DNA from: a phage | Reading direction: 5' to 3' (one strand) | Length of the DNA stretch: 17,548 nt | Assembly: GCA_025289735.1 (NCBI GenBank) | Contig: GCA_025289735.1_4764.3 | Part shown: positions 1-17,548 of the stretch, one piece after another | Numbering within the stretch: the stretch's first letter is position 1 | Layout of the letters: every line of letters begins with the position of its first letter | The notes under the pieces: generated by a model | Seen by the model: the letters and a program-made list of their open reading frames with translations, nothing else | What the model was told of the DNA's origin: nothing | Databases searched by the model: none | Translations under genes and position numbers: made by a program

Positions 1-36
1 ATACTCGGAACTATAACTAATTTTTGAGGTTACTTT

Positions 37-1527
37 ATGGCAGATTTGAAACATGGATCTACTGTAGGCGGATCTCCCATTTGGACGCAAGGAAACTTGA
101 CGATCCAGCCAGCGGGGGATCAGCTTTTCTACAAAGGTCATAAAATCTATACCGCTTTTGATAAACCTTCGGCTGCCGATTTTGATGCTGTTAGTGCATC
201 CGAAGGTGGCACATTTCAAAAGCAAGTTCATTTCGAGGAAGGTTTAAGCGTAGGTAGCGCATCGGCTGGAGAAACCAAAAAGAACGGGATCTTTAAAGGA
301 AATAGTGATGCGGCTAACTTTGATGGTGTAAGTTGGGGTTTCCATTCGTGGAAATCTATTGGTTTTGTTAATGCTCGTGATGATGTTATCATGGCTTATA
401 TTGACACTACCACAGGTGATTTTAAAACTAAAGGGACTATCGAAGGGACAACCATTAAAGACACAGGTCAACGCGTCTATAGCCCTGTTAATAAACCAAC
501 GAATAATGATTTAGATTTGGTGTCTCGTCGCGGTGATACCCTCACAGGAACATATAATTTAAACACTGTCACTGTTAAACTATCGGTTGATTCGAAATTA
601 ATTGCAAGGGAACGTGATTTAATTAATTTTGATGCGACTAAGATCTATTATGGTAACGTTCTTGATACGTTGGTCTTCCGAAGTAAAGATGAGCCTACCA
701 TTTTTGTTAATGGCAGAGAAGGTCGTTTTTATCACACCAACAATAAACCAACTAAAGCCGATGTTGGGCTAGGCAATGTCACCAATGATGCACAGGTTAA
801 ACGTGCTGGTGATATTATGGTAGGTAACTTGCAAGCGCCTAGAATGTTGGCGACAAACGATCCTGCTGGTCCTAATGAATTGGTTCGTTTGAGCTACTTT
901 GAGAGAAAATCAATGGTAGCAAATCCAACCATCATTGGAAACGTTGATTGGAACACTCTTATTAATCGCGGTATCTATCGTGTGGAAAATGCTGGGTCAG
1001 GTACTAATAAACCGTCTGATAGCTATTATAACGGCGTTTTGATGGTATATCGCCCAGAAGATGCGGTCGGTACTCGTCGAATTGTTCAGGTGTATTATCC
1101 TGAATCTATTGACCATCCGATGTGCTGGCGTTCGTGTTCTAATGAATCATGGACTGCATGGAACTATGTAGATCACCGTAAATTGGCTGATATTCGCTAT
1201 GTTAACGTCACTGGCGATACCATGACAGGACCGTTAACTGTTCCGGCTGCAAACGGTGTTAGAACGGCTAGAGGTGCATATAATGGTGATAACTACTATG
1301 CCGGGTTAAATAGTGCTGACGGCACGGCTATGATTCACCGTATCAGCGATATTAAAGCCACTGAAAAATTGGGTATTACACATGATTCGAAAGCTGTTTT
1401 CGTTAAATCGCGTGGAAATACTCAAGCCACAGACCGCTATGAACTTTACCACGAAGGGCATAAACCTACCCCTGCCGAAGTTGGTGCGGTTCCACTTAAT
1501 GCGGTGATTGATTTTGGTACTTTCTAA
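37..1527 (+). CDS. 36: Long tail fiber protein, gp36-like (496 aa)
   Basis: ATG at 37 with GAGGT 7 nt upstream. N-terminus MADLKHGSTVGGSPIWTQGN resembles my recollection of the T4 gp36/gp37 N-terminal family. Repeated fibre-type motifs (VYSPVNKPTNNDLDL, FYHTNNKPTKADVGLGNV, YHEGHKPTPAEVGA). Sits immediately upstream of the gp37-like gene. Much longer than T4 gp36 (about 220 aa). Confidence 0.75.
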   Translation: MADLKHGSTVGGSPIWTQGNLTIQPAGDQLFYKGHKIYTAFDKPSAADFDAVSASEGGTFQKQVHFEEGLSVGSASAGETKKNGIFKGNSDAANFDGVSWGFHSWKSIGFVNARDDVIMAYIDTTTGDFKTKGTIEGTTIKDTGQRVYSPVNKPTNNDLDLVSRRGDTLTGTYNLNTVTVKLSVDSKLIARERDLINFDATKIYYGNVLDTLVFRSKDEPTIFVNGREGRFYHTNNKPTKADVGLGNVTNDAQVKRAGDIMVGNLQAPRMLATNDPAGPNELVRLSYFERKSMVANPTIIGNVDWNTLINRGIYRVENAGSGTNKPSDSYYNGVLMVYRPEDAVGTRRIVQVYYPESIDHPMCWRSCSNESWTAWNYVDHRKLADIRYVNVTGDTMTGPLTVPAANGVRTARGAYNGDNYYAGLNSADGTAMIHRISDIKATEKLGITHDSKAVFVKSRGNTQATDRYELYHEGHKPTPAEVGAVPLNAVIDFGTF

Positions 1528-1531
1528 TTTT

Positions 1532-1558
1532 AGCGGGGATTATCTCCCCGCTTTTCTA
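1532..1558 (+). terminator. Rho-independent terminator or attenuator after the gp36-like gene
   Basis: Hairpin AGCGGGGA-ttatc-TCCCCGCT directly followed by TTTTCT, 5 nt after the stop codon at 1525..1527. Confidence 0.6.
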
Positions 1559-1597
1559 AATAATATTATTCTAATAACCGTTTAAGGATTTTATAAA

Positions 1598-4500
1598 ATG
1601 GCAGATTTAAGCAGAATCCAATTTAAACGCACTAGCACTAAAGGTCGTAAACCTGATGCTAGTACGATGAATCCGGGGGAATTGGCAATCAACCTTGCGG
1701 ATCAATATCTTCTTACTAAAAATGATTCCGGTGCTATTATCAATTTAAGTTGTCCTCCGGTGTATGACCGCGATGTTACAATGGCGGGTAAGGTTAAAGG
1801 AAATAATTATATTTTAAGCAAAACCGCCAACTATCTGGAAGATCAGACAGCGCGAGATCTTAACTACTTTGGTGCTTTCCGTACCAATGGTCTTGATGGT
1901 TTTCTCGAACTAACGCTAAACGTTCCTCATTCTTCCGGTATTCAACATGGTCGAGGATTTACTTTCCAGTATGGACACCTTGGATCGCGTGTAGAAACTT
2001 ATGGTTATAATAAAGAAGGACAAAAAGCATTTAGTTATAAAATGTATCATGAAGGGGATAAACCAACTCCAGGAGAATTGAACGTCTATAGCAAACAAGA
2101 AGTAGATCGGATGTTCCAAAAGACACTTGATTTTGGAATTGAGTCCGGTTGGTTTAAAATCGCTACAGTATATCTACCACAACAATATGGGCGTAGTGCT
2201 AAAATTAGATTGGTTGGTGGTAATGGTTATAATGTAGGACAGACCGGGCAAGCTAATATTATTGAATTGGTTCTGCGTAGCGGGAATGGAAATCCGGTTG
2301 GTGTTGTGTTTAACGCTTATATGACCATCTGGTATATAGACCAGAAGTTTTGTGCTATTCCTACTGGTGGTGACTCTTATGATATATACGGTAGCTATTC
2401 CGGTCATACTGGATTTGTGTTGGCTGAATACCAGACTAGCCCTGACGTTAACCTGACTTTATATGATAACCCACAATTTATAGGAAGTCAATTACCGGAA
2501 GCTGAAACAAAGTTCGATGCTTATACAATCACTTCATTTAGTACTTATCGCAACCACGGGACATTAAATTTTGGTGCTAATTCTCAAGGCCAATATGACA
2601 TTGAGCATTTGAACGAACAACCGACAAATGCTAAAAAGATGTTGCGTCGCTTCCGTAGTTGTGCTCCTGCCACTATCTGGCATGAGACAGTTGATGATAA
2701 CCAGTATCGTCTTGCTACTGGATACGAAGATACAAATCAGGAATTATTGCTGACAGCAACATCCGGGTTACATGTCAAGAAATTAACATTGGATGGCGGT
2801 GTCACTGGAAATTCTGGTATTGATATTCGTCGAGGACCAAACGAAGCAAGCCATTTTAATTTTATGGATTATCGCACTGGACAAGATGTTCGTAATGGCT
2901 GGTTTGGCTTCGGTGATGGTCAGACCAAAGATTTTATTTGGTGGAACGATAACGGTCAAAACTCATTAAATCTTTTAGAAAACGGTGAATTACAGATTTC
3001 TGGTGGTAAAGGCCAGAAAATTGTAATGAATAGCGAAGTTGCATTATCTGAAAATGCTCGTTTGGCTGTTAGAGGTGGTAATTATGGCGTGATATTCCGT
3101 AATGATGGAACGAACTTTCATCTGCTTACTACCGATTTAAAAGATTCTTTTGGAAATTGGAATAATCGTAGACCATTTAGTTATGACTTTGCCGAAGGTG
3201 GATTGGATCTAGGTGGCACAACGACCGCACGTTGTTTGCATCTGGGAATTGATGGTAGTACCCGTATCGAGGATAACTTAGTTTTCAGGGCGGGATCTCG
3301 TCAATCAATGGACTACTTAGAATTTGTTCATTGGGGGGCAAGTAATACCGGACGTAATAACGTTTTAAGTCTTCGTGACTCAAAAGGATTTTTAGCAGAA
3401 TTTGAACGTAAAGGTGATAACACCATTCAAAATACATTCTTCGGAAGATTTAAAGTCAATGGTGGTTCTAACGCTATTACCGTTAATGCTCCTACTGATT
3501 CCGAGTCTGTTTATGTGAAAGGTACTTGTAACGATGTAGATAACTGGTATATAGGTAAAGGTGGTGCTGATAATGCATTAGCCTTTTATAGCTATAAGTC
3601 TAATGCGGCTATTTATCTCACAAATAATGGTGAGGTTTTATTAGCCCCACAAAACACCGCAATTGTTAACGTCAATCGCGACCGTATACACATCAACGGT
3701 ACACAGTGGGTGGCAAATCAGCCACATGGCTGGGGTAATCAGTGGCTGTCCGAAGCGCCTATATTCGTTGATTTTGGTACTGGTATTCCAAATGATACCT
3801 ATATGCCAATCATTAAAGCCCGTAGCCAAATTACTGGCGGTTATGCAACTAAGGCCGATTTTGGTATATATCGTCATGGTACTGATACTTGGGGTGATGC
3901 TGTTATTCGTGTCGGTTCTGCCGAAAGTGGTGATAGTAATCATCCAAACGCAATTTATACTTTCCGGGCAAATGGCGATTTTAAAGCTCCGGCTGGCCTC
4001 CGTGCTGGTGTTAACTTGGGTGTTGGTACTGATCCTGTATTGGGTGGACATTCTATTGCTATCGGTGATAATGACACTGGCTTAGTGTGGGGTGGTGATG
4101 GTCGTATTAACATGTTTGCTAACGGACAGCATATTGCATCATGGGGTACGATGTATCAAGAACACTCAGGACTATGGGGAAGTCATGGTGGTTTGTGGAC
4201 AGAAGTCGATAAAGCGATTATTTCTCATGGTCATCTAGTCCAGGCGAATGACAACTATTCTACATATGTTCGTGACATTTATATCCGTTCGGATATTCGC
4301 GTGAAGAAAGACCTAGTTAAATTTGAAAATGCATCTAAGACACTTTCAAAAATTAACGGTTACAAATATCTTCAAAAGCGCGGGACCAATGAAGACGGTA
4401 GCGAACGTTGGGAAGAAAACGCTGGTTTGATTGCTCAGGAAGTTCAAGCTATTTTGCCGGAATTGGTTGAAGGCGATCCAGATAGCGAAAACCTTCTTCG

Positions 4501-4636
4501 TTTGAACTATAACGGTGTTATTGGTTTAAATACTGCGGCAATCAACGAACACACCGAAGAAATTGCACTTCTTAAAGAAGAAAATAAACTTCTTCGTGAT
4601 CGTCTTGCTGCAATTGAAGCAAAATTATTTGGTTAA
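1598..4636 (+). CDS. 37: Long tail fiber distal subunit, gp37-like (1012 aa), with C-terminal intramolecular chaperone domain
   Basis: ATG at 1598 with AAGGA upstream. N-terminus MADLSRIQFKRTSTKGRKPDASTMNPGELAINLADQYLLTKNDSGAIINL parallels recalled T4 gp37 (MATLKQIQFKR...GELAINL...TKDDSGNIIDL). Length matches T4 gp37 (about 1026 aa). Gly/Asn/Thr-rich fibre composition. C-terminal about 114 aa begin with the S-D-x-R-x-K motif. Confidence 0.9.
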   Translation: MADLSRIQFKRTSTKGRKPDASTMNPGELAINLADQYLLTKNDSGAIINLSCPPVYDRDVTMAGKVKGNNYILSKTANYLEDQTARDLNYFGAFRTNGLDGFLELTLNVPHSSGIQHGRGFTFQYGHLGSRVETYGYNKEGQKAFSYKMYHEGDKPTPGELNVYSKQEVDRMFQKTLDFGIESGWFKIATVYLPQQYGRSAKIRLVGGNGYNVGQTGQANIIELVLRSGNGNPVGVVFNAYMTIWYIDQKFCAIPTGGDSYDIYGSYSGHTGFVLAEYQTSPDVNLTLYDNPQFIGSQLPEAETKFDAYTITSFSTYRNHGTLNFGANSQGQYDIEHLNEQPTNAKKMLRRFRSCAPATIWHETVDDNQYRLATGYEDTNQELLLTATSGLHVKKLTLDGGVTGNSGIDIRRGPNEASHFNFMDYRTGQDVRNGWFGFGDGQTKDFIWWNDNGQNSLNLLENGELQISGGKGQKIVMNSEVALSENARLAVRGGNYGVIFRNDGTNFHLLTTDLKDSFGNWNNRRPFSYDFAEGGLDLGGTTTARCLHLGIDGSTRIEDNLVFRAGSRQSMDYLEFVHWGASNTGRNNVLSLRDSKGFLAEFERKGDNTIQNTFFGRFKVNGGSNAITVNAPTDSESVYVKGTCNDVDNWYIGKGGADNALAFYSYKSNAAIYLTNNGEVLLAPQNTAIVNVNRDRIHINGTQWVANQPHGWGNQWLSEAPIFVDFGTGIPNDTYMPIIKARSQITGGYATKADFGIYRHGTDTWGDAVIRVGSAESGDSNHPNAIYTFRANGDFKAPAGLRAGVNLGVGTDPVLGGHSIAIGDNDTGLVWGGDGRINMFANGQHIASWGTMYQEHSGLWGSHGGLWTEVDKAIISHGHLVQANDNYSTYVRDIYIRSDIRVKKDLVKFENASKTLSKINGYKYLQKRGTNEDGSERWEENAGLIAQEVQAILPELVEGDPDSENLLRLNYNGVIGLNTAAINEHTEEIALLKEENKLLRDRLAAIEAKLFG
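4292..4633 (+). other. Predicted C-terminal intramolecular chaperone domain of gp37 (peptidase S74-like), putative autocleavage after Ser898
   Basis: Sequence ...YIRS|DIRVKKDLVKFENASKTLSKINGYKYL...LLKEENKLLRDRLAAIEAKLFG. The S-D-x-R-x-K start and coiled-coil C-terminal tail match the pattern I recall for endosialidase / T5 pb1-type self-cleaving chaperone domains. Confidence 0.6.
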
Positions 4637-4644
4637 TTTAAATG

Positions 4645-4662
4645 GCGGGGAGAAATCCCCGC
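4645..4662 (+). other. Stable stem-loop (GCGGGGA-GAAA-TCCCCGC) between gp37 and the downstream gene, no U-tract
   Basis: 7-bp GC-rich stem with a GNRA-type GAAA tetraloop 9 nt after the gp37 stop. Followed by TAAGGATCTT (the RBS of the next gene) rather than a T-run, so more likely an RNA stability or processing element than a terminator. Confidence 0.5.
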
Positions 4663-4674
4663 TAAGGATCTTAA

Positions 4675-4971
4675 ATGGGCTATTGGGTAAGTAATGAACA
4701 AGACACTAAAATAGATGCTGTAAAATGGCATGTTTTTGATATTCCTAATGGATATGTTCCCGGTCGTGCTGGTGTTGCCGTTTTGCGGCATACCGCTCGT
4801 GATGGTTGGGGCGATATGCATATTTCCGTTGACGGTGTGGTCGCCGCGCGTCGTCGTGGTGGTGGGGATTGGGGATTTACGGTTAATGCGTTTGTTCCTG
4901 CTGGATGTACTGTCACCTTTGGTCATGGGGGTGTCGGTGGTATTGAATACTTTAAATTTATGGAGTTTTAA
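4675..4971 (+). CDS. Small Gly/Trp-rich protein, paralog A of a tandem triplet (98 aa)
   Basis: ATG with AAGGA 6 nt upstream. Shares MGYWV...FDIPNG...GGGD...G-T-T pattern with the two downstream ORFs. Confidence 0.65.
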   Translation: MGYWVSNEQDTKIDAVKWHVFDIPNGYVPGRAGVAVLRHTARDGWGDMHISVDGVVAARRRGGGDWGFTVNAFVPAGCTVTFGHGGVGGIEYFKFMEF

Positions 4972-4973
4972 TT

Positions 4974-5279
4974 ATGGCTGGTTGGGTTGCTGGAAGAATG
5001 GCTAATGCTATTAGCATTTATGCTAATGGCGGCTGGTTTGGTATCCCTAATGGTTGGGTTACTGATTCATGCGGTATTGTGTCTGTTCATGCCGAAGCCG
5101 TTGGCGGTGGAGGTGACTTGGACGCCGAATTATATGTAAACGGTACTCTAGAATCAGGTCATCACGCTGGTAATGCCGGAAGTTGGGGAGCTAGTTCTTT
5201 AGTTGGTGTTGGTGCTACTGTCAGTTTTAGCATTGGTAAAGGAAGTTTAAACCACTTCCAATTTAGGAGAATGCATTAA
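4974..5279 (+). CDS. Small Gly/Trp-rich protein, paralog B of a tandem triplet (101 aa)
   Basis: ATG 2 nt after the stop of paralog A, GGAG 8 nt upstream. Motifs GWFGIPNGW and GGGGD shared with paralogs A and C. Confidence 0.65.
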   Translation: MAGWVAGRMANAISIYANGGWFGIPNGWVTDSCGIVSVHAEAVGGGGDLDAELYVNGTLESGHHAGNAGSWGASSLVGVGATVSFSIGKGSLNHFQFRRMH

Positions 5280-5578
5280 TGGGATATTGGGTGTATGGCG
5301 TTTTAGACAATAAAGCCGGTAAAGCGAATCAGGGATGGTTTGATATTCCTAACGGTTGGACAGCCGACGCTTTCGGTACGGTTTCATTTGGTGCTCATTC
5401 TTCTGGTGGTGGTGGTGACTCAGAATTGCTTTTGCATGGCTTTTGTGTGTCTGGAAGTCATAAGGGTCATGATTGGGGACAGATCCATTCTTGTATTGTG
5501 CCGCAGGGAGTAACGATCACGGTAACTACAAACAGGGGCATTTCCCATCTTCGTTATAGACGCCAGAGCAACCGTTAA
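5279..5578 (+). CDS. Small Gly/Trp-rich protein, paralog C of a tandem triplet (99 aa)
   Basis: Start overlaps the stop of paralog B (TAATG). AGGAGA 8 nt upstream. Motifs MGYWV, GWFDIPNGW, GGGGD. Confidence 0.65.
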   Translation: MGYWVYGVLDNKAGKANQGWFDIPNGWTADAFGTVSFGAHSSGGGGDSELLLHGFCVSGSHKGHDWGQIHSCIVPQGVTITVTTNRGISHLRYRRQSNR

Positions 5579-5629
5579 AAAGAATTAAGGAAACCTCCCA
5601 CGGAAGGGAACTACTAAGGAGAAACGGCT

Positions 5630-5869
5630 ATGGTCTATAATATCGTCATTGGTGCTTTGTCTAATTTCGGAATGAAACTATTGTCAAAGTTAATTAGTGA
5701 AAAGATGCTCACTAAAATCTTCTTCTATTGCGCTCGTCGTCTTGCGGCTTATACCAATACGCCAATTGATGATCGTTTTGTGGAAGAACTTTATAAGGAG
5801 TTTAATAAAGATCAGTTAGAAGATAGCAACGAGCAAAATAAAAATAGTGATAGTCAAGTACCTAAATAA
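5630..5869 (+). CDS. Hypothetical protein (79 aa) between the fibre module and the holin
   Basis: ATG with AAGGAG 8 nt upstream. Hydrophobic/amphipathic N-terminus and acidic, low-complexity C-terminus. No family recognised. Confidence 0.5.
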   Translation: MVYNIVIGALSNFGMKLLSKLISEKMLTKIFFYCARRLAAYTNTPIDDRFVEELYKEFNKDQLEDSNEQNKNSDSQVPK

Positions 5870-5902
5870 GAGTACACTGTCATAGTTATCTTAGGGCATT
5901 AT

Positions 5903-6559
5903 ATGCAAGTTTCTGAAAAAGGGAAAGACTTTGCTATCTCAAATGTCCTGCGCGCTATTTTCACAACTAAAAGCACGGAGTTGCTCGTACTTCGTGTTTT
6001 TGCTGCCGTCGTGTTGTCCATATTAGCATTTGTCGTTTATAGTAAAAACGAGTTATTTGCCTTGTATAAAGAGACTCGTTATGAGACTTATGCTCACGTT
6101 CTCCAGGTAGAGAAAGACCGCAATTTTGATAATGCAGCACAGGAGCAGTTACAGATAGTTCATGTGTCGGCTGATGCCGATTTTTCTGCTGTTTTTAGTT
6201 TTCGTCCGAAAAACCTAAACTATTTTGTTGATTTGGTGGCATATGAAGGAAAGCTACCGCATACAATCGATGAAAAAAATTTAGGTGGATTCCCTATCAA
6301 TAAAACGAGTGAAGAATATCGTAGGCATCTTTTAGGTAAATCATATTTTACCGATAAAGATTTCCAGTATATTCCATCAAGAGAAAAGAAATTAGAGAGT
6401 ATCGATATAGGGTTTATGTATTCTTGCCCTATATTCAATCTCGATAATGTCTATTCTGGTAGTATCGCCATTGCGTGGAAGAATAAACCGGATATTGACA
6501 TTGAGAATTTAGATACTCTTTGCAATCAATCTGCCAGAATCCTCGGAAGGATTAGATAA
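5903..6559 (+). CDS. t: Holin, T4 t-type (218 aa)
   Basis: Same length as T4 holin T. Single TMD (LVLRVFAAVVLSILAFVVY) after a short N-terminal region, then a large C-terminal domain. Several blocks match my recollection of T4 T: EQLQIVH, ADFSAVxSFRPKNLNYFVD, AYEGKLP, MYSCPxFNLDNxYxG, ARILGR. Confidence 0.9.
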   Translation: MQVSEKGKDFAISNVLRAIFTTKSTELLVLRVFAAVVLSILAFVVYSKNELFALYKETRYETYAHVLQVEKDRNFDNAAQEQLQIVHVSADADFSAVFSFRPKNLNYFVDLVAYEGKLPHTIDEKNLGGFPINKTSEEYRRHLLGKSYFTDKDFQYIPSREKKLESIDIGFMYSCPIFNLDNVYSGSIAIAWKNKPDIDIENLDTLCNQSARILGRIR

Positions 6560-6564
6560 CTTAA

Positions 6565-6597
6565 AGGGGAAGCCTTTCGGCCTCCCCTTCTTTTTAT
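6565..6597 (+). terminator. Rho-independent terminator after holin t
   Basis: 10-bp stem AGGGGAAGCC / GGCCTCCCCT (one mismatch), loop TTTC, followed by TCTTTTTA. Confidence 0.7.
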
Positions 6598-6842
6598 TGG
6601 AGCATAGAAGCCCCTGAATCACATTTTGACGCTGTATGATGAAAACAGGTAGCGTACCAGTCATCGGCTTGTTTGTCTTCGTCAGAAAACGCGTAATTGC
6701 GTTGTATGCCGTTTTCTACTTTGACCAGTGCAATAGCTGTTTCTGGAAGATCAATCAATCGGACAAAATCACCGTCTTCCCACTCCACACGGGCAATATC
6801 ATAGCCCATCTCAAAGTATACAATCGCTTGTTCTAATTTCAT
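6594..6842 (-). CDS. Hypothetical early protein (82 aa)
   Basis: ATG overlaps the upstream stop (ATGA). Last gene of the minus-strand array, ending at the t terminator. Confidence 0.5.
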   Translation of the reverse strand: MKLEQAIVYFEMGYDIARVEWEDGDFVRLIDLPETAIALVKVENGIQRNYAFSDEDKQADDWYATCFHHTASKCDSGASMLQ

Positions 6843-7162
6843 TCTGGAAACTTCCCGTAAACATTCTCTGCCAGCTTACGTGCATCTTTTACAATATCTT
6901 TCATGTAATGACTATAATTTTTAGCTAGATCAATGATGCAATCAACAAAGAAGTAATAGCGTCGCAGTGCTACCAGCTCAACATCTTCAAGATGACCATT
7001 TTCTCCAATCGCTGAAATATGTTTAAATTCCTTTCGGATCGCGTCCATCGCTACATTAACTTCTTTTATAATATCTTTCGTATTATATGCACCTCGACTA
7101 ATCAAAATTTTGGTTAGGTCTTCTGCTTTTTCGTGAAAGTTGTCAATTTCAAACTCGATCAT
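6839..7162 (-). CDS. Hypothetical early protein (107 aa), paralog of 7277..7609
   Basis: Track start at 7168 is a GTG lying inside the SD GAGGTGA. ATG at 7160..7162 with that SD 5 nt upstream is the likelier start. C-terminus ...ARKLAENVYGKFPE resembles the neighbour's ...ARIMTENIFGKF. Confidence 0.55.
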   Translation of the reverse strand: MIEFEIDNFHEKAEDLTKILISRGAYNTKDIIKEVNVAMDAIRKEFKHISAIGENGHLEDVELVALRRYYFFVDCIIDLAKNYSHYMKDIVKDARKLAENVYGKFPE

Positions 7163-7276
7163 AATCACCTCTCATGGTTTAACGCTGTTGTGTCAACATT
7201 TTTTCGTGGTTTGCTAATTCTATACATTGTAATAGCATAACCAGTGCAATTTTCAATGATTCATCATCTTTCATAA

Positions 7277-7609
7277 TCAAAATTTACCGAAAATATTCTC
7301 TGTCATAATTCTTGCTTCGTCGATTATTTTCGTCATGTTCATGGTGTAGTTATGATCATTTAGTGCCTTAATAACAACGAGCAAGGAATCTAAAAACACT
7401 CGATACCGTGTATATTCTACGCTATTTGTGAATACCGATGTTTTCTCGACTTTATCGATCAGATAGCCTAAAACCGATAGCGCCTCGTTTACTTCCCTTG
7501 TTACTTTATCGGCGCTAAAAAGCACCGGATAAAGGCGCGGTGTGATTAACCGCGCTGCCTCTTTCAATTCGGTCGCTTTCCATGATTCATATTTGTCATA
7601 GTTAAACAT
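7277..7609 (-). CDS. Hypothetical early protein (110 aa), paralog of 6839..7162
   Basis: ATG with AAGGAGA 8 nt upstream. Shared blocks EVN-A, RY--F-D, ARxxxENxxGKF with the downstream neighbour. Confidence 0.55.
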   Translation of the reverse strand: MFNYDKYESWKATELKEAARLITPRLYPVLFSADKVTREVNEALSVLGYLIDKVEKTSVFTNSVEYTRYRVFLDSLLVVIKALNDHNYTMNMTKIIDEARIMTENIFGKF

Positions 7610-7621
7610 TGTATAATCTCC

Positions 7622-7954
7622 TTACAGATGAAAACCTGTTACAATCACCGCATCGATCATACCGCTAGGAATAAACGGTTCACCCTCTTTTATTTCAACT
7701 TTGAATTGATGCCATTTCGCTAATACTTCTTCCGGTACACCCAGCGATTCGGCGTCTGCTTTAGTTTCATCCATAATCCAACTAGGCTGCATGAGAGCAT
7801 AGTTTACATAGTCCATTTCTGGGGTCATGTCATCAATGTTAATATATTTGCAGTTGACGCGTTTCAGAATTTCAAATTCTTTATTATCAACCTGTACCAT
7901 GTACAATTCGGTAGTTTCTGGAATCAGTTCCCATACAATCAGTACATTTTTCAT
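7622..7954 (-). CDS. Hypothetical early protein (110 aa)
   Basis: ATG with GAGGTGA upstream, overlapping the stop of the preceding gene. Tight operon packing. Confidence 0.55.
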   Translation of the reverse strand: MKNVLIVWELIPETTELYMVQVDNKEFEILKRVNCKYINIDDMTPEMDYVNYALMQPSWIMDETKADAESLGVPEEVLAKWHQFKVEIKEGEPFIPSGMIDAVIVTGFHL

Positions 7955-7962
7955 AGTTCACC

Positions 7963-8331
7963 TCACTTAACAAAGATTTTCTTTAATGCTTTCAGGATCG
8001 TTGCTTCCGGCGCTTCTTCCGGTGGAGGAAGCAATTCTACCACTTCCTCTTCCAACTCGATATAGTCTACCAGATATTCTACATAGAATGCAAGTGCTTC
8101 CATGAAATTAGATGCTACATCCGATTCACCACACGCGCCTACATGCATTGTATAAACATCACTGCGATCAAGTTTGTGGATACTGCCTAGATAGTTTCGG
8201 TTATACCAGACTTCCCACACTTTCAGCTTTCCGGTTTTGGTTGCTGTTTTATAATCGGTTTCGTAGTGGTGCAATTGACGTTGCAGATCATTGATAATAA
8301 CACATTTTTCGTAATTGTTTTGAATTTCCAT
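7963..8331 (-). CDS. Hypothetical early protein (122 aa), acidic Pro-rich C-terminus
   Basis: ATG with GAGGAT upstream. C-terminus ELEEEVVELLPPPEEAPEA. Confidence 0.55.
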   Translation of the reverse strand: MEIQNNYEKCVIINDLQRQLHHYETDYKTATKTGKLKVWEVWYNRNYLGSIHKLDRSDVYTMHVGACGESDVASNFMEALAFYVEYLVDYIELEEEVVELLPPPEEAPEATILKALKKIFVK

Positions 8332-8341
8332 GATGTAATCC

Positions 8342-8533
8342 TCACTTATCGTTAAGAAGATCTAAAACTTTCTGTCGTACTTTGTCAATATTAGTTGATT
8401 CAAAAACTGTACGGTATCCCCAGCTTTGACCGTATGAGCGGTTGCAATCTCCATATCCCCATTGTTCAACCTGATAGTATTCAAGGAATGGATGCTGCCG
8501 AACTATGATACCATCGCGGTTAAAAATTACCAT
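8342..8533 (-). CDS. Hypothetical early protein (63 aa)
   Basis: ATG with GAGGA 7 nt upstream. Trp/Tyr/Gly-rich small protein. Confidence 0.45.
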   Translation of the reverse strand: MVIFNRDGIIVRQHPFLEYYQVEQWGYGDCNRSYGQSWGYRTVFESTNIDKVRQKVLDLLNDK

Positions 8534-8556
8534 AATATAATCCTCACGTCAACAAC

Positions 8557-8838
8557 TTATTTTCGGTTATACTTCTGCCACTTTCGGTAATACTGCTTGT
8601 AATATTGTTTAATGTTTGGTGGTTCGTCACTATACATGTTATCAACCATCATGTCAATAAGACCTTCCGGTGTTTGATAGTTACCCGCTCGAATGAGTTC
8701 CTTAATCAAAAGATCTTGCGTCGCTTTATACTTGACAATAACAACTGTCTTTTCTGCCTTTCCAATTCCGATCCGGTCGTTAGCTCTCATAGCATCCCAC
8801 CAATCTTTTTTAAACTTCATGTTGTTAAATTTCATCAT
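8557..8838 (-). CDS. Hypothetical early protein (93 aa), basic Tyr/Lys-rich C-terminus
   Basis: Two consecutive ATG codons with AAGAAGGG upstream, overlapping the stop of the 266-aa gene. Confidence 0.5.
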   Translation of the reverse strand: MMKFNNMKFKKDWWDAMRANDRIGIGKAEKTVVIVKYKATQDLLIKELIRAGNYQTPEGLIDMMVDNMYSDEPPNIKQYYKQYYRKWQKYNRK

Positions 8839-9639
8839 TTAACCCTTCTTATATTCGCAAACATATTGAGTACCATAATCATAGCTAATGCGACCTTTCT
8901 CGATGACTTCAAAGCGGATTTCATCGTTTTCCCCTACCCACATTTTGTACTCGTTGAAGTATCCTGCTACATCCGGTTTGCTCATACCAACAACCATATT
9001 TTTATATTGTTTGCTGCGTGTCAGATTTGATTTAAACACTTCGCGCTCATCAACATATACGAAAGAAGACAATTCACCTTCGGTCATGGTCATTTTCAGC
9101 TTGCCGCCCTTGTTGCCATAAGTAGAGTTGCCATACAATGGATCTTTGCGGCTGTCTGTTTCAATACCATCAATGATTTTCCATGTAAATTTTGCAATGC
9201 ACTGGTAAGTGATAGATCCAGAGATTTTCTCTTCTTTCTTCTGTTCTTCCACCACTTTTTCTTCCTGTTTCGGTTGTTCTTCTTCAACCTTCACAGAAGT
9301 CTCTGAATCGCTTTCTGACGCGGTTTCTTCTTTAGGTAATACATTCATCAAGTTTTGGATTTGAGCGTGATATACAGCCTCCAGTGGCTGAATTTTCCCG
9401 ATATTGATCATTGTATCACGAACAGTTTTATTCCAGTTGCGTTGCTCTTGTTTCAGAGACGGATCAATCTTAACAGCCTTAACATATACTTCATGAAGTT
9501 TAGAATCAAGTGCGGAGATAGACTCATTAGCACAAATAAACTTCTCTGATTTGGTAGTAGCTTTAGCGCAATCAAAGGACGCAGCATTAGCACCGAAAGC
9601 AGTAGCAGAAAGAACGATAGCAGCGATAATGTTTTTCAT
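8839..9639 (-). CDS. Secreted protein with N-terminal LprI/DUF1311-like domain, charged linker and C-terminal beta-rich domain (266 aa)
   Basis: ATG with GAGGAA 8 nt upstream, directly downstream of promoter cassette P3. Signal peptide MKNIIAAIVLSATAFGANA|AS. Then FDCAKATTKSEKFICANESISALDSKLHEVY...QEQRNWNKTVRD, fitting the DUF1311 pattern as I recall it (C..A.T..E..IC...LD..L..Y...Q..W...RD). E/K-rich linker. C-terminal domain with two Cys and an SGSITY motif. Confidence 0.7.
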   Translation of the reverse strand: MKNIIAAIVLSATAFGANAASFDCAKATTKSEKFICANESISALDSKLHEVYVKAVKIDPSLKQEQRNWNKTVRDTMINIGKIQPLEAVYHAQIQNLMNVLPKEETASESDSETSVKVEEEQPKQEEKVVEEQKKEEKISGSITYQCIAKFTWKIIDGIETDSRKDPLYGNSTYGNKGGKLKMTMTEGELSSFVYVDEREVFKSNLTRSKQYKNMVVGMSKPDVAGYFNEYKMWVGENDEIRFEVIEKGRISYDYGTQYVCEYKKG

Positions 9640-9673
9640 AATATATTCCTCAGTGTTTTGTCTTGATGGTAGT

Positions 9674-9702
9674 ATGTTACTACTCCCTTAATCCGGTGTC
9701 AA
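9674..9702 (-). promoter_or_regulatory. Sigma70-like early promoter P3 (-35 TTGACA, 17-nt spacer, -10 TAACAT)
   Basis: Minus-strand sequence aaaaagtagTTGACA-N17-TAACAT, about 35 nt upstream of the ATG at 9639. A-rich upstream element. Shares a conserved leader with the other cassettes. Confidence 0.6.
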
Positions 9703-9709
9703 CTACTTT

Positions 9710-9865
9710 TTAAATTTCTTCTACAGTAAAGTCTTCAATGTTGTTGTGCTCGGAGAACGTTGCCAGACCAGCATTCCATGCATCATCCTCAGAGAAGAAT
9801 ACACCGTAACGTTCATATCCCTTAGCGCCTTCAAATTTAACCATTAATTTGTGAGTATGTTTCAT
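9710..9865 (-). CDS. Hypothetical early protein (51 aa), acidic
   Basis: ATG at 9863..9865 with AAGGAG 7 nt upstream, downstream of P4. The track ORF start at 9898 lies inside the promoter. Confidence 0.5.
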   Translation of the reverse strand: MKHTHKLMVKFEGAKGYERYGVFFSEDDAWNAGLATFSEHNNIEDFTVEEI

Positions 9866-9896
9866 TTTGATTCTCCTTAGTTGTCTTGATGAGTTC

Positions 9897-9925
9897 ATTA
9901 TAGGGGATCACCGATCCCCTGTCAA
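9897..9925 (-). promoter_or_regulatory. Sigma70-like early promoter P4 (-35 TTGACA, palindromic 17-nt spacer, -10 TATAAT)
   Basis: Minus-strand GTTGACA-GGGGATCGGTGATCCCC-TATAAT. The spacer is a perfect inverted repeat containing two GATC sites. Confidence 0.6.
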
Positions 9926-9933
9926 CAACTATT

Positions 9934-10146
9934 TTAATGTTTACCCACGCGTAAATTAATGCGCATTTTCTGCATAGCCATGATCTGGTTTACTGCTTCT
10001 TCTTTACGTTCTTGCGTGATAACGTGACCAGATTCCGCAAACTCTCCCGCAACTTCTTCTACAATCTCGCGAACTTGAGAACGTCCAAAGATGCGGTTTC
10101 CTTCGTAGCTCATAAATTCAGTCACTACTTGCTCAATAGATTTCAT
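9934..10146 (-). CDS. Hypothetical early protein (70 aa)
   Basis: ATG with AAGGAG 7 nt upstream, downstream of P1. Confidence 0.55.
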   Translation of the reverse strand: MKSIEQVVTEFMSYEGNRIFGRSQVREIVEEVAGEFAESGHVITQERKEEAVNQIMAMQKMRINLRVGKH

Positions 10147-10178
10147 GTGATTCTCCTTCTTTCGTTTGGTATGGGAGT

Positions 10179-10207
10179 ATATTACTACTCCCGTTTCTTT
10201 ACGTCAA
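10179..10207 (-). promoter_or_regulatory. Sigma70-like early promoter P1 (-35 TTGACG, 17-nt spacer, -10 TAATAT)
   Basis: Minus-strand ctaaaaaccaGTTGACG-N17-TAATAT followed by the conserved leader ATACTCCCATACCAAAC and the RBS. Confidence 0.6.
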
Positions 10208-10214
10208 CTGGTTT

Positions 10215-10457
10215 TTAGAAATTTTTCGCTTCTTCTTCGGTAATCATAACCGCGCATTCGTGCATAACTTTGAAAACCGGATCAATCATGTCGAATGCTT
10301 CGCGGGACAGTTTACGAGAAGCGATTTTGATTGCTTCAACGTCTTCGACTACAGGAACAAAAACAGTTTTCAGTTCATCGAGAACGGCAGCTTCTTTTTC
10401 ATTCAGGAAGATCCCAGCGTCGTACAGTGCAACTTCGATAACATTAACTTTAACCAT
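10215..10457 (-). CDS. Hypothetical early protein (80 aa), acidic
   Basis: ATG at 10455..10457 with GGAGGAAA upstream, downstream of P2. The track N-terminal extension is a translation of the promoter. Confidence 0.55.
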   Translation of the reverse strand: MVKVNVIEVALYDAGIFLNEKEAAVLDELKTVFVPVVEDVEAIKIASRKLSREAFDMIDPVFKVMHECAVMITEEEAKNF

Positions 10458-10491
10458 TTTTATTTCCTCCAGTTCGTTTCGGTATGGGAGT

Positions 10492-10520
10492 ATAATACTA
10501 CCGATGACCTTTGGCGTCAA
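10492..10520 (-). promoter_or_regulatory. Sigma70-like early promoter P2 (-35 TTGACG, 17-nt spacer, -10 TATTAT)
   Basis: Minus-strand acaaaaaactaGTTGACG-N17-TATTAT followed by the conserved leader ATACTCCCATACCGAAAC. Overlaps the 3' end of the upstream gene. Confidence 0.6.
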
Positions 10521-10722
10521 CTAGTTTTTTGTTATTTTCGTGAAAATTTTTCGTCGCCTCATGTGCTTTTCGCTGGGCTTCTTGTTGTGCTTGCTGGCGT
10601 GCTGCCTCTTGCGATGCCATAACAGACGCATTTGCAGCAGTTACAGCCGCGACCATCGCTGCGGTATTAGCATTTACCGTACATGCACTAGCCAGCAAAG
10701 CAATTGCAATCATTTTCTTCAT
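10498..10722 (-). CDS. Small secreted protein or lipoprotein (74 aa) with Gln/Ala-rich helical mature region
   Basis: ATG with AAGGGG 6 nt upstream, overlapping the upstream stop (ATGA). N-terminus MKKMIAIALLASAC has a lipobox-like LASAC; an alternative signal peptidase I site lies at VNA|NT. Mature part QEAARQQAQQEAQRKAHEATK. Confidence 0.6.
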   Translation of the reverse strand: MKKMIAIALLASACTVNANTAAMVAAVTAANASVMASQEAARQQAQQEAQRKAHEATKNFHENNKKLVDAKGHR

Positions 10723-10889
10723 AGTTTCCCCTTTATGTTATCTTCGACCTTCATCCATTCCGCGTATTCTTGTGCGGCTACTTTCGGATTTAAGCCGTCT
10801 TCGTACATTGCATCAAGTAATTCTTTGTCGGTGGGCTTATACCCTAGATAAGCCTCCACCTGATTTTTCCAAATTTTATACCAGTTCAT
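10719..10889 (-). CDS. Hypothetical early protein (56 aa)
   Basis: Internal ATG (MNWYKIWKNQ...) with GGTGAT 4 nt upstream. The longer track ORF would overlap the upstream gene by 65 nt. Confidence 0.45.
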   Translation of the reverse strand: MNWYKIWKNQVEAYLGYKPTDKELLDAMYEDGLNPKVAAQEYAEWMKVEDNIKGKL

Positions 10890-10893
10890 ATTA

Positions 10894-11166
10894 TCACCAG
10901 TCAAGAGCGCGTGTCTCTGCGTCTTCCCATGCTTGGTCCATAACAGCCTTGAAAACATATTCTAAAGTATCATCTTTAGAGAATCCGAAGATTTTAGACG
11001 GAATATCTTCAATTGCTACTCCCGCAACTTCTGCATTACGCGCTTGGCAGTAATGCAACTCTAAGTTATCGAGATAGCGACCGCCTAATTTCTCCATATC
11101 ATCCCAGCATTTCCAGTAACCTACTTTATTTGCAATTGCTAACACTTTGCTGTTTTCGTTGCTCAT
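10894..11166 (-). CDS. Hypothetical early protein (90 aa)
   Basis: ATG at 11164..11166 with AAGGAGA 7 nt upstream, first gene downstream of P5. Confidence 0.55.
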   Translation of the reverse strand: MSNENSKVLAIANKVGYWKCWDDMEKLGGRYLDNLELHYCQARNAEVAGVAIEDIPSKIFGFSKDDTLEYVFKAVMDQAWEDAETRALDW

Positions 11167-11197
11167 CTTTGATTCTCCTTTTGTTTGGTATGTGTGT

Positions 11198-11226
11198 ATT
11201 ATGCGAGGCTGGATTCGTGAAGTCAA
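11198..11226 (-). promoter_or_regulatory. Sigma70-like early promoter P5 (-35 TTGACT, 17-nt spacer, -10 CATAAT)
   Basis: Minus-strand attttaaaaagttGTTGACT-N17-CATAAT followed by leader ATACACACATACCAAAC and the RBS. Lies immediately downstream of the terminator at 11236..11267. Confidence 0.6.
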
Positions 11227-11235
11227 CAACTTTTT

Positions 11236-11267
11236 AAAATAAAAAAGCCGACCACAAGGATCGGCTT
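11236..11267 (-). terminator. Rho-independent terminator (minus strand) after the 131-aa gene
   Basis: Minus-strand hairpin AGCCGA ... TCGGCT (6 bp, 9-nt loop) followed by TTTTTTATTTT. Confidence 0.6.
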
Positions 11268-11276
11268 AATAATCAG

Positions 11277-11672
11277 TTACTTACTAAATTTCTTTTTGGC
11301 TTCGTCTACTGCATGAGATGCCAGTACCGCCGCCGCATGTGCACTTTTATCTGTGTTGCAGAGAACACCCAGATAAACATCACGCCAAAGTTTAATCATC
11401 TCGTAGATCATATCAATATCATTTTCTTGTTTGTTGGCGATGCTATTCGTCGTTATCTGGTAAGGTAACGGCTTAATCTGTACTGGTTCCGCCATCGGGC
11501 TAATAGGTTTCGGATCAGTCATAATAGGTGCTGTTGTGGGTGATGTTTTCCATACGTCATTATTCCACGGTTTAATCGTTGTATCGTAAAGTTTATAAGG
11601 ATTTTTGTCTGGGTCAACCATCCATGCATGATGAGTACCCAAACCATTTGAAGTGATGCGTCGTTCAGTCAT
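11277..11672 (-). CDS. Hypothetical early protein (131 aa)
   Basis: ATG with GGAGGGAAAGT upstream. Start overlaps the 3' end of the upstream gene by 8 nt. Confidence 0.55.
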   Translation of the reverse strand: MTERRITSNGLGTHHAWMVDPDKNPYKLYDTTIKPWNNDVWKTSPTTAPIMTDPKPISPMAEPVQIKPLPYQITTNSIANKQENDIDMIYEMIKLWRDVYLGVLCNTDKSAHAAAVLASHAVDEAKKKFSK

Positions 11673-11868
11673 ACTTTCCCTCCAAAAATTCTTTCATCAA
11701 ATAATCTATCGTTGCTCTGTGTTCTGGTGTGTTTGTTATCTCTGCTAACTTGTTCAGAGATTCAATAGTGATTCGGTTGGCTTCTTCCATAGTCTCAACG
11801 ACCATCGGTACAATCTTTTTATTGTTGTACACGAAAGCCACATAACCGCCTTCTGGATATTCTTTCAT
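11665..11868 (-). CDS. Hypothetical early protein (67 aa)
   Basis: ATG at 11866..11868 with AAGAAGGG upstream. The track start at 11874 is a TTG. Immediately downstream of gene 52. Confidence 0.5.
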   Translation of the reverse strand: MKEYPEGGYVAFVYNNKKIVPMVVETMEEANRITIESLNKLAEITNTPEHRATIDYLMKEFLEGKYD

Positions 11869-11870
11869 AA

Positions 11871-13235
11871 TCAACCCTTCTTAAGTTCTTTAAGATCTTT
11901 CTTATATTCCTTCATTGCGGTCGTCTTTGTCCAATACTCATATTCACTATGATGTTTATCGGCATCTTTGACCAGTCGATCATACTCTTCTTGGGTAACG
12001 CTGTACAATGGCATAGAAACTAGCTTATCGGCGTATGGACGCAGTTTTTCATGTCCATTGATGGATTGCATTACCTCGGCCTTTTTCTTGCCCTGTAGCT
12101 CGATTTCGCCCTTAATTACGCGGTCGATAAATTCGGCTTTAGCCATTGCATAATTGTATGCTTCCAGCGTTTCCGCTTGCATCAATTCAATGCGTTTATC
12201 GACATAGCCTAATCGGATTTCGACGAATCGACGGATCAGATCGCTCGCTTTCTCGAATACTTCTACTAAACCACGTTCATTAACTACTACGATATTCTGG
12301 GCTACTAACTGTGTTAGTTTAAAATCCTTCATGATTTGCTCATGTCGAGCGGATTCATCTTCGCTTTTGAAATAATCACGTTTCAGTGTTACTTCAAATC
12401 TGAATCCGTCCTTAGAGCAACGGTCATTATACGATACAATCAGATCTTTTTCTTCCAGTGCATCCAGTACCGCTACATATTCTTCACGGTCGAACTTATA
12501 AGGAACTTCTGATATTGTCAGTTTAGTCTTGCCGTTTAGTTCATATGTACCCTCAAGAATTACACCATCGCGATCATCTCGCGGGATAACTTTACCCGTG
12601 AATTTCGGGAATTGAACACTAGGTTCTTTATCCAGTTTTCCGGCAAGTGCTAGCTCTGTGCATTCAATGAGGCTTTCCAGTGAATGCGGTAAAATGTCAG
12701 TTTTATACCCTGTAGCAATACCACTAATACCATTAGCCAATACCATTGGCACAACTGGCAAGTAGAACGCTGGCGGGATGTGTTCCAGATCTTCGTGCTT
12801 CGGTGCGCAATTCATATCTTTATAGATTTTAAAGAAGTTTTCATGCACACGAGCAAAGATATAACGTGCCGCACCTGCTTTCTGGACTAAACGCGATCCG
12901 AAGTTACCTTGACCGTCAAGCAGTGGAGTATTATTGCTCCATGTATTCGCCATGAGTGATCCGGCTTCTACGGCATTAGTTTCCCCGTGGTGATAACCCA
13001 ACTCAGCAACACCAGATCCAATATCTGCCATCTTACGGAATTTCTTACGGTCGCCTTTACTCTTTTGCAAAGCACATTCCATAACAAAGCGTTGCACTGG
13101 TTTAAGCCCATCCACTAATTGAGGAATCCCGCGTTCCTCGGCAGAATAGATCGCATATTCCTTAGCTTCATTATGTACAATGCTTTCAAGGCTGCGGTAA
13201 GTAAATGTGTTTACAATTTGACTAATTTTATCCAT
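11871..13235 (-). CDS. 52: DNA topoisomerase II medium subunit, gp52-like (GyrA-like breakage-reunion domain)
   Basis: ATG at 13233..13235 with GAGGTGA upstream; the track start is a GTG. HNEAKEYAIYSAEERGIPQLVDGLKPVQRFV, GYHHGE, LLDGQGNFGS, ARYIFAR and HIPPAFYLP match recalled T4 gp52 / GyrA N-terminal motifs. Confidence 0.9.
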   Translation of the reverse strand: MDKISQIVNTFTYRSLESIVHNEAKEYAIYSAEERGIPQLVDGLKPVQRFVMECALQKSKGDRKKFRKMADIGSGVAELGYHHGETNAVEAGSLMANTWSNNTPLLDGQGNFGSRLVQKAGAARYIFARVHENFFKIYKDMNCAPKHEDLEHIPPAFYLPVVPMVLANGISGIATGYKTDILPHSLESLIECTELALAGKLDKEPSVQFPKFTGKVIPRDDRDGVILEGTYELNGKTKLTISEVPYKFDREEYVAVLDALEEKDLIVSYNDRCSKDGFRFEVTLKRDYFKSEDESARHEQIMKDFKLTQLVAQNIVVVNERGLVEVFEKASDLIRRFVEIRLGYVDKRIELMQAETLEAYNYAMAKAEFIDRVIKGEIELQGKKKAEVMQSINGHEKLRPYADKLVSMPLYSVTQEEYDRLVKDADKHHSEYEYWTKTTAMKEYKKDLKELKKG

Positions 13236-13242
13236 CTTCACC

Positions 13243-13605
13243 TCATACACGCTTACAAATCACATTCTTTACTTTATCAGATTTATCAGCCCAATCCAAT
13301 AGCCATTTTAACGGAAGGATTGACACAATAAACGGGGCAGCAATCAAAGCAAACATGATACACCTGATAATCAGGAAAACGCAAGTGACAAAACTAGCGA
13401 TAGTGATCCCGACAAAACAAAATACCATAGAAAACAGAGTAATGATATAGAAAGGCCAGAATACCCACTCCCGCATCTTAACGCCTTTGTATTCTCTGAA
13501 TTGCTTAAAATCAACAAACAACTCTCGGATAGACGAGTACAGGACCGAAAAATCATCTTTCATTGCTCTGAATGAGCAATCTTCTATTTTAGAATGACCT
13601 AGCAT
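13243..13605 (-). CDS. Small membrane protein (120 aa, two predicted TM helices)
   Basis: ATG with AAGGCGG upstream. Hydrophobic segments WVFWPFYIITLFSMVFCFVGITIASFV and CVFLIIRCIMFALIAAPFIVSILPL. Confidence 0.55.
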   Translation of the reverse strand: MLGHSKIEDCSFRAMKDDFSVLYSSIRELFVDFKQFREYKGVKMREWVFWPFYIITLFSMVFCFVGITIASFVTCVFLIIRCIMFALIAAPFIVSILPLKWLLDWADKSDKVKNVICKRV

Positions 13606-13607
13606 TA

Positions 13608-13901
13608 TTAACCGCCTTTAACCATTGATACAGGAATTGTTTTCTGATTTGTGTATAATTGGCCTACTTCAATTTTTTCTTGAATCACCACGACGTTACA
13701 ATATCCACTGTCTTTAAGTTTTCTGATAATGACTCGCTTTTGTTCGTCGGTGATAGGATTGACTGTTCTCACCAATTCACCGCAAATAATAGCACCATCT
13801 TTACAATTACCAGTAACTTTCATGCTACGACCGTGAACAACAACCACGTCACCGTAAATCACATTTTCGTCGTCGTATTTGGTAATAACCGTGACCGTCA
13901 T
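13608..13901 (-). CDS. Hypothetical early protein (97 aa)
   Basis: ATG with GAGGGA 7 nt upstream. Val-rich, probably beta-rich. No family recognised. Confidence 0.5.
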   Translation of the reverse strand: MTVTVITKYDDENVIYGDVVVVHGRSMKVTGNCKDGAIICGELVRTVNPITDEQKRVIIRKLKDSGYCNVVVIQEKIEVGQLYTNQKTIPVSMVKGG

Positions 13902-13920
13902 AATGTATTCCCTCTAAGAA

Positions 13921-13939
13921 AGGCCGCGCAAAGCGGCCT
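13921..13939 (-). terminator. Intergenic hairpin, possible weak terminator or RNA stabiliser (minus strand)
   Basis: AGGCCGC-gcaaa-GCGGCCT stem-loop between two minus-strand genes. On the minus strand it is followed by TTCTT and then the RBS of the next gene. Confidence 0.35.
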
Positions 13940-13946
13940 ATGTTGA

Positions 13947-14273
13947 TTATTGTTCTACAGTATAGCCGTTGTTTTCAAGCCATGCAATAACAATCTTTTC
14001 GCCAATTTCATCGAGCATTTCATCAGCGCCATATTCTTTAATGAAAGTCGATGGATCATTATTGCTTACTACGTGCTGGATCACAACATGTTCAGGAATT
14101 GCGTCTAGCAGTTCGCTATGATCATACTCATTAACGATATCTTCAACACTAACATTATTAACCAAATCAACATCATCCATAGTCACAGTAACGCGACCGG
14201 ACGGACGCAATGAATATTGACTACTTTCAACTTCAACATGTGCACTTTCGCAAGTAACTTTCATATCAACCAT
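13947..14273 (-). CDS. Highly acidic small protein (108 aa)
   Basis: ATG with AGAGGA 8 nt upstream. About 23 Asp+Glu against about 5 Lys+Arg. Immediately downstream of rIIB. Confidence 0.55.
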   Translation of the reverse strand: MVDMKVTCESAHVEVESSQYSLRPSGRVTVTMDDVDLVNNVSVEDIVNEYDHSELLDAIPEHVVIQHVVSNNDPSTFIKEYGADEMLDEIGEKIVIAWLENNGYTVEQ

Positions 14274-14287
14274 AATTAATTCCTCTG

Positions 14288-15280
14288 TTAGTAATGGCTA
14301 AAACCTTCGGTTACATCTTCAACCACATAGTAACGATGACAGCGCATTTTGGCATTCGCATAATCTTTCGGGATACTTACAACGTGACGCGGATCAACTT
14401 TACATTTAATGATTCGGCCTCGTCCACCGCCATAGTGCGGAATATAGTGTTTCGCTGCAACGTGGAGGCCATTAGAGCAAGTGCGATCATCATCTGGGTC
14501 CACGTCTTTACGCTTCATTTTAACCGTGCGCCCTGGGCTATTATCAAATGTATGCGTAAAGAAATCTTTATAATCAACATCAACACGTTTCCATGCATAG
14601 AAACAACCATCTTCCCCGATCTCAATGTCGTTGTGCTCTAAGAAGTCAAATAGACGATCTACCGCCTTACGGCTAGGGTTTTTCTTGCACTTCTCAAAGA
14701 AGTTCAGATAGTGCGTATATGGCTTATTCTCTTTAATCGACTCCACAACTCGACGAGTCAGATTATTATCAAGAACAATATTATGATAATACACAATACC
14801 ATTTTCGATACGGAAAGCGCCGTGATAATATACTTCAACCGCTTTCTTAATGTCAATCAGCGTAATTGCTTTAATAAAATCATTCTGCTTAATCGCTTCC
14901 AGTGCTTCATTAAAGTTAACATGCGACGGATCAGCAGTATAAACAATGTCGCCGCATGTAATAGTAATAAACTTAGTTGAGGCTATTGCGACGATTTTTG
15001 AGGAAGTAGTCACGGGCTTTTTTGCGCGTTCACCGCCTTTTCCTTTACTGGTTTTACGGCGTGCTTTACGTTTTTCTAGTGCCTTGCGACCTTCCGCTAC
15101 TGCGTCTTTCTGAATCAGTAATACACGGGAGGCAGTACGACGAGATACCCCAAATGCTGCCGCAAGTGCTTCGCGGGTAGTAAACTTACCTTCGCCCCAC
15201 TGTTTAGCCAGTTTGATTTGTTTCGCAGAATCCAGGCATTGAACGTTACGGTCAGAGACGGTGATTTTTGCTTTAGTCAT
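14288..15280 (-). CDS. rIIB: rIIB protein (about 330 aa)
   Basis: C-terminal two-thirds match recalled T4 rIIB blocks: KAVDRLFDFLEHNDIEIGEDGCFYAWKRV, FDNSPGRTVKMKR, TCSNGLHVAAKHYIPHYG, PRHVVSIPKDYANAKMR, YYVVEDVTE. The likely start is the ATG at 15278..15280, 9 nt from AGAGGA; the track start at 15289 abuts the SD. Confidence 0.85.
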   Translation of the reverse strand: MTKAKITVSDRNVQCLDSAKQIKLAKQWGEGKFTTREALAAAFGVSRRTASRVLLIQKDAVAEGRKALEKRKARRKTSKGKGGERAKKPVTTSSKIVAIASTKFITITCGDIVYTADPSHVNFNEALEAIKQNDFIKAITLIDIKKAVEVYYHGAFRIENGIVYYHNIVLDNNLTRRVVESIKENKPYTHYLNFFEKCKKNPSRKAVDRLFDFLEHNDIEIGEDGCFYAWKRVDVDYKDFFTHTFDNSPGRTVKMKRKDVDPDDDRTCSNGLHVAAKHYIPHYGGGRGRIIKCKVDPRHVVSIPKDYANAKMRCHRYYVVEDVTEGFSHY

Positions 15281-15342
15281 AGTATTCATTCCTCTATTAG
15301 TTGGGCGACTATCGCCGCCCGATTCACATCATTATACCAGAA

Positions 15343-15474
15343 TTATTTTGCTTCTACAACCTTGCGGATTGTGCGGTCTGATACATTATAGATTCGTGCC
15401 AGTTCGCCTTTAGTCAAGCCGCGAGCGTATTGTTTACGGATGGTTTCTTTCTGGATAGCGGTCAGTTTAGTCAT
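15343..15474 (-). CDS. Unlisted 43-aa helix-turn-helix mini-protein between rIIA and rIIB
   Basis: Hand translation of the minus strand: MTKLTAIQKETIRKQYARGLTKGELARIYNVSDRTIRKVVEAK. SD GAGGTGA 5 nt upstream of the ATG, overlapping the rIIA stop. Resembles the rIIB N-terminus (MTKAKITV...TTREALAAAFGVSRRTASRVL). Too short to appear in the ORF track. Confidence 0.5.
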   Translation of the reverse strand: MTKLTAIQKETIRKQYARGLTKGELARIYNVSDRTIRKVVEAK

Positions 15475-15485
15475 AATATCACCTC

Positions 15486-17548
15486 TTAAAATTTAACATT
15501 CTTAACCAGTTTCATAAAGTCTTGTGCGCGTTTGTCATTATGAAGAATACGATACCAGTTATCTACAATATCATACAGTAACGGGCTATTCTCTTTAAAC
15601 TTCGCACAAACTGCTTTAATTCGTTCGTTTGCTGCCGTGAATTTTTCGTCACAGATCTTTTTAGTTTCTTCGTCCATGATCCAACGAGTACGAAGGAGTA
15701 ACTTGGAAACCTCTTTATTATAATGACGACCGTACAGTCTGTCAATAAATTCTGGAACACAGCGTTCTAATTCATCGTCATGATACAACATAGTGATCAC
15801 GCCCAGATATTCGCCATACCCCAGATGATTGGTCTTAACCTTCTTAGCCAGACCAGCCAGCTTACCGCGAACAAATTCTAGCGCACATTCCAATTGTTCG
15901 TCAACGAGATATTTTTGTGTCTCGTTTCGAGTAATAATATACTTTGTTACCCCGAAGTAGTCAAGCGCCGTGTGTAATGTATTTTCACTATAGATCGATT
16001 GACGGCTACGGCTTTCGAATGCATCACCTACGCGGAACATATGCAAGCCTGATAACTCGCGAATCTCTGCCGCTTTCATGTGATGGCTGGTTTTATGCCA
16101 ACTGTCACCAATCTTTTCCATGATATACACGTTAGGCAGCTTGGGAGTAGCTTCACGTTGTGTACGCTCGGTCTTCTCCGGTTTAACTGCTTTAGCACGC
16201 AGATCATCGGCCTCAGACACTTTAATCACGGTCATTTCAGAATCATCATAATACTGTTTGATGTACTCGAAAGTCTCCATATGTTTTTCGTTGTTCTGAC
16301 GGAACACCAGTACCTTTTTATTGATGCCGTATTCCTGGACCATGCCGTTAAGAGTCAGTGCACGCAGTTTCGGTTTATCGGTATCATCAATAAGACACGT
16401 AATATCTTCTTTATGCATCCATACAAAATGCGTAATGTTGTATTGACTGCTAACGAAAGCAGGGCGCAATTTACTGATTGTGTGACGAGTACGATACAGA
16501 GTATACACCTGACCTTCTACGTCATTAGGCGAATCTTTACCCGCATTAACAAACTTATTATAGATTGCTACCGGATCATCCCATTGCCCGATCTTACCCA
16601 TCTTGCTAATAATATTTCGTTGCGTCGATGAATACTCGCTCATAAATTGCGCAAGTTTACGCTCTGTTTTAATGTTGGCGATCTTCTCTTTGACCTTTTC
16701 CAACATCATTTCATTGATTTCTGCAATGCGTTTTTCGATGTTCGCTTTAGTCTCAATTGACAAGTGAACTTCTTCACGCGATGGCATCAGGTCCAGATCA
16801 CCCAACTCAAAATTAATGTAAATGGTCTGGTGCTGGCGGTTTACAGCTTCTAACCATGTTCCGCGAACATATTCATACGGGATCGGATACTGGATCTTAC
16901 CCATGATTGCATATACTACATAGGAATCGTTATCACGCCCATTACACACATAATAATTATCAAAGCTAGGGAAATAATTAATTTCGATTGCATTGATATT
17001 AGGTTTGTGTTCCCCAAAATGACGAAGTACAAATTGTGCTTCTCGATGCCATGTCTGAATGTCTTTTTCTTTCACCGGAATAGTGATTTTCAGACCATTG
17101 TCTTCATAGGTCGGTTCGTCGAAAATCTGCACCATTTTCGGCATAGAGTTTTGCACAAATGCCGTAAAGCCATAAGCGCGACCATTGTAGTAGTTTACGA
17201 TTGTAAAGGTGTCAGTATAGCTATAAGCAGACTTCGCACCTAAACCAAAAGATCCGATATAATCATTAGTCTGGTCTTTGGTTGATTCAAAGTAAACCGT
17301 AAACAGTTGTTCTAATTCTTTCTTAGACGGAATACCAGTACCATAATCACGCACAGAAAAATACGGTTCAATTGCGGTAGGCAAATGAATATCAAACGGA
17401 CGATCTAAGGTTCCGGCTTCTTTGTGAGTGTCGGTAGCATTGCACGAATACTCACGGACGCAAGCACGCTCACAATATTGATAAGTGTTCTTAGAAAGCA
17501 CCATAAAAGCCTTGCTACTTGCTTTCAGTGAAAAATCAACCGCACCGC
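15486..17548 (-). CDS. rIIA: rIIA protein, 5'-truncated by the window edge (GHKL-type ATPase fold at the N-terminus)
   Basis: Reading frame stays open upstream of the track Met to the window end (...GAVDFSLKASSKAF-MVLSK...). SKAF, VREYSCNATDTH, DRPFDIHLP, VRDYGTGIP, DYIGSFGLGAKSAYSYTDTF and IEINYFPSFDNYY parallel recalled T4 rIIA N-terminal motifs. Position is upstream of rIIB as in T4. Confidence 0.85.
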   Translation of the reverse strand, partial: GAVDFSLKASSKAFMVLSKNTYQYCERACVREYSCNATDTHKEAGTLDRPFDIHLPTAIEPYFSVRDYGTGIPSKKELEQLFTVYFESTKDQTNDYIGSFGLGAKSAYSYTDTFTIVNYYNGRAYGFTAFVQNSMPKMVQIFDEPTYEDNGLKITIPVKEKDIQTWHREAQFVLRHFGEHKPNINAIEINYFPSFDNYYVCNGRDNDSYVVYAIMGKIQYPIPYEYVRGTWLEAVNRQHQTIYINFELGDLDLMPSREEVHLSIETKANIEKRIAEINEMMLEKVKEKIANIKTERKLAQFMSEYSSTQRNIISKMGKIGQWDDPVAIYNKFVNAGKDSPNDVEGQVYTLYRTRHTISKLRPAFVSSQYNITHFVWMHKEDITCLIDDTDKPKLRALTLNGMVQEYGINKKVLVFRQNNEKHMETFEYIKQYYDDSEMTVIKVSEADDLRAKAVKPEKTERTQREATPKLPNVYIMEKIGDSWHKTSHHMKAAEIRELSGLHMFRVGDAFESRSRQSIYSENTLHTALDYFGVTKYIITRNETQKYLVDEQLECALEFVRGKLAGLAKKVKTNHLGYGEYLGVITMLYHDDELERCVPEFIDRLYGRHYNKEVSKLLLRTRWIMDEETKKICDEKFTAANERIKAVCAKFKENSPLLYDIVDNWYRILHNDKRAQDFMKLVKNVKF

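What the first reader, a model, noticed from the sequence alone, without database searches (positions are those of the whole stretch)
37..1527. gp36-like fibre protein is about twice the T4 length
At 496 aa against about 220 aa for T4 gp36 (as I recall), it is either an expanded gp36 or a fusion with part of the hinge protein, implying a different fibre knee architecture. The gp35 and gp34 equivalents would lie upstream of the window.
Basis: partly seen in the sequence, partly recalled or inferred. Interest (0 to 1): 0.35.

Follow-up and report, generated by a model that had tools for sequence, protein, structure and literature searches.

The report
Long gp36 tail-fibre protein of RB49-like phages
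This is the ordinary, already annotated gene 36 tail-fibre protein of RB49-like (Krischvirus) coliphages, which is 496 residues in every member of the genus because extra shaft repeats and a pyocin-type knob domain sit between the conserved T4-like ends, not because it is fused to the hinge protein gp35.

Summary
Window 37..1527 (+) is an intact 496-aa ORF whose first ~170 residues are 39% identical to T4 gp36, which is 221 aa. It is not an artefact: 59 Krischvirus genomes, including RB49, Phi1, JSE and KFS-EC, encode the same 496-aa protein at 88-99.6% identity. RB49's copy is annotated "36". A lineage only 50% identical keeps 492 aa.

The gp35-fusion idea fails. There is no similarity to T4 gp35, and relatives encode a separate normal-length gp35 (374-379 aa) just upstream.

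The protein is an expanded gp36:
- Both ends are conserved: MADLK.GST.GG at the N-terminus and ...DFG[TY][FY] at the C-terminus. By analogy with T4 these would be the gp35 and gp37 docking ends (inferred).
- Between them lie two copies of a widespread fibre repeat (GDTMTG ... YHxGxKPTxxDVG), at aa 158-252 and 383-488.
- There is also one pyocin-type knob domain at aa ~295-382. It matches the R2 pyocin fibre 6CL6 by profile (E 9e-14) and by model (TM 0.66, rmsd 2.6 Å).

The Serratia phage WSPA homologue extends the same plan to 1004 aa. The knee is probably unchanged and the upper shin is longer.

This is known biology; only the domain breakdown adds detail. Low interest.

The parts
26..29 (+). 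Shine-Dalgarno GAGG, 7 nt before the ATG of gene 36
   Evidence: Read directly from the sequence. The start codon is confirmed by the conserved MADLK N-terminus shared with T4 gp36.
37..1527 (+). Gene 36 (small distal long-tail-fibre subunit, 'hinge connector distal connector'), 496 aa plus stop codon
   Evidence: It is 99.2% identical to KFS-EC gp36, 99.0% to JSE and 94.8% to RB49 gene '36'. phrog_16472 matches 1-496 of 496.
37..486 (+). aa 1-150: T4-gp36-like N-terminal domain, inferred to be the gp35/knee-side adaptor
   Evidence: 39% identity to T4 gp36 (E 1e-31). PF03903 covers aa 57-153. The first ~26 residues are nearly invariant (M1-K5, G7-S13, I15-L21 and Q24-A26 are invariant columns) among homologues down to 50% identity. 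The same ~49-73 residue N-terminal motif heads the distal fibre proteins of Pseudotevenvirus CfP1.
508..792 (+). aa 158-252: shaft repeat unit B (GDTLTG ... FYHTNNKPTKADVG), absent from T4 gp36
   Evidence: A profile built from aa 383-496 hits aa 158-252 of P0001, a 92%-identical gp36 homologue with the same numbering, at 39.8 bits. The reciprocal profile hits aa 382-488 at 70.6 bits. The motif at aa 230-265 is 67-75% identical to many other fibre proteins. This is the most variable stretch among homologues.
787..918 (+). aa 251-294: counterpart of the T4 gp36 C-terminal segment (GDxMxGNLxAP ... RL/RF), here internal; predicted helix at aa 281-291
   Evidence: BLASTP to T4 gp36 172-215, 34% identity, E 7e-6. 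BLASTP to Slopekvirus BL02 gp36 165-216, E 1.4e-4. Helix from the AF2 models.
919..1182 (+). aa 295-382: pyocin-type knob domain
   Evidence: A 64-sequence profile hits R2 pyocin fibre 6CL6 at E 9e-14, 6CL5 at 1.2e-12 and 6CT8 at 5e-11. The domain-only AF2 model has pLDDT 86.6. Foldseek gives 6CL6 TM 0.66 and rmsd 2.6 Å, and 6CT8 TM 0.64 and rmsd 2.3 Å. It is the only part of the full-length monomer model with pLDDT mostly above 70 (aa 300-379).
1183..1500 (+). aa 383-488: shaft repeat unit C (GDTMTGPLTVP ... LYHEGHKPTPAEVGA)
   Evidence: The same unit occurs up to ~20 times in giant fibre proteins. It is 35% identical to a stretch of Yersinia phage JC221 annotated as 'proximal tail fiber subunit' (H67).
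1480..1524 (+). aa 482-496: VGAVPLNAVIDFGTF, the conserved C-terminal tail, inferred to be the gp37-docking end
   Evidence: Almost invariant across 50-92% identical homologues. Six of the seven gp36-position proteins compared end in DFG[TY][FY] whether they are 215, 217, 221, 496 or 1004 aa (T4 DFGYY, EcS1 DFGTY, PG7 DFGTY, WSPA DFGTF); Acj133 (219 aa) ends in the variant DYGEF, and BL02 (222 aa) in DFGSY.
1532..1557 (+). Terminator-like hairpin AGCGGGGA-ttatc-TCCCCGCT followed by TTTTCT, between genes 36 and 37
   Evidence: A terminator is annotated at the equivalent place in several relatives.
1598..4636 (+). Gene 37 (large distal subunit, 1012 aa), the partner that gp36 joins. Its N-terminus IQFKR...GELAINL is conserved with T4 gp37. 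It carries Gp34_trimer, gp37_trimer and a C-terminal Peptidase_S74 chaperone.

Best explanation
The ORF is gene 36 of a Krischvirus (RB49-like, T4-type coliphage). [quoted passage not shown] It is a modularly expanded gp36. The two ends match T4 gp36: an N-terminal domain (aa 1-150) that in T4 is the side bound by the gp35 knee protein, and a C-terminal ...DFGTF tail that in T4 joins the N-terminus of gp37. Between these ends the Krischvirus lineage carries about 275 extra residues made of standard tail-fibre building blocks. These are one extra shaft repeat (aa 158-252), one pyocin-type knob domain (aa ~295-382) and a second shaft repeat (aa 383-488). The likely consequence is that gp36 contributes about one third of the distal half-fibre chain (496 of ~1400-1500 residues) rather than the ~one sixth it contributes in T4. 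That adds beads and rod to the shin just below the knee and moves the gp36-gp37 joint distally, while the knee itself (gp34 C-terminus, gp35, gp36 N-terminus) is unchanged. Shown here: the homology, the domain composition, conservation across the genus, and a separate gp35 in relatives. Inferred: trimeric state, docking roles of the two ends, and the effect on fibre geometry.
For: Identity and length: (59 genomes, all 496 aa; RB49 gene '36'). T4-like ends: aa 1-171 at 39% identity, E 1e-31; aa 251-294 matching T4 172-215; DFG-type C-terminus in gp36 proteins of 215-1004 aa; conserved gp37 N-terminus. End conservation among 50-92% identical homologues. No gp35 content: with separate gp35 genes of 374-379 aa upstream in JSE, KFS-EC, WSPA and a metagenomic lineage. 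Repeat units. Knob. Same plan extended to 1004 aa in Serratia phage WSPA, colinear over the whole 496 aa (30% identity, E 7e-64). T4 assembly order and gp36 share of the fibre: Leiman et al. 2010, PMC3004832. Plasticity of the long-tail-fibre locus, including RB49: Trojet et al. 2011, PMC3157838.
Against: No structure of any gp36 is in the PDB copy searched, so the docking roles of the two termini rest on T4 genetics and biochemistry plus conservation. The full-length monomer model is poor (pLDDT 41.7). The trimer was not modelled. The repeat-unit relationship (aa 158-252 against aa 383-488) is seen only with profiles built on a small, biased local set of 267 proteins, and self-BLAST finds nothing. 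Summed gp36 + gp37 length is 1416-1508 aa in Krischvirus. That overlaps phages with a short gp36 (1059-1464 aa), so a net lengthening of the fibre is not demonstrated. The gene upstream of this particular window is not visible.
Confidence: 0.85

Rival explanations
1. gp35-gp36 fusion: part of the hinge (knee) protein has been fused onto gp36, giving a different knee.
For: Only the doubled length.
Against: There is no similarity to T4 gp35 (best E 0.77). gp35 is encoded separately at normal length (374-379 aa) directly upstream of the 492-496-aa gp36 in JSE, KFS-EC and a 50%-identical lineage, and upstream of the 1004-aa homologue in WSPA. The extra residues are instead accounted for by fibre repeat units and a pyocin-type knob.
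Confidence: 0.02
2. Sequencing or assembly artefact: a frameshift or read-through joins two genes into one 496-aa ORF.
For: None beyond the unusual length.
Against: The same uninterrupted ORF occurs in 59 independently sequenced genomes, in metagenomic clusters at 50-92% identity, and as a full-length PHROG family. Substitutions relative to JSE and KFS-EC are mostly third-position and synonymous along the whole frame.
Confidence: 0.01
3. Boundary shift rather than net expansion: the distal half-fibre is about the same size as in other T4-like phages, and material that elsewhere belongs to the N-terminal part of gp37 is simply encoded in gene 36 here, so the gp36/gp37 joint sits further down the shin.
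For: gp36 + gp37 sums to 1416-1508 aa in Krischvirus, against 1464 aa in Slopekvirus BL02 and 1247 aa in T4. In WSPA a 1004-aa gp36 is paired with a short 533-aa gp37. In Pseudotevenvirus the gp36 N-terminal motif heads single-chain distal fibres.
Against: There is no detectable similarity between aa 172-496 and T4 gp37 (best E 0.24), so it is not a simple transfer of T4-type gp37 sequence. The window's gp37 is still 1012 aa. The sums range from 1059 to 1537 aa, so the total is not tightly conserved. This rival is compatible with the main explanation and differs only over the net effect on fibre length.
Confidence: 0.3
4. The inserted knob is a functional accessory carbohydrate-binding site that gives the fibre a second, lateral contact with LPS or O-antigen, rather than a purely structural bead.
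For: The domain is homologous to the knobs of R1/R2 pyocin fibres. Knob2 of those fibres has been proposed to contribute to target binding (review PMC11871291). RB49-like phages can use O antigens as alternative primary receptors (PMC9569957).
Against: That paper attributes receptor recognition to gp38 at the fibre tip. The residues conserved in the knob are those of the family's structural core. The knob is well conserved across Krischvirus phages whose gp37 and host range differ, unlike a specificity determinant. No binding data exist.
Confidence: 0.1

Closest known systems
gp36 of Escherichia phage RB49 (AY343333 / NC_005066, gene '36', hinge connector of long tail fiber distal connector) and other Krischvirus phages (Phi1, JSE, GEC-3S, KFS-EC)
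   Same: Same gene: 496 aa, 88-99.6% amino-acid identity, same position before gene 37.
   Different: Only a few substitutions. The variable parts of this genome lie in gp37 and the small ORFs after it, not in gp36.
T4 gp36 (NP_049862, 221 aa; Pfam PF03903)
   Same: N-terminal ~170 residues 39% identical. Its C-terminal segment and DFG-aromatic tail are recognisable. Its neighbour gp37 has the same conserved N-terminus.
   Different: T4 lacks the shaft repeat at aa 158-252, the knob at aa 295-382 and the repeat at aa 383-488. The T4 protein is 2.2 times shorter.
1004-aa 'putative tail fiber protein' in the gp36 position of Serratia phage WSPA (Muldoonvirus)
   Same: Colinear with the whole 496-aa protein over its first ~503 residues (30% identity, E 7e-64), including the knob. 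It ends in ...ELDFGTF and is preceded by a separate 379-aa gp35.
   Different: It carries about 500 further residues of modules before the C-terminal tail, and is followed by a much shorter gp37 (533 aa).
Knob domains of Pseudomonas aeruginosa R1/R2 pyocin fibres (PDB 6CL5, 6CL6, 6CT8)
   Same: Homologous fold and sequence profile for aa ~295-382: E 9e-14, TM 0.66, rmsd 2.6 Å, 23% identity.
   Different: In pyocin fibres two knobs sit just above the receptor-binding foot at the distal tip. Here a single knob sits inside the knee-proximal subunit, far from the receptor-binding end.

Membership tests
T4 gp36 family (Pfam PF03903 Phage_T4_gp36; small distal long-tail-fibre subunit) | Sequence match to the family model and to T4 gp36 itself | tested here: met
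   PF03903 scores 26.5 bits against a gathering cutoff of 26, which is marginal, over aa 57-153. BLASTP to T4 gp36 gives 39% identity over aa 1-171, E 1e-31.
T4 gp36 family | Gene position between gene 35 and gene 37 in the long-tail-fibre cluster | tested here: met
   gp37 follows directly in the window. gp34 and gp35 precede the orthologue in JSE, KFS-EC and contig L010. The region upstream of this window itself is not visible.
T4 gp36 family | Conserved termini: MADLK.GST.GG..IW at the N-terminus and a D[FY]G-x-aromatic C-terminus | tested here: met
   shared by T4, EcS1, PG7, Acj133 (variant DYGEF), BL02 and WSPA.
T4 gp36 family | Size of about 215-222 aa, typical of the Tevenvirinae members examined and of Slopekvirus BL02 | tested here: not met
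   496 aa here against 215-222 aa in T4, EcS1, PG7, Acj133 and BL02. Length is typical of the family rather than defining: WSPA has 1004 aa.
T4 gp36 family | Homotrimer in the virion that binds the gp37 N-terminus and then monomeric gp35 | not testable with these tools
   Known for T4 only (PMC3004832). Neither a multimer prediction nor proteomics was available.
gp35 (long tail fibre proximal connector / knee protein) | Sequence similarity of any part of the ORF to gp35 | tested here: not met
   BLASTP against T4 gp35 gives best E 0.77. No PHROG or Pfam gp35 family appears among the hits.
Pyocin-type knob domain (R1/R2 pyocin fibre knobs) | Profile-level sequence homology to solved knob domains | tested here: met
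   Profile A2 hits 6CL6 at E 9e-14 (chain residues 130-211, with a weaker hit at 46-119), 6CL5 at 1.2e-12 and 6CT8 at 5e-11. The single sequence alone finds nothing in the PDB, and NCBIfam finds nothing for it. NCBIfam also returned no family for four E. coli proteins that NCBI itself names 'pyocin knob domain-containing', so this library appears to lack a model for the domain.
Pyocin-type knob domain | Same fold | tested here: met
   The AF2 domain model has pLDDT 86.6. Foldseek gives 6CL6 TM 0.66 and rmsd 2.6 Å over 97 columns, 6CT8 TM 0.64 and rmsd 2.3 Å, and Pa193 fibre TM 0.60.
PHROG 16472 (tail fiber protein) | Full-length match to the family profile | tested here: met
   1160 bits, aa 1-496 against profile positions 1-496 of 496.

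The most novel reading that the evidence does not exclude
The knob and extra shaft repeats near the knee are not inert spacer. They might provide a second, lateral glycan contact for the fibre. Alternatively, by moving the gp36-gp37 joint distally (the region where the fibritin N-terminus is thought to bind in T4), they might change how the fibres are held retracted and released in RB49-like phages.
Probability: 0.1. Interest if true: 0.4.

Novelty: already known. Interest (0 to 1): 0.12.

Why it matters
It matters little beyond annotation. The result shows that gp36 is an extensible adaptor with fixed ends and a variable number of generic fibre modules: 215-222 aa in Tevenvirinae and Slopekvirus, 496 aa in Krischvirus, 1004 aa in Muldoonvirus. 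That is useful when labelling tail-fibre genes, when modelling fibre geometry, or when engineering chimeric long tail fibres, because the conserved ends are the natural splice points. It does not reveal a new kind of knee or a new mechanism.

Tried and rejected
- BLASTP of the ORF against T4 gp35, gp37 and gp34 found nothing significant. This rejects a fusion with gp35 and a simple transfer of T4 gp37 or gp34 sequence.
- Single-sequence phmmer against PDB sequences gave only a chance WxL hit at E 0.33, so no gp36 homologue was found among solved structures.
- NCBIfam gave no hit for the ORF, nor for E. coli proteins that NCBI names 'pyocin knob domain-containing'. This library therefore cannot test knob membership.
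- Pfam scans of ten distant knob-containing hits found no Pfam family over the knob region.
- Self-BLAST for internal repeats found none. The repeats are visible only at motif and profile level.
- The full-length AF2 monomer was poor (pLDDT 41.7), as expected for a trimeric fibre. Only the knob was usable.
- The profile of the shaft repeat against the PDB gave only weak hits: 8JOV at 7e-4, Mu fibre protein S at 1.5e-3, and a gp34 entry at 0.16. The fold of the repeat is therefore unassigned.
- Literature searches found no text that comments on the RB49 gp36 length. Trojet 2011 draws the RB49 fibre locus in a figure that is not held. Efimov 2022 deals only with gp37 and gp38.

Full report
**What is there**

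Window 37..1527 (+) is an uninterrupted ATG-initiated ORF of 496 codons with GAGG 7 nt upstream. It is followed by a terminator-like hairpin at 1532-1557. After that comes a 1012-aa ORF at 1598..4636 that carries Gp34_trimer, gp37_trimer and a C-terminal Peptidase_S74 chaperone, which makes it gene 37.

The window comes from a Krischvirus, a T4-type coliphage of the RB49, Phi1, JSE and KFS-EC group.

**Checking the observation**

The gp36 assignment is sound:
- aa 1-171 align to T4 gp36 1-184 at 39% identity (E 1e-31).
- aa 251-294 align to T4 gp36 172-215 (E 7e-6).
- Pfam PF03903 just passes its cutoff, at 26.5 against 26 bits.

- tblastn finds the same single-piece ORF, covering 1-496 (1-492 in three records), in 59 phage genomes at 88-99.6% identity. 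These include RB49 itself, where the gene is annotated '36: hinge connector of long tail fiber distal connector'.
- PHROG 16472 matches positions 1-496 of a 496-position profile.
- Metagenomic homologues at 50-65% identity are 492-508 aa.
- Substitutions relative to JSE and KFS-EC are overwhelmingly third-position (18 of 22 and 22 of 25) along the whole frame.

The length is therefore real, selected, and the norm for the genus.

**Is it a gp35 fusion?**

No. BLASTP against T4 gp35 gives nothing (best E 0.77). The relatives also encode a separate gp35 of normal size immediately upstream:
- JSE and KFS-EC have gp34 of 1246 aa, gp35 of 379 aa and gp36 of 496 aa.
- A metagenomic lineage whose gp36 is only 50% identical has gp34 of 1244 aa, gp35 of 374 aa, gp36 of 492 aa and gp37 of 841 aa.
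- T4 gp35 is 372 aa.

There is also no significant similarity to T4 gp37 or gp34.

**What the extra residues are**

Both ends of the protein are the T4-like ends.
- The N-terminus MADLK.GST.GG..IW.QGN is shared by all gp36 proteins examined.
- The extreme C-terminus is also shared: T4 ...QDFGYY, EcS1 ...IDFGTY, PG7 ...QDFGTY, BL02 ...IDFGSY, window ...IDFGTF.
- Among homologues spanning 50-92% identity, these two ends are the most conserved parts. The first ~26 residues and the last 15 (VGAVPLNAVIDFGTF) are nearly invariant, whereas aa ~176-230 are the most variable.

The increase in length therefore lies between fixed ends. Motif scanning shows three GD[TI][ML]xG motifs (aa 166, 258, 393) and four [FY]xxxxKP[ST]xx[DE] motifs (aa 37-49, 148-158, 231-243, 470-482).

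An exhaustive HMMER search with aa 267-496 found 404 proteins. Their matches fall into two widespread modules.

The first is a ~90-residue globular domain at aa ~287-397.
- It recurs up to eight times in tandem in other fibre proteins.
- It is present in E. coli prophage fibres that NCBI names 'pyocin knob domain-containing'.
- A 64-sequence profile of this domain hits the R2 and R1 pyocin fibre crystal structures: 6CL6 at E 9e-14, 6CL5 at 1.2e-12 and 6CT8 at 5e-11.
- The domain-only AlphaFold model is confident, with pLDDT 86.6.
- That model superposes on the pyocin knob: 6CL6 at TM 0.66 and rmsd 2.6 Å, 6CT8 at TM 0.64 and rmsd 2.3 Å.
- It was also the only confidently predicted part of the full-length monomer model.

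The second is a ~100-residue shaft unit running from GDTMTG to YHxGxKPTxxDVGA, at aa 383-488.
- It occurs up to about 20 times in giant fibre proteins.
- Profiles show that aa 158-252 is a second copy of the same unit. The scores, measured on the 92%-identical homologue P0001, were 39.8 bits one way and 70.6 bits the other.
- These E-values come from a small local database and self-BLAST sees nothing, so this step is weaker than the knob assignment.

The resulting architecture is:
- gp36 N-domain (aa 1-150)
- shaft repeat B (aa 158-252)
- T4-C-terminus-like segment with a helix (aa 251-294)
- knob (aa 295-382)
- shaft repeat C (aa 383-488)
- DFGTF tail

**Comparative support**

The protein in the gp36 position of Serratia phage WSPA (Muldoonvirus) is 1004 aa.
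- Its first ~503 residues are colinear with the entire 496-aa protein, knob included (30% identity, E 7e-64).
- It continues with further modules and again ends in ...ELDFGTF.
- It is preceded by a separate 379-aa gp35 and followed by a short 533-aa gp37.

In Pseudotevenvirus CfP1 the gp36 N-terminal motif heads two complete distal fibre proteins of 756 and 813 aa, each ending in an S74 chaperone.

gp36 is thus an extensible adaptor: 215-222 aa in T4, EcS1, PG7, Acj133 and BL02, 496 aa in Krischvirus, and 1004 aa in Muldoonvirus.

**How it most likely works**

The N-terminal domain, the C-terminal tail, the gp37 N-terminus (IQFKR...GELAINL) and a separate gp35 are all conserved. I therefore infer that the same assembly logic and the same knee apply here. 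The added repeats and knob would lengthen the gp36 segment of the shin to roughly a third of the chain and move the gp36-gp37 joint distally.

Whether the whole distal half-fibre is longer is not settled. gp36 + gp37 sums to 1416-1508 aa here, against 1059-1464 aa in phages with a short gp36 and 1537 aa in WSPA. A partial 'boundary shift' reading therefore remains open.

A functional role for the knob, such as glycan binding as proposed for pyocin Knob2 (PMC11871291), is possible but unsupported. Receptor recognition in RB49-like phages is attributed to gp38 at the fibre tip (PMC9569957).

**Novelty and verdict**

The gene, its length and its gp36 label have been in GenBank since the RB49 genome (AY343333) and form a PHROG family. 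The plasticity of this locus, including RB49, was described by Trojet et al. 2011 (PMC3157838). I found no text that comments on the length or gives the domain breakdown, so the knob-plus-repeat decomposition is a small annotation-level addition.

The finding is real but ordinary. The 'expanded gp36' reading is right. The 'gp35 fusion' and 'different knee' readings are not supported.

Noticed in passing
window 4675-5578 (+): Three small tandem ORFs (98, 101 and 99 aa) lie between gene 37 and the conserved 79-aa ORF and holin. Only 3 of 59 Krischvirus records (G2248, UPWr_E1, G37-3) carry this stretch. None matches a PHROG family of known function. They occupy the slot where T4 has gene 38.
   Followed up: partly
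window 1598-4636 (+), especially beyond ~2115: Gene 37 is mosaic. Most Krischvirus genomes match the window at DNA level only up to about position 2115 (the first ~170 aa of gp37), and the rest matches only a few phages. The protein combines Gp34_trimer, gp37_trimer and a self-cleaving Peptidase_S74 chaperone.
   Followed up: partly
window 1532-1557 (+): A G+C-rich hairpin (AGCGGGGA / TCCCCGCT) followed by a T-run lies between genes 36 and 37, so it resembles an intrinsic terminator inside the late fibre operon. Several relatives annotate a terminator at the same place.
   Followed up: no
L008 (Citrobacter phage CfP1, Pseudotevenvirus) 2033-8442: Two tandem distal-fibre genes (756 and 813 aa) each start with the gp36 N-terminal motif and end in an S74 chaperone. 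They follow an enlarged gp35-like gene (528 aa). This suggests two alternative single-chain distal half-fibres.
   Followed up: partly
L004 (Serratia phage WSPA, Muldoonvirus) 6001-10677: The gp36-position protein is 1004 aa and is paired with a short 533-aa gp37 and a 302-aa assembly catalyst. This is the opposite split of the distal half-fibre from T4.
   Followed up: partly
window 5903-6559 (+): A 218-aa T-type holin (phrog_860, E 4e-88) sits at the position of the holin gene in T4, JSE and KFS-EC, which confirms T4-like synteny downstream of the fibre genes.
   Followed up: yes

What the first reader, a model, noticed from the sequence alone, without database searches (positions are those of the whole stretch)
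1532..4662. The same GCGGGGA/TCCCCGC stem reused after gp36 and after gp37 with different loops and contexts
After gp36 the stem has a TTATC loop and a T-run, so it is terminator-like. After gp37 the identical stem has a GAAA tetraloop and no T-run. This suggests a recurring RNA element tuning the relative expression or stability of the fibre genes and the downstream triplet, rather than simple termination.
Basis: seen in the sequence. Interest (0 to 1): 0.4.

Follow-up and report, generated by a model that had tools for sequence, protein, structure and literature searches.

The report
Repeated G-rich RNA hairpins flanking gene 37
The two hairpins are real, but they belong to a known, genome-wide family of G-run/C-run stem-loops in RB49-like (Krischvirus) phages that most likely act as leaky terminators and mRNA-stability elements, so the finding is largely ordinary.

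Summary
GCGGGGA-TTATC-TCCCCGC lies at 1533..1551, followed by TTTTCT. GCGGGGA-GAAA-TCCCCGC lies at 4645..4662, followed directly by the Shine-Dalgarno sequence of the first triplet gene. The window is the distal tail-fibre region of a Krischvirus (RB49-like T4-type phage).

The shared stem is not private to gene 37. In the complete genome of the relative G2248, CGGGG-loop-CCCCG occurs 11 times against about 0.1 expected. The exact core CGGGGAGAAATCCCCG also follows gp18 and forms the -35/-10 spacer of three early promoters. These are the published PeSL stem-loops (Arbiol 2010). Neither window hairpin has a sigma-70 promoter, so both are promoter-less copies of the stem-loop part.

GNRA and UUCG tetraloops in G2248 are always in the sense orientation (16:0). 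The only stem changes at hairpin 2 give G-U pairs on the + strand. Both point to function in RNA.

Loop identity is not conserved. Loops flip to their exact reverse complement between strains, for example GAAA to TTTC in UPWr_E1.

No late promoter lies downstream of the one before gene 36, so both hairpins must be read through.

Best reading: hairpin 1 is a leaky intrinsic terminator and hairpin 2 is a U-tract-less attenuator or stability hairpin. Interest is low to moderate.

The parts
1532..1552 (+). Hairpin 1: AGCGGGGA / TTATC / TCCCCGCT, 5 nt after the gene 36 stop codon. It is a G-run/C-run stem-loop of the Krischvirus family.
   Evidence: -14.8 kcal/mol. The stem is present in all 17 relatives examined. 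It is annotated as a terminator in G37-3, GEC-3S and G2248.
1552..1557 (+). Short interrupted U-tract (TTTTCT) following hairpin 1.
   Evidence: It is invariant in relatives.
1487..1610 (+). Near-invariant island of about 125 nt: the last 40 nt of gene 36, hairpin 1, the intergenic region with the gene 37 SD (AAGGA 1584..1588), and the first 13 nt of gene 37. It lies between two mosaic segments whose allele types are re-assorted among phages.
1598..4636 (+). Gene 37 (long tail fibre distal subunit, 1012 aa, C-terminal S74 intramolecular chaperone), flanked by the two hairpins.
4643..4664 (+). Hairpin 2: (UG)GCGGGGA / GAAA / TCCCCGC(UA), 6 nt after the gene 37 stop codon. The core 4645..4662 is identical to a PeSL spacer stem-loop and to the post-gp18 hairpin of G2248.
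   Evidence: (-17.1 kcal/mol). It is conserved in all 6 carriers of the triplet module.
4664..4677 (+). SD AAGGA (4664..4668) abutting the 3' arm of hairpin 2, and the ATG (4675..4677) of the first triplet gene. There is no U-tract.
   Evidence: TAAGGAT is invariant in 6 sequences.
4675..5578 (+). Three paralogous genes of about 100 aa each (the triplet). They form one module with the gp37 C-terminus and hairpin 2.
6564..6589 (.). Bidirectional terminator hairpin after holin gene t (GGGGAAGCC/TTTC/GGCCTCCCC, then a T-run). It is the likely end of the late transcription unit that starts at the gene 36 promoter.
   Evidence: It is annotated as a terminator in relatives.

Best explanation
Both hairpins are promoter-less members of the G(n)-loop-C(n) stem-loop family that is scattered through Krischvirus (RB49-like) genomes. 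The same family supplies the stem-loop part of the published PeSL promoter/terminator cassettes. They act in the late mRNA made from the promoter in front of gene 36.

Hairpin 1 (8 bp plus UUUUCU) is an intrinsic terminator that must be leaky. It ends and 3'-protects a share of gene 36 transcripts and lets the rest continue into gene 37.

Hairpin 2 (9 bp, GNRA loop, no U-tract, touching the SD of the first triplet gene) cannot terminate in the canonical way. It most likely lowers or buffers expression of the triplet relative to gp37. It would do so as a U-tract-independent attenuator, a barrier to 3' exonucleases, or a protective 5' structure after processing, while leaving the SD single-stranded.

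Shown here: the structures, the family membership, the RNA-sense bias and the need for read-through. Inferred: termination, attenuation and stabilisation.

The identical stems reflect family membership. CGGGGA is the commonest stem core in the G2248 genome. They are not a gene-37-specific device.
For: Family membership:
- In G2248, CGGGG-N(3-10)-CCCCG occurs 11 times against 0.08 in simulated genomes. GCGGGG..CCCCGC occurs 7 times against 0.02.
- CGGGGA is the inner stem core of 9 of 59 strong hairpins.
- The identical core CGGGGAGAAATCCCCG follows gp18 and gp37. It is also the spacer between TTGAC and TATAAT (or GTATACT in one case) in three early promoters.
- Arbiol 2010 (PMC2839356) and Comeau 2014 (PMC4122927) describe these RB49/phi1 stem-loops as polyG..polyC, 'GN-loop-CN'.
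- GCGGGG hairpins after gp18 and gp19 are also present in RB49, JK32 and phiS.

RNA level:
- 13 GNRA and 3 UUCG tetraloops are in the sense orientation and none in antisense in G2248. RB49 gives 3:0.
- Hairpin 2 is 100% paired in 6 sequences. The only two changes give G-U on the + strand.
- The spacer between the arms varies from 3 to 7 nt. This fits a hairpin and not a double-stranded DNA binding site.

Read-through:
- There is no TATAAATA and no ATAAATA on the + strand of the window. In G2248 the only late promoters nearby are before genes 34 and 36.

Precedent for attenuation without a U-tract:
- The RB49 PeSL211/210 stem-loop (AGGGGAT-CACGT-ATCCCCT followed by ATACTACAC) cut lacZ expression about as much as rrnB T1, according to PMC2839356.

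Other support:
- Hairpin 1 is annotated as a terminator in G37-3, GEC-3S and G2248, and hairpin 2 in G2248.
- Hairpin 2 travels with the gp37 C-terminus plus triplet module into an unrelated backbone (L016).
Against: There are no transcript 3' ends, coverage data or half-life data for any Krischvirus.

There is no compensatory covariation. The stems are almost invariant, which says nothing for or against pairing.

Loop orientation at hairpin 2 is flipped in UPWr_E1 (UUUC), so the GNRA loop is dispensable at least there.

gp36 and gp37 are probably needed in equal amounts. This is inferred from T4 fibre stoichiometry, which is my own knowledge. A terminator between them therefore has no obvious dosage rationale.

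A 7/8 match to the late promoter box (TCTAAATA, 1555..1562) directly after hairpin 1 could mean that gene 37 has its own weak promoter and that hairpin 1 need not be leaky.
Confidence: 0.62

Rival explanations
1. The hairpins are recombination sites. The dispersed identical stems, like PeSLs, mediate modular shuffling. The two copies flanking gene 37 would allow the adhesin gene, or the triplet, to be excised or exchanged as a cassette, for example through mini-circles.
For: [quoted passage not shown]
- Hairpin 1 lies in a 125-nt invariant island between two segments whose allele types are re-assorted among phages.
- Its loop is hypervariable, with 10 variants in 17 genomes. Variants match loops of other family copies. 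For example, GCGGGGATTATCCCCGC in L018/L021 equals the G2248 copy at 118766.
- The JK32 gp18-19 hairpin carries the loop of the neighbouring gp19-20 hairpin.
- phiS has an extra ORF between gp18 and gp19 that is bracketed by two such hairpins.
Against: - Crossover intervals that can be placed lie at the island edges (1486..1494 and about 1610), not at the hairpin.
- The large swaps of the receptor-binding part break inside gene 37 (about 1725, 2115, 3408, 3540, 3926, 4062, 4577) and at about 5565..5576, never at either hairpin.
- Hairpin 2 exists only in triplet-type modules. gp38-type phages have a different stem (GGGGGC) after gene 37, and RB49-type phages have none.
- A 7-bp stem is very short homology.
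Confidence: 0.15
2. The two are unrelated generic GC-rich terminators that share a stem by coincidence.
For: Strong hairpins in an AT-rich genome draw on few G/C-rich stems. Given the empirical stem spectrum of G2248, two random strong hairpins share their inner 6-mer with probability 0.035.
Against: That probability is this high only because a true family exists. There are 11 CGGGG..CCCCG copies against 0.08 expected, with identical 16-18-nt cores including the loop at five sites. In the window itself, no shuffle of 200 gave a match.
Confidence: 0.05
3. Hairpin 2 is a processing site. One version has RegB cutting at the GGAG of GGGGAGAAA. The other has RNase E cutting at the AAUUU just upstream, which would leave the hairpin as a protective 5' end for the triplet mRNA.
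For: GGAG is present in hairpin 2 and in the PeSL copies. AAUUU (RAUUW-like; this RNase E consensus is from my own knowledge) precedes both hairpins. Relatives encode RegB-like proteins.
Against: - RegB needs an unpaired GGA and is inhibited by secondary structure (PMC3014915). Here the GGA is in the stem.
- The UPWr_E1 flip removes GGAG.
- G37-3, KFS-EC and L016 have AAUUG instead of AAUUU.
- The AU-rich motif carries little information in this genome.
Confidence: 0.1
4. The palindrome is a double-stranded DNA binding site for a dimeric protein (a regulator or nuclease).
For: It is a perfect 7+7 inverted repeat and the stem sequence is conserved without covariation.
Against: - The spacer between half-sites varies from 3 to 7 nt among orthologous copies.
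- Loop tetranucleotides follow the direction of transcription 16:0.
- Stem changes are G-U compatible only in RNA.
Confidence: 0.03

Closest known systems
Stem-loop component of PeSLs (promoter-early stem-loops) of RB49/phi1 (Arbiol et al. 2010, PMC2839356; Comeau et al. 2014, PMC4122927)
   Same: Same genus and same G(n)-loop-C(n) architecture. The hairpin 2 core is identical in sequence to the spacer stem-loop of three early promoters in G2248. Both are intergenic and followed by an SD and a start codon. A PeSL stem-loop without a U-tract was reported to block downstream expression.
   Different: There are no -35/-10 boxes around either hairpin. They lie in the late tail-fibre operon on the late strand, not in hyperplastic regions of early ORFans. 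No crossover could be mapped to them.
Rho-independent (intrinsic) transcription terminators
   Same: GC-rich stem, short loop, position just after a stop codon. Hairpin 1 has a U-tract and is predicted as a terminator by ARNOLD in deposited genomes.
   Different: Hairpin 2 has no U-tract. Hairpin 1 has only UUUUCU and must let transcription through, because no promoter follows it.
Stable tetraloop hairpins of T4 mRNAs (the CUUCGG hairpin was first found in T4 mRNA; PMC4371310) and GNRA tetraloops
   Same: Very stable small hairpins between cistrons of a T4-type phage. GAAA and UUCG loops are strongly biased to the sense strand.
   Different: The loop is not fixed. Orthologous copies carry GAAAA or the flipped UUUC.
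REP (repetitive extragenic palindromic) elements of enterobacteria (comparison from my own knowledge)
   Same: Dispersed, near-identical intergenic palindromes that form mRNA hairpins. REPs are known to stabilise upstream mRNA and to modulate expression within operons.
   Different: These are much shorter (18-22 nt), are phage-borne, have no known cognate transposase, and share no sequence with REPs. Membership was not tested beyond the negative Rfam scan.

Membership tests
Intrinsic (Rho-independent) terminator | GC-rich stem of at least 5 bp with a loop of 3-8 nt just downstream of a gene | tested here: met
   Both hairpins have 7-9 bp with 6 G-C pairs, loops of 5 and 4 nt, and lie 5-8 nt after stop codons.
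Intrinsic (Rho-independent) terminator | U-rich tract immediately 3' of the stem | tested here: inconclusive
   Hairpin 1 has UUUUCU, which is short and interrupted. The simple scan only picks up a shortened version of it. Hairpin 2 has UAAGGAUC, so the feature is not met on the + strand.
Intrinsic (Rho-independent) terminator | Transcript 3' ends at the U-tract in vivo or in vitro | not testable with these tools
   I found no transcriptome or 3'-end data for Krischvirus.
PeSL cassette (Arbiol 2010) | Strong sigma-70-like -35/-10 promoter overlapping or adjacent to the stem-loop | tested here: not met
   There is no + strand promoter-like site at 1500..1600 or 4600..4700. The flanks read TTTTA/TTTTCT and AAATG/TAAGGA, not TTGACA/TATAAT.
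PeSL cassette (Arbiol 2010) | Stable stem-loop of polyG followed by polyC (GN-loop-CN) | tested here: met
   The stems are GCGGGGA/TCCCCGC. The core is identical to the PeSL spacers at G2248 26067, 45286 and 141284.
PeSL cassette (Arbiol 2010) | Location in hyperplastic regions, flanking early ORFans that differ between close relatives | tested here: not met
   Both lie in the late tail-fibre operon. Hairpin 2 does border an accessory module (the triplet) that is absent from RB49.
GNRA tetraloop hairpin | Four-base loop G-N-R-A on the RNA strand, kept across orthologues | tested here: inconclusive
   Hairpin 2 has GAAA in 4 of 6 sequences, GAAAA in one and UUUC in one. The genome-wide sense bias of 13:0 argues for selection. 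Hairpin 1 has no GNRA loop.
Any Rfam family | Match to a curated covariance model | tested here: not met
   No match covers either hairpin at E <= 1.

The most novel reading that the evidence does not exclude
The CGGGGA-type stem-loops are a dispersed, recombinogenic repeat family: promoter-less relatives of PeSLs that also populate late operons. Their loops are repeatedly inverted and copied between paralogous sites. Their presence on both sides of gene 37 would let the host-range gene, or the neighbouring accessory triplet, be looped out and exchanged between co-infecting phages, as PeSL mini-circles do for ORFans.
Probability: 0.12. Interest if true: 0.6.

Novelty: new member of a known kind. 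Interest (0 to 1): 0.27.

Why it matters
If the reading is right, the finding adds little that is new in kind. It extends the known RB49/phi1 stem-loop family from early hyperplastic regions into late structural operons: after gp18, gp19, gp36 and gp37.

It also gives two usable facts. First, the tetraloop orientation bias (16:0) argues that these hairpins work in RNA. Second, the loops flip and vary far faster than their surroundings.

For tail-fibre engineering and host-range work on Krischvirus therapeutic phages, two practical points follow. Genes 37 to t appear to depend on read-through of these hairpins. Hairpin 2 belongs to the gp37 C-terminus plus triplet module and should be moved with it.

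Tried and rejected
- Rfam scan of the whole window at E <= 1: nothing at either hairpin.
- Exact-pattern and protein-guided scans of IMG/VR and of metagenome contigs gave only six extra loci, so the comparative set stayed small.
- Covariation test on hairpin 2: no double changes, so it is uninformative.
- RegB cleavage site: rejected, because the GGA is paired and the motif is lost in UPWr_E1.
- Double-stranded DNA operator: rejected because of variable spacer length and strand-specific loops.
- Hairpins as the breakpoints of gene 37 module swaps: BLAST breakpoints lie elsewhere. The finer alignment puts hairpin 1 inside a conserved linker but puts the crossovers at the linker edges.
- Hairpin 2 as an in-situ duplication of hairpin 1: not supported. 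Similarity does not extend beyond the stem and the TAAGGAT SD, and hairpin 2 travels with the triplet module into a non-Krischvirus backbone.
- Own late promoter for gene 37: only TCTAAATA (7/8) is present. C at that position is typical of Aeh1 and not of RB49-type late promoters. This is left open at low probability.
- Literature search for Krischvirus transcript data: none found.
Full report
**What the window is.** Megablast places the window in the genus Krischvirus (RB49-like T4-type phages), at 85-96% identity over the shared parts. The gene order is as follows:
- gene 36 at 37..1527;
- gene 37 at 1598..4636, with a C-terminal Peptidase_S74 chaperone domain;
- three paralogous ORFs of about 100 aa at 4675..5578;
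- a homologue of RB49 ORF251w/dc5 at 5630..5869;
- holin t at 5903..6559;
- early genes on the minus strand after that.

The late promoter of gene 36 (TATAAATA in G37-3) is cut by the left end of the window.

**Check of the observation.** The pattern GCGGGGA-N(3-8)-TCCCCGC occurs exactly twice, at 1533..1551 and 4645..4662, both on the + strand. No shuffle of 200 gave a match. Hairpin 1 has a TTATC loop and is followed by TTTTCT. Hairpin 2 has a GAAA loop and is followed directly by TAAGGAT (the SD) and by the ATG at 4675. Both fold as RNA into the expected hairpins, at -14.8 and -17.1 kcal/mol, and better than all 200 shuffles.

**The stem is a genome-wide family.** I assembled the complete genome of the relative G2248 from four fetched stretches and searched it.
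- GCGGGG-N(3-10)-CCCCGC occurs 7 times and CGGGG-N(3-10)-CCCCG 11 times. Genomes simulated with the same dinucleotide content gave means of 0.02 and 0.08.
- CGGGGA is the commonest inner stem core, in 9 of 59 perfect hairpins with at least 6 bp and at least 5 G/C.
- Oriented by gene strand, the exact core CGGGGAGAAATCCCCG of hairpin 2 occurs five times. It follows gp18, it follows gp37, and it forms the spacer between TTGAC and TATAAT (GTATACT in one case) in three sigma-70-type early promoters.

That last arrangement is the PeSL of Arbiol et al. 2010. [quoted passage not shown] Comeau et al. 2014 call the stem-loop 'GN-loop-CN'. GCGGGG hairpins after gp18 and gp19 are also present in RB49, JK32 and phiS.

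The two hairpins of the finding therefore share a stem because both belong to this family. Neither has -35/-10 boxes, so they are stand-alone stem-loops and not PeSLs.

**Evidence that they act in RNA.** Among perfect-stem tetraloop hairpins of G2248, 13 carry GNRA and 3 carry UUCG when read in the direction of the local genes. None carries either when read in antisense. A 20-kb stretch of RB49 gives 3:0. The stems are palindromic and read the same on both strands, so only the loop reports the strand, and it follows transcription.

At hairpin 2, all 48 stem cells in 6 sequences pair. The only two changes (A-U to G-U and G-C to G-U) keep pairing only in the + strand RNA. There is no compensatory double change, so classical covariation support is absent.

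The spacer between the arms ranges from 3 to 7 nt among orthologues. This fits a hairpin and argues against a fixed-geometry DNA binding site.

**The loops are not conserved.** At hairpin 1, the stem and the 46-nt downstream intergenic region are practically invariant in 17 genomes. The loop, however, has 10 forms: TTATC, TTCTC, TAA, TTA, TTC, GAA, GATAA, GATTAT, ATTTC and TGAGATT. Three pairs are exact reverse complements: TTATC/GATAA, TAA/TTA and TTC/GAA. TTATC is the majority form, in 38 phage records, and GATAA is found in one.

At hairpin 2, the loop is GAAA in the window, G2248, KFS-EC and L016. It is GAAAA in G37-3 and the exact flip TTTC in UPWr_E1. The unrelated hairpin after gene 37 of gp38-type phages flips too (AAC/GTT).

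Neighbouring hairpins of other families are stable across the same genomes. These are the terminator after gp35, the terminator after t, and the GAAA hairpin after gp34.

I infer loop inversion by template switching at perfect palindromes. Such templated mutation at quasi-palindromes is established for T4 (my own knowledge; Ripley 1982). Copying between paralogous hairpins may also occur. The JK32 gp18-19 hairpin has the GAAGT loop of the neighbouring gp19-20 hairpin. The L018/L021 hairpin 1 is identical to the G2248 copy at 118766.

The consequence for the finding is that the TTATC and GAAA loops are not what defines the two elements.

**Read-through is required.** The window has no TATAAATA on either strand and no ATAAATA on the + strand, and the 7-mer is depleted (1 occurrence against 6.9 expected). 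In G2248 the only late promoter boxes in this region precede genes 34 and 36. Unless non-canonical promoters exist, genes 37, the triplet, ORF251w and t are all transcribed from the gene 36 promoter through both hairpins, as far as the bidirectional terminator at 6564..6589.

The one candidate promoter is TCTAAATA at 1555..1562, directly after hairpin 1. A C at that position is characteristic of Aeh1 late promoters and rare in RB49-type ones.

**Mechanism.** Hairpin 1 has the anatomy of an intrinsic terminator with a short, interrupted U-tract. It is annotated as a terminator in three deposited genomes. Because gp37 is indispensable, it must be partial.

Hairpin 2 lacks a U-tract and its 3' arm touches the SD. 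A family member that also lacks a U-tract is the RB49 PeSL211/210 stem-loop, which is followed by ATACTACAC. It was reported to reduce lacZ expression about as much as rrnB T1. Attenuation by hairpin 2 is therefore plausible. Protection of the gp37 message against 3' exonucleases, or of a processed triplet message at its 5' end, is equally compatible with the data. None of this is shown here, and I found no transcript data for the genus.

**Hairpin 2 belongs to a module.** Only four of 50,697 phage records carry the triplet: G2248, UPWr_E1, G37-3 and KFS-EC, the last with remnants. All of them have hairpin 2 plus TAAGGAT between gene 37 and the first triplet gene.

An IMG/VR contig (L016) has a different gene 37 5' part, a different upstream hairpin and a different downstream gene. 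It carries the same gp37 C-terminus, hairpin 2 and triplet. The stem and SD form a fully conserved island between flanks that are about 80% identical.

**Recombination reading.** At BLAST resolution, the breakpoints between the window and its relatives lie inside gene 37 and at about 5565..5576, not at the hairpins. A finer alignment shows that hairpin 1 sits in the middle of a near-invariant island of about 125 nt (1487..1610). This island separates two segments whose allele types are re-assorted. RB49 is 76% identical to the window on the left and 98-100% on the right. KFS-EC and JSE are 96-98% on the left and 82-85% on the right. Where a crossover interval can be narrowed, it lies at the island edges (1486..1494 or about 1610).

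So recombination uses the conserved linker, and the hairpin may contribute. The data do not single it out, however, and the model of a gene 37 cassette between two identical stems has little support.

**Verdict.** The recurring-RNA-element idea is right in outline. But the element is a member of a known, genome-wide stem-loop family and not a tail-fibre-specific regulator, and its loops are interchangeable. I classify it as a new member of a known kind, of low to moderate interest.

Noticed in passing
window 4675..5578: The three ORFs after gene 37 are paralogues (28-30% identity, shared motif FDIPNGWV...GGGGD) with no Pfam match. ORF1 is found in only 4 of 50,697 phage records plus one IMG/VR contig. 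They occupy the slot where other Krischvirus carry a gp38 adhesin (MIZ4, kvi, Skers, phiS) or nothing (RB49). A model built from only 3 sequences (pLDDT 67) is a beta jelly-roll with weak matches (E > 0.01) to CBM6/35 modules, lectins and C1q/TNF heads. A heterotrimeric cap on the gp37 trimer is conceivable but untested.
   Followed up: partly
L026 (phage phiS) 90..785: phiS has a 199-aa ORF inserted between gp18 and gp19, with only weak zinc-ribbon hints. The ORF is preceded by its own GGGGGAG-GTCAA-CTCCCCC hairpin and followed by the resident GCGGGGA-GAAAA hairpin. This is a hairpin-ORF-hairpin cassette in a late region, reminiscent of PeSL-flanked ORFans.
   Followed up: partly
L025 (phage JK32) 90..714: The gp18-19 hairpin of JK32 has the loop GAAGT, which other phages carry in the neighbouring gp19-20 hairpin. 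The JK32 gp19-20 hairpin has TTAT. This looks like exchange between paralogous hairpins about 550 nt apart.
   Followed up: no
window 11245..11267 (- strand): The terminator AAGCCGATCCTTGTGGTCGGCTT plus T-run is 22/23 identical to the terminator that follows gene 35 in relatives, just outside the window on the other strand. This is a second case of a re-used hairpin.
   Followed up: no
window 9897..9925 (- strand): A textbook PeSL: a perfect TTGACA-N17-TATAAT promoter whose spacer is the stem-loop AGGGGATC-GGT-GATCCCCT.
   Followed up: partly
window 1555..1562: TCTAAATA (7/8 of the T4 late promoter box) lies directly 3' of hairpin 1 and 36 nt before the gene 37 ATG. It is invariant in all relatives. 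It could be a weak late promoter that forms a terminator-promoter pair.
   Followed up: partly
G2248 genome (L012-L015): Among 59 strong perfect hairpins, 33 have GGGG in the 5' arm and only 2 have CCCC. This is a strong G-first, C-second polarity that holds for genes on either strand.
   Followed up: no
window 1..17548, + strand: The late promoter core ATAAATA is absent from the + strand and depleted overall (1 occurrence against 6.9 expected), as if spurious late promoters were selected against.
   Followed up: no
window 14112..14204 (- strand): A weak Rfam hit to the ribosomal S15 leader (25.5 bits, gathering score 39.5, E = 0.025). It is most likely chance.
   Followed up: no
window 5565..5600 and L002 6016..6050: The right-hand junction of the triplet module is the short shared string AAAAAGAATTAAGGAAA. 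In RB49 this string is the very end of gene 37. The weak hairpin that follows it (TCCC-ACGGAA-GGGA) folds no better than shuffles.
   Followed up: partly

Follow-up and report, generated by a model that had tools for sequence, protein, structure and literature searches.

A putatively self-cleaving gp37 and a candidate three-protein fibre tip in the gene-38 slot of an RB49-like coliphage

The stretch of DNA analysed here (17,548 nucleotides; hereafter the window) comes from an RB49-like (Krischvirus) coliphage whose distal long tail fibre subunit, gp37, ends in a chaperone domain of the Peptidase_S74 type and is followed, in the gene-38 slot, by three small paralogous genes, A, B and C. Our overall explanation, to which we assign a probability of about 0.55, is that gp37 is chaperoned by this domain and cleaved, and that its tip is capped by an A-B-C heterotrimer in place of gp38. 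The chaperone domain alone changes nothing, and the possible importance of this locus lies in the occupant of the gene-38 slot. All features described below lie on the + strand and are given in window coordinates.

A chaperone domain at the C-terminus of gp37

The gp37 gene (1598..4636) encodes a precursor of 1012 residues (111.8 kDa) that matches phrog_1699 (5.8e-163) in PHROGs and the Pfam families Gp34_trimer, gp37_trimer and Peptidase_S74; no phage record covering at least 80% of the gene was found. Residues 898-1012 (4289..4633; 115 residues, 12.9 kDa), which occupy the extreme C-terminus up to the stop codon at 4634-4636, almost certainly form an S74-type intramolecular chaperone domain, as a sequence-only reading of this DNA had proposed. 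Positions 1-57 of the 58-position Pfam model PF13884 aligned with residues 898-957 (E = 5.1e-12; 46.3 bits, the cut-off being 22), and the closest solved relative in a PDB search was chain A of 6F45, the C-terminus of Salmonella phage S16 gp37 (E = 1.1e-43, residues 814-1002), which was also recovered with the last 135 residues alone (E = 4.4e-33). A profile built from seven gp37-type C-termini reached the self-cleaving domain of MYRF (7DC3, E = 1.9e-9), the tail fibre 8JOV (E = 1.2e-6) and, weakly, the chaperone domain of the GA-1 neck appendage (3GUD, E = 0.084), a chain that begins with SDERHK; 3GW6 and 4UW8 were not reached in this PDB profile search. Residues S898, D899, R901 and K903 are invariant among the seven C-termini, which are 28-36% identical to the window gp37 with the exception of G2248 (93%), and the SDIRVK of gp37 aligns with SDRRIK of S16, SDERHK of GA-1 and the corresponding positions of MYRF. 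Ser898 (codon TCG, 4289-4291) and Lys903 (4304-4306) form a catalytic-type pair at the start of the domain, with Lys at Ser+5. The last 30 residues, NEHTEEIALLKEENKLLRDRLAAIEAKLFG (residues 983-1012, 4544..4633), have a heptad-like helix pattern when inspected by eye; in T5, a trimeric coiled coil lies at the centre of the chaperone domain (PMC4690869).

The domain very probably cleaves itself from the fibre in vivo. The catalytic pair of T5 pb1 is Ser1264/Lys1269, and in both T5 and K1F the catalytic Ser departs with the chaperone domain (PMC4690869), while S16 gp37 cleaves itself at DLNVS^SDRRIKK (PMC7917993). Because T5, K1F and S16 all cut before the catalytic Ser, the scissile bond of gp37 is likely R897|S898; a cut between S and D had been suggested from the motif, and these precedents instead place it most likely before Ser898. 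By calculation, cleavage at R897|S898 would release 115 residues (12.9 kDa) and leave a mature gp37 of 98.9 kDa. The anticipated resemblance to the C-termini of T5 pb1 and K1F was found in part: they share with gp37 the Pfam family, a coiled-coil core (putative in gp37) and a Ser that probably leaves with the domain, and the Ser/Lys(+5) pair agrees with T5, but direct sequence similarity to the two proteins was not detected.

The S16-like distal tip of mature gp37, presumed to be a docking platform, would consist of residues 814-897 (4037..4288), ending in VRDIYIR. This segment aligns with residues 22-~95 of 6F45_A, with a 12-residue insertion relative to S16, and its DIYIR|SD terminus corresponds to DVYIR|SD in the fPS phages, where, as in S16, gp38 docks on the terminal D[VI]YIR strand (PMC7917993). 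The motif was found in both gp38-carrying and trio-carrying fibres and does not separate the two types; C versus F at position -6 was considered as a discriminator of trio-type and gp38-type tips, and was contradicted by a T7-like trio locus with F. The layout of the S16 and T2-T6 tips is the same as that of gp37 (a tip, an x|SD..[KR]K cut site and a chaperone domain with a helical tail), as is the expected order of folding, cleavage and exposure of the docking platform.

T4 gp37 has no S74 domain and relies on the chaperones gp38 and gp57 (Trojet 2011, PMC3157838), in agreement with what the sequence-only reading had stated about gp38 and gp57A, and the fibre described here would therefore assemble by a route unlike that of T4. 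A PDB search with full-length gp37 returned S16 gp37, the Mu-like fibre S and fragments of T4 gp34, and no match to the T4 gp37 needle tip (2XGF type). The idea of a different assembly route thus stands relative to T4; the route is nevertheless that of the majority of T-even-like phages and is known for RB49, where, as in most T-even-like phages, gp37 carries an S74 domain and the gp38 adhesin attaches after cleavage (PMC9569957). The S74 domain on RB49-like gp37 is accordingly already known, and it places the fibre in the common T2/S16/RB49 class, with assembly by the T2/S16 route and not the T4 route. Pfam detected the domain in all nine Krischvirus gp37 proteins tested, irrespective of whether gp38 was adjacent, ~55 kb away or absent: S74-ended gp37 adjoins a Pfam GP38 adhesin in Skers, MIZ4, kvi and KMB43, and is accompanied by a displaced gp38 in RB49, Phi1 and KFS-EC. 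Since S74-ended gp37 coexists with gp38, the domain alone does not imply gp38 independence; the earlier suggestion that it acts instead of gp38 applies to the T4-type gp38 chaperone and fails for the T2-type gp38 adhesin.

Three conserved paralogues in the gene-38 slot

The same reading regarded the gene-38 position as freed, but the slot holds three conserved paralogous genes of ~100 codons each: ORF A (4675..4971, 98 residues), ORF B (4974..5279, 101 residues), which starts 2 nt past the ORF A stop codon, and ORF C (5279..5578, 99 residues). The genes of this trio show stop/start coupling, and each has a ribosome-binding site. Within the window ORF B is 26-30% identical to A and C, yet at least 46% identical to the B genes of other loci, and orthology between loci follows position (A-A at least 50%, B-B at least 46%, C-C at least 59% identity, against 22-42% between positions). 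Members of the family lie 10-40 nt downstream of an S74-ended ORF in 26 of 26 loci. Exactly three members, arranged A-B-C, occur at 23 of these; the other three loci show a frameshifted A/C hybrid (KFS-EC), a truncated B (locus L015) and a contig end. The genes occur in myoviruses (the window phage and G2248), in siphovirus-like prophages of E. coli and Salmonella, and behind a fibre whose N-terminal domain is of the T7 type. The 76 unique sequences of the family divide into 19 A, 28 B and 29 C. The genes are under purifying selection, with dN/dS ratios of 0.05-0.43 (0.05-0.22 for ORF B). The family is tiny, comprising ~15 clusters at 50% identity among 1.84 billion proteins, and independent lineages are therefore sparsely sampled. 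When one genome was scanned for each species, no match was obtained; the family resides in strain-specific prophages and phages.

No match to the trio was found in Pfam, even at E up to 10, nor in NCBIfam or PADLOC, and there is therefore no defence or known-domain reading of these genes; the only match in PHROGs was that of ORF A to a family of unknown function (7e-4). Similarity to known fibre chaperone families (Tfa, T4 gp38-type) was likewise absent in Pfam, NCBIfam and PHROGs, and no published description of the trio was found in the open-access literature. A frameshifted gp38 pseudogene was considered and ruled out, given that tblastn detected no gp38 similarity and the three genes are mutual paralogues with ribosome-binding sites under purifying selection. 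The gp38 of RB43-type phages, a protein of 174 residues with a gp38-like N-terminus and an unrelated C-terminal specificity domain (Trojet 2011, PMC3157838), offers a precedent for a non-canonical adhesin in a T4-type gene-38 slot, but the trio differs from it in having no gp38 similarity at all.

AlphaFold models of the trio proteins suggest a C1q/TNF-like jelly roll, and Foldseek searches against viral models matched them to phage tail fibre proteins and viral C1q-domain proteins. The products are thus predicted to be small C1q/TNF-like jelly rolls with a short N-terminal helix in front. Trimeric C1q/TNF-like knobs are located at fibre ends in the C1q head (an A/B/C heterotrimer), lymphotoxin alpha1-beta2, BclA and PRD1 P5. 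The trio differs from these in its lack of sequence similarity (~10% identity), in its smaller core (~85 versus ~130 residues) and in being free-standing rather than fused to a stalk, and a trimer of its products is a proposal. Residue W4 is nearly invariant among close members of the trio family. The gp38 attachment domain has three Trp prongs, and the N-terminal Trp of each small protein was considered as their counterpart; with L, M or Q at this position in divergent members, the idea is at best a weak one.

The trio belongs to a larger module that is shared with an E. coli siphovirus-like prophage (1820..5579), comprising gp37 from about codon 75, the chaperone domain and the three small genes. 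By blastn, this interval is 88.9% identical over 3773 nt to positions 4139-7908 of the prophage locus (L010); the match stops exactly at the ORF C stop codon, and homology to RB49 resumes at window position 5565. The GC content of the trio is 46.0%, compared with ~40% in the remaining window. We read the fibre shaft, chaperone domain and A-B-C as one portable cassette that has passed between temperate siphoviruses and virulent T4-like phages; its S74 domain and trio also lie behind a T7-like fibre. The backbone outside the fibre module is 94-97% identical at the DNA level to RB49 and other Krischvirus phages; the difference is that here gp37 from codon 75 and the trio lie in a module shared with E. 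coli prophages, whereas in RB49 the gene-38 slot is empty and gp38 is encoded ~55 kb away.

Distribution of gp38 and the trio in Krischvirus

No gp38 was detected in the window, either as Pfam GP38 (PF05268) or Gp38_N (PF21721) in the downstream ORFs or by tblastn with two gp38 queries. The gene-38 slot of the window is 95% identical to that of G2248, its closest trio-carrying relative, 91% to that of UPWr_E1 and 84% to that of G37-3, and none of these three phages has gp38 at the displaced locus; absence is genome-wide for G2248, where the same queries, which detect RB49-type gp38 at E = 2e-24, gave no match, and refers to the two known gp38 positions for UPWr_E1 and G37-3. Krischvirus phages without the trio have gp38 either adjacent or displaced, and none of the Krischvirus phages examined combined an intact trio with gp38. 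KFS-EC, a single case, combines a displaced gp38 with only a decayed trio, the frameshifted hybrid. No gp38 was found at the trio loci of the prophages and the T7-like contig.

Proposed tip mechanism and alternative explanations

In the mechanism that we propose, residues 898-1012 would act as an intramolecular chaperone that nucleates fibre trimerisation, beginning at the C-terminus, a step that is well supported. Once the triple-stranded tip is correctly folded, Ser898/Lys903 would, by analogy with the homologues, cut R897|S898, upon which the 12.9 kDa domain departs and a flat tip of three DIYIR strands is exposed. Genomic association and the predicted fold suggest that the A, B and C products would then cap this tip, as a single gp38 does in T2, S16 and RB49: one copy of each could form a heterotrimeric knob that attaches to the gp37 tip by its three N-terminal helices and bears the receptor-binding surface. 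The S16 and T2-T6 tips differ at this point, having one ~260-residue polyglycine-rich gp38 adhesin where the window has three ~100-residue predicted jelly-roll proteins. We consider it probable that the trio works with the fibre tip; that it is specifically a 1:1:1 heterotrimeric adhesin is a tentative proposal, at somewhat under even odds. The broader possibility that the knob snaps on after self-removal of the chaperone domain as the true receptor-binding adhesin, and that shaft, S74 domain and trio make up an undescribed host-range cassette across contractile-, long- and short-tailed enterobacterial phages, alternative to the monomeric gp38 of T4-like phages, is equally speculative. A comparable arrangement has been proposed for the gp37-like tail proteins of virophage DSLV2 and Synechococcus phages, in which three consecutive paralogues would build one heterotrimeric receptor-binding structure (PMC12724248), but those are fibre-forming gp37-like chains and not small knobs behind a homotrimeric, chaperone-ended fibre.

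The cleaved gp37 tip might itself be the receptor-binding site, with the trio serving as Tfa-like assembly helpers or in another intracellular role. In T5 pb1 the cleaved tip binds the receptor, at a site unmasked by loss of the chaperone domain and without a separate adhesin (PMC4690869), one S74-type fibre lacks adhesin density in a cryo-EM map (PMC12143355), and genes directly downstream of fibre genes often encode chaperones (PMC7289586). We nevertheless regard this explanation as unlikely: the gp37 tip belongs to the docking type seen in S16 and the fPS phages, the fibre already has its own chaperone domain, and the trio lacks similarity to Tfa, gp38 or chaperone families in Pfam, NCBIfam and PHROGs, its predicted fold being that of distal knobs and ligand-binding trimers, unlike known fibre chaperones. 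The mutual exclusion of intact trio and gp38 adhesin in Krischvirus is also in line with a trio that took the place of an adhesin, not of a chaperone.

Similarly, A, B and C could be three alternative adhesins, each a homotrimer or monomer, that compete for one gp37 tip and give up to three specificities per virion. C1q/TNF-type domains are commonly homotrimeric, and three tips would broaden the host range, a familiar theme among phage receptor-binding proteins. Interchangeable adhesins would, however, be expected to drift in copy number, whereas all 23 complete loci keep a single copy each of A, B and C in the same order, and the set is fixed despite divergence of the orthologues to 46-60% identity. 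The loci that miss a member look like decay (the frameshift in KFS-EC and the truncation in L015), and the tight translational coupling fits equimolar production, such that three competing adhesins also seem improbable.

A further explanation would leave the RB49 model unchanged, with a gp38 encoded outside the window, ~55 kb away as in RB49, capping the tip and the trio representing accessory or unrelated cargo. The window, at 17.5 kb, is part of a phage genome, the displaced gp38 locus is intact in 44 of 86 matched Krischvirus records, RB49 host-range mutations map to gp38 (PMC9569957), and KFS-EC has gp38 and trio-derived DNA in one genome. Against this stand the absence of gp38 from the displaced locus of G2248, UPWr_E1 and G37-3 and from the whole G2248 genome, the reduction of the KFS-EC trio to a frameshifted hybrid, and the position of the trio behind S74-ended fibres in prophages and the T7-like contig, at loci without gp38; we judge this explanation to be quite unlikely. 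Finally, it is very improbable that the S74-like domain is a degenerate, non-cleaving remnant that leaves full-length gp37 in the virion, as S898, D899, R901 and K903 are invariant even though the seven aligned C-termini, G2248 (93%) aside, are only 28-36% identical to the window sequence, the Pfam S74 match spans the whole model, and the close homologue S16 gp37 is known to cleave itself (PMC7917993).

Implications for host range prediction

The host range of T-even-like therapeutic coliphages is now predicted and engineered via gp38, and receptor-prediction models are reported to fail in genomes without a gp38 homologue (bioRxiv 10.64898/2026.04.02.716166). G2248, G37-3, UPWr_E1 and the window phage would exemplify such gp38-less genomes. 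If the trio is an adhesin, efforts to sequence, model or swap the determinants of these phages would have to target A, B and C. The symmetric fibre would then also end in an asymmetric, heterotrimeric receptor-binding tip, a rare situation, encoded in a cassette common to virulent and temperate phages. UPWr_E1 is a component of a poultry phage cocktail.

Neighbouring genes and landmarks

Upstream of gp37, an ORF of 496 residues (37..1527) encodes a gp36-like distal connector of the long tail fibre, with a full-length match to phrog_16472, a match to phrog_1425 ('hinge connector of long tail fiber', 1.8e-54) and a weak match to Pfam Phage_T4_gp36 (7e-6). On the right, the variable slot is bordered by a conserved 79-residue ORF (5630..5869; RB49 ORF252/Dc5; phrog_402, 7e-20), which is 95-99% identical in all Krischvirus records, where it directly follows gp37, gp38 or the trio. 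Holin t (5903..6559; Pfam Phage_holin_T, 7.9e-61) is the right-hand landmark of the T4-type g37-g38-t order; both genes lie to the right of the fibre module in RB49 and Krischvirus as well. The T4 late promoter motif TATAAATA did not occur in the window, and a sigma-70 promoter scan gave no candidate near the trio. Between gp37 and ORF A lies a stable hairpin (4643..4664; -17.1 kcal/mol, z = -3.2) with no U-run after it, and the G2248 annotation has a putative terminator at the corresponding site.

A conserved three-gene set behind gp37

Across about 80% of its 17.5 kb the window is 94-97% identical to RB49-like coliphages (Krischvirus, Straboviridae), and the portion aligning poorly to these phages is the distal long-tail-fibre module. 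The plus-strand gene order is a gp36-like connector (37-1527), gp37 (1598-4636; 1012 residues), three small ORFs designated A (4675-4971), B (4974-5279) and C (5279-5578), a conserved 79-residue ORF (5630-5869; phrog_402) equivalent to RB49 ORF252, which overlaps 'Dc5', and holin t (5903-6559). No record in the phage collection searched covered 80% or more of the window gp37. The sequence-only reading had proposed that a self-cleaving C-terminal chaperone domain makes gp37 independent of gp38 and frees the gene-38 position; that position is instead filled by A, B and C (98, 101 and 99 codons). This conserved trio, which appears to replace gp38 and may encode a heterotrimeric adhesin, is the more interesting part of the locus.

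Each gene is preceded by a ribosome-binding site and the three are tightly packed, with 2 nt between the ORF A stop codon and the start of B, and C overlapping the ORF B stop codon. Their products are mutual paralogues (26-30% identical) with common motifs such as F-x-IPNG; they matched no family in Pfam, NCBIfam or PADLOC and resembled neither type of gp38. The same three genes follow gp37 in G2248 (95% DNA identity), UPWr_E1 (91%) and G37-3 (84%), where they are labelled hypothetical, and no published description of them was found in open-access text.

Relatives are rare: only 39 were present among 5.8 billion protein clusters, all of around 100 residues and derived from E. coli, Shigella and Salmonella assemblies and metagenomes, and a filter-free search of 1.84 billion representatives yielded about 15 family clusters. 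In E. coli and Salmonella prophages typed as siphoviruses by a nearby tape measure, distal tail protein and J-like tip, a fibre of 1026-1228 residues with a C-terminal Peptidase_S74 domain has exactly three family members behind it, an arrangement also found in nine IMG/VR contigs and in the metagenome contigs with the most divergent members. The cassette also occurs behind a T7-type fibre, since two Logan metagenome contigs (L027, positions 106-2959, and L028) encode a fibre of 615 residues that starts with a domain of T7 type (PF03906) and closes with an S74 domain; a divergent trio (98, 122 and 100 residues) comes after it.

At each of the 26 loci compared, an ORF with the chaperone domain at its end precedes the family members by 10-40 nt. 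The set of three is complete in 23; in the other cases the contig ends (L029), the second gene is truncated (L015), or the locus is that of the phage KFS-EC. The positions are orthologous between loci, with identities of at least 50% (A-A), 46% (B-B) and 59% (C-C) versus 22-42% across positions, and the 76 unique sequences comprise 19 A, 28 B and 29 C members. Purifying selection acts on each of the three genes, with dN/dS of 0.05-0.43 across the eleven computable comparisons.

The gp37 chaperone domain and its cleavage site

The S74-type domain recognized in the initial reading was confirmed at the gp37 C-terminus, and its coordinates were exact: position 4289 opens the Ser898 codon and the stop codon finishes at 4636. 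Pfam Peptidase_S74 matched residues 898-957 over essentially the whole model (E=5.1e-12; 46.3 bits, cut-off 22). The closest solved structure was chain A of 6F45, which contains the C-terminus of gp37 from Salmonella phage S16 (E=1.1e-43, or 4.4e-33 when just the final 135 residues were used); the entry is described as a gp37-gp38 complex (PMC9569957). A profile built from seven fibre C-termini reached the self-cleaving MYRF domain 7DC3 (1.9e-9) and tail fibre 8JOV (1.2e-6), with a weak match to the GA-1 neck-appendage chaperone domain 3GUD (0.084). S898, D899, R901 and K903 were invariant in the alignment of these seven C-termini, most pairs of which are merely about 30% identical. By sequence comparison, the predicted chaperone domain is real, far beyond chance.

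The expected Ser-Lys dyad was located at S898 and K903, with Lys at Ser+5 as in T5 pb1 (Ser1264/Lys1269; PMC4690869). Cleavage had been placed between Ser and Asp; however, the catalytic Ser of T5 and K1F goes away with the chaperone domain (PMC4690869) and the S16 gp37 cut, written DLNVS^SDRRIKK, falls before SDRRIKK (PMC7917993), so that by analogy the scissile bond here is likely R897|S898. A cut at this bond would free 115 residues (12.9 kDa) and leave a mature gp37 with a computed mass of 98.9 kDa.

The S74 domain on gp37 is not new, being known from earlier publications on RB49-like and T2-like phages: Trojet et al. 2011 (PMC3157838) described how gp37 of T2/T6 is cleaved and then capped by gp38, and other papers name S16 with K1F and T5 among the carriers of such domains. 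It ends all nine Krischvirus gp37 proteins considered (the window, RB49, KFS-EC, Skers, G2248, MIZ4, kvi and KMB43 tested directly, and the Phi1-type by homology).

Relationship to gp38

T4 gp37 needs the gp38 and gp57A chaperones (Trojet 2011, PMC3157838), and the contrast drawn with the window fibre is valid in that a different assembly route is indicated; the further step, that the fibre needs no added tip protein, did not hold. The name 'gp38' covers two unrelated proteins, the T4 chaperone and the adhesin of T2, T6, S16 and RB49 that sits on the tip bared by domain loss, and the S74 domain therefore accompanies the adhesin gp38 rather than substituting for it. In Skers, MIZ4, kvi and KMB43, for example, an S74-ended gp37 is followed by a protein with Pfam GP38 and Gp38_N domains.

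Krischvirus genomes show three layouts. In RB49, Phi1, JSE and many others the slot beside gp37 is empty and gp38 is retained about 55 kb away, and RB49 host-range mutations map to this displaced gp38 (PMC9569957). The second layout has an adjacent gp38 (Skers, MIZ4, kvi and KMB43, and by their annotation G2494 and G5211), and the third an adjacent trio (G2248, UPWr_E1, G37-3 and the window). G2248 has a clean gap at the site of the Phi1/RB49 gp38, with flanks 95-97% identical, and no gp38 was found anywhere in its 170,678 bp; the sensitivity of this search was adequate, because the same query detects RB49-type gp38 at E=2e-24. The displaced gene was also absent from the known gp38 positions of UPWr_E1 and G37-3, and none of 25 trio-carrying loci contains a gp38.

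KFS-EC (L002, NC_055757.1) retains a displaced gp38 (100% coverage), and its slot (4899-5328) holds one 107-residue ORF, a hybrid of A (approximately the first 88 residues) and C (from GGGGDSELL), joined apparently at Gly-rich motifs; what is left of C lies in another frame (5155-5328), and B has been deleted. Given these layouts, the absence of gp38 from G2248, UPWr_E1 and G37-3, and the decayed KFS-EC trio, an intact trio and gp38 were never seen together. A displaced gp38 might nonetheless be present in this phage outside the window, as it is in RB49 and KFS-EC.

A putative heterotrimeric tip adhesin

The locus appears to follow the known design of a cleaved gp37 tip plus a separate adhesin, with the trio as putative adhesin. 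The chaperone domain would drive folding of the gp37 trimer from the C-terminus, Ser898/Lys903 would then cut R897|S898, and departure of the domain would bare a tip of three ...DIYIR strands, steps that we regard as supported. In S16 and the fPS phages the same DIYIR motif forms the platform on which gp38 docks (PMC7917993). We infer that the coupled genes yield A, B and C in equimolar quantities and that these would assemble one heterotrimeric knob that docks on this platform through its N-terminal helices and bears the receptor-binding loops in place of gp38.

AlphaFold2 models of A and C (37-sequence alignment; mean pLDDT 84.3 and 83.8) each have a beta sandwich of 6-7 strands preceded by a short N-terminal helix, modelled with lower confidence, at residues 2-12. 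The predicted fold resembles a small jelly roll, of the kind forming trimeric ligand-binding knobs at fibre ends, and with matches at about 10% identity it hints only faintly at function. Some such knobs are heterotrimers (C1q A/B/C, lymphotoxin alpha1-beta2), with which the trio shares a likeness of predicted fold rather than a demonstrated homology. An analogy of the trio N-terminus with the 'Trp prong' of the gp38 N-terminus failed in divergent members.

The trio products could also be helpers that are not part of the virion, and receptor binding could be a property of the cleaved gp37 tip, as it is in T5 (PMC4690869). A heterotrimer is favoured over three interchangeable adhesins mainly because each complete locus keeps the three orthologous positions in a strict 1:1:1 ratio.

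The interval between gp37 and ORF A contains a GC-rich hairpin of nine base pairs (GGCGGGGAG/aaat/CCCCGC; 4643-4664) whose stability far exceeds that of shuffled sequence (-17.1 kcal/mol, z=-3.2). No U-run follows the stem on the plus strand, and a minus-strand scan also marks it as terminator-like. The hairpin may act in attenuation or stabilize the RNA; speculatively, it could reduce trio expression relative to gp37, which would fit three gp37 chains per knob.

Exchange of the cassette and mosaicism of the fibre module

Window positions 1820-5579 align with an E. coli prophage (L010) in one block of 3773 nt at 88.9% identity, which begins about 75 codons into gp37 and stops exactly at the ORF C stop codon; RB49 similarity picks up again at 5565. 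The unit swapped between temperate siphovirus and virulent myovirus is therefore the fibre shaft, tip and chaperone domain together with A-B-C. The trio (4675-5578) has a GC content of 46.0% and the gp37 tip and chaperone domain one of 42.5%, against about 40% in the remaining window, which would fit a recent acquisition of enterobacterial prophage DNA. In E. coli prophages L009-L012 (approximately 2541-8432) the fibre and trio are located, unusually for a side-fibre module, between two genes that both match major-tail-protein families (277 and 156 residues, phrog_158) and ahead of the genes for the tail chaperone and tape measure.

The gp36-like protein (37-1527) has 496 residues and a borderline Pfam Phage_T4_gp36 match (E=7e-6, residues 57-153); T4-type gp36 is quoted at about 220 residues, under half this length (Trojet 2011, PMC3157838), and the 496-residue form is also kept in RB49, KFS-EC, Skers and G2248. 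The 79-residue ORF (5630-5869), which separates holin t from the variable adhesin slot, has 95-99% DNA identity in every Krischvirus record, irrespective of its left-hand neighbour.

Comparison of the window, G2248, KFS-EC, RB49 and Skers indicated that gp37 is itself a mosaic. Its first 170 or so residues have 93-96% DNA identity throughout the genus, the middle is common to MIZ4 and KFS-EC at about 85%, and the tip and chaperone domain occur as two unrelated types, S16-like SDIRVKK and SDxRLKIN, the trio being found with both. In the prophage fibres (L005-L021) the chaperone-domain HMM gave a second, partial match in the N-terminal region (residues ~110-240, with alignment ends at residues 113-237), which may represent a coiled-coil segment resembling the helical tail of the domain.

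Follow-up and report, generated by a model that had tools for sequence, protein, structure and literature searches.

Three co-inherited paralogs tied to self-cleaving phage tail fibres as a candidate heterotrimeric fibre-tip adhesin

Three small paralogous genes (A, B and C, or the trio) lie directly downstream of the long tail fibre gene of a Krischvirus phage, and the same A-B-C array follows fibre genes ending in a Peptidase_S74 chaperone in phages of three virion types. The trio is still best read as acting at the fibre tip, and we propose, with a confidence slightly short of an even chance, that A, B and C form a 1:1:1 heterotrimeric C1q-like knob capping the fibre tip as the distal adhesin. 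That the three proteins act together as one unit tied to S74 fibres stands on considerably firmer ground than this model as a whole. The host range of T-even-like phages is set at the fibre tip, for which two solutions are well described: gp37 itself in T4 and the monomeric gp38 adhesin in T2 and S16. Alongside these there may be a third, non-homologous one: three subunits inherited together and tied to the self-cleaving S74 fibres, which are widespread.

Three coupled genes in the gene-38 position

The window, i.e. the whole stretch of 17,548 nucleotides analysed here, covers the tail-fibre and lysis genes of an RB49-like phage of the Straboviridae, genus Krischvirus (Table 1). The trio is flanked by gp37 on one side and by the phrog_402 ORF and holin t on the other, which is the gene-38 position, as an earlier note written from the sequence letters alone had recognized. 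The exact coordinates likewise confirmed the three closely coupled ORFs of 98, 101 and 99 aa described in that note. A starts 39 nt past the gp37 stop codon, the stop of A and the start of B are spaced by 2 nt (TAATTATG), the stop of B and the start of C overlap in TAATG, and each of the three genes has a Shine-Dalgarno sequence 7-9 nt upstream. The G+C-rich hairpin between gp37 and A is annotated as a putative terminator in phage G2248; a terminator scan flags it on the minus strand only, and the plus strand has no T-tract. It may act as an attenuator or an RNA-stability element setting the level of the trio relative to gp37. The late-promoter sequence TATAAATA, looked for ahead of the trio, is absent from positions 1-7000 of the window. 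A megablast search with positions 4600-5650 matched 55 phage records, whose names are almost all Escherichia, Shigella or Krischvirus; only three of the 55 span the full query, namely G2248 (94.5% nucleotide identity), UPWr_E1 (90.5%) and G37-3 (81%).

Table 1. Coordinates of the trio, its partner fibre and neighbouring features (positions in the window unless a contig is given)
Feature	Position	Strand	Remarks
gp36	37-1527		first in the listed gene order
gp37, long tail fibre distal subunit, 1012 aa	1598-4636	+	phrog_1699 E 6e-163; Pfam Gp34_trimer, gp37_trimer, Peptidase_S74
Mature part of gp37 (predicted)	aa 1-897		intramolecular chaperone aa 898-1012
Mobile cassette of A, B, C and gp37 (from around codon 75 on)	1820-5579	+	91.8% nucleotide identity to E. 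coli prophage L009
D-I-Y-I-R codons, aa 893-897, last strand before the predicted autocleavage	4274-4288	+	motif position; alignment to DVYIR^SD
C-terminal intramolecular chaperone (Peptidase_S74), S-D-x-R-x-K	4289-4633	+	Pfam PF13884 E 5e-12, aa 898-957
G+C-rich hairpin GCGGGGA-GAAA-TCCCCGC	4645-4662		between gp37 and A; read from the sequence
Paralog A, 98 aa	4675-4971	+	subfamily C-terminus ...EYFKFMEF
Paralog B, 101 aa	4974-5279	+	subfamily C-terminus ...F[QKR]F[RK]RM[HWQ]
Paralog C, 99 aa	5279-5578	+	subfamily C-terminus ...LRYRR[LQ]xx
phrog_402 ORF	5630-5869		downstream of C
Holin t	5903-6559		after the phrog_402 ORF
Fibre locus of G2494, S74 gp37 plus T2-type gp38	L016 2385-6002		DVYIR^SD

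An old set of three paralogs under purifying selection

A, B and C proved to be mutual, strongly diverged paralogs as the earlier note had it, with BLASTP E-values of 4e-8 (A-B), 2e-12 (A-C) and 2e-19 (B-C) and Smith-Waterman z-scores of 10-23 (500 shuffles). The shared scaffold outlined there held for the N-terminal M-[GA]-x-W-V, the F-[DG]-I-P-N-G-[WY] block and the G-x-T-x-[TS] strand, which all three proteins carry, but not for the glycine-rich loop: in B and C, aa 43-47 form the GGGGD loop, opposite which A has DGWGD in the alignment, and the 'GGGD' of A (aa 62-65) falls into another alignment column. The FDIPNGW loop, G33, G54, VPxG and the last strand are kept across all three paralogs, whereas the N-terminal helix and the BC ('GGGGD'), DE and FG loops are variable. 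The strand order suggests that the sandwich presents its conserved loops at one end and its variable loops at the opposite end. In the Salmonella and T3-like lineages, B is extended at its N-terminus. No consistent pattern of charge complementarity was seen between A, B and C.

The dN/dS ratios among trio orthologs were 0.05-0.43 in 14 pairwise comparisons (0.05-0.25 for B), and A, B and C are therefore expressed, constrained genuine genes under purifying selection. In a neighbour-joining tree of 29 trio proteins, the proteins at positions 1, 2 and 3 formed three separate clades across all lineages, with clade signatures in the C-terminal strand (...FKFMEF for A, ...F[RK]RM for B and ...RYRR for C). 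The triplication must therefore predate all of this divergence. Each paralog has kept a signature of its own, as three non-redundant subunits would, whereas an array that diversified recently would not be expected to show this.

Family identity and predicted fold

Pfam assigned A, B and C to no family at E<=1, C1q/TNF and fibre-chaperone families included, and NCBIfam gave no match. The one match in PHROGs was weak (A aa 44-91 against aa 284-332 of the 338 of phrog_18834, a family of unknown function, E 7e-4), in keeping with the unrecognised family reported earlier; phrog_18834 may be fibre-like and carry, covalently attached, a domain of trio-like fold. A PDB profile search with the trio returned spurious matches only and no solved homolog, and the parts of the literature available to us contained no paper that appeared to treat these genes and no described family. 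The earlier note had also considered that the ORFs might turn out to be fragments of a gp38-type adhesin or of gp37. Neither relation was found, as hhalign gave a probability of 0.15% (E 0.4) for the family profile A3 against the gp38 of G2494 and of 0.45% for A3 against the gp37 of the window. The G-V-P-G-W and G-V-P-C-W motifs of gp38 resemble the D-I-P-N-G-W of the trio, a very short motif that we regard as a lead only.

The AF2 models of C (pLDDT 83.7) and A (pLDDT 85.0) consist of a short N-terminal helix followed by a 7-8-stranded beta-sandwich. In structure searches, about half of the top 60 matches of each model were trimeric jelly rolls of the C1q/TNF family, among them C1QL1, C1q A and C, collagen VIII NC1, adiponectin, cerebellin, many TNF ligands and the heterotrimeric lymphotoxin; other matches were BclA, PRD1 P5, a podophage needle knob and a Bdellovibrio fibre tip. 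Among the BFVD viral models, the Foldseek matches comprise, inter alia, proteins that carry the names of phage tail fibres, collagen-repeat proteins and C1q-domain proteins. Both models display a compact antiparallel jelly roll superposable on gC1q/TNF domains. Their assignment to a trimer-forming fold is likely, though not exclusive, since carbohydrate-binding modules and XepA/YomS score similarly. A C1q/TNF-like jelly roll typically forms trimers, and the existence of exactly three conserved paralog clades lends indirect support to a putative trimeric assembly of the trio.

Distribution and genomic contexts

By tblastn against 50,697 phage records, trio proteins were found in only four distinct phages (five records), all Krischvirus, with KFS-EC and its decayed copy among them. 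A word-indexed search of 5.8 billion proteins gave 45 matching clusters, all of small proteins, mostly of 96-131 aa with a few shorter fragments, whose source names are E. coli, Shigella or Salmonella. The exhaustive HMM search of 1.84 billion representatives returned 19 matches, about 15 of which are true representatives; the other four (P0055, P0058, P0061 and P0062) are long proteins with NHL, ankyrin or Ig repeats and were rejected as artefacts. Furthermore, 24 of 5,426 complete E. coli genomes carry the trio, chromosomal every time, and IMG/VR has it at nine loci among its 2.9 million contigs. In the annotated records listed and in the source names, its members are labelled only 'hypothetical protein', so receptor-prediction pipelines currently ignore them.

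At every locus examined, covering about nine lineages, a fibre gene ending in Peptidase_S74 is followed by A, B and C in this order, and no intact array of another copy number or order was seen among these loci. The trio adjoins gp37 in the Krischvirus carriers. The E. coli carriers are siphovirus-type prophages of about 35 kb, in which fibre and trio are located between the gene for a 277-aa protein and the tail-tube gene; an example is the prophage of strain BS74R-D (NZ_CP063332, 15-44 kb). Two types of Salmonella prophage carry the trio, and in one of them paralog C had been overlooked by the gene caller of the source. On the contig of a T3-like podovirus (L017), the trio accompanies a fibre with an N-terminal Phage_T7_tail domain, 60% identical to T3 gp17, and a C-terminal S74 domain. 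Further metagenome contigs with an S74 fibre followed by A-B-C are L019, L020, L021 and L032/33. This strict link to S74 fibres outside the T4-like phages goes beyond the earlier note, as does the mobility of the cassette described below.

We also noticed that the fibres of prophages L005-L014, L022 and L034 are 1030-1230 aa in length, about 285 aa of which make up a long N-terminal region, and that their genes lie between head-completion and tail-tube genes, an unusual place. A NUMOD3-domain, homing-endonuclease-like ORF is present among the tail genes of L009 (14094-14867) and L022 (19976-20749), and some E. coli prophages are devoid of it. In two proteins (P0038 and P0044), MVYNIVIGA, with which the phrog_402 ORF of Krischvirus starts (cf. 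positions 5630-5656), is joined to the last 60 aa of C; they appear to be a second kind of scar, left by deletion or recombination, at the trio locus. The first kind is seen in KFS-EC, a viable isolate with a decayed trio (L003 5746-6250), where A, lacking its last strand, is fused via a glycine-codon repeat to the middle of C, which is left as a frameshifted remnant, and B is deleted. The gp37 tip of KFS-EC resembles the tip of the gp38-carrying G2494.

The three proteins could instead form three separate homotrimers, serving as alternative tip adhesins or decorations, the roles considered in the earlier note, with up to three specificities per phage. The C1q/TNF fold is more often homo- than heterotrimeric in our lists of structure matches, and the loops differ strongly between A, B and C, as such a model would have it. 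Homotrimers, however, predict variation in copy number and order as well as gain or loss of single members, whereas every intact array is A-B-C and composed of three ancient clades, and the tight 1:1:1 coupling suits a single complex better. We consider separate homotrimers quite unlikely. The 'diversifying triplet' of the earlier note likewise had to be given up: the triplication is ancient, and its three orthologous clades keep a fixed order in myo-, sipho- and podovirus contexts under purifying selection, a pattern that favours one three-subunit unit over three alternative adhesins.

The fibre and the trio travel as one cassette

Positions 1820-5579 of the window share 90-92% nucleotide identity with siphovirus-type prophages of E. 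coli (L009 5124-8908 and L022 11359-14908), and aa 71-1012 of gp37 are 89% identical to the fibre of prophage L009. In comparison with Phi1, a relative with no trio, the replaced block extends over 2115-5575, and its right junction is the stop codon of C. The identity over the cassette and the end of the block at this stop codon indicate that fibre and trio travel together between temperate siphoviruses and virulent myoviruses. Judged from the sequence, temperate and virulent phages seem to have exchanged an entire fibre cassette recently. A cassette 92% identical at the nucleotide level between a virulent Krischvirus and E. coli prophages would be a clear recent swap of receptor-binding hardware across morphotypes.

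One might argue that the trio merely hitch-hikes with the fibre gene and has a non-fibre function, such as superinfection exclusion, receptor masking or that of a lysis-linked exported factor like PBSX XepA and YomS. The genomic contexts speak against this explanation, because the trio sits next to S74 fibres in three virion types and, in the prophages, lies between the fibre and tail-tube genes, distant from the lysis genes. Nor is a hydrophobic, signal-like N-terminal stretch visible by eye in the sequences of A, B and C. A passenger function is thus very unlikely in our estimate, and we continue with the fibre-tip reading.

The partner fibre and its S74 chaperone

The gp37 of the window does bring its own C-terminal chaperone, as stated earlier (Pfam Peptidase_S74, aa 898-957), with a predicted cleavage at R897^S898 in the motif IYIR^SDIRVKK (aa 894-904). 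The RSD..K motif is kept in all trio-linked fibres, which also retain D[VI]Y[I]R^SD; DVYIR^SD is found in G2494 and Phi1 as well. Apart from this, the carrier fibres are mosaics with at least three types of distal domain and two divergent chaperone types, and what all carriers have in common in their fibres is confined to the S74 chaperone and the D[VI]Y[I]R-like strand ahead of it. No fibre segment proved specific to trio carriers; Phi1, which has no trio, shares one of the distal-domain types. Identical A proteins are paired with different fibre tips, and the trio does not co-vary with the tip sequence. Within Krischvirus, at least three tip configurations occur at one locus: S74 gp37 alone (Phi1, L015), S74 gp37 with a T2-type gp38 (G2494), and S74 gp37 with the trio.

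The earlier note had reasoned that a fibre with its own chaperone makes gp38 dispensable. This holds for the chaperone-type gp38 of T4 but does not apply to the T2/S16-type gp38, which coexists with a chaperone-carrying gp37 and docks after its cleavage (PMC7917993); G2494 carries the same combination. In the S16 and fPS phages, chaperone cleavage exposes a flat triangular face made of three copies of a strand such as DVYIR, into which conserved tryptophans of the separately encoded gp38 insert (PMC7917993).

Another explanation is that the trio encodes non-virion maturation factors for S74 fibres, assisting the folding of the distal domain or controlling or capturing the released chaperone in the manner of T4 gp38 or Tfa. 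The chaperone with its cleavage strand as the only common feature of the partner fibres, the absence of tracking between trio and tip sequences, and the gene-38 slot, which encodes a chaperone in T4, are all compatible with such a role. On the other hand, S74 fibres fold helper-free in many phages, including Phi1 with its homologous distal domain, and KFS-EC is viable despite its decayed trio. The predicted trio fold resembles distal knobs and lectin domains, unlike known fibre chaperones, and the trio matches nothing in Pfam and hence no chaperone family there. Taken together, we regard a maturation role as unlikely, and retain the tip adhesin as the preferred reading.

A heterotrimeric knob as a model for the fibre tip

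Our model rests on several observations. We favour a single complex because the A-B-C order after an S74 fibre is fixed at all loci of the roughly nine lineages, and because the three position clades, the translational coupling and dN/dS values below 0.45 point to the same unit. We favour a knob because the models of A and C independently retrieve C1q/TNF folds, knobs and fibre-like proteins, and because conserved positions (the FDIPNGW loop and others) are partitioned from variable ones (the helix and the alternate loops). The right boundary of the cassette, which coincides exactly with the stop codon of C, also counts in favour of the model. Docking on the processed fibre end is suggested by the precedent of the S16 and fPS phages, by the retention of D[VI]Y[I]R^SD in trio-linked fibres and by the occurrence of this strand together with gp38 in G2494.

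According to this model, gp37 would trimerize with the aid of its C-terminal S74 chaperone, which would then cleave itself off at R897^S898. The exposed flat end with its three D-I-Y-I-R strands would become a docking face, by analogy with gp38 systems. Translational coupling would supply equal amounts of A, B and C, three non-redundant subunits that most likely assemble into a pseudo-threefold heterotrimer of jelly rolls. The trio would dock via elements conserved in all of its chains, W4 and/or the F-D-I-P-N-G-W loop, so that one conserved aromatic element per trio chain could contact one of the three equivalent fibre chains. The receptor would be bound by an asymmetric surface composed of the variable parts, namely the N-terminal helix and the BC, DE and FG loops, and the trio would functionally stand in for the monomeric T2/S16-type gp38 adhesin. 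We infer the stoichiometry of the heterotrimer, its presence in the virion, its docking site and its receptor binding from these considerations. Three observations count against the model: Phi1 has the same strand and neither trio nor gp38, KFS-EC survives with a decayed trio, and the sequences of trio and tip show no covariation.

If the model is correct, the trio would offer a new module for host-range engineering and a natural case of a symmetric trimer presenting an asymmetric binding surface, and phages may have gained a portable new means of host choice. In its boldest form, the model would give phages a receptor-binding tip without precedent among them, an obligate heterotrimer of three separately encoded C1q/TNF-like chains, asymmetric itself, docking on a symmetric autocleaved end, and portable with its fibre among virulent myoviruses, temperate siphoviruses and T3-like podoviruses. 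We advance this stronger claim tentatively and think it somewhat doubtful.

Comparison with known systems

A close parallel is the T2/S16-type gp38. Like gp38, the trio follows directly on the gene of a gp37 whose S74 chaperone can be cleaved off, is glycine-rich with variable loops, and occupies the same Krischvirus slot (gp38 in G2494, the trio in the window). gp38 is a monomer of about 265 aa with a polyglycine sandwich, a conserved N-terminal attachment domain and glycine-rich motifs that alternate with hypervariable segments, whereas the three chains of the trio have about 100 aa each and a jelly-roll fold as predicted. The trio has no detectable sequence relation to gp38 by hhalign, and its docking is only proposed. 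With T4 gp38 and the Tfa proteins of lambda and Mu, the trio shares the small size of its members and their place just past the fibre gene; in contrast to those, its partner fibres bring their own chaperone, and it matches no fibre-chaperone profile.

Compared with the heads of C1q (A/B/C) and other heterotrimeric members of the C1q/TNF family such as lymphotoxin a1b2, the trio has only 5-12% identity, is shorter (7-8 strands in about 100 aa instead of 10 strands in about 130 aa), lacks the collagen stalk of C1q, and forms a trimer only putatively. PRD1 P5, podophage needle knobs and collagen-repeat fibre proteins belong to the same predicted fold class, but knobs of the P5 type are homotrimeric and reside within the fibre polypeptide, whereas the trio comprises three free-standing gene products. 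Accessory adhesins on processed fibres are already known; what sets the trio apart is its non-homologous fold, as predicted by the models, and its three-gene architecture.

What the first reader, a model, noticed from the sequence alone, without database searches (positions are those of the whole stretch)
5630..5869. Uncharacterised 79-aa ORF between the fibre genes and the holin
It has a good RBS and sits between the paralog triplet and t. The amphipathic N-terminus and acidic tail are compatible with a holin-associated or fibre-associated accessory protein. T4 has no gene at this position as far as I recall.
Basis: inference. Interest (0 to 1): 0.35.

Follow-up and report, generated by a model that had tools for sequence, protein, structure and literature searches.

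The report
Small lysis-accessory gene beside holin
This is a real, conserved 79-codon phage gene of the same family as the PM2 lysis factor P18 (gp l) and always lies just upstream of the holin gene; the link was published for phage RB49 in 2007, so it is a known kind of gene that databases still call 'hypothetical'.

Summary
The ORF at 5630-5869 (+) is real. It has an AAGGAG ribosome-binding site 8 nt upstream. It is 90-99% identical in about 59 RB49-like (Krischvirus) coliphages and is under purifying selection (dN/dS about 0.2). It is not uncharacterised in kind: the exact protein carries Pfam PF26925 'Phage_PM2_Gpl', and it matches PHROG 402. A family profile aligns to PM2 gp l itself (hhalign 95% probability, E 2.5e-8). 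PM2 gp l (P18) is a 51-aa lysis factor without a transmembrane segment, required for outer-membrane disruption. Krupovic & Bamford (2007) already listed RB49, Felix O1, PaP3 and cyanophages as carrying P18 homologues. RB49 annotates the gene twice, as a 79-aa hypothetical protein and as a truncated 'Dc5'.

In divergent T4-like phages the upstream fibre cassette varies, but this gene always directly precedes holin t. Related genes abut holins or endolysins in other phage groups. The model is three helices plus a disordered tail, with no predicted membrane span and net charge 0.

Most likely it is an accessory lysis protein made with the holin. An open point is that Krischviruses also have spanins and RI, so its exact step (outer membrane or holin level) is untested. 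Novelty is low.

The parts
5616..5621 (+). Shine-Dalgarno sequence AAGGAG, 8 nt upstream of the ATG
   Evidence: Read directly from the sequence. The leader has no stable structure. The internal Met15 used by RB49's 'dc5' annotation has no comparable site.
5630..5869 (+). CDS of 79 aa plus stop; PM2 P18/gp l-family protein (PF26925 Phage_PM2_Gpl; PHROG 402); orthologue of RB49p252/'Dc5'
   Evidence: purifying selection.
5633..5692 (+). Helix 1 (residues 2-21): hydrophobic helix with conserved F13, K16, L17 and L18; not a predicted transmembrane segment
   Evidence: AF2 model. KD19 maximum 1.31 and Hessa dG +6.8 kcal/mol. Column conservation. The hydrophobic pattern is shared across the family, which supports the Met1 start.
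5699..5752 (+). Helix 2 (residues 24-41): E24 and the invariant core KIFFYCARRLA
5753..5773 (+). Family signature loop T42-x-T44-P-I-D47-D48, which caps helix 3
   Evidence: D47 is invariant, T42 and D48 are at 97%, and T44 is at 79% in 29 diverse members. It aligns to S-E-N-T-L-D-N of PM2 gp l.
5762..5830 (+). Helix 3 (residues 45-67), acidic (net -5)
5831..5866 (+). Polar, low-confidence C-terminal tail (residues 68-79); variable in length and absent in most family members
   Evidence: pLDDT below 50; alignments.
5903..6559 (+). Holin t (218 aa, one TMD), the invariant downstream partner gene, 33 nt after the ORF
   Evidence: PF11031 E 8e-61 and phrog_860. Synteny. TMD.
6566..6598 (+). Hairpin plus U-run ending the ORF-t transcription unit; it lies between convergent genes
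   Evidence: dG -16.8 kcal/mol, z -2.15. A terminator is annotated at the same place in phage G2248.

Best explanation
The ORF is a genuine late gene of an RB49-like (Krischvirus) T4-type coliphage. It encodes a 79-aa, three-helix protein with no membrane span, belonging to the PM2 P18/gp l family (Pfam PF26925). It is co-transcribed with, and translated just before, the holin t. Inferred mechanism: the protein accumulates in the cytoplasm as a small helical bundle. When the T holin opens the inner membrane, the protein reaches the envelope together with the lysozyme. It then helps the last stage of lysis by destabilising the outer membrane, as P18 does in PM2, acting alongside the phage's own spanins. 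Shown here: the gene is real, it is conserved, it belongs to the family and it is linked to the holin. Shown only in the literature, and only for PM2: the outer-membrane role. Inferred: that the Krischvirus protein does the same, and how it reaches the envelope.
For: Family membership. The exact protein carries an unmarked PF26925:Phage_PM2_Gpl hit, as do all 15 close homologues. It matches PHROG 402 at E 7e-20. A profile of 29 diverse members aligns to PM2 gp l with hhalign probability 95.2%, E 2.5e-8, over 43 columns. Literature. P18 is required for outer-membrane disruption in PM2, and P18 homologues were reported in RB49, Felix O1, PaP3, P-SSM2, P-SSM4 and S-PM2. Linkage to lysis genes in separate lineages. 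(1) In Krischvirus and divergent T4-likes the gene always directly precedes t, whether the upstream gene is gp37, the triplet or gp38. (2) In PM2 the holin gene k overlaps l. (3) In Felix O1-like phages it abuts or overlaps a one-TMD 'putative holin'. (4) In Vibrio phages it follows an M15 endolysin. (5) In a metagenomic podophage it starts after a 1-nt gap behind a GH108 endolysin. (6) In T7-like cyanophages it occupies the slot between the fibre or membrane-protein genes and the small terminase. Several carriers are on the published 'spanin-less' list: PM2, PaP3, P-SSM2, P-SSM4, S-PM2 and P-SSP7. Gene reality. AAGGAG RBS, dN/dS about 0.2, and one transcription unit ending at the terminator after t.
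Against: RB49-type phages have T4-type i- and o-spanins, so an outer-membrane disruptor is not obviously needed. Nothing has been tested in any Krischvirus. Identity to PM2 gp l is about 23% and pairwise BLAST is not significant, so the function could have diverged. The protein has no signal peptide and no predicted TMD, and its net charge is 0, unlike the cationic disruptin, so how it would act on the outer membrane is unknown. Some family members lie inside virion-structure modules with no recognisable lysis gene nearby. No late-promoter consensus TATAAATA lies in the window.
Confidence: 0.55

Rival explanations
1. [quoted passage not shown] On this reading it is a cytoplasmic or membrane-peripheral co-factor that helps, times or restrains hole formation by single-TMD holins (T, Felix O1 ORF79, PM2 gp k). 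It would resemble the 65-aa Lcc6 of Shewanella prophage LambdaSo or the T4 cytoplasmic antiholin RIII.
For: The tightest and most repeated linkage is to one-TMD holin-type genes: PM2 k/l overlap, gene-t in T4-likes, 0-1 nt junctions in Felix O1-like phages, and a one-TMD 100-aa neighbour in L013. Krischvirus and Felix O1 already have spanins. LambdaSo likewise has spanins and still needs Lcc6, which has the same size and layout (hydrophobic helix at residues 5-22 plus about 43 aa) and acts at the holin step.
Against: The only genetics for the family (PM2) places P18 at the outer-membrane step, after the inner membrane is permeabilised. RB49 has its own rI antiholin. Homology to Lcc6 could not be tested because the sequence was not obtainable and the genome scan found no Shewanella member. 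In Vibrio phages and in L009 the neighbour is an endolysin, not a holin.
Confidence: 0.25
2. It is a tail-fibre or virion accessory protein (assembly factor or minor structural or ejected protein) that merely sits at the end of the fibre operon.
For: It follows the fibre genes in Krischvirus, Felix O1-like phages and T7-like cyanophages. In Cronobacter phage A24 and Aeromonas phage LAh_8 it lies between a needle-knob or Ig-like gene and tail genes.
Against: The upstream fibre cassette is swapped between relatives while the gene stays with t. PM2 has no tail fibres, yet its member is a lysis factor. Other members follow endolysins in non-structural regions. There is no match to any fibre-chaperone family.
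Confidence: 0.07
3. It is a spurious or decaying ORF with no function.
For: It is short, databases label it 'hypothetical', and no promoter was found in the window.
Against: It has a strong RBS. It is conserved from 60 to 99% identity with an invariant 27-residue core. dN/dS is about 0.2. It has significant family matches across unrelated phage groups.
Confidence: 0.02

Closest known systems
Pseudoalteromonas phage PM2 protein P18 (gp l, gene XVIII); Pfam PF26925 Phage_PM2_Gpl
   Same: Same sequence family. Both are small, helical and lack a predicted TMD, with near-neutral charge (0 versus -1). Both are encoded next to a single-TMD holin at the end of the late operon.
   Different: It is 79 aa against 51 aa, with about 8 extra N-terminal residues and a 20-residue polar tail. 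The gene order is reversed: the ORF lies upstream of the holin here and downstream in PM2. PM2 has no spanins and Krischvirus does. Only PM2's protein has a demonstrated phenotype.
RB49 RB49p252 / 'Dc5' (RB49p253) and the 'hypothetical proteins' at the same place in about 59 Krischvirus genomes
   Same: Orthologue, 92-99% identical, in the same position between the fibre genes and t. It was named as a P18 homologue in PMC1950889.
   Different: RB49 starts with GTG. This probably explains why the 'dc5' CDS was drawn from the internal Met15. In this window and in three relatives a paralog triplet precedes the gene instead of gp37 directly.
Felix O1 ORF78 and its Ounavirinae homologues
   Same: Same family at 44-47% identity. 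Same layout: fibre gene, then this gene, then a one-TMD membrane protein, then a convergent early region. These phages also encode spanins elsewhere in the genome.
   Different: The downstream partner is a 121-aa protein (phrog_4038, unknown function) that is unrelated to the T holin.
Disruptin gp28 of coliphage phiKT
   Same: Both are small, helical, non-spanin proteins. PM2 P18 resembles gp28 in being implicated in the outer-membrane step of lysis.
   Different: gp28 is a strongly cationic antimicrobial-peptide-like protein in a spanin-less phage and is reported to have no homologues beyond a sister phage. This protein has net charge 0 and sits in a phage with spanins.
Spanins (lambda Rz/Rz1; T4 pseT.3/pseT.2)
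   Same: They act at the same stage of lysis as the published role of P18.
   Different: Spanins are an inner-membrane-anchored protein plus an outer-membrane lipoprotein that fuse the two membranes. This protein has no TMD or lipobox. RB49's spanins lie about 25 kb away.
LambdaSo Lcc6 (SO_4795)
   Same: It is 65 aa, with an N-terminal hydrophobic helix plus about 43 aa. It is needed for lysis in a phage that also has a holin, an endolysin and spanins.
   Different: It is predicted to span the membrane and acts at the holin step. It is encoded near int/xis, not in the lysis cluster. Sequence relationship was not tested.

Membership tests
PM2 P18 / gp l family (Pfam PF26925 Phage_PM2_Gpl; PHROG 402) | Significant match to the family's profile HMM | tested here: met
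   The exact protein has an unmarked PF26925 hit on record, as do all close homologues. PHROG 402 matches at E 7.3e-20 over residues 9-61. The local Pfam copy lacks this newer model.
PM2 P18 / gp l family (Pfam PF26925 Phage_PM2_Gpl; PHROG 402) | Homology to the founding member, PM2 gp l | tested here: met
   hhalign of the 29-member profile against PM2 gp l gives probability 95.2%, E 2.5e-8, over 43 columns. Pairwise BLASTP alone is not significant, E 3.1.
PM2 P18 / gp l family (Pfam PF26925 Phage_PM2_Gpl; PHROG 402) | Small helical protein without a transmembrane domain, with a conserved E...T-x-T-x-x-D-D signature | tested here: met
   Three helices. KD19 1.31 and dG +6.8 kcal/mol. E24, T42, T44, D47 and D48 are conserved.
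PM2 P18 / gp l family (Pfam PF26925 Phage_PM2_Gpl; PHROG 402) | Encoded next to the holin or lysis genes | tested here: met
   The ORF ends 33 nt upstream of t in every T4-like relative examined. In PM2, l overlaps k.
PM2 P18 / gp l family (Pfam PF26925 Phage_PM2_Gpl; PHROG 402) | Required for outer-membrane disruption at the end of infection | not testable with these tools
   Known only from PM2 genetics as cited. The original paper (PubMed 17555443) is not held.
Disruptin (phiKT gp28-like cationic peptide) | Net charge of at least +4 and a spanin-less genome | tested here: not met
   Net charge is 0 and the family median is 0. RB49-type phages have spanins.
Holin | At least one transmembrane domain | tested here: not met
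   The best 19-residue window has KD 1.31 (threshold 1.6) and a predicted insertion dG of +6.8 kcal/mol. Some distant family members reach KD 2.0-2.1, so the family is borderline.
T4 antiholin RI | Homology to RI, or filling the RI role in a phage that lacks it | tested here: not met
   RB49 has an annotated rI next to rI.-1 and tk, as in T4. The protein matches no other Pfam, NCBIfam or PADLOC family.
LambdaSo Lcc6-like lysis factor | Sequence similarity to SO_4795 | not tested
The motif scan of bacterial genomes returned no Shewanella locus.

The most novel reading that the evidence does not exclude
In phages that already have spanins (Krischvirus, Felix O1-like), the P18-family protein may not be an outer-membrane disruptor. 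It may instead be a dedicated partner of single-TMD holins that sets or enables hole formation. That would make it a widespread but unrecognised fourth component of lysis cassettes, possibly the same kind of factor as LambdaSo Lcc6.
Probability: 0.2. Interest if true: 0.55.

Novelty: already known. Interest (0 to 1): 0.25.

Why it matters
The practical gain is annotation. Hundreds of 'hypothetical protein' entries in Krischvirus, Felix O1-like, Vibrio, Aeromonas and cyanophage genomes can be labelled 'PM2 P18/gp l-family lysis accessory protein', and RB49's truncated 'Dc5' CDS can be corrected. One such gene in P-SSP7 is not annotated at all. The biological point worth testing is why phages with a full T4-type lysis set (holin T, RI, lysozyme, spanins) keep a P18-like gene glued to the holin. 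E. coli phages of this type offer a tractable system for studying a lysis factor so far examined only in a marine corticovirus. Therapeutic and typing phages (Krischvirus, Felix O1) carry it, so it may affect lysis efficiency in media rich in divalent cations.

Tried and rejected
- **Local family libraries.** Local Pfam-A, NCBIfam and PADLOC gave nothing meaningful for the ORF. The Pfam model is newer than the local copy. Its name surfaced only through the precomputed labels.
- **Solved structures.** The profile search of PDB sequences hit only designed helical-repeat proteins. Foldseek against the PDB found nothing significant. Foldseek against BFVD found only uncharacterised members of the same family.
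- **Structure prediction.** The first AF2 run, with 15 close sequences, was poor (pLDDT 58.7). A more diverse alignment raised it to 69.7. Both jobs are now used, so no complex with T could be modelled.
- **Bacterial genomes.** A degenerate-motif scan of bacterial genomes gave 40 loci. Only 3 are clear family members (L047, L049, L053), plus one weak match (L064, E 2.6e-4), all on short MAG contigs (L053 2.6 kb, L064 3.6 kb). The Haemophilus hits are spurious.
- **Promoter.** No TATAAATA late promoter lies in the window. The one-mismatch hits are fewer than in shuffled sequence.
- **RNA families.** Rfam found nothing in the window.
- **Rejected: replacement for RI.** RB49 has its own rI.
- **Rejected: Felix O1 ORF79 as the i-spanin.** The published Felix O1 spanins lie at 5.3-5.8 kb of that genome.
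- **Rejected: P0018.** This 196-aa repeat protein from the representative search is a motif coincidence.
- **Literature gap.** The original PM2 lysis paper could not be read.

Full report
**What is there**

The window is a late/early junction of an RB49-like T4-type coliphage (genus Krischvirus). Positions 4600-6600 match Escherichia phage vB_EcoM_G2248 at 96.4% over the full length, and 59 phage records match in all.

The ORF at 5630-5869 (+) translates to MVYNIVIGALSNFGMKLLSKLISEKMLTKIFFYCARRLAAYTNTPIDDRFVEELYKEFNKDQLEDSNEQNKNSDSQVPK. AAGGAG lies at 5616-5621, 8 nt before the ATG, and the leader is unstructured.

Upstream lie a 496-aa fibre protein, a 1012-aa gp37-type distal fibre and three paralogous 98-101 aa ORFs. 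Downstream, after 33 nt, is the T-type holin (PF11031, E 8e-61). A hairpin plus U-run follows at 6566-6598 (-16.8 kcal/mol). Beyond it the genes converge from the minus strand.

**It is a real gene**

The protein is 90-99% identical in 59 Krischvirus records and 60-75% identical in more divergent T4-like metagenomic contigs. Across 15 of these sequences a 27-residue core, KIFFYCARRLAxYTxTPIDDxFVEELY, is almost invariant, while the ends vary.

Pairwise dN/dS is 0.18-0.25 where dS is 0.8-1.6. The neighbouring holin is slower still, at 0.03-0.09.

RB49 annotates the locus twice: as a 79-aa hypothetical protein (RB49p252) and as a 65-aa 'Dc5' starting at the internal Met15. RB49's first codon is GTG, which probably explains the truncated model. 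The hydrophobic pattern of residues 2-15 is shared by distant relatives, so the long form is the right one.

**What family it belongs to**

The local Pfam copy, NCBIfam and PADLOC find nothing. PHROG 402 (unknown function) matches at E 7e-20. All database homologues carry a precomputed hit to a newer Pfam model, PF26925, whose name is Phage_PM2_Gpl. The exact window protein is on record with that hit.

I checked this independently. An exhaustive HMM search gave 19 representative clusters of 60-87 aa proteins with the same layout. A 29-member alignment aligns to gp l of Pseudoalteromonas phage PM2 (MFSTLAKYLAVKLLTETFIKRVCLATAKHLANKSENTLDNELIDALEDALN). The hhalign result is probability 95.2%, E 2.5e-8, over 43 columns. 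Pairwise BLAST alone is not significant.

**What is known about that family**

In PM2, P17 (gp k) is a one-TMD holin. P18 (gp l) is required for disruption of the outer membrane (PMC6356626; PMC9502842). Krupovic & Bamford 2007 (PMC1950889) state that P18 homologues are encoded by PaP3, Felix O1, RB49, P-SSM4, S-PM2 and P-SSM2. So the homology of this very gene, through its RB49 orthologue, is already published. The primary PM2 lysis paper is not held.

**Context across phages**

In T4-like relatives the gene upstream differs, but the P18-like gene always directly precedes t:
- the paralog triplet in L018 and L026;
- gp37 with its S74 chaperone domain in L019, L020 and RB49;
- a gp38 adhesin in L021.

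T4 itself has nothing between 38 and t.

Other lineages show the following:
- In Felix O1-like phages (Felix O1, Michonne, Rouille) the homologue follows the fibre gene. It abuts or overlaps by 1 nt a 111-124 aa protein with one TMD and a periplasmic coiled coil, annotated 'putative holin'.
- In PM2, gene l overlaps the holin gene k.
- In Vibrio phages it follows an M15 peptidase endolysin. One of these phages has an HNH endonuclease inserted in between.
- In a metagenomic podophage it starts after a 1-nt gap behind a GH108 endolysin.
- In T7-like cyanophages it sits between the fibre or membrane-protein genes and the small terminase, the slot of the T7 holin.
- In P-SSM2 it overlaps the end of a class-3 lipase gene.
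- In Cronobacter phage A24 and Aeromonas phage LAh_8 it lies inside the structural module.

About half of the roughly twelve lineages sampled therefore place it beside a recognisable lysis gene. The family seems rare in bacterial genomes: a motif scan found only three clear members (L047, L049, L053) and one weak match (L064), all on short MAG contigs of 1.0-3.6 kb.

**Physical character**

AlphaFold2 with a 25-sequence alignment gives three helices (residues 2-21, 24-41, 45-67) and a disordered tail, at mean pLDDT 69.7. The first run had given 58.7.

Helix 1 is hydrophobic but carries a conserved Lys16. Its best 19-residue window scores KD 1.31, with a predicted insertion energy of +6.8 kcal/mol, so it is not a predicted membrane span. 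Other family members range up to KD 2.1.

Hydrophobic positions follow a 3-4 spacing on all three helices, as in a small helical bundle. Consistent with that, the only PDB sequence matches are designed helical repeats. Net charge is 0, and the family median is also 0. Fold searches add nothing beyond uncharacterised family members.

**Interpretation**

The best-supported reading is an accessory lysis protein made together with the holin. By analogy with P18, it would act late, on the outer membrane, after the holin opens the inner membrane.

The caveat is substantive. Kongari et al. (PMC6139136) list RB49, JSE and Phi1 among phages with T4-type spanins, at 128.6-129.4 kb in RB49. They list Felix O1 with overlapped spanins at 5.3-5.8 kb. 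In contrast, PM2, PaP3, P-SSM2, P-SSM4, S-PM2 and P-SSP7 are on their spanin-less list. RB49 also has its own rI. In this phage the protein is therefore either redundant or conditional help for the spanins, or it does something else.

The main rival is a role at the holin itself. Two things suggest this. One is the recurrent pairing with one-TMD holin-type genes. The other is LambdaSo Lcc6, a 65-aa protein of the same layout that is needed at the holin step in a phage that also has spanins. I could not test whether Lcc6 is a family member.

A fibre or virion role and a non-functional ORF are both unlikely, for the reasons given under the rival explanations.

**Verdict**

The kind of gene is already known and its RB49 orthologue has been published as a P18 homologue, although databases still call it hypothetical and nobody has tested it in a T4-like phage. 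Interest is low to moderate.

Noticed in passing
window 4675-4971, 4974-5279, 5279-5578 (+): Three tandem paralogous Gly-rich ORFs of 98-101 aa (28-30% identity, shared W-V...IPNGW...GGGGD motifs) have no Pfam, NCBIfam or PADLOC match. The only PHROG match is a weak one for the first ORF (phrog_18834, E 7e-4). They occur in only a few Krischviruses (G2248, UPWr_E1, G37-3, L018, L026). They occupy the place where a relative (L021) has a gp38 adhesin and where RB49 has nothing, so they may be an alternative fibre-tip or adhesin module.
   Followed up: partly
window 6594-6842 (-): An 82-aa protein matches the Thoeris anti-defence Tad2-like domain (PF11195, 27.9 bits against a cutoff of 25, E 3.4e-6). 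It is conserved at this position, convergent with t, in all the relatives examined.
   Followed up: no
L001 6065-6304 (RB49 154699-154938): RB49 carries two overlapping CDS for this gene: a 79-aa hypothetical protein and a 65-aa 'Dc5'. The first codon is GTG. The shorter model looks like an N-terminal truncation.
   Followed up: yes
L023 3525-3680 (P-SSP7 39189-39344): An unannotated 51-aa ORF in cyanophage P-SSP7 (MLAILKPLVLTGLKSPKFKVFVIQLLEKLVEQTDNELDDKALAIVKKGLGV) looks like a P18-family member. It lies between PSSP7_045 and PSSP7_046, just before the small terminase. P-SSP7 is on the published spanin-less list.
   Followed up: partly
L022 2860-3686 (P-SSM2): In cyanomyovirus P-SSM2 the P18-like gene overlaps by 1 nt the end of a class-3 lipase/esterase gene (PF01764, E 9e-21). 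This may be a lipid-directed lysis pair, reminiscent of mycobacteriophage LysB.
   Followed up: no
L008 3401-3976 (Vibrio phage 1.177.O): An HNH endonuclease gene is inserted between the M15 endolysin and the P18-like gene. These two genes are adjacent in the sister phage 1.079.O.
   Followed up: partly
L017 3230-3337 (Felix O1, +1 frame inside ORF79): A 35-codon embedded ORF begins with a lipobox-like sequence (LVLLGC). Published work places the Felix O1 spanins elsewhere, so this may be chance.
   Followed up: no
window 8839-9639 (-): A 266-aa protein has a signal-peptide-like N-terminus (MKNIIAAIVLSATAFGANA). A homologue carries a faint LprI hit (L019). It is probably a secreted or periplasmic early protein.
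   Followed up: no
window 1598-4636 (+): The gp37-type distal fibre ends in an intramolecular-chaperone domain. Homologues carry PF13884 Peptidase_S74. This fits with the lack of a T4-type gp38 assembly factor at this locus.
   Followed up: no

What the first reader, a model, noticed from the sequence alone, without database searches (positions are those of the whole stretch)
6594..11672. No motA or asiA homologue between holin t and gene 52
In T4 the interval between t and 52 contains asiA, arn and motA, the middle-mode transcription machinery. Here the interval holds about 17 small ORFs, none of the right size or sequence (AsiA about 90 aa, MotA about 211 aa as I recall), while the early promoters look sigma70-like. 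That points to a pseudo-T-even type of regulation without MotA-dependent middle promoters, or to these genes being elsewhere in the genome.
Basis: partly seen in the sequence, partly recalled or inferred. Interest (0 to 1): 0.5.

Follow-up and report, generated by a model that had tools for sequence, protein, structure and literature searches.

The report
RB49-type phage lacks MotA and AsiA
This stretch of an RB49-like (Krischvirus) coliphage really has no MotA or AsiA gene between the holin and topoisomerase genes, but that absence, and the simpler early/late gene control that goes with it, has been published for this phage group since 2002-2006, so the finding is correct but ordinary.

Summary
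The window comes from a Krischvirus, 96-97% identical in DNA to E26, GEC-3S, Phi1 and RB49. Holin t (5903..6559, +) and topoisomerase gp52 (11871..13250, -) are confirmed. Between them lie 17 small minus-strand ORFs.

None is a MotA or AsiA homologue by Pfam, PHROGs, tblastn, my own HMMs or hhalign, while T4 MotA and AsiA controls scored 1e-42 to 1e-98. A complete RB49 genome also has neither gene.

MotA-box promoters are absent from RB49 (1 found, 1.6 expected). A T4-type control genome has 19 against 3 expected. Consensus sigma-70 promoters are about five-fold enriched in RB49 and the window, and ten-fold in the interval.

The interval is a known "hyperplastic region". It holds early-promoter/stem-loop (PeSL) cassettes that drive ORFans, and one cassette is present or absent among relatives.

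All of this matches published work (Desplats 2002 as cited by Nolan 2006; Hinton 2010; Arbiol 2010).

One modest extra: the 82-aa ORF that sits exactly where T4 has asiA has a Tad2 (anti-Thoeris sponge, DUF2829) fold. I found no paper reporting this for Krischvirus.

The parts
5903..6559 (+). Holin t, the left boundary gene.
   Evidence: Pfam Phage_holin_T 7.9e-61. 48% identity to T4 t, E 8e-68.
6563..6590 (.). Bidirectional terminator hairpin between the convergent t gene and the minus-strand early ORFs.
   Evidence: GGGGAAGCC-TTTC-GGCCTCCCC with a T-run on one side and an A-run on the other. Folds at -23.2 kcal/mol, z -5.4. GEC-3S annotates a terminator on both strands at the matching place.
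6594..6842 (-). 82-aa Tad2-like (DUF2829) protein at the position asiA occupies in T4. Putative anti-Thoeris signal sponge.
   Evidence: Pfam Tad2-like 27.9 bits against a cut-off of 25. phrog_1048 1.9e-18. AF2 model pLDDT 72 with helix 1 followed by five strands. The top 11 Foldseek PDB hits are all Tad2, prob 1.00, TM 0.54-0.62.
6839..7168 (-). 109-aa ORFan, paralogue A of phrog_9457.
   Evidence: phrog_9457 8.4e-57. Related to 7277..7609, BLASTP 8e-08. No MotA or AsiA signal.
7179..7280 (-). 33-aa ORF.
   Evidence: phrog_17009 5.1e-23. A small CDS is annotated at the matching place in GEC-3S.
7277..7609 (-). 110-aa ORFan, paralogue B of phrog_9457.
   Evidence: phrog_9457 2.7e-43. The AF2 model shows four long helices but pLDDT is 53, too low to use.
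7622..7954 (-). 110-aa ORFan.
   Evidence: phrog_4658 4.2e-40. No Pfam hit.
7963..8331 (-). 122-aa ORFan.
   Evidence: phrog_1594 8.8e-26. No Pfam hit.
8342..8533 (-). 63-aa ORFan.
   Evidence: phrog_6957 2e-41.
8557..8838 (-). 93-aa ORFan.
   Evidence: phrog_15915 2.5e-52. No AsiA signal.
8839..9639 (-). 266-aa predicted secreted protein with an N-terminal LprI/DUF1311-like domain. It is the only ORF near MotA size and it is not MotA.
   Evidence: Pfam LprI 23.4 bits against a cut-off of 22, residues 24-76. phrog_14799 4e-155. Hydrophobic N-terminus MKNIIAAIVLSATAFGANA. The acidic middle part (window 8870-9237) does not align to RB49.
9674..9702 (-). Early promoter cassette P_9702 (TTGACA-17-TAACAT), upstream of the 266-aa ORF.
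   Evidence: Aligned with the other cassettes.
9710..9898 (-). Single-ORF cassette. The likely true start is the ATG at 9865, giving 51 aa. Present here and in RB49, absent from GEC-3S.
   Evidence: phrog_19699 8.4e-41 from residue 12. Window 9718-9913 is missing from GEC-3S, and the two flanking alignment blocks share 27 nt of GEC-3S promoter sequence.
9897..9925 (-). PeSL promoter P_9925: perfect TTGACA-17-TATAAT with a GGGGATC/GATCCCC hairpin in the spacer.
   Evidence: 12 of 12 consensus positions. Hairpin -14.6 kcal/mol, z -2.4. An 82%-identical copy lies elsewhere in the RB49 genome.
9934..10146 (-). 70-aa ORFan.
   Evidence: phrog_14966 9.8e-49.
10179..10207 (-). PeSL promoter P_10207 (TTGACG-17-TAATAT) with a GGGAGTA/TACTCCC hairpin over the -10 box.
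   Evidence: Hairpin -11.9 kcal/mol, z -3.4. GEC-3S annotates a promoter at the matching place.
10215..10520 (-). ORFan. The likely true start is the ATG at 10457, giving 80 aa.
   Evidence: No Pfam or PHROG family. Starting at 10457 reproduces the 243-nt GEC-3S CDS length and places the start downstream of P_10520.
10492..10520 (-). Early promoter cassette P_10520 (TTGACG-17-TATTAT).
   Evidence: GEC-3S annotates a promoter at the matching place.
10498..10722 (-). 74-aa ORF with a signal-peptide-like N-terminus.
   Evidence: Sequence MKKMIAIALLASACTVNA.... No family hit.
10719..10958 (-). ORFan. The likely true start is the ATG at 10889, giving 56 aa.
   Evidence: phrog_8655 8.4e-28 from residue 21. 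GEC-3S has a 171-nt CDS here.
10894..11229 (-). ORFan. The likely true start is the ATG at 11166, giving 90 aa.
   Evidence: phrog_7287 4.5e-38 from residue 26. GEC-3S has a 273-nt CDS here.
11198..11226 (-). Early promoter cassette P_11226 (TTGACT-17-CATAAT).
   Evidence: GEC-3S annotates a promoter at the matching place.
11245..11267 (-). Intrinsic terminator immediately upstream of P_11226.
   Evidence: 9-bp stem followed by a T-run. -12.7 kcal/mol, z -4.0. Annotated as a terminator in GEC-3S.
11277..11672 (-). 131-aa ORFan at roughly the position motA occupies in T4.
   Evidence: phrog_15644 3.3e-92. No Pfam hit. hhalign against MotA gives 0.1% probability.
11665..11874 (-). 69-aa ORFan whose start overlaps the stop of gene 52.
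   Evidence: phrog_15105 3.4e-45.
11871..13250 (-). gp52, topoisomerase II medium subunit, the right boundary gene.
   Evidence: Pfam DNA_topoisoIV 6.5e-69. 51% identity to T4 gp52, E 3e-147.

Best explanation
The window is the t-to-52 segment of a Krischvirus (RB49 group). In T4 this slot carries asiA, arn and motA. Here that whole block is replaced by a 5.3-kb 'hyperplastic region' of 17 small early genes.

Those genes are read leftwards from at least five repeated consensus sigma-70 promoters. Two of these carry stable stem-loops, which makes them PeSL cassettes. Transcription is stopped by a strong bidirectional hairpin next to t.

The phage has no MotA/AsiA sigma-appropriation system and no Mot-box middle promoters. 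Prereplicative genes are read by unmodified host sigma-70 polymerase from strong -35/-10 promoters. Late genes use the T4-type late system.

Shown here: the absence of homologues, the absence of Mot-box promoters, the excess of sigma-70 promoters, the cassette repeats, and one cassette present or absent among relatives.

Taken from the literature or inferred: that only two temporal promoter classes exist, that the promoters fire early, and that the small ORFs serve accessory roles such as anti-defence. One of them has a Tad2 fold.
For: Identity of the window. It is 96-97% identical to Krischvirus genomes over 86-97% of the interval.

No homologue in the window. No AsiA or MotA family hit for any ORF in Pfam or PHROGs, while T4 controls hit at 1e-42 to 2e-98. 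tblastn of T4 asiA, asiA.1, arn, arn.1-4, motA and motA.1 gave a best E of 0.24, whereas t and 52 hit at 8e-68 and 3e-147.

No homologue in RB49. HMMs built from 5 MotA and 6 AsiA sequences of T4-like phages of enterobacteria, Acinetobacter and Aeromonas, plus one Pseudomonas phage AsiA, found nothing in six frames of the window or of a complete RB49 genome. The best per-domain E was 0.35, and an included MotA control scored 8e-89. hhalign probabilities were at most 4.2%.

Promoters. Mot box plus -10: RB49 1 against 1.6 expected, T4-type ES26 19 against 3.0. Sigma-70 consensus: RB49 114 against 24, interval 8 against 0.8. Five promoter cassettes lie upstream of start codons (28-35 nt from the end of the -10 box to the ATG) and share an AT-rich upstream tract plus TTGAC. 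Two carry stable hairpins.

Cassette polymorphism. One cassette is missing from GEC-3S.

Literature. PMC1524935 reports no motA orthologue and no middle consensus in RB49, with early and late modes conserved. PMC2988021 gives the distribution of motA and asiA among T4-type phages. PMC2839356 describes PeSLs and hyperplastic regions in RB49 and phi1.
Against: The whole-genome check used RB49 (OZ035808), not the window's own genome, which is unknown. Absence 'elsewhere' is therefore shown for a relative that is 94-97% identical.

Sequence profiles cannot exclude a non-homologous functional analogue. Only one of the 17 ORFs gave a usable structure model.

Timing of transcription was not measured here.

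P_10520 and P_9702 do not fold into convincing hairpins (z -1.7 and -0.4), so not every cassette is a full PeSL.
Confidence: 0.9

Rival explanations
1. motA and asiA exist in this phage but have moved to another part of the genome, outside the 17.5-kb window.
For: The window covers only about 11% of a roughly 164-kb genome. The window's own genome was not available to search.
Against: A six-frame HMM and phmmer search of a complete RB49 genome found nothing better than E 0.02 for a whole sequence and 0.35 for a single domain. Mot-box promoters are not enriched in RB49. The 100 sampled rows of the MotA and AsiA tblastn searches, which hit 1143 and 1173 records, show no Krischvirus; those listings are not exhaustive. 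Published searches of RB49 also failed (PMC1524935). In four other T4-like phages (one Acinetobacter phage and three tevenviruses, T4 included) asiA and motA both lie between t and 52; in an Aeromonas phage motA lies next to 52.
Confidence: 0.02
2. One of the 17 ORFs is a MotA or AsiA homologue that has diverged beyond the reach of sequence profiles.
For: AsiA diverges fast: the KVP40 protein is 27% identical to T4's yet functional (PMC2988021). Most ORFs here have no known function. ORFs of 82 and 93 aa are AsiA-sized.
Against: The Pfam and PHROG profiles, and my own profile that includes Aeromonas and Pseudomonas-phage AsiA at 29-34% identity to T4, give only noise. The 82-aa ORF at the asiA position has a Tad2 alpha/beta fold. 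The best noise-level AsiA candidate, 13608..13901, has a sequence that looks strand-rich to the eye. The only MotA-sized ORF is a secreted LprI-like protein. No Mot-box promoters exist for such a protein to act on.
Confidence: 0.03
3. The phage has no MotA or AsiA homologue, but an unrelated early protein, possibly one of these ORFans, remodels or inhibits sigma-70 polymerase to shut off the very strong early promoters.
For: RB49-type early promoters are near-consensus and very strong in reporter assays (PMC2839356), so some shut-off mechanism is plausible. Hinton 2010 raises the idea of non-homologous functional analogues of MotA for phages that lack it (PMC2988021). All 17 ORFs sit behind early-type promoters, and 15 are of unknown function.
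Against: There is no positive evidence for any specific ORF. The one ORF with a usable structure model points to anti-defence (Tad2-like), and a second carries a lysozyme-inhibitor-type (LprI) domain, rather than transcription. Early shut-off could equally come from late-sigma competition, ADP-ribosylation (alt is reported in RB49, PMC1524935) or mRNA decay.
Confidence: 0.05

Closest known systems
The t-52 hyperplastic region of RB49, Phi1 and GEC-3S (genus Krischvirus)
   Same: 94-98% DNA identity across the alignable interval. Same gene order, same promoter and terminator positions as annotated in GEC-3S, same ORFan families. No MotA or AsiA.
   Different: One 196-bp single-ORF cassette (9718-9913) is present here and in RB49 but absent from GEC-3S. 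The middle of the 266-aa ORF does not align to RB49.
The T4 t-52 interval (asiA, asiA.1, arn, arn.1-4, motA, motA.1)
   Same: Same flanking genes in the same orientation: t convergent with a leftward early cluster that follows gene 52. Both intervals are packed with small early genes.
   Different: None of the nine T4 genes has a detectable homologue here. The interval is 5.3 kb with 17 ORFs, against 3.0 kb with 9 in T4. Promoters are the consensus TTGACA type, not the T4 early or Mot-box type.
T4-type phages with AsiA but no recognisable MotA (KVP40, Aeh1, NT1, phage 65)
   Same: They lack motA (PMC1524935, PMC2988021).
   Different: Those phages keep asiA. The RB49 group has neither gene.
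PeSL (promoter-early stem-loop) cassettes of Arbiol et al. 2010
   Same: AT-rich tract, sigma-70 -35 and -10 boxes, a hairpin in the spacer or over the -10 box (including the GGGG...CCCC type), a Shine-Dalgarno sequence and an ORFan downstream. A cassette gain or loss is bounded by repeated promoter sequence.
   Different: Two of the five cassettes have only degenerate hairpins. Mini-circle formation was not testable here.
Tad2 (DUF2829) anti-Thoeris sponges of SPO1 and Myroides phage
   Same: This comparison applies only to ORF 6594..6842. Similar length (82 aa against 89 aa). Pfam domain above its cut-off. Predicted helix 1 followed by a five-strand sheet. Tad2 structures are the only strong fold matches (bioRxiv 10.1101/2023.05.01.538930).
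   Different: 14-18% sequence identity. No sequence-level PDB hit. Very few relatives in 1.8 billion representative proteins. Ligand-binding residues, the tetramer and activity are untested.

Membership tests
MotA (T4 middle-transcription activator) | N-terminal activation domain (Pfam MotA_activ PF09114). | tested here: not met
   No hit for any window ORF at E<=10 (17 interval ORFs plus 13243..13605) or E<=1 (the other window ORFs). T4 MotA control scored 9e-62.
MotA (T4 middle-transcription activator) | C-terminal 'double-wing' DNA-binding domain (Pfam MotCF PF09158; phrog_1345). | tested here: not met
   No hit. T4 controls scored 2e-69 and 2.3e-98. My 5-sequence HMM against six frames gave a best E of 2.1 in the window and 0.26 in RB49. 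hhalign probability at most 0.9%.
MotA (T4 middle-transcription activator) | Cognate Mot-box promoters ((a/t)(a/t)TGCTT(t/c)A, 11-13 nt, -10 box) enriched in the genome. | tested here: not met
   Window 0 against 0.2 expected. RB49 1 against 1.6. T4-type control 19 against 3.0, z 9.8. The excess of bare Mot boxes in RB49 is coding bias: 28 of 39 lie antisense to ORFs.
AsiA (anti-sigma-70 co-activator) | AsiA domain (Pfam PF09010; phrog_1166), about 90 aa. | tested here: not met
   No hit. T4 controls scored 1e-42 and 1.3e-41. My 6-sequence HMM and phmmer gave a best E of 0.23 in the window. hhalign probability at most 4.2%.
AsiA (anti-sigma-70 co-activator) | Small all-helical fold that binds sigma-70 region 4. 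| tested here: inconclusive
   The ORF at the asiA position is alpha/beta with a Tad2 fold, so it is not AsiA. The helical paralogue family gave only a pLDDT 53 model. The other ORFs were not modelled. Binding is not testable with these tools.
RB49-type two-class (early/late) transcription programme | Early promoters with the consensus sigma-70 -35 TTGAC(A/G), not the T4 GTTTAC. | tested here: met
   TTGACN-16..18-TANNNT: interval 8 against 0.8, window 15 against 2.7, RB49 114 against 24. The T4-type control has 33 against 31. This agrees with PMC1524935, which reports G preferred at -33 in RB49.
RB49-type two-class (early/late) transcription programme | Only two temporal promoter classes during infection. 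| not testable with these tools
   I recall this from the abstract of Desplats et al. 2002 (J Bacteriol 184:2789), which the library does not hold. [quoted passage not shown]
RB49-type two-class (early/late) transcription programme | T4-type late promoters upstream of late genes. | tested here: inconclusive
   TCTAAATA (1555-1562) and CCTAAATA (5861-5868) lie 34-35 nt upstream of the gp37 and t start codons. The TAAATA core is strongly depleted genome-wide, 67 against 189+-15. gp55 and gp33 were not searched for here.
PeSL cassette (Arbiol et al. 2010) | Sigma-70 promoter with an AT-rich upstream tract and a stem-loop, immediately upstream of an ORFan. | tested here: met
   Alignment of six cassettes. 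Hairpins at P_9925 (-14.6 kcal/mol) and P_10207 (-11.9 kcal/mol) and a terminator next to P_11226 (-12.7 kcal/mol). Two cassettes are weak.
PeSL cassette (Arbiol et al. 2010) | ORFan gain or loss bounded by PeSLs among close relatives. | tested here: met
   Window 9718-9913 is absent from GEC-3S. The flanking alignment blocks overlap by 27 nt of promoter sequence.
Tad2 / DUF2829 (ORF 6594..6842 only) | DUF2829 domain above the Pfam gathering score. | tested here: met
   27.9 bits against a cut-off of 25, E 3.4e-6. The 96%-identical database protein P0001 carries precomputed PF11195.
Tad2 / DUF2829 (ORF 6594..6842 only) | N-terminal helix followed by an antiparallel five-strand sheet. | tested here: met
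   AF2 model at moderate confidence, pLDDT 72: H3-11, E15-20, E25-32, E36-43, E46-50, H54-58, E63-65. The top 11 Foldseek hits are all Tad2; the next hit has E 0.69.
Tad2 / DUF2829 (ORF 6594..6842 only) | Homotetramer that binds gcADPR and inhibits Thoeris. | not testable with these tools
   Needs biochemistry or an infection assay. Binding-pocket residues were not compared.

The most novel reading that the evidence does not exclude
Because the RB49 group has neither AsiA nor MotA yet uses very strong consensus sigma-70 early promoters, one of the uncharacterised early ORFans in this interval could be a non-homologous modulator of host polymerase that shuts early transcription off. Candidates include the duplicated helical phrog_9457 pair and the 131-aa ORF at the motA position. 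Such a protein would be a new kind of phage anti-sigma or regulator.
Probability: 0.05. Interest if true: 0.55.

Novelty: already known. Interest (0 to 1): 0.12.

Why it matters
The result confirms, with positive controls, that sigma appropriation by MotA and AsiA is not universal among T4-like coliphages. The t-52 slot is a swap-prone accessory region in these phages.

This was established for RB49 two decades ago, so it adds no new biology.

Its practical value is in annotation. The interval can be labelled as a PeSL-driven early ORFan region. One ORF in it can be labelled Tad2-like, a testable anti-Thoeris candidate in a phage group that is used for therapy.

Tried and rejected
1. ORF 13608..13901 (97 aa) was the best AsiA 'candidate' (hmmsearch E 1-1.8, hhalign 4.2%). 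I rejected it. The sequence looks strand-rich to the eye and the alignment is noise.

2. The bare Mot box WWTGCTTYA is in excess in RB49 (39 against 22, z 4.8). I rejected it as a promoter signal. 28 of 39 copies lie antisense to ORFs, only 5 are intergenic, and only one in the genome (position not checked) has a -10 box at the right spacing.

3. TATAAATA counts do not separate either genome from chance, so I did not use them as a test for late promoters.

4. The generic promoter scan was not enriched overall (15 against 19.8). Only the stringent TTGACN form is informative.

5. PDB sequence and profile searches with the Tad2-like ORF found nothing. Only the fold search did.

6. The word-indexed protein search returned just 2 close relatives. 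The exhaustive search returned 9, so the alignment stayed shallow.

7. The structure model of the phrog_9457 paralogue had pLDDT 53. I ran no fold search on it because the matches would be meaningless.

8. Desplats 2002 (PMC135041) is not held in the library.

9. The Petrov 2010 review does not mention motA or asiA.

10. The window contains no Rfam family and no tRNA.

Full report
**What the window is.** A megablast of 5800-12200 finds 59 phage records. The best are Escherichia phages E26, GEC-3S, MIZ2/3/6, Phi1 and RB49 at 96-97% identity over 86-97% of the query. GEC-3S and RB49 are classified in genus Krischvirus, family Straboviridae. This is the group once called the pseudo-T-even RB49 group.

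**Gene map.**
- gp36-like tail fibre protein, 37..1527
- gp37, 1598..4636
- three small plus-strand ORFs, 4675..5578
- a 79-aa ORF, 5630..5869
- holin t, 5903..6559 (Pfam 7.9e-61; 48% identity to T4 t)
- 17 minus-strand small ORFs
- gp52, 11871..13250 (Pfam 6.5e-69; 51% identity to T4)
- three ORFans, 13243..14273
- rIIB, 14288..15289, and rIIA, 15486..17504

**Checking the observation.** T4 itself has asiA, asiA.1, arn, arn.1-4, motA and motA.1 between t and 52. An Acinetobacter phage (Lazarusvirus), a Gaprivervirus and a Mosugukvirus keep asiA next to t and motA next to 52. An Aeromonas phage keeps motA close to 52.

In the window, none of the 17 ORFs, and no other ORF of the window, matches these families:
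- Pfam AsiA, MotA_activ or MotCF. The cut-off was relaxed to E<=10 for the interval ORFs and E<=1 for the rest.
- PHROG anti-sigma factor (phrog_1166) or MotA (phrog_1345).

T4 AsiA and MotA, run in the same calls, scored 1e-42 to 2e-98.

Further checks agree:
- tblastn with word size 2 and no masking, using every T4 gene of the interval against the whole window, gave nothing better than E 0.24. T4 t and 52 hit at 8e-68 and 3e-147.
- I built HMMs from 5 MotA and 6 AsiA sequences: T4, Aeromonas Aes012 and Asfd_1, Acinetobacter AM101, UPEC01, Pectobacterium PM2 and Pseudomonas phage Astolliot. Searched with --max against all six-frame segments, they gave only noise.
- hhalign of 24 small ORFs against both alignments gave probabilities of at most 4.2%.

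One small correction: ORFs of 82 and 93 aa are AsiA-sized, so 'none of the right size' holds only for MotA.

**Are the genes elsewhere?** I fetched a complete, unannotated RB49 genome (OZ035808, 162,105 bp). It aligns to the window at 94-97% identity, apart from the tail-fibre tip. Six-frame HMM and phmmer searches found no MotA or AsiA. The best whole-sequence E was 0.02, on a 900-aa ORF whose best single domain scored 0.37.

tblastn of T4 MotA and AsiA against 50,697 phage records hits 1143 and 1173 records. The sampled rows span enterobacterial, Aeromonas, Acinetobacter and Pseudomonas phages but include no Krischvirus. Those listings are samples, not exhaustive.

**Promoter evidence.** Counts are on both strands. 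Expected values come from first-order Markov simulations.

| Pattern | Sequence | Found | Expected |
|---|---|---|---|
| WWTGCTTYA-N11-13-TANNNT (Mot box plus -10) | window | 0 | 0.2 |
| same | RB49 genome | 1 | 1.6 ± 1.1 |
| same | T4-type ES26 (has motA) | 19 | 3.0 ± 1.6 (z 9.8) |
| TTGACN-N16-18-TANNNT (sigma-70) | t-52 interval | 8 | 0.8 ± 0.9 |
| same | window | 15 | 2.7 ± 1.6 |
| same | RB49 genome | 114 | 24 ± 4.7 (z 19) |
| same | ES26 | 33 | 31 |

The bare Mot box is somewhat over-represented in RB49 (39 against 22). However, 28 of the 39 copies lie antisense to ORFs and only 5 are intergenic, so this is a coding-bias effect.

**Anatomy of the interval.**
- *Promoter cassettes.* Five minus-strand promoters (-35 hexamer starting at 11226, 10520, 10207, 9925 and 9702) lie upstream of start codons, 28-35 nt from the end of the -10 box to the ATG. 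They share an AT-rich tract, GTTGAC, a 17-nt spacer and a TAnnAT -10 box. Repeat families D1, D2 and D7 recover the same elements independently. Two weaker or internal sites lie at 8657 and 8552.
- *Hairpins.* P_9925 is a perfect TTGACA-17-TATAAT with a GGGGATC/GATCCCC hairpin in the spacer (-14.6 kcal/mol). P_10207 has a GGGAGTA/TACTCCC hairpin over the -10 box (-11.9 kcal/mol). P_11226 is preceded by a terminator (-12.7 kcal/mol). A -23.2 kcal/mol bidirectional hairpin separates the cluster from t. P_10520 and P_9702 fold weakly.
- *Match to published elements.* These are the 'promoter-early stem-loop' (PeSL) cassettes that Arbiol et al. 2010 (PMC2839356) described in the hyperplastic regions of RB49 and phi1. 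They proposed that PeSLs mediate ORFan shuffling.
- *A polymorphic cassette.* Window 9718-9913 is a one-ORF cassette. It is missing from GEC-3S, and the two flanking alignment blocks overlap on 27 nt of promoter sequence. RB49 has the cassette.
- *Corrected start codons.* Placing starts downstream of the promoters reproduces the CDS lengths annotated in GEC-3S.

**What the ORFs are.** Fifteen of the 17 fall in PHROG families of unknown function, and two have no family.
- *A diverged tandem pair.* ORFs 6839..7168 and 7277..7609 both belong to phrog_9457 (BLASTP 8e-08).
- *An LprI-like protein.* The 266-aa ORF has a signal-peptide-like N-terminus and an LprI/DUF1311 domain just above the Pfam cut-off.
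- *A Tad2-like protein.* The 82-aa ORF 6594..6842 sits exactly where T4 has asiA. It hits Pfam Tad2-like (DUF2829) at 27.9 bits against a cut-off of 25.

More on the Tad2-like ORF: it has very few relatives, 9 hits among 1.8 billion representative proteins. It has no sequence-level match in the PDB. An AlphaFold2 model from a 5-sequence alignment has pLDDT 72 and shows an N-terminal helix followed by a five-strand sheet. That is the topology described for SPO1 Tad2 (bioRxiv 10.1101/2023.05.01.538930). In Foldseek against the PDB, the top 11 hits are all Tad2 structures from SPO1 and a Myroides phage (prob 1.00, TM 0.54-0.62). The next hit has E 0.69.

So the ORF at the asiA position is a Tad2-fold protein, not a diverged AsiA. 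Whether it binds gcADPR is untested.

A model of the phrog_9457 paralogue was too poor to use (pLDDT 53).

**How it most likely works.** The following are shown here:
- There is no MotA or AsiA homologue.
- There are no Mot-box promoters.
- There is a large excess of consensus sigma-70 promoters.
- Promoter cassettes repeat in front of small ORFs.
- Terminators bound the cluster.
- One cassette is present or absent among relatives.

The following are inferred or taken from the literature:
- The cluster is transcribed early by unmodified host sigma-70 holoenzyme.
- The phage runs only early and late promoter classes. I recall this from the abstract of Desplats et al. 2002, which is not held in the library. 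Nolan et al. [quoted passage not shown]
- The ORFans are dispensable accessory genes.

Two late-promoter-like motifs, TCTAAATA and CCTAAATA, lie 34-35 nt upstream of the gp37 and t start codons. The TAAATA core is strongly avoided elsewhere in RB49, 67 against 189 ± 15. This fits a T4-type late system. I did not search for gp55 or gp33.

**Comparison with what is known.** Nolan et al. 2006 state that only RB69 and 44RR, among five T4-like genomes, have a motA orthologue and middle-type promoters. Attempts in RB49, RB43 and Aeh1 failed. asiA orthologues were found in RB69, 44RR, Aeh1 and KVP40, but RB49 is not among them. Hinton 2010 (PMC2988021) gives the same distribution and raises the possibility of non-homologous analogues of MotA.

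The finding therefore re-derives a published result.

**Verdict.** Interest is low. Two things remain open. One is the generic possibility, at about 5%, that an ORFan here is an unrelated modulator of host polymerase. The other is the modest new annotation of a Tad2-like gene in Krischvirus, for which I found no paper in the searchable library.

Noticed in passing
window 6594..6842 (-): The 82-aa ORF at the exact position of T4 asiA is a Tad2-like (DUF2829) protein. The Pfam hit is above its cut-off. The AF2 model has pLDDT 72. The top 11 PDB fold matches are all Tad2 anti-Thoeris sponges. It is only 14-18% identical to solved Tad2 proteins and has very few relatives in the databases. I found no paper linking Tad2 to Krischvirus.
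   Followed up: partly
window 8839..9639 (-): A 266-aa protein with a signal-peptide-like N-terminus, an LprI/DUF1311 (lysozyme-inhibitor family) domain at residues 24-76 and an acidic, Lys/Glu-rich linker. The linker region (window 8870-9237) does not align to RB49. It could be a periplasmic protein involved in superinfection exclusion or lysozyme inhibition; that is speculation.
   Followed up: no
window 2116..5574 (+): The C-terminal two-thirds of gp37 and three following small ORFs (4675..4971, 4974..5279, 5279..5578) do not align to RB49 or GEC-3S. GC skew rises to +0.26 to +0.30 from about 4000 to 5500. The region is 84-92% identical to 167-170-kb coliphages (vB_EcoM_G37-3, G2248, UPWr_E1). 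This looks like a horizontally exchanged receptor-binding module.
   Followed up: partly
window 9718..9913: A 196-bp single-ORF cassette (51-62 aa, phrog_19699), bounded by repeated early-promoter sequence, is present here and in RB49 but absent from GEC-3S. This is the pattern expected of PeSL-mediated insertion or deletion.
   Followed up: yes
window 1555..1562 and 5861..5868 (+); RB49 genome L003-L006: The window has no (A/T)ATAAATA at all (0 against 4.1 expected). TCTAAATA and CCTAAATA lie 34-35 nt upstream of the gp37 and t start codons. The TAAATA core is about three-fold depleted across the RB49 genome (67 against 189+-15). This suggests selection against stray late-promoter cores, and a C at -12 in at least some late promoters.
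   Followed up: partly
window 6839..7168 and 7277..7609 (-): A diverged tandem duplication of a roughly 110-aa predicted helical protein (phrog_9457, 29% identity overall, conserved C-terminal motif ARxxxENxxGKF). Function is unknown and the model confidence was too low for a fold search.
   Followed up: partly
L016 (Pseudomonas phage Astolliot, Otagovirus) 253..543: An AsiA-like protein (29% identity to T4 AsiA, annotated as an anti-sigma factor) lies directly downstream of a topoisomerase subunit gene. Its taxonomy line places the phage in genus Otagovirus, with no family named between class Caudoviricetes and the genus, so not in Straboviridae. The AsiA family may therefore reach beyond classical T4-like phages.
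   Followed up: no

What the first reader, a model, noticed from the sequence alone, without database searches (positions are those of the whole stretch)
6839..7609. Tandem pair of diverged paralogous early genes
The 107-aa and 110-aa products share blocks (EVN-A, RY--F-D, ARxxxENxxGKF at the C-terminus) and are separated by about 110 bp that lacks a full promoter cassette. A local duplication followed by divergence is a common signature of counter-defence or host-takeover genes under selection.
Basis: seen in the sequence. Interest (0 to 1): 0.4.

Follow-up and report, generated by a model that had tools for sequence, protein, structure and literature searches.

The report
Old paralogue pair in swap-prone phage cassette
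Two neighbouring early genes of an RB49-like (Krischvirus) coliphage are true but ancient duplicates encoding small four-helix-bundle proteins of unknown function, and they form a cassette that recombination swaps between otherwise near-identical phages, next to a Tad2-like anti-defence gene; this makes them a reasonable but unproven counter-defence candidate.

Summary
ORF A (6839-7162, minus strand, 107 aa, RB49p256) and ORF B (7277-7609, minus strand, 110 aa, RB49p257) are homologous. Their local alignment scores 76 against 27.9±5.0 for shuffles (z 9.6, 0 of 5000). Both match PHROG 9457 over their full length and both model as four-helix bundles.

The window is a Krischvirus genome. The pair lies in an early leftward operon between topoisomerase gene 52 and holin t, the slot where T4 carries asiA and arn.

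The family is a strict ORFan. It occurs only in the 59 Krischvirus records and a few metagenome contigs. It has no Pfam, PDB, PADLOC or informative fold match.

The duplication is old: about 26-31% amino-acid identity, saturated dS, and reciprocally monophyletic A and B clades.

A is present in 59 of 59 records, as at least five deeply diverged alleles. B is present in 49 of 59. Flanking genes are 94-100% identical, and the identity boundaries are sharp at about 7624 and 6880. This points to cassette exchange, not recent positive selection (dN/dS 0.03-0.39).

The 114-bp gap has no promoter and holds an annotated mini-ORF that shows no purifying selection.

A's stop overlaps the start of a conserved Tad2-like gene. 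A counter-defence role is therefore plausible but circumstantial. Interest is modest.

The parts
7277..7609 (-). Paralogue B (110 aa; RB49p257 orthologue). It is the optional upstream slot of the cassette.
   Evidence: ORF with an AAGGAG Shine-Dalgarno sequence upstream of the ATG. PHROG 9457 match, E 3e-43. AF2 model with four helices, pLDDT 67.9. Present in 49 of 59 Krischvirus records, as two allele types that are 70% identical. dN/dS is 0.03 within an allele type.
7163..7276 (-). 114-bp spacer between B and A. It holds mini-ORF 7179-7274 (31 codons here; 41 in RB49, GEC-3S and KMB43; 36 in SFHK24) and the GAGGTG ribosome-binding site of A.
   Evidence: PHROG 17009 match, E 4e-23, and annotated as a CDS in relatives. 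Among five phages there are about 7-8 non-synonymous changes against 1 synonymous, a premature TAA in this window and a frameshift in SFHK24. No coding-strand promoter. No stable RNA fold, z -0.56, and no Rfam match. Present once per genome in 46 records, and absent from kvi-type and single-copy phages. A 9-bp TGATTATGA sequence sits at both ends.
6839..7162 (-). Paralogue A (107 aa; RB49p256 orthologue). It is the universal, hypervariable slot of the cassette.
   Evidence: PHROG 9457 match, E 8e-57. AF2 four-helix bundle, pLDDT 86.9, pTM 0.81. Present in 59 of 59 Krischvirus records. At least five allele types at 40-54% identity. dS between types is 1.0-2.3 against 0.06-0.32 in the flanks.
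6880..7624 (-). Variable cassette as delimited by nucleotide identity to other Krischvirus genomes. It covers B, the spacer and about the first 92-94 codons of A.
   Evidence: In 30-nt windows, identity falls from 27-30/30 to 0-23/30 at about 7624 and recovers to 26-30/30 at about 6880. Neither boundary carries a PeSL or promoter.
6594..6842 (-). Downstream Tad2-like (DUF2829) gene, 82 aa, RB49p255 orthologue. Its ATG overlaps the TGA of A (ATGA).
   Evidence: Pfam PF11195, E 3.4e-6, 27.9 bits against a cut-off of 25. 96-99% identical across the genus. The same order (family member, Tad2-like, holin t) occurs in sister-lineage contig L008. The overlap was read.
6564..6590 (.). Stem-loop terminator shared by the convergent holin t gene and the early leftward unit.
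   Evidence: AAGGGGAAGCC-TTTC-GGCCTCCCCTT followed by CTTTTTATT. Annotated as a bidirectional terminator in GEC-3S. The T-run is weak in the leftward direction.
9674..9702 (-). Nearest annotated early promoter upstream of the unit that contains the pair (TTGACA-17-TAACAT).
   Evidence: 10 of 12 consensus matches. Annotated as a promoter in GEC-3S. Sequence read.
9897..9925 (-). Perfect-consensus early promoter with a stem-loop in its spacer (PeSL-type cassette), further upstream.
   Evidence: TTGACA-GGGGATCGGTGATCCCC-TATAAT. The PeSL concept is from PMC2839356.

Best explanation
Shown. A and B are ancient tandem paralogues of an ORFan family (PHROG 9457) confined to Krischvirus and one sister lineage. 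Each encodes a soluble, mildly acidic protein of about 12-13 kDa predicted to form an up-down four-helix bundle. They are co-transcribed in an early leftward polycistronic unit with no promoter between them. The unit ends with a Tad2-like gene whose start overlaps A's stop. Both genes are under purifying selection. The segment B-spacer-A (up to about codon 92-94 of A) behaves as a recombination cassette. Old alleles of A, and the presence or absence of B, are reassorted among genomes whose flanks are nearly identical. The conserved flanking coding sequence, including the 3' end of A, probably serves as the homology arms.

Inferred. The proteins are non-enzymatic binding proteins that neutralise variable host factors, most likely components of anti-phage defence. 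The conserved core and C-terminal helix (AR...EN..GKF) would provide the scaffold or a common contact. The hypervariable N-terminal helix and helix 2-3 loop would set specificity. Carrying two diverged copies, or swapping alleles, would then change which host variants can be countered.
For: Homology. Restriction to the genus: tblastn finds 59 records, all Krischvirus. An exhaustive profile search of 1.84 billion representatives finds only four short full-length matches I count as family members. A third profile search adds none. Fold: A models with pLDDT 86.9 and pTM 0.81, with helices at 2-22, 28-54, 59-82 and 87-102. B has helices at matching positions. Independent BFVD models of an A-type and a B-type protein match A's model at TM 0.91 and 0.75. 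Cassette behaviour: flanking proteins are 94-100% identical while A is 49-53% identical and B is 70% identical or absent. Nucleotide boundaries are sharp. dS is 1.0-2.3 in A against 0.06-0.32 in the flanks, with dN/dS 0.15-0.39 between alleles and 0-0.09 within alleles. Other variable genes within 3 kb reassort independently. Four arrangements occur: B-spacer-A, B'-A', a single A, and B-spacer-A''. Counter-defence context: Pfam Tad2-like neighbour above the gathering cut-off, with an ATGA overlap, and the same synteny in sister-lineage contig L008. Anti-defence genes are reported to co-localise in phage genomes (bioRxiv 10.1101/2023.05.01.538930). Hypervariability together with the dispensability of B argues against a conserved housekeeping host target.
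Confidence: 0.4

Rival explanations
1. The proteins are host-takeover factors aimed at a conserved host machine. In this reading they are functional analogues of the T4 genes that occupy the same slot next to holin t: asiA (anti-sigma-70) and arn (anti-McrBC).
For: In T4 the genes immediately leftward of t are asiA, asiA.1 and arn. RB49p259, two genes upstream of B, is annotated as similar to a T4 protein of the asiA-motA region. RB49 has no recognised motA, and it is not among the phages listed as having asiA orthologues (PMC1524935). A and B are small, early and all-helical, as AsiA is.
Confidence: 0.15
2. A (and perhaps B) is an accessory partner of the Tad2-like protein. It would modulate, stabilise or extend the ligand range of a signal-sequestering sponge, and would not act on its own.
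For: A's stop overlaps the Tad2-like start (ATGA), which suggests translational coupling. The pair 'family member then Tad2-like' is kept in all 59 Krischvirus records and in the sister-lineage contig L008. The C-terminal helix of A is nearly invariant at the protein level.
Against: Characterised Tad2 proteins act alone as homotetramers. The Tad2-like protein is 96-99% conserved while A varies to about 50%, the opposite of what co-evolving partners would show. The nucleotide-level conservation of A's 3' end is explained by its lying outside the recombination cassette.
Confidence: 0.1
3. The cassette mediates competition between related phages, for example allele-specific exclusion or incompatibility during co-infection, and not interaction with the host.
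For: Old alleles are maintained side by side in a single genus. The cassette has sharp boundaries and a presence/absence polymorphism. Loci under frequency-dependent selection show the same pattern.
Against: There is no nuclease, membrane or other exclusion-type domain. The proteins are soluble, with GRAVY -0.1 to -0.6. No homing-endonuclease gene or repeat element lies nearby.
Confidence: 0.1
4. The genes are neutral ORFan passengers of a hyperplastic region. They have no important function, and their similarity reflects duplication without adaptive meaning.
For: They lie in a region known for ORFan turnover (PMC2839356). B is absent from 10 of 59 records. The mini-ORF between them shows no constraint.
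Against: A is retained in 59 of 59 genomes and in a sister lineage. dN/dS is 0-0.09 within alleles and 0.15-0.39 between them. Invariant residues are spread over all four helices after saturating synonymous divergence.
Confidence: 0.1

Closest known systems
PHROG 9457 (unknown function; RB49p256, RB49p257 and their Krischvirus orthologues)
   Same: Both window proteins match the profile end to end (E 8e-57 and 3e-43). This is the family itself.
   Different: The PHROG carries no function. The paralogy, allele structure and cassette behaviour were not found described in the searchable literature (one search returned no paper naming these genes).
ORFan modules of T4-type hyperplastic regions, shuffled via PeSL cassettes (Arbiol et al. 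2010, PMC2839356; Comeau et al. 2014, PMC4122927)
   Same: Same phage group and the same kind of region. These are non-essential early ORFans that are inserted, deleted or replaced between near-identical genomes. PeSL-type promoters lie upstream in the same window.
   Different: This cassette's boundaries are not PeSLs. The upstream boundary is the stop/RBS junction after the preceding gene. The downstream boundary lies inside the conserved 3' end of gene A. Exchange here therefore appears to use ordinary coding homology.
Phage anti-defence gene clusters containing Tad2 (DUF2829) sponges (Yirmiya et al., bioRxiv 10.1101/2023.05.01.538930)
   Same: Small early proteins sit directly beside a Tad2-like gene. 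That paper proposes co-localisation of anti-defence genes as a general rule.
   Different: A and B are four-helix bundles, whereas Tad2 has an alpha/beta fold. They have no sequence or fold relation to Tad1, Tad2, Acb2, Sequestin or other known sponges. No activity has been tested.
T4 AsiA and Arn (positional counterparts next to holin t)
   Same: Same genomic slot, orientation, early timing and size range. AsiA is also all-helical (the AsiA fold is from my own knowledge).
   Different: No detectable homology. AsiA is conserved among T-even phages, whereas A is hypervariable.
Tandem paralogous accessory genes of T4, such as modA/modB and ipII/ipIII (from my own knowledge, not tested here)
   Same: Adjacent diverged duplicates of non-essential genes involved in host interaction.
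   Different: Those families are ADP-ribosyltransferases or packaged internal proteins. The present family has no recognisable catalytic or packaging signal.

Membership tests
PHROG 9457 (Krischvirus ORFan family) | Significant full-length match to the family profile | tested here: met
   A: E 7.9e-57 over residues 1-107, profile 1-107/107. B: E 2.7e-43 over residues 7-110, profile 1-105/107.
PHROG 9457 (Krischvirus ORFan family) | Shared fold between the two paralogues | tested here: met
   Four helices at equivalent positions in the AF2 models of A and B. The BFVD model of B-type JEP8 matches A's model at TM 0.75, E 7.6e-4. B's own model is only pLDDT 67.9.
AsiA anti-sigma-70 family | Sequence or profile similarity to AsiA | tested here: not met
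   hhalign probability 0.4% against T4 AsiA. No Pfam AsiA hit at E <= 1.
AsiA anti-sigma-70 family | Binding to sigma-70 region 4 | not testable with these tools
   Needs pull-down or two-hybrid assays, or complex prediction.
Arn (anti-McrBC DNA mimic) | Sequence similarity and a strongly acidic DNA-mimic surface | tested here: not met
   hhalign probability 0.3%. pI is 5.2-6.8 with net charge -0.1 to -4.3, which is not DNA-mimic-like.
Nucleotide-signal sponges (Tad1, Tad2, Acb2, Sequestin) | Sequence or fold similarity to a known sponge family | tested here: not met
Nucleotide-signal sponges (Tad1, Tad2, Acb2, Sequestin) | Homo-oligomer with ligand pockets at protomer interfaces | not testable with these tools
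   Only monomer prediction was available.
Tad2-like / DUF2829 (applies to the neighbouring gene 6594-6842, not to A or B) | Pfam PF11195 score above the gathering cut-off | tested here: met
   27.9 bits against a cut-off of 25, E 3.4e-6, covering profile positions 1-71 of 73. The contig L008 neighbour is also flagged PF11195, as a weak hit.
Tad2-like / DUF2829 (applies to the neighbouring gene 6594-6842, not to A or B) | Sequestration of gcADPR or cyclic nucleotides | not testable with these tools
   phmmer finds no solved Tad2 chain.
PeSL-bounded shuffling module (Arbiol et al. 2010) | Early promoter plus stem-loop cassettes at the module boundaries | tested here: not met
   No promoter-like site on the coding strand at about 7624, in 7163-7276 or at about 6880. 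PeSL-type elements occur only further upstream, at 9897-9925.

The most novel reading that the evidence does not exclude
A and B found a new family of four-helix-bundle anti-defence proteins specific to Krischvirus. In this reading, deeply diverged alleles, and the optional second copy, each neutralise a different variant of a polymorphic E. coli/Shigella immune protein. Together with the translationally coupled Tad2-like sponge they would form a compact, recombination-swappable counter-defence module that sets strain-level host range.
Probability: 0.3. Interest if true: 0.55.

Novelty: new member of a known kind. Interest (0 to 1): 0.3.

Why it matters
Krischvirus phages such as GEC-3S, Phi1 and JSE were isolated for or considered for phage therapy, so genes that set strain-level host range matter in practice. 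This locus is a compact, well-delimited natural experiment. The backbone is the same, while gene A occurs as five or more old alleles and gene B is present or absent. That makes allele-swap and deletion tests against defence-system panels straightforward. If the proteins prove to be immune inhibitors, they would add a structurally new family to the anti-defence repertoire. They would also show cassette exchange through coding homology, which differs from PeSL-mediated shuffling. If they do not, the finding remains an ordinary example of ORFan duplication in a hyperplastic region.

Tried and rejected
1. Chance similarity is rejected by the shuffle test.
2. No known family was found. Pfam, NCBIfam, PADLOC and PDB sequence searches returned only sub-threshold noise: LAMB4, Cmr1, glutaredoxin 2 and an archaeal regulator at E 0.3.
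4. Remote homologues were not found. The exhaustive profile search gave seven hits. Three of these are long proteins matched only in several short partial stretches, which I judged spurious (P0032, the one inspected, is an internally repetitive protein). A scan of IMG/VR viral contigs confirmed none. The final profile search added no new members.
5. An AsiA or Arn relationship is rejected.
6. There is no third paralogue in the window.
7. The spacer is not a structured RNA or a mobile repeat. The fold z-score is -0.56, Rfam gives no match, and there is one copy per genome.
8. The mini-ORF is probably not a constrained protein gene. It shows about 7-8 non-synonymous changes against 1 synonymous, plus a stop and a frameshift. 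Numbers are small, so this is not decisive.
9. A DNA-mimic role is rejected on charge.
10. No paper names RB49p256 or RB49p257. The BASEL paper has nothing on Krischvirus.
11. T4 Y16O (Sequestin) was checked as a possible link to the 63-aa neighbour. That ORF has no Pfam hit at E <= 1, PF21825 included, and Y16O's N-terminus, read from the paper's primers, matches none of the T4 asiA-motA genes.

Full report
**Identity of the window.** The window is 98% identical to Enterobacteria phage GEC-3S and matches 59 records, all Krischvirus (RB49, Phi1, JSE and GEC-3S group of T4-type phages). The layout is as follows. Tail-fibre genes 36 and 37 lie on the plus strand, followed by holin t (5903-6559, plus strand) and a shared stem-loop terminator (about 6564-6590). 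A long run of leftward early genes then extends to topoisomerase gene 52, rIIB and rIIA. The finding lies in the last leftward transcription unit before the terminator.

**Checking the observation.** Both ORFs are on the minus strand.
- A is 6839-7162, 107 aa, and corresponds to RB49p256.
- B is 7277-7609, 110 aa, and corresponds to RB49p257.
- BLASTP gives E = 6e-8 over the C-terminal 43 residues.
- In my shuffle test the local score is 76 against 27.9±5.0 (z 9.6, 0 of 5000). The global score gives z 9.1.
- The N-terminal halves are not significant pairwise (z 1.1).
- A 15-sequence family alignment nevertheless has invariant columns along the whole length: A13, E34-V35-N36, A38, I42, K44, Y69, F72, D74, Y83, M87, A94, N100 and G103, in A numbering.
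- Both proteins match PHROG 9457 from end to end.

**The gap between the genes.** The 114 bp between B and A has no sigma-70-type promoter on the coding strand. It is annotated in relatives as a 36-41-codon CDS (RB49p256.1, PHROG 17009).
- In this window a TAA truncates the ORF to 31 codons. In SFHK24 a frameshift gives 36 codons.
- Among five phages I count about 7-8 non-synonymous changes against 1 synonymous. There is therefore no sign of purifying selection.
- The spacer has no stable RNA fold (z -0.56) and no Rfam match.
- It occurs once per genome, in exactly the 46 records that carry the RB49-type B.
- A 9-bp TGATTATGA sequence sits at both ends. It overlaps B's stop and the mini-ORF's start at one end, and A's start at the other.

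I treat the spacer as a weakly constrained linker whose main conserved feature is A's ribosome-binding site, GAGAGGTGATTATG. That site is also found in phages that lack the spacer.

**What the proteins are.**
- A models as an up-down four-helix bundle: pLDDT 86.9, pTM 0.81, helices 2-22, 28-54, 59-82 and 87-102.
- B gives the same four helices at lower confidence (pLDDT 67.9).
- Independent BFVD models of an A-type protein (ECD7, TM 0.91) and a B-type protein (JEP8, TM 0.75, E 7.6e-4) are the only viral structures that match.
- Pfam, NCBIfam, PADLOC and PDB sequence searches are negative.
- The proteins are soluble and mildly acidic (pI 5.2-6.8).
- An exhaustive profile search of 1.84 billion representative proteins finds only four short full-length matches that I count as family members. 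Two further word-indexed searches add none outside the group.

This is a strict ORFan family.

**Distribution of one or two copies.** Four arrangements occur.
1. RB49 type: B, spacer, A, as in this window.
2. SFHK24/SSG23 type: the same B and spacer, followed by an A allele about 50% identical to the window's.
3. kvi/AV108 type, and contig L009: a 70%-identical B followed directly by a 113-116-aa A allele, with no spacer.
4. ECD7/Makalu/Brandy/MIZ4-5/Skers/pEJ01 type: a single A-type gene of 103 aa and no B.

A is present in 59 of 59 records and B in 49 of 59. Several records are GenBank/RefSeq duplicates of the same phage. A metagenome contig from a related but distinct phage (holin region about 78% identical in nucleotides) carries one intermediate family member, followed by a Tad2-like gene and holin t. 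In a neighbour-joining tree the A alleles and the B alleles form separate clades, and the sister-lineage protein falls between them. The duplication therefore predates the diversification of the A alleles, and the single-copy state is probably a secondary loss of B.

**Cassette behaviour.**
- Across seven comparison phages the flanking proteins (63, 122 and 110 aa upstream; Tad2-like and holin downstream) are 94-100% identical. A is 49-53% identical, and B is 70% identical or absent.
- In 30-nt windows, nucleotide identity drops abruptly at about 7624 and recovers at about 6880, which is inside the last ~40 nt of gene A.
- Nei-Gojobori estimates give dS of 1.0-2.3 between A allele types, against 0.06-0.32 in the flanks.
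- dN/dS is 0.15-0.39 between alleles, 0-0.09 within alleles (0.03 for B between the window and SFHK24), and 0-0.08 in the flanks.

The alleles are thus old lineages kept functional by purifying selection and moved between backbones by homologous recombination. They are not products of recent in-place acceleration. Two other genes within 3 kb (266 aa and 93 aa) are also dimorphic, and they reassort independently of A. The cassette boundaries carry no promoter/stem-loop (PeSL) elements. This differs from the shuffling mechanism described for this phage group (PMC2839356).

**Context and likely function.** A's TGA overlaps the ATG of an 82-aa gene. That gene passes Pfam's threshold for the Tad2-like (DUF2829) domain (27.9 bits against 25) and is 96-99% conserved across the genus. 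Tad2 proteins sequester Thoeris signalling molecules, and anti-defence genes are reported to cluster (bioRxiv 10.1101/2023.05.01.538930).

In T4 the equivalent slot beside t holds asiA, asiA.1 and arn. RB49 has no recognised motA, and it is not listed among the phages with asiA orthologues (PMC1524935). Profile comparison of the family with AsiA and Arn is negative. A hypervariable and partly dispensable gene also fits poorly with a conserved host target.

My preferred reading, at about 0.4, is that A and B are stoichiometric binders of polymorphic host factors, most likely immune components. The conserved core and C-terminal helix would serve as scaffold, and the variable N-terminal helix and helix 2-3 loop would set specificity. 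That mapping is inferred from helix boundaries and alignment variability, not from coordinates. The rivals are host takeover (0.15), a partner of the Tad2-like protein (0.1), inter-phage competition (0.1) and neutral passenger genes (0.1). None can be excluded without experiments.

**Novelty and score.** Tandem diverged ORFans in T4-type hyperplastic regions are a known phenomenon, and the family already exists as an unannotated PHROG. Three points are new here:
- the demonstration of paralogy;
- the allele and copy-number structure;
- the non-PeSL cassette boundaries and the coupling to a Tad2-like gene.

I rate the finding a new member of a known kind, with interest 0.3. The most novel reading not excluded is a new four-helix anti-defence family with allele-specific targets (probability about 0.3, interest 0.55 if true).

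Noticed in passing
window 6594-6842 (-): An 82-aa early gene (RB49p255 orthologue) passes the Pfam gathering threshold for the Tad2-like/DUF2829 Thoeris anti-defence domain (27.9 bits against 25). It is strongly acidic (pI 4.4), 96-99% conserved across Krischvirus, and annotated only as hypothetical in all records seen. phmmer finds no solved Tad2 structure.
   Followed up: partly
window 4675-4971, 4974-5279, 5279-5578 (+): Three back-to-back ORFs of 98, 101 and 99 aa lie between the distal tail-fibre gene 37 and Dc5. They are mutual paralogues (33-41% identity, E 1e-7 to 6e-19), glycine-rich, and share an N-terminal G.WV...IPNGW motif. They have essentially no PHROG assignment. GEC-3S lacks them: its gene 37 runs through this stretch. 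They may be a receptor-recognition or tail-fibre accessory array.
   Followed up: partly
window 10498-10722 (-): A 74-aa ORF gives a BLASTP match to T4 MotA residues 80-126 (34% over 47 aa, E 1.3e-5 in a nine-protein database). RB49-type phages are reported to lack motA. This could be a charged low-complexity coincidence.
   Followed up: no
window 8839-9639 (-) and 8557-8838 (-): The 266-aa and 93-aa genes are each dimorphic among Krischvirus (about 65% and 46-48% identity between types). They reassort independently of each other and of gene A. The 266-aa protein's N-terminus hits Pfam LprI, a lysozyme-inhibitor family (E 8e-5, 23.4 bits against a cut-off of 22).
   Followed up: partly
window 7159-7167 and 7271-7279 (-): An identical 9-bp TGATTATGA sequence lies at both ends of the 114-bp spacer. 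One copy is at B's stop and the mini-ORF's start, the other at A's start. It could be a trace of how the spacer was inserted or duplicated, or just a convergent stop/start context.
   Followed up: partly
window 9897-9925 (-): A perfect TTGACA-17-TATAAT promoter whose spacer is itself a 7-bp-stem hairpin (GGGGATC-GGT-GATCCCC). This is a textbook PeSL-type cassette of RB49-like phages.
   Followed up: no
protein P0013: An 81-aa fragment 99% identical to B is labelled in NCBI as a partial hypothetical protein of Bacillus atrophaeus, on a 1.2-kb contig. It is most likely coliphage contamination of that assembly.
   Followed up: no
protein P0025: This A variant is 93% identical to the window's A, but its C-terminal segment (YMNDIIIDARKLAENIYGKFPE) resembles the ECD7/SFHK24 alleles. 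That suggests an intragenic recombination breakpoint within gene A.
   Followed up: no

What the first reader, a model, noticed from the sequence alone, without database searches (positions are those of the whole stretch)
8839..9639. Early-expressed periplasmic protein with an LprI/DUF1311-like domain: candidate lysozyme inhibitor or superinfection-exclusion factor
The protein has a clean Sec signal peptide and then a region fitting the DUF1311 pattern (FDC..A.T..E..IC....LD..L..Y ... Q..W...RD), an E/K-rich linker and a Cys-containing beta-rich C-terminal domain with an SGSxxY motif. Bacterial LprI proteins pair DUF1311 with an MliC-type lysozyme-inhibitor domain. A phage-encoded, early-promoter-driven periplasmic lysozyme inhibitor would be functionally analogous to T4 Spackle, which blocks the gp5 tail lysozyme of superinfecting phage, while being structurally unrelated to it.
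Basis: partly seen in the sequence, partly recalled or inferred. Interest (0 to 1): 0.75.

Follow-up and report, generated by a model that had tools for sequence, protein, structure and literature searches.

The report
Secreted phage protein with swappable barrel domain
A T4-like coliphage gene encodes a secreted protein with a near-invariant LprI/DUF1311 helical head and a β-barrel tail that differs sharply between close relatives and also occurs as an add-on gene in E. coli prophages, which suggests an untested envelope-protection or superinfection-exclusion factor rather than a proven lysozyme inhibitor.

Summary
Window 8839-9639 (minus strand) is a real 266-aa gene of a Krischvirus, the RB49/Phi1/GEC-3S group of T4-like coliphages. 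It encodes a Sec-type signal peptide, an LprI/DUF1311 helical domain (Pfam PF07007, 23.4 bits against a cut-off of 22), a disordered E/K-rich linker, and an 8-stranded β-barrel whose first and last strands each carry a conserved Cys.

There is no MliC/PliC profile hit. The SGSxxY string lies in the wrong place and is not conserved. Fold searches return only generic 8-strand barrels, with PliC-type inhibitors among many hits.

New findings:
- The N-terminal module is 93-99% identical in all but one divergent relative, while the barrel is 15-51% identical and falls into at least two classes unrelated in sequence.
- The same module, about 95% identical in DNA, sits in moron position as the last gene of an E. 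coli prophage inserted in hicB, in 26 of 5426 genomes.
- RB49 has no detectable Spackle.
- Barrel type does not follow tail-fibre tip type.

The best reading is a periplasmic binder that protects infected or lysogenic cells from incoming wall-degrading or penetration proteins. The target is unknown and nothing has been tested experimentally.

The parts
9674..9702 (-). σ70-type promoter-like site (TTGACA, 17-nt spacer, TAACAT) upstream of the gene
   Evidence: A promoter is annotated at the homologous position in GEC-3S. The upstream 80 nt are 93-100% identical in RB49, JSE and FL04. Function is not shown.
9646..9651 (-). Shine-Dalgarno-like GAGGAA, 6 nt upstream of the ATG
   Evidence: Read from the sequence.
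8839..9639 (-). Whole CDS, 266 aa plus stop. It corresponds to GEC-3S BN201_0263 and RB49ORF260c.
9583..9639 (-). Sec signal peptide, aa 1-19 (MKNIIAAIVLSATAFGANA), with predicted cleavage after A-N-A and no lipobox
   Evidence: Read from the sequence. Conserved in all homologues. pLDDT below 50.
9337..9582 (-). LprI/DUF1311-like helical domain, aa 20-101 (helices 30-37, 39-58, 62-80, 83-98), with Cys24 and Cys36. It is near-invariant among relatives.
   Evidence: Pfam PF07007, 23.4 bits against a cut-off of 22. AF2 model. Together with the first ~24 residues of the linker (aa 1-125) it is 93-99% identical in all but one divergent relative, which is 78-82%. It is 93-100% identical at DNA level to JSE, RB49 and FL04 and about 95% to the prophage copies.
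9223..9336 (-). Disordered acidic/lysine-rich linker, about aa 102-139, variable in length between alleles
   Evidence: pLDDT below 50 for residues 104-138. Insertions and deletions appear in the alignment.
8842..9222 (-). Hypervariable C-terminal 8-stranded β-barrel, aa 140-266. Cys147 on β1 and Cys261 on β8 are placed to form a disulfide closing the barrel seam.
8557..8838 (-). Downstream 93-aa gene (phrog_15915, no signal peptide). It lies inside the same divergent DNA tract and partly co-varies with the barrel cassette. Whether it belongs to the same functional unit is unknown.
   Evidence: A 76-nt remnant of its 5' end follows the prophage copy.

Best explanation
The gene encodes a soluble periplasmic protein made from its own σ70-type promoter in the leftward early-gene block between holin t and topoisomerase gene 52.

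After signal-peptide removal it has three parts. The first is a constant helical LprI/DUF1311 head. The second is a flexible acidic linker of about 38 residues. The third is a compact 8-stranded β-barrel, probably closed by a β1-β8 disulfide.

I propose that it is an envelope-protection or superinfection-exclusion factor. In this model the constant head provides a conserved function, such as binding a conserved peptidoglycan hydrolase, binding the cell wall, or self-association. The exchangeable barrel would be the specificity module. It would bind, and so neutralise, a periplasm-exposed protein of incoming competitors, such as a tail-associated muralytic or penetration protein of another phage, or another wall-degrading toxin. 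Different barrel alleles would exclude different competitors. That would explain why the cassette is shuffled among Krischviruses and has been captured as a prophage moron that could protect lysogens.

Shown here: the gene, its domain architecture, the sequence variation pattern and the genomic contexts. Inferred: periplasmic location, early timing, the disulfide, any binding partner and any exclusion phenotype.
For: 1. Secreted two-domain architecture.
2. The DUF1311 family is repeatedly tied to neutralising periplasmic wall-degrading proteins.
   - Etsi4, a DUF1311 protein, rescues the periplasmic toxicity of the T6SS effector Etse4 (PMC12981562).
   - LprI-domain genes sit next to lysozyme-like or peptidoglycan-hydrolase T6SS effectors (PMC9796082; PMC8867033; PMC12135965).
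   - M. tuberculosis LprI pairs the domain with MliC.
   - Relatives of this N-domain are fused to DUF3298, in one case also with a sub-threshold PdaC/DUF4163 hit (28.5 bits against 29.1). DUF4163 + DUF3298 is the lysozyme-binding domain pair of RsiV (PMC5014341).
4. The variation has an arms-race signature.
   - The N-module is 93-99% identical in all but one relative, against 15-51% for the barrel.
   - DNA identity drops sharply at about aa 120-140.
   - At least two barrel classes have no demonstrable homology (BLASTP E 1.5; hhalign probability 12%).
   - The type-A cassette is 99-99.7% identical across 11 records (9 distinct phages) whose surrounding 2.8-kb region is about 96-97% identical to the window.
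5. The prophage context fits a moron.
   - The gene is the last gene of a prophage inserted in hicB, in 26 of 5426 complete E. coli genomes.
   - It has its own weak promoter-like site and a strong terminator-like hairpin.
   - It carries type B or type F barrels also seen in Krischviruses or in metagenome sequences.
6. The gene is present in essentially all Krischvirus records.
7. RB49 has no BLAST-detectable Spackle and no sp or imm genes in its annotation.
Against: - There is no experimental evidence for this protein or for any close relative.
- There is no PADLOC hit.
- The barrel fold is generic: lipocalins, outer-membrane proteins, Cap15 and designed barrels score as well or better. Fold alone does not indicate an inhibitor.
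- The MliC motifs and the MliC Pfam hit are absent.
- The LprI domain has no direct evidence of lysozyme inhibition, and ScwA, an LprI-domain protein, does not inhibit lysozyme (PMC7933661).
- The Pfam hit is marginal and covers only about two thirds of the model.
- Klebsiella T4-like phages carry both Spackle and a DUF1311 fusion protein, so the two are not simple alternatives. Their version is not polymorphic.
- Hypervariability could reflect relaxed constraint or cassette exchange for reasons unrelated to exclusion.
Confidence: 0.45

Rival explanations
1. It is a narrow lysozyme (muramidase) inhibitor. The barrel would act like MliC, PliC or ACP and block the gp5-type tail lysozyme of superinfecting T4-like phages, making it a functional analogue of T4 Spackle.
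For: - The DUF1311 + β-barrel layout parallels M. tuberculosis LprI.
- It is an 8-strand barrel with a β1/β8 Cys pair, as in the lysozyme inhibitor ACP, which also lacks MliC motifs.
- RB49 has gp5 tail lysozyme but no detectable Spackle.
Against: - There is no PF09864 hit and no SxSGAxY or YxxxTKG motif. The β4-β5 loop is not conserved between alleles.
- PliC-type structures are not the best fold matches.
- A conserved enzyme target does not readily explain barrels that are unrelated in sequence.
- The LprI domain is unproven as an inhibitor.
Confidence: 0.22
2. It masks a receptor. The barrel would bind the periplasmic face or plug of an outer-membrane receptor, as T5 Llp does with FhuA or as Cor does. 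That would block adsorption or DNA ejection by phages using that receptor and protect progeny from inactivation on cell debris.
For: - The protein is periplasmic, probably early, and polymorphic.
- Prophage morons such as cor have this role (my own knowledge).
- The T5 Llp precedent is described in PMC9586334 (listed).
- The gene lies about 2-4 kb from the tail-fibre and holin genes.
Against: - There is no lipobox, so it is not an outer-membrane lipoprotein like Llp (read from the sequence).
- Barrel type does not follow fibre-tip type. The window's gp37 tip plus three small ORFs matches G2248, which has a type-C barrel. The type-A phages GEC-3S, E26 and Phi1 lack that tip.
Confidence: 0.12
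3. It modulates host cell-wall enzymes. The DUF1311 head would bind or stabilise a host peptidoglycan hydrolase, as Salmonella ScwA does with MltD, to condition the wall for infection or lysis. Under this view the barrel variability is incidental.
For: - ScwA is a periplasmic LprI-domain protein that raises MltD levels, and its overproduction causes lysis (PMC7933661).
- The gene lies near the holin.
Against: - This does not explain the hypervariable, cassette-like barrel or its capture as a prophage moron.
- RB49 keeps rI and t for lysis control.
Confidence: 0.1
4. It binds a small ligand. The barrel would act as a lipocalin-like binder of a small hydrophobic or envelope-derived molecule such as a lipid, an LPS fragment or a signal.
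Against: - No match is significant.
- Extreme sequence turnover and replacement by unrelated barrels is more typical of protein-protein arms races.
- No cavity analysis was possible.
Confidence: 0.06

Closest known systems
Mycobacterium tuberculosis LprI (Rv1541c), a lysozyme inhibitor built from DUF1311 + MliC
   Same: Exported protein with an N-terminal LprI/DUF1311 domain followed by a small β-domain.
   Different: LprI is a lipoprotein and its second domain is a true MliC (PF09864). Here there is no lipobox, no MliC hit and no MliC motif. The Pfam match covers only positions 1-71 of 106.
[quoted passage not shown]
   Different: There is no sequence relationship and no SxSGAxY loop or YxxxTKG strand. 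Non-inhibitor barrels give equal or better structural matches. Inhibitor activity is untested.
Bacteriophage T4 Spackle (gene 61.3)
   Same: If the hypothesis is right, both are small early periplasmic phage proteins that block secondary infection (PMC7677548).
   Different: Spackle is an α-helical bundle, highly conserved among 178 homologues, and selective for gp5 lysozyme. This protein has two domains and a hypervariable β-barrel. There is no sequence similarity, and RB49 has no detectable Spackle.
DUF1311/LprI-domain T6SS immunity proteins (for example EHEC Etsi4 and the Salmonella Dublin SED_RS06230 candidate)
   Same: A signal peptide plus a DUF1311 domain, acting in the periplasm against wall-targeting proteins.
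   Different: Those are single-domain proteins (SED_RS06230 is 146 aa) encoded next to their effector. This one is phage-borne, carries an extra polymorphic barrel and has no adjacent effector gene.
Salmonella ScwA
   Same: A soluble periplasmic LprI-domain protein with functionally important disulfides.
   Different: In ScwA the LprI domain is C-terminal in an all-helical 275-aa protein. ScwA regulates MltD levels, does not inhibit lysozyme, and is chromosomal rather than phage-borne.

Membership tests
Pfam PF07007 LprI / DUF1311 | Profile score at or above the curated gathering score | tested here: met
   23.4 bits against a cut-off of 22, E 8e-5, aa 24-76. PF07007 is precomputed for 12 of 21 close homologues. 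NCBI names the E. coli copies 'lysozyme inhibitor LprI family protein'.
Pfam PF07007 LprI / DUF1311 | Full-length domain with the family's conserved cysteines (four, according to PMC7933661) | tested here: inconclusive
   Only profile positions 1-71 of 106 are matched. The N-domain has two Cys, at positions 24 and 36. AF2 gives four helices at pLDDT 70-84.
MliC/PliC lysozyme inhibitors (PF09864) | Eight-stranded antiparallel β-barrel fold | tested here: met
MliC/PliC lysozyme inhibitors (PF09864) | Sequence profile match | tested here: not met
   No PF09864 hit at E<=10 for the protein or for any of 15 barrel variants. A profile search of PDB sequences finds no MliC or PliC.
MliC/PliC lysozyme inhibitors (PF09864) | SxSGAxY motif on the β4-β5 loop and YxxxTKG on β6 (as defined in PMC5507604) | tested here: not met
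   The β4-β5 loop is LTRSKQYKN and varies between alleles. β6 is FNEYKMWV. The SGSITY string lies before or at β1 and is specific to this allele.
T4 Spackle family | Sequence homology to Sp and an α-helical bundle | tested here: not met
   tblastn with Sp (sequence recalled from memory, validated by a hit of E 1e-9 in a Klebsiella phage) finds nothing significant anywhere in RB49, which carries the orthologue RB49ORF260c. The window protein itself was not compared with Sp. This protein's variable domain is all-β.
Outer-membrane lipoprotein exclusion factors (T5 Llp, Cor) | Lipobox with an invariant Cys at the signal-peptide cleavage site | tested here: not met
   The signal peptide ends ...FGANA|ASFDC. 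The first Cys is 5 residues after the A-x-A site, and no [LVI][ASTVI][GAS]C is present (read from the sequence).
Integral outer-membrane 8-strand barrels (OmpA, OmpW, NspA) | Hydrophobic outer surface and a C-terminal aromatic β-signal | tested here: not met
Known anti-phage defence systems (PADLOC-DB) | Match to a defence-protein model | tested here: not met
   No hit for the window protein or for one prophage copy. The other prophage copy has a weak hit of E 0.0044 to PDC-S13.
Superinfection-exclusion proteins (a functional class) | Expression blocks secondary infection at or before DNA entry | not testable with these tools
   This needs plating, adsorption and DNA-entry assays.

The most novel reading that the evidence does not exclude
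The gene would be one allele of a modular, polymorphic periplasmic immunity system shared between virulent T4-like coliphages and temperate prophages. A constant DUF1311 'handle' would be joined to interchangeable disulfide-closed β-barrel 'specificity cassettes', each neutralising a different periplasm-exposed protein of competing phages or of bacterial wall-degrading toxins. That would be a new class of superinfection-exclusion factor, with allele diversity comparable to polymorphic toxin-immunity loci.
Probability: 0.25. Interest if true: 0.8.

Novelty: new variant of a known kind. Interest (0 to 1): 0.58.

Why it matters
Superinfection exclusion in T4-like phages is understood for only a few proteins (Imm, Spackle), and the RB49 group appears to lack them.

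This candidate has three useful properties. It is present in essentially every Krischvirus record. It carries natural specificity variants. It has also been acquired by E. coli prophages.

If the model is right, the protein would be a tractable system for studying how phages fight each other in the periplasm. It could also help explain host-range failures in phage cocktails. The natural barrel alleles amount to a ready-made swap experiment.

It would also give the first clue to the function of the widespread family of phage proteins with a signal peptide, a DUF1311 domain, a linker and a further domain, seen in Klebsiella, Aeromonas and Salmonella phages.

Tried and rejected
- **MliC identity.** Rejected at sequence level and at motif level.
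- **Remote homologues of the barrel.** phmmer of the barrel against 1.84 billion cluster representatives returned only its own cluster.
- **N-domain search.** A homologous-protein search with the N-domain alone returned nothing, which looks like a word-index quirk. Repeating it with an alignment of six phage proteins gave 114 relatives.
- **AFDB fold search.** The afdb50 library was not available.
- **Foldseek against PDB.** No significant match.
- **BFVD.** Apart from the RB49 orthologue, it gave only stand-alone phage barrel proteins of unknown function, one of them annotated as a lipoprotein.
- **Co-variation with the tail-fibre tip.** This tested the receptor-masking idea. No association was seen, although isolate diversity is limited.
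- **Homology between barrel classes A-E and F.** Not demonstrable.
- **Generality of the polymorphism.** The barrel polymorphism is not seen in the Klebsiella phage homologues.
- **Late promoter.** TATAAATA does not occur anywhere in the window.
- **Integral outer-membrane barrel.** Rejected on sequence features.
- **Tai4.** Equating Tai4 with DUF1311 was considered and dropped, because CDD lists the two as different domains.
- **Literature.** Searches found no functional study of this phage gene. Nolan et al. 2006 had listed RB49ORF260c with a weak DUF1311 hit, E 0.2.

Full report
**Origin of the window.** The window comes from a Krischvirus, the RB49/Phi1/GEC-3S group of T4-like coliphages. 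The 2.8 kb around the finding is 94-97% identical to many such genomes. The annotated neighbours are:
- long-tail-fibre genes 36 and 37 and holin t on the plus strand;
- a leftward block of small genes;
- topoisomerase gene 52, rIIB and the start of rIIA.

**The observation.** An ORF occupies exactly 8839-9639 on the minus strand and encodes 266 aa.
- It matches PHROG 14799 (function unknown) over its full length, E 4e-155.
- It is annotated 'hypothetical protein' in the phage records (BN201_0263 in GEC-3S, RB49ORF260c in RB49).
- It is present at full length in 57 phage records.
- The N-terminus MKNIIAAIVLSATAFGANA|ASFDC is a textbook Sec signal with an A-x-A site and no lipobox. This is read from the sequence, as no predictor was available.
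- Pfam gives LprI/DUF1311 (PF07007) at 23.4 bits against a gathering score of 22, E 8e-5, covering profile positions 1-71 of 106.
- NCBI names the E. coli copies 'lysozyme inhibitor LprI family protein'.
- UniProt names the RB49 protein 'LprI-like N-terminal domain-containing protein'.
- Nolan et al. 2006 had already listed a weak DUF1311 hit for RB49ORF260c (PMC1524935).

The domain call is therefore correct but not new.

**Structure prediction.** The full-length AlphaFold2 model gives:
- four helices at residues 30-98, pLDDT 70-84;
- a disordered E/K-rich linker at residues 104-138, pLDDT below 50;
- a β-domain.

Modelled alone, the β-domain reaches pLDDT 89 and pTM 0.82 with eight strands. 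The only two residues conserved in every barrel variant besides one Gly are Cys147 on β1 and Cys261 on β8. This placement would let a disulfide close the barrel seam, which is an inference.

**Promoter.** A σ70-like site, TTGACA-17-TAACAT, lies at 9702-9674, followed by GAGGAA and the ATG. GEC-3S has a promoter annotated at the same place. No T4-type late promoter TATAAATA occurs anywhere in the window. 'Early' is plausible but remains an inference.

**Is the C-domain MliC?** By sequence it is not.
- There is no PF09864 hit even at E<=10, for this protein or for 15 barrel variants.
- A profile search of all PDB sequences finds no MliC or PliC.
- phmmer of the barrel against 1.84 billion cluster representatives finds only its own cluster.
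- The family motifs are SxSGAxY on the β4-β5 loop and YxxxTKG on β6 (PMC5507604). Neither is present.

By structure it is a generic 8-strand up-and-down barrel.
- Foldseek against PDB has no hit at E<=1e-3, and lipocalins lead the list.

The fold is compatible with an MliC/PliC- or ACP-type inhibitor. Neisseria ACP is a motif-less 8-strand barrel with a β1-β8 disulfide that does inhibit lysozyme. The fold does not single out that function.

**A constant head with a swappable barrel.** Aligning the 21 close homologues from the 5.8-billion-protein collection gives a striking pattern.
- Residues 1-125 are 93-99% identical in all but one divergent relative (P0020, 78-82%).
- The barrels are only 15-51% identical and fall into types that I label A to F.
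- Types A-E are mutually alignable. Type F is not demonstrably homologous to them (BLASTP E 1.5; hhalign probability 12%, aligned over the first strand only).
- One relative, P0021, has an unrelated C-terminus that looks helical from its sequence.

The DNA shows the same pattern. Identity between the window and JSE, RB49 and FL04 behaves as follows:
- 93-100% through the N-module;
- a fall to 25-57% at about aa 120-140;
- continued low identity through the barrel and part of the downstream 93-aa gene (8557-8838);
- a return to above 95% about 250 nt past the stop.

The downstream gene product is 48-76% identical between these phages. Within type A the cassette is 99-99.7% identical in 11 records representing 9 distinct phages. 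The surrounding 2.8-kb region of those phages is about 96-97% identical to the window. This fits recent horizontal spread of the cassette.

**Prophage copies.** P0019 and related proteins are chromosomal in E. coli. A DNA search finds the gene in 26 of 5426 complete E. coli genomes, always on the chromosome. Only the first 371 nt are shared in 20 of those 26. In the two loci examined:
- the gene is the last gene of a prophage that also carries terminase gpA, a Rha regulator and a gene that looks Nu1-like from its sequence;
- the prophage is inserted into hicB, which is left truncated;
- the gene therefore lies next to the attachment site, in classic moron position.

It has a weak promoter-like site upstream and a 10-bp terminator-like hairpin downstream. 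Its barrels are type B (strain 14EC017) or type F (strain E275a). Type F is the type carried by phage JSE. Type B was otherwise seen only in metagenome-derived sequences.

Homology with the window begins 6 nt before the ATG and ends at about aa 125, at about 95% DNA identity. In 14EC017 a 76-nt remnant of the Krischvirus downstream gene follows the stop codon. This suggests transfer from a Krischvirus-like phage into the prophage.

**Wider family.** Proteins of 230-255 aa with a signal peptide, an AASFDC...QRxW DUF1311 head, a linker and a different C-domain occur in several other phage groups:
- Klebsiella T4-like phages;
- Aeromonas Ceceduovirus and Ludhianavirus;
- Salmonella phage SSU5;
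- other phages, including Escherichia phage ev099.

In the Klebsiella phages the whole protein is conserved at 81-100%, so the polymorphism is specific to the E. coli group. A profile search found 114 relatives with many different C-terminal partners. Four of them have DUF3298 above threshold, and one of these also has a sub-threshold PdaC/DUF4163 hit. DUF4163 + DUF3298 is the lysozyme-binding pair of RsiV (PMC5014341).

**What DUF1311 is known to do.**
- Etsi4 of EHEC, a DUF1311 protein, rescues the periplasmic toxicity of the effector Etse4 (PMC12981562).
- LprI-domain genes flank lysozyme-like or peptidoglycan-hydrolase T6SS effectors as predicted immunity genes.
- Against this, PMC7933661 stresses that the LprI domain has no direct evidence as a lysozyme inhibitor. 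ScwA, an LprI-domain protein, does not inhibit lysozyme but controls MltD levels.

**Tests of rival explanations.**
- Receptor masking matched to the phage's own adhesin is not supported. The window's gp37 tip and its three small downstream ORFs match phage G2248, which has a type-C barrel. The type-A phages do not share that tip. The protein also lacks a lipobox.
- A Spackle analogue is plausible. RB49 encodes gp5 tail lysozyme, has no sp or imm in its annotation, and gives no significant tblastn hit to T4 Spackle. The positive control in a Klebsiella phage gave E 1e-9. However, that Klebsiella phage carries both Spackle and a DUF1311 fusion protein, so the two are not mutually exclusive.
- There is no PADLOC match.

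**Conclusion.** The feature is real and the architecture was read correctly. 'MliC-type lysozyme inhibitor' is not supported as a family assignment. The best mechanistic reading, at about 0.45 confidence, is a soluble periplasmic binder that protects the infected or lysogenic cell from incoming wall-degrading or penetration proteins, with the exchangeable barrel as the specificity module. A narrow lysozyme inhibitor, a receptor masker, a host peptidoglycan-hydrolase modulator and a small-ligand binder are less likely alternatives.

The domain annotation is already in public databases. The following appear to be new, as far as the literature searches show:
- the constant-head, swappable-barrel polymorphism;
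- the sharing of the N-module and of at least one barrel type between virulent and temperate coliphages;
- the absence of Spackle from RB49.

Together they make the exclusion hypothesis directly testable.

Noticed in passing
window 4675-4971, 4974-5279, 5279-5578 (+): Three tandem paralogous ORFs of about 100 aa lie directly after tail-fibre gene 37. They are 28-30% identical to each other and share the motif MGYWV..FDIPNGWV..GGGGD. The same module occurs in phages G2248 and UPWr_E1 but gave no match to GEC-3S, RB49 or FL04; FL04 carries a gp38 adhesin instead. This looks like an alternative fibre-tip or adhesin module.
   Followed up: partly
window 8557-8838 (-): A 93-aa gene (phrog_15915, no signal peptide) follows the target gene with no gap. 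It lies in the same divergent DNA tract and is 48-76% identical between phages whose flanks are above 95% identical. A 76-nt remnant of its start follows the prophage copy of the target gene. It may be functionally linked, or it may only be hitch-hiking.
   Followed up: partly
window 10498-10722 (-): A 74-aa ORF with a Sec-like signal peptide (MKKMIAIALLASACTVNA) and a Q/A-rich mature part. It has no Pfam or PHROG match. It may be a second small secreted early protein in the same block.
   Followed up: no
RB49 genome (L014-L016, L008): RB49 has gp5 tail lysozyme. It has no gene named sp or imm and no significant tblastn hit to T4 Spackle. Its putative endolysin is a D-Ala-D-Ala-carboxypeptidase-like protein (ORF102c), not a T4-type lysozyme.
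   Followed up: partly
L012 and L013 (E. coli chromosomes), about 8000-10400: A prophage is integrated into hicB, truncating the antitoxin gene while hicA stays intact. The LprI-family gene is its terminal cargo. Next to it is a divergently transcribed 184-aa gene that looks Nu1-like from its sequence.
   Followed up: partly
L004 142-294 and 2501-3262 (Klebsiella phage Biddle_MM4): In Klebsiella T4-like phages the DUF1311 fusion gene lies downstream of primase gene 61, about 2 kb from the annotated Spackle gene. This is the classical sp neighbourhood of T4.
   Followed up: no
window 9897-9925 (-), with other sites at 8629-8657, 10492-10520 and 11198-11226: Strong σ70-consensus promoters, 10-12 of 12 matches, lie on the coding strand. 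Several lie just upstream of small genes of the leftward block, and 8629-8657 lies inside the 93-aa gene. The ORF listed at 9710-9898 probably starts at the internal Met near 9865, as annotated in E26.
   Followed up: no

What the first reader, a model, noticed from the sequence alone, without database searches (positions are those of the whole stretch)
9674..11226. Five near-identical promoter/leader cassettes punctuating the small-gene array
P1 to P5 share an A-rich upstream tract, GTTGAC(A/G/T) at -35, a 17-nt spacer, a TATAAT-like -10 and a conserved leader (ATACTCCCATACCAAAC ... AAGGAG ... ATG). Repeats of this kind between unrelated small ORFs are what one expects of mobile promoter cassettes that drive modular gene shuffling in hyperplastic regions of T4-type genomes. 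The -35 is closer to E. coli TTGACA than to the T4 early GTTTAC I recall.
Basis: seen in the sequence. Interest (0 to 1): 0.6.

Follow-up and report, generated by a model that had tools for sequence, protein, structure and literature searches.

The report
Known early-promoter cassettes (PeSLs), RB49-like phage
The five repeats are real early-promoter/hairpin/ribosome-site cassettes, of a kind already described in RB49-type phages as PeSLs, and related genomes gain, lose and swap the small genes between them at these cassettes; this is a correct but already published observation.

Summary
The window is a Krischvirus (RB49-like T4-type coliphage), 95-97% identical to ELT4, Brandy and RB49. On the minus strand, five sigma70-type promoters sit in front of small orphan genes downstream of gene 52. 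Each has an A-tract, GTTGAC(A/G/T), a 17-nt spacer and a TATAAT-like -10 box. Each also has a conserved C-A start 7 nt downstream of the -10 box and an unstructured 25-28 nt leader with a strong ribosome-binding site. The motif is far above chance (7 matches against 0.69 expected). "Near-identical" is overstated: pairwise identity is 37-66% and there are two leader subtypes.

These are PeSLs (promoter-early stem-loops), described by Arbiol et al. 2010 and Comeau et al. 2014. GEC-3S already annotates four of the five promoters.

- Whole modules are present or absent in many combinations, and many pairs show all four gametes.
- The junctions are chimeric cassettes.
- 9 of 12 breakpoint ends fall in cassette zones covering 22.5% of the region (P=1.6e-4).

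"Mobile" means dispersed homology used by general recombination; I found no gene relocated between loci.

One side lead is not in the PeSL papers: the cassette ribosome-site module GGAGAATCAAA matches 10 of 11 positions of the T4 RegB cleavage consensus.

The parts
11237..11267 (-). Intrinsic terminator after gene B, immediately upstream of P1: hairpin AAGCCGATCCTTGTGGTCGGCTT followed by a T-run. This is the stem-loop component of the P1 cassette (subclass with the hairpin in the AT-rich upstream region).
   Evidence: Terminator scan. The centroid fold keeps this hairpin. GEC-3S annotates a terminator at the same place. Sequence confirmed.
11164..11242 (-). Cassette P1. A-tract, -35 box GTTGACT (TTGACT 11226-11221), 17-nt spacer, -10 box CATAAT (11203-11198). 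Predicted start A at 11191, 25-nt leader ATACCAAACAAAAGGAGAATCAAAG, ATG of gene C at 11166.
   Evidence: Annotated as a promoter in GEC-3S.
10455..10536 (-). Cassette P2. A-tract, -35 box GTTGACG (10520-10515), 17-nt spacer, -10 box TATTAT (10497-10492). Weak stem CGGTA..TACCG spans the -10 box. Predicted start A at 10485, 28-nt leader, SD TGGAGG, ATG of gene F at 10457. Gene E reads through the -35 box and stops at 10500-10498.
   Evidence: Annotated as a promoter in GEC-3S.
10144..10223 (-). Cassette P3. A-tract containing the stop codon of gene F, -35 box GTTGACG (10207-10202), -10 box TAATAT (10184-10179). Hairpin GGGAGTAGTAATATACTCCC (10192-10173) holds the -10 box in its loop. Predicted start A at 10172, 26-nt leader, SD AAGGAG, ATG of gene G at 10146.
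   Evidence: (-11.9 kcal/mol, z=-2.1). 444 similar places in 61 phage records.
9863..9941 (-). Cassette P4. A-tract containing the stop codon of gene G, perfect TTGACA (9925-9920) and TATAAT (9902-9897). The whole 17-nt spacer is the hairpin GGGGATCGGTGATCCCC (9919-9903). Predicted start A at 9890, 25-nt leader, SD AAGGAG, ATG of gene H at 9865.
   Evidence: The identical spacer occurs in GEC-3S cassettes at 115980 and 123192, about 40 kb away.
9637..9718 (-). Cassette P5. A-tract containing the stop codon of gene H, -35 box GTTGACA (9702-9697), -10 box TAACAT (9679-9674). Degenerate hairpin GGGAGTAGTAACATACTACC (9687-9668); relatives have ACTCCC, which restores the stem. Predicted start A at 9667, 28-nt leader, SD TGAGGA, ATG of gene I at 9639.
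10894..11166 (-). Gene C (90 aa orphan; RB49 ORF264c). With gene D it forms one module, which is absent from ECD7 and G37-3.
   Evidence: (phrog_7287, unknown function).
10719..10889 (-). Gene D (56 aa orphan; RB49 ORF263c). It has no promoter of its own.
10498..10722 (-). Gene E (74 aa, signal-peptide-like N-terminus). Absent from RB49, phi1, JSE and others. Largely deleted in 011D4, PHB13 and E26, where D is fused to the E C-terminus.
   Evidence: No Pfam or PHROG family.
10215..10457 (-). Gene F (80 aa orphan) behind P2. Present in 32 Krischvirus records, always at this locus.
   Evidence: No Pfam or PHROG family.
9934..10146 (-). Gene G (70 aa orphan; RB49 ORF262c) behind P3. Present in all 16 relatives. 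In ECD7 and G37-3 it is driven by chimeric cassettes.
9710..9865 (-). Gene H (51 aa orphan; RB49 ORF261c) behind P4. Missing from GEC-3S, 011D4, PHB13, AV108, pEJ01, Sf20 and kaaroe, each of which has a P4/P5 chimeric cassette or a replacement gene.
8839..9639 (-). Gene I (266 aa, LprI-like N-terminus; RB49 ORF260c) behind P5. Two allelic C-terminal halves exist; homology to most relatives ends at 9238.
   Evidence: (PF07007, E=8e-5).
8531..8563 (-). An A-tract and GTTGAC are joined directly to the SD/start module GTGAGGATTATATTATG. The spacer, -10 box and leader are missing.
   Evidence: This class is described by Comeau 2014.

Best explanation
The five repeats are PeSL-type early expression cassettes of an RB49-like phage (Krischvirus). 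Each is a compact unit with these parts:
- the stop codon of the upstream gene inside an A-rich, UP-like tract
- a near-consensus host sigma70 promoter (GTTGACN, 17 nt, TATAAT-like)
- a G/C-stem hairpin placed upstream of the promoter, in the spacer, or around the -10 box
- a fixed C-A start site 7 nt after the -10 box
- a short unstructured A-rich leader with a strong ribosome-binding site, then the ATG of a small orphan gene

Inferred mode of action:
1. Unmodified host RNA polymerase fires each cassette right after infection, so every module is expressed on its own.
2. The hairpin lies upstream of the cassette's own start site, so it is present only in read-through RNA from upstream. There it attenuates or terminates that RNA and insulates neighbouring modules.
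3. About 50 similar cassettes are dispersed in one orientation through the hyperplastic regions. They supply 25-60 nt patches of homology.
4. The phage's general recombination system crosses over in these patches, either in the A-tract/-35 part or in the -10/leader/SD part. This deletes, inserts or swaps whole gene modules and always leaves a working chimeric cassette.

What is shown here: the anatomy, the excess over chance, dispersal through the genome, hairpin enrichment with compensatory stem changes, chimeric junctions, and combinatorial module content among relatives.

What is taken from the literature: promoter and terminator activity, and mini-circle formation (Arbiol 2010).

What is inferred: the early timing at this locus, the exact start sites, and the insulating role of these particular hairpins.
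For: Identity of the genome and prior description:
- The window is 95-97% identical to Krischvirus genomes.
- GEC-3S annotates promoters and a terminator at the orthologous sites.
- The published PeSL definition matches part for part.

The motif and its dispersal:
- 7 matches against 0.69 expected, 0 of 200 shuffles.
- The P3-type cassette recurs 5-10 times per genome, 444 places in 61 records.
- Tandem copies front unrelated genes in the pseT region.
- The P4 spacer is identical to cassettes 40 kb away in GEC-3S.

Hairpins:
- Cassettes fold better than intragenic sigma70-like controls. Median energy is -11.9 against -6.8 kcal/mol (Mann-Whitney p=5.5e-4), and 66% against 28% reach -8 kcal/mol.
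- Different stem sequences keep pairing: GGGAGTA/TACTCCC, GGGGGTA/TACCCCC, GGGTGTA/TACACCC, GGGGATAT/ATATCCCC and GCGGTTAT/ATAACCGC.

Start site and leader:
- A at +7 and T at +8 after the -10 box in 29 of 35 GEC-3S cassettes and in all five window cassettes.
- The leaders fold at about 0 kcal/mol.

Recombination at the cassettes:
- Loss of gene H joins P4 upstream sequence to P5 at the A-tract/-35 (ends at P4+11 and P5-15).
- ECD7 joins the P1 promoter to gene G inside the shared AAAGGAGAATCA (P1+56 and P3+27).
- G37-3 joins a novel promoter to the P3 leader.
- Gene X is inserted with its own extra cassette.
- 9 of 12 breakpoint ends lie in zones covering 22.5% of the region, P=1.6e-4.
- All four gametes are seen for the pairs X/C, X/E, X/F, X/H, E/H, F/H, Y/H, Y/F and Y/E.
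Against: - No transcript data exist for this locus. Desplats 2002 (5' end mapping in RB49) is not held, and no RB49 RNA-seq was found.
- P2 and the window copy of P5 have only weak hairpins, and P1 has none inside the promoter.
- The hairpins at P3, P4 and P5 lack a following U-run, so they are not canonical intrinsic terminators.
- Sense and antisense strands fold equally well. The data therefore cannot say whether the hairpin acts in RNA or in DNA.
- Some rearrangements are not cassette-bounded. The deletion of E has ends at 10727-10732 and 10560-10572. The left end of the E-P2-F indel is at 10732. The gene I mosaic breaks at 9238.
- BLAST alignment ends tend to extend into any shared sequence, which biases breakpoints toward the cassettes.
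- Genes X and F were found only at this one locus in Krischvirus genomes, so movement between loci is not shown.
Confidence: 0.9

Rival explanations
1. The five sites are ordinary, independently maintained early promoters. Their resemblance reflects shared functional constraint only (UP element, -35 box, -10 box, start site, ribosome-binding site). They play no special part in recombination, and the indels among relatives arise by unrelated mechanisms.
For: The invariant columns are almost all functional positions: A-tract, GTTGAC, A and T of the -10 box, CA start and GGAG. Overall identity is only 37-66%. Some events at this locus use non-cassette A-rich microhomology.
Against: - Similarity extends into positions with no known constraint. 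Spacers are identical in cassettes 40 kb apart, and leader blocks such as CATACCGAAACGAA and CATCAAGACAA are shared.
- Junctions in relatives are clean chimeras of two cassettes.
- 9 of 12 breakpoint ends fall in 22.5% of the sequence.
- Mini-circles with cassette crossovers were shown experimentally in RB49/phi1 (PMC2839356).
Confidence: 0.06
2. The cassettes are active, site-specific recombination sites analogous to integron attC sites. The conserved GGGG...CCCC hairpin would be extruded in DNA and recognised by a dedicated protein or a structure-specific nuclease. Modules would then move as circles by a specialised pathway rather than by passive homology.
For: Hairpins are enriched and maintained by compensatory changes. 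They fold equally well on both strands, which is compatible with cruciform extrusion. Arbiol et al. detected mini-circles and speculated about a hairpin-binding recombination protein.
Against: - The crossovers mapped here lie in the A-tract/-35 region or in the leader/SD region, not in the hairpin.
- P1 takes part in exchanges without any internal hairpin.
- No integrase or recombinase is known in these genomes beyond the T4-type machinery.
- Genes X and F stay at a single locus.
Confidence: 0.04

Closest known systems
PeSLs (promoter-early stem-loops) of RB49 and phi1 (Arbiol, Comeau, Kutateladze, Adamia and Krisch 2010, PMC2839356)
   Same: - Same phage genus and the same orientation
- Same parts in the same order: AT-rich tract carrying the upstream stop codon, near-consensus TTGACA-N17-TATAAT, G-rich/C-rich stem-loop in one of several positions, Shine-Dalgarno sequence and start codon
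- Same setting, in front of orphan genes in a hyperplastic region
- Same association with indels
- Same crossover zones (AT-rich region, or between the -10 box and the SD)
- phi1 ORFan263.1, which lies in this very locus, is listed there as a phi1-specific gene in a hyperplastic region
   Different: Nothing essential differs. This window is a different isolate with the five-cassette arrangement also seen in ELT4, W115, FL38 and OZ035808. That arrangement includes genes E and F and cassette P2, which the original RB49 and phi1 records lack. Two of the five copies have weak or degenerate hairpins.
PeSL variants of T4/PST and KVP40/nt-1, and 'half' PeSLs (Comeau, Arbiol and Krisch 2014, PMC4122927)
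   Same: The same concept of composite promoter-terminator linkers at indel sites. The degraded form retaining only the -35 part matches the element at 8531-8563.
   Different: Those phages use TTTACW or TTGYVH at -35, different stem consensus sequences, and stem-loops placed upstream of the promoter. The window has the RB49-type near-perfect sigma70 boxes and GGGG/CCCC stems.
T4 early promoters (Miller et al. 2003 consensus; survey by Nolan et al. 2006, PMC1524935)
   Same: A-rich UP-like tract at -40 to -44, G at -36, a TATAAT-like -10 box, and use of host sigma70 polymerase early in infection.
   Different: T4 has GTTTAC at -36 to -31. RB49-type phages have G at -33 (GTTGAC), as seen here in all five cassettes.
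Integron gene cassettes and attC sites; lambdoid 'morons' (comparisons drawn by Arbiol et al.)
   Same: Small accessory genes are gained and lost as units next to a structured repeat. Circular intermediates have been reported. Morons also carry their own promoter and terminator.
   Different: There is no integrase and no attI/attC recombination. The promoter sits in every cassette rather than once per array. Exchange runs through homology in the regulatory linker itself, which is not proposed for morons.
T4 RegB/S1 endoribonuclease target sites (Uzan and Miller 2010 review, PMC3014915)
   Same: The cassette SD module GGAGAATCAAA matches 10 of 11 positions of the strong-site consensus GGAGRAYARAA. 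It lies in an unstructured translation-initiation region of an early gene, which is where RegB cuts in T4.
   Different: Position 8 is C rather than A. RB49 RegB is one of the three divergent sequences, and its preference at these sites is untested. P5 has no GGAG at all.

Membership tests
PeSL (RB49/phi1 type, Arbiol et al. 2010) | [quoted passage not shown] | tested here: met
   An A-tract is present in all five cassettes (6-11 A in the 15 nt upstream). The stop codons of F, G and H lie in the A-tracts of P3, P4 and P5. B stops just before the P1 terminator. E stops inside the P2 spacer.
PeSL (RB49/phi1 type, Arbiol et al. 2010) | Near-consensus sigma70 promoter, TTGACA-N17-TATAAT | tested here: met
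   All five have TTGACN and a 17-nt spacer, and match 9-12 of the 12 hexamer positions. P4 is perfect.
PeSL (RB49/phi1 type, Arbiol et al. 2010) | Stable stem-loop, often G-run/C-run, in one of five positions relative to the promoter | tested here: met
   Clearly met for three cassettes:
- P1: upstream terminator hairpin
- P3: stem around the -10 box, -11.9 kcal/mol
- P4: hairpin in the spacer, -14.6 kcal/mol

Weaker for the other two:
- P2: 6 bp stem with a 14-nt loop, -9.6 kcal/mol
- P5: one mismatch in the window copy; the stem is intact in relatives

Sources.
PeSL (RB49/phi1 type, Arbiol et al. 2010) | Shine-Dalgarno sequence and start codon of the downstream gene at the 3' end | tested here: met
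   All five have an SD 5-9 nt before an ATG that opens an intact ORF.
PeSL (RB49/phi1 type, Arbiol et al. 2010) | Located in a hyperplastic region, in front of orphan genes, as one of many dispersed copies | tested here: met
   The genes have no Pfam family, apart from the LprI-like N-terminus of gene I, and only unknown-function PHROGs or none. The P3-type cassette occurs 5-10 times per genome. About 35 cassettes were found in 100 kb of GEC-3S, clustered in three regions.
PeSL (RB49/phi1 type, Arbiol et al. 2010) | Insertions, deletions and replacements between related phages are bounded by the elements | tested here: met
   16 relatives were compared. Junctions are chimeric, 9 of 12 breakpoint ends lie in cassette zones (P=1.6e-4), and module content is combinatorial. 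A minority of events are not cassette-bounded.
PeSL (RB49/phi1 type, Arbiol et al. 2010) | Strong promoter activity and terminator/attenuator activity in reporter assays | not testable with these tools
   Shown in the paper for PeSL206/205, 193/192 and 211/210, not for the cassettes of this locus.
PeSL (RB49/phi1 type, Arbiol et al. 2010) | Formation of extrachromosomal mini-circles by exchange between neighbouring elements | not testable with these tools
   Demonstrated by PCR and sequencing for the ORF192 and ORF210 regions. It would need outward-facing PCR or long reads for this locus.
T4-type early promoter (T4 consensus GTTTAC) | T at position -33 (GTTTAC) | tested here: not met
   All five have G at this position (GTTGAC). 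This is the documented RB49/RB43/Aeh1 variant.
Integron attC gene cassette | Integron integrase and an attI/attC site with imperfect inverted repeats R''-L''/L'-R' | not tested
   No integrase-like gene appeared among the ORFs and annotations examined in the window or in 100 kb of GEC-3S, and the authors report none. No dedicated search was run.
RegB/S1 cleavage site (T4) | GGAG in an unpaired translation-initiation region of an early mRNA, followed by RAYARAA | tested here: inconclusive
   Matches to the 11-position consensus: P1 and P4 10 of 11, P2 and P3 9 of 11, P5 has no GGAG. The site is mostly unpaired (P unpaired 0.70-0.86). GGAGAATCA occurs 25 times on the early strand and 0 times on the other. 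Cleavage itself is untested.

The most novel reading that the evidence does not exclude
The conserved 3' block of the cassette, GGAGAATCAAA, may be more than a strong ribosome-binding site. It may also be a RegB/S1 endoribonuclease target. Each PeSL would then be a self-contained early-on, early-off unit. Host polymerase would switch it on. The hairpin would insulate it from upstream transcription. RegB would then cut the Shine-Dalgarno sequence and silence it. Any gene dropped behind a cassette would inherit correct early timing automatically. Neither PeSL paper mentions RegB. Separately, a DNA-level role of the hairpins in starting recombination remains open, because sense and antisense strands fold equally well.
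Probability: 0.3. Interest if true: 0.4.

Novelty: already known. Interest (0 to 1): 0.22.

Why it matters
PeSL arrays offer a concrete mechanism for Botstein-type modular evolution. Short regulatory linkers double as recombination targets, so accessory genes can be added, removed or swapped without breaking expression of their neighbours.

This locus is a clean, data-rich example. About 60 sequenced Krischvirus genomes carry many combinations of at least five independent modules within 2 kb. One module gene (X) has relatives in unrelated T1-like siphoviruses.

This matters in practice for annotating and engineering therapeutic RB49-like phages. The cassettes are predictable deletion and insertion points and strong early promoters. 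None of this is new in principle, because the class was described in 2010 and 2014.

Tried and rejected
- Generic direct-repeat finding recovered only fragments (families D3 and D15), because the copies are too divergent. The generic promoter scan as a whole was not above chance, 50 sites against 48.4 expected. Only the specific GTTGAC pattern is significant.
- The per-cassette fold z-scores are weak, from +0.07 to -2.1. I therefore replaced them with a cassette-versus-control comparison.
- Rfam has no family for the leaders or hairpins; there were no matches at E<=1 in 8400-11400.
- A sense-versus-antisense folding test, meant to decide between an RNA and a DNA role for the hairpins, gave no asymmetry (p=0.68).
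- I looked for evidence that module genes move between loci. Within Krischvirus, X and F occur once per genome and always at this locus.
- Desplats et al. 2002 (RB49 5' end mapping) is not held. No RB49 transcriptome paper was found.
- I first took the 672-aa ORF at 15486-17504 for topoisomerase gene 39. The GEC-3S annotation shows it is rIIA, cut off by the window end, and that 14288-15289 is rIIB.
- Two ORF coordinates (D and H) were out of frame at first and were corrected.
- I considered a transposon or MITE-like element and rejected it without a dedicated test. My reasons were that I saw no terminal inverted repeats, target duplications or transposase.


Full report
**What is there**

Read on the minus strand, window 9637-11267 contains five sigma70-type promoters. 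Each stands in front of a small ORF. The promoter boxes, in + strand coordinates, are:

| Cassette | -35 box | -10 box |
|---|---|---|
| P1 | 11226-11221 | 11203-11198 |
| P2 | 10520-10515 | 10497-10492 |
| P3 | 10207-10202 | 10184-10179 |
| P4 | 9925-9920 | 9902-9897 |
| P5 | 9702-9697 | 9679-9674 |

All five share these features:
- an A-rich tract upstream of the -35 box
- G immediately before TTGAC
- a spacer of exactly 17 nt
- a -10 box with A at position 2 and T at position 6
- the dinucleotide C-A, with the A exactly 7 nt after the -10 box
- a 25-28 nt leader that is predicted to be unstructured (0 to -0.8 kcal/mol)
- a ribosome-binding site and an ATG opening an intact ORF

The pattern GTTGAC-N19-A-N3-T occurs 7 times in the window, all on the minus strand. 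Chance expectation is 0.69, and none of 200 shuffles reaches 7.

The copies are not near-identical. Ungapped pairwise identity is 37-66% and mean column identity is 69%.

The quoted leader ATACTCCCATACCAAAC is exact only in P3. It is close in P2 and P1. P4 and P5 carry a different leader, CATCAAGACAA. AAGGAG is present in P1, P3 and P4 only.

- A canonical terminator (hairpin plus T-run, 11237-11267) lies just upstream of P1.
- GGGGATCGGTGATCCCC fills the whole P4 spacer.
- GGGAGTA/TACTCCC brackets the P3 -10 box.
- P2 has a weak stem.
- P5 has the P3-type stem with one mismatch. Relatives have ACTCCC, which restores it.

**Source and context**

The region is 95-97% identical to Krischvirus (RB49-like) coliphages. 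It is colinear over its full length with ELT4, W115, FL38 and the OZ035808 RB49 assembly.

The window runs as follows:
- tail-fibre and holin genes on the + strand
- on the minus strand, a hyperplastic region
- then gene 52, rIIB and rIIA

The genes between the cassettes, which I labelled C to I, are orphans. None has a Pfam family except gene I, which has an LprI-like N-terminus. They match only unknown-function PHROGs, and E and F match none.

The GEC-3S record already annotates a terminator and four promoters at the orthologous positions.

**Known class**

Arbiol et al. 2010 (PMC2839356) defined PeSLs, promoter-early stem-loops, in RB49 and phi1. A PeSL has:
- an AT-rich tract holding the upstream stop codon
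- near-consensus sigma70 -35 and -10 boxes
- a stem-loop in one of five positions
- a Shine-Dalgarno sequence and the start codon of the next gene

They counted about 50 per genome, mostly in hyperplastic regions in front of orphan genes. They showed promoter and terminator activity experimentally. They proposed that exchange between PeSLs deletes or inserts modules via mini-circles.

- Comeau et al. 2014 (PMC4122927) contrast TTGACA-N17-TATAAT in RB49/phi1 with TTTACW in T4/PST, and describe degraded half PeSLs.
- Nolan et al. 2006 (PMC1524935) independently report G instead of T at -33 in RB49 early promoters, and an A-rich UP-like tract.
- phi1 ORFan263.1, which lies inside this very locus, is listed by Arbiol et al. 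as a phi1-specific gene in a hyperplastic region.

Every sequence-level defining feature of the class is met here.

**Test of cassette-bounded exchange**

I fetched the locus from 16 relatives and compared them with the window.

Module content differs by whole units:
- Gene X, with an extra cassette of its own, is inserted after P1 in Brandy, G37-3, pEJ01 and G2494.
- C-D are absent from ECD7 and G37-3.
- E-P2-F are absent from RB49, phi1, JSE, Sf20, pEJ01, G2494 and AV108.
- Gene Y (phi1 ORF263.1) follows G in phi1, E26 and Sf20.
- Gene H is absent from GEC-3S, 011D4, PHB13, AV108, pEJ01, Sf20 and kaaroe.

Breakpoints, given relative to the first T of the -35 box:

| Event | Left end | Right end |
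|---|---|---|
| Loss of H | P4+11 | P5-15 |
| Insertion of Y | P4-6 to P4-19 | P4-10 to P4-13 |
| ECD7 deletion (C to F) | P1+56 | P3+27 |
| Insertion of X | P1+58 to P1+63 | P1+26 to P1+27 |
| G37-3 replacement | P1+58 | P3+12 |
| Loss of E-P2-F | 10732 (outside a cassette) | P3-1 |

Three-way alignments show clean chimeras:
- GEC-3S has P4 upstream sequence joined to P5 at the A-tract.
- ECD7 has the whole P1 promoter joined to gene G inside the shared AAAGGAGAATCA.
- G37-3 joins a novel promoter to the P3 leader.

These are the two crossover zones that Arbiol et al. reported: the AT-rich region, and the stretch between the -10 box and the SD.

Nine of 12 distinct breakpoint ends fall in cassette zones (-25 to +65), which cover 22.5% of the region (binomial P=1.6e-4). 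BLAST alignment ends extend into shared sequence, so this figure is somewhat favourable to the hypothesis.

All four presence/absence combinations occur for many module pairs: X/C, X/E, X/F, X/H, E/H, F/H, Y/H, Y/F and Y/E. The modules therefore reassort, or are repeatedly gained and lost, within less than 2 kb.

Not every event is cassette-bounded:
- The deletion of E in 011D4, PHB13 and E26 uses A-rich GAAAATAA patches.
- Gene I has two allelic C-terminal halves, with a break at 9238.

**Dispersal and the hairpin component**

- The P3-type cassette matches 444 places in 61 phage records, 5-10 per Krischvirus genome. Outside the genus there are only two trivial hits.
- A second hyperplastic region, next to pseT, holds tandem copies in front of unrelated genes.
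- In 100 kb of GEC-3S I found 35 cassettes with an A-tract and SD/ATG. Two of them carry the window's exact P4 spacer.
- These cassettes fold better than 53 intragenic sigma70-like matches used as controls. Median energy is -11.9 against -6.8 kcal/mol (Mann-Whitney p=5.5e-4).
- Several different stem sequences keep the -10 box in the loop: GGGAGTA/TACTCCC, GGGGGTA/TACCCCC, GGGTGTA/TACACCC, GGGGATAT/ATATCCCC and GCGGTTAT/ATAACCGC. These are compensatory changes.

The 3' arm of the hairpin ends just before the predicted start site. The hairpin is therefore absent from the cassette's own transcript and present only in read-through RNA from upstream. That fits the proposed attenuator or insulator role.

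Sense and antisense strands fold equally well (p=0.68), so a DNA-level role is not excluded.

**Mechanism, with the status of each step**

| Step | Status |
|---|---|
| Anatomy, excess over chance, dispersal, hairpin selection, chimeric junctions, combinatorial module content | Shown here |
| Promoter strength, terminator activity, mini-circles | From the literature |
| Early timing at this locus, start sites at 11191, 10485, 10172, 9890 and 9667, insulation by these hairpins, crossover by the T4-type general recombination system using patches under 50 bp | Inferred |

'Mobile' should be read in this passive sense. Within Krischvirus, genes X and F occur once per genome and always at this locus. 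X does have homologs at 42-58% identity in T1-like Shigella and Klebsiella siphoviruses, which shows gene flow across phage families.

**Side lead**

The SD block GGAGAATCA occurs 25 times on the early-gene strand and never on the other strand in 117.5 kb. About 0.9 would be expected by chance on both strands together. At least 19 of the 25 lie in cassette leaders.

GGAGAATCAAA matches 10 of 11 positions of the T4 RegB/S1 strong-site consensus GGAGRAYARAA. It sits in an unpaired initiation region.

RB49 has a divergent but active regB. Neither PeSL paper mentions RegB. Whether these leaders are cut is untested.

**Verdict**

The feature belongs to a class published in 2010 and 2014 and already annotated in a close relative. 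It is already known, and its interest is low.

Noticed in passing
window 8531-8563 (minus strand): A degraded 'half' PeSL. An A-tract and GTTGAC are joined directly to the SD/start module GTGAGGATTATATTATG of the 63-aa ORF 8342-8533, with no spacer, -10 box or leader. It is conserved in relatives. phi1 has roughly 50 extra bases at this spot (an apparent duplication there).
   Followed up: partly
window 8839-9639 (gene I), break near 9238: Gene I has an LprI-like N-terminus and exists in two allelic forms. GEC-3S, phi1, E26, AV108 and PHB13 share the window's C-terminal half (97-99% identity). Most other relatives show only about 65% protein identity overall, and their DNA homology stops at 9238, inside the gene. 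This mosaic is not bounded by a cassette.
   Followed up: partly
window 10498-10722 (gene E) and 10515-10520 (P2 -35 box): Gene E reads through the A-tract and -35 box of P2 and stops on the last three bases of the spacer. In 011D4, PHB13 and E26 most of E is deleted between A-rich GAAAATAA-like patches (10727-10732 and 10560-10572), which fuses D to the E C-terminus.
   Followed up: partly
cassette leaders at window 11177-11167, 10156-10146 and 9876-9866; GEC-3S loci L019 and L020: The SD block GGAGAATCA is found 25 times on the early-gene strand and 0 times on the other in 117.5 kb, almost only in cassette leaders. GGAGAATCAAA matches 10 of 11 positions of the T4 RegB/S1 cleavage consensus GGAGRAYARAA. 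The PeSL papers do not mention RegB.
   Followed up: partly
window 15717-15964 (minus strand), inside the 3' end of rIIA: Three sigma70-like sites lie within the rIIA coding sequence: TTGACT-17-TATATT at 15964, GTTGACG-18-TAGAAT with an A-tract at 15904, and a perfect TTGACA-17-TATAAT at 15745. All three are conserved in GEC-3S, where they are not annotated. They may be internal promoters for the small ORF 15343-15474 and rIIB.
   Followed up: no
L006:1124-1330 (Brandy gene X); also G37-3, pEJ01 and G2494: Module gene X (68 aa) is absent from the window and is inserted after P1 in 14 Krischvirus records. It has homologs at 57-58% identity in T1-like Shigella phages (Sfin-1, Shfl1) and at about 42% in about 90 Klebsiella phage records (those listed have ~50-kb genomes). 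This indicates gene flow between unrelated phage families.
   Followed up: partly
L002:2961-3260 (kaaroe): The kaaroe gene in place of H is phi1 ORF263.1 with an internal tandem duplication of about 13 codons. The record annotates it as a repeat_region.
   Followed up: no
window 15300-15345 (minus strand): The rIIB upstream region has an extended -10-like TGGTATAAT followed by the hairpin GGGCGGCGATAGTCGCCC. This architecture differs from the GTTGAC cassettes.
   Followed up: no
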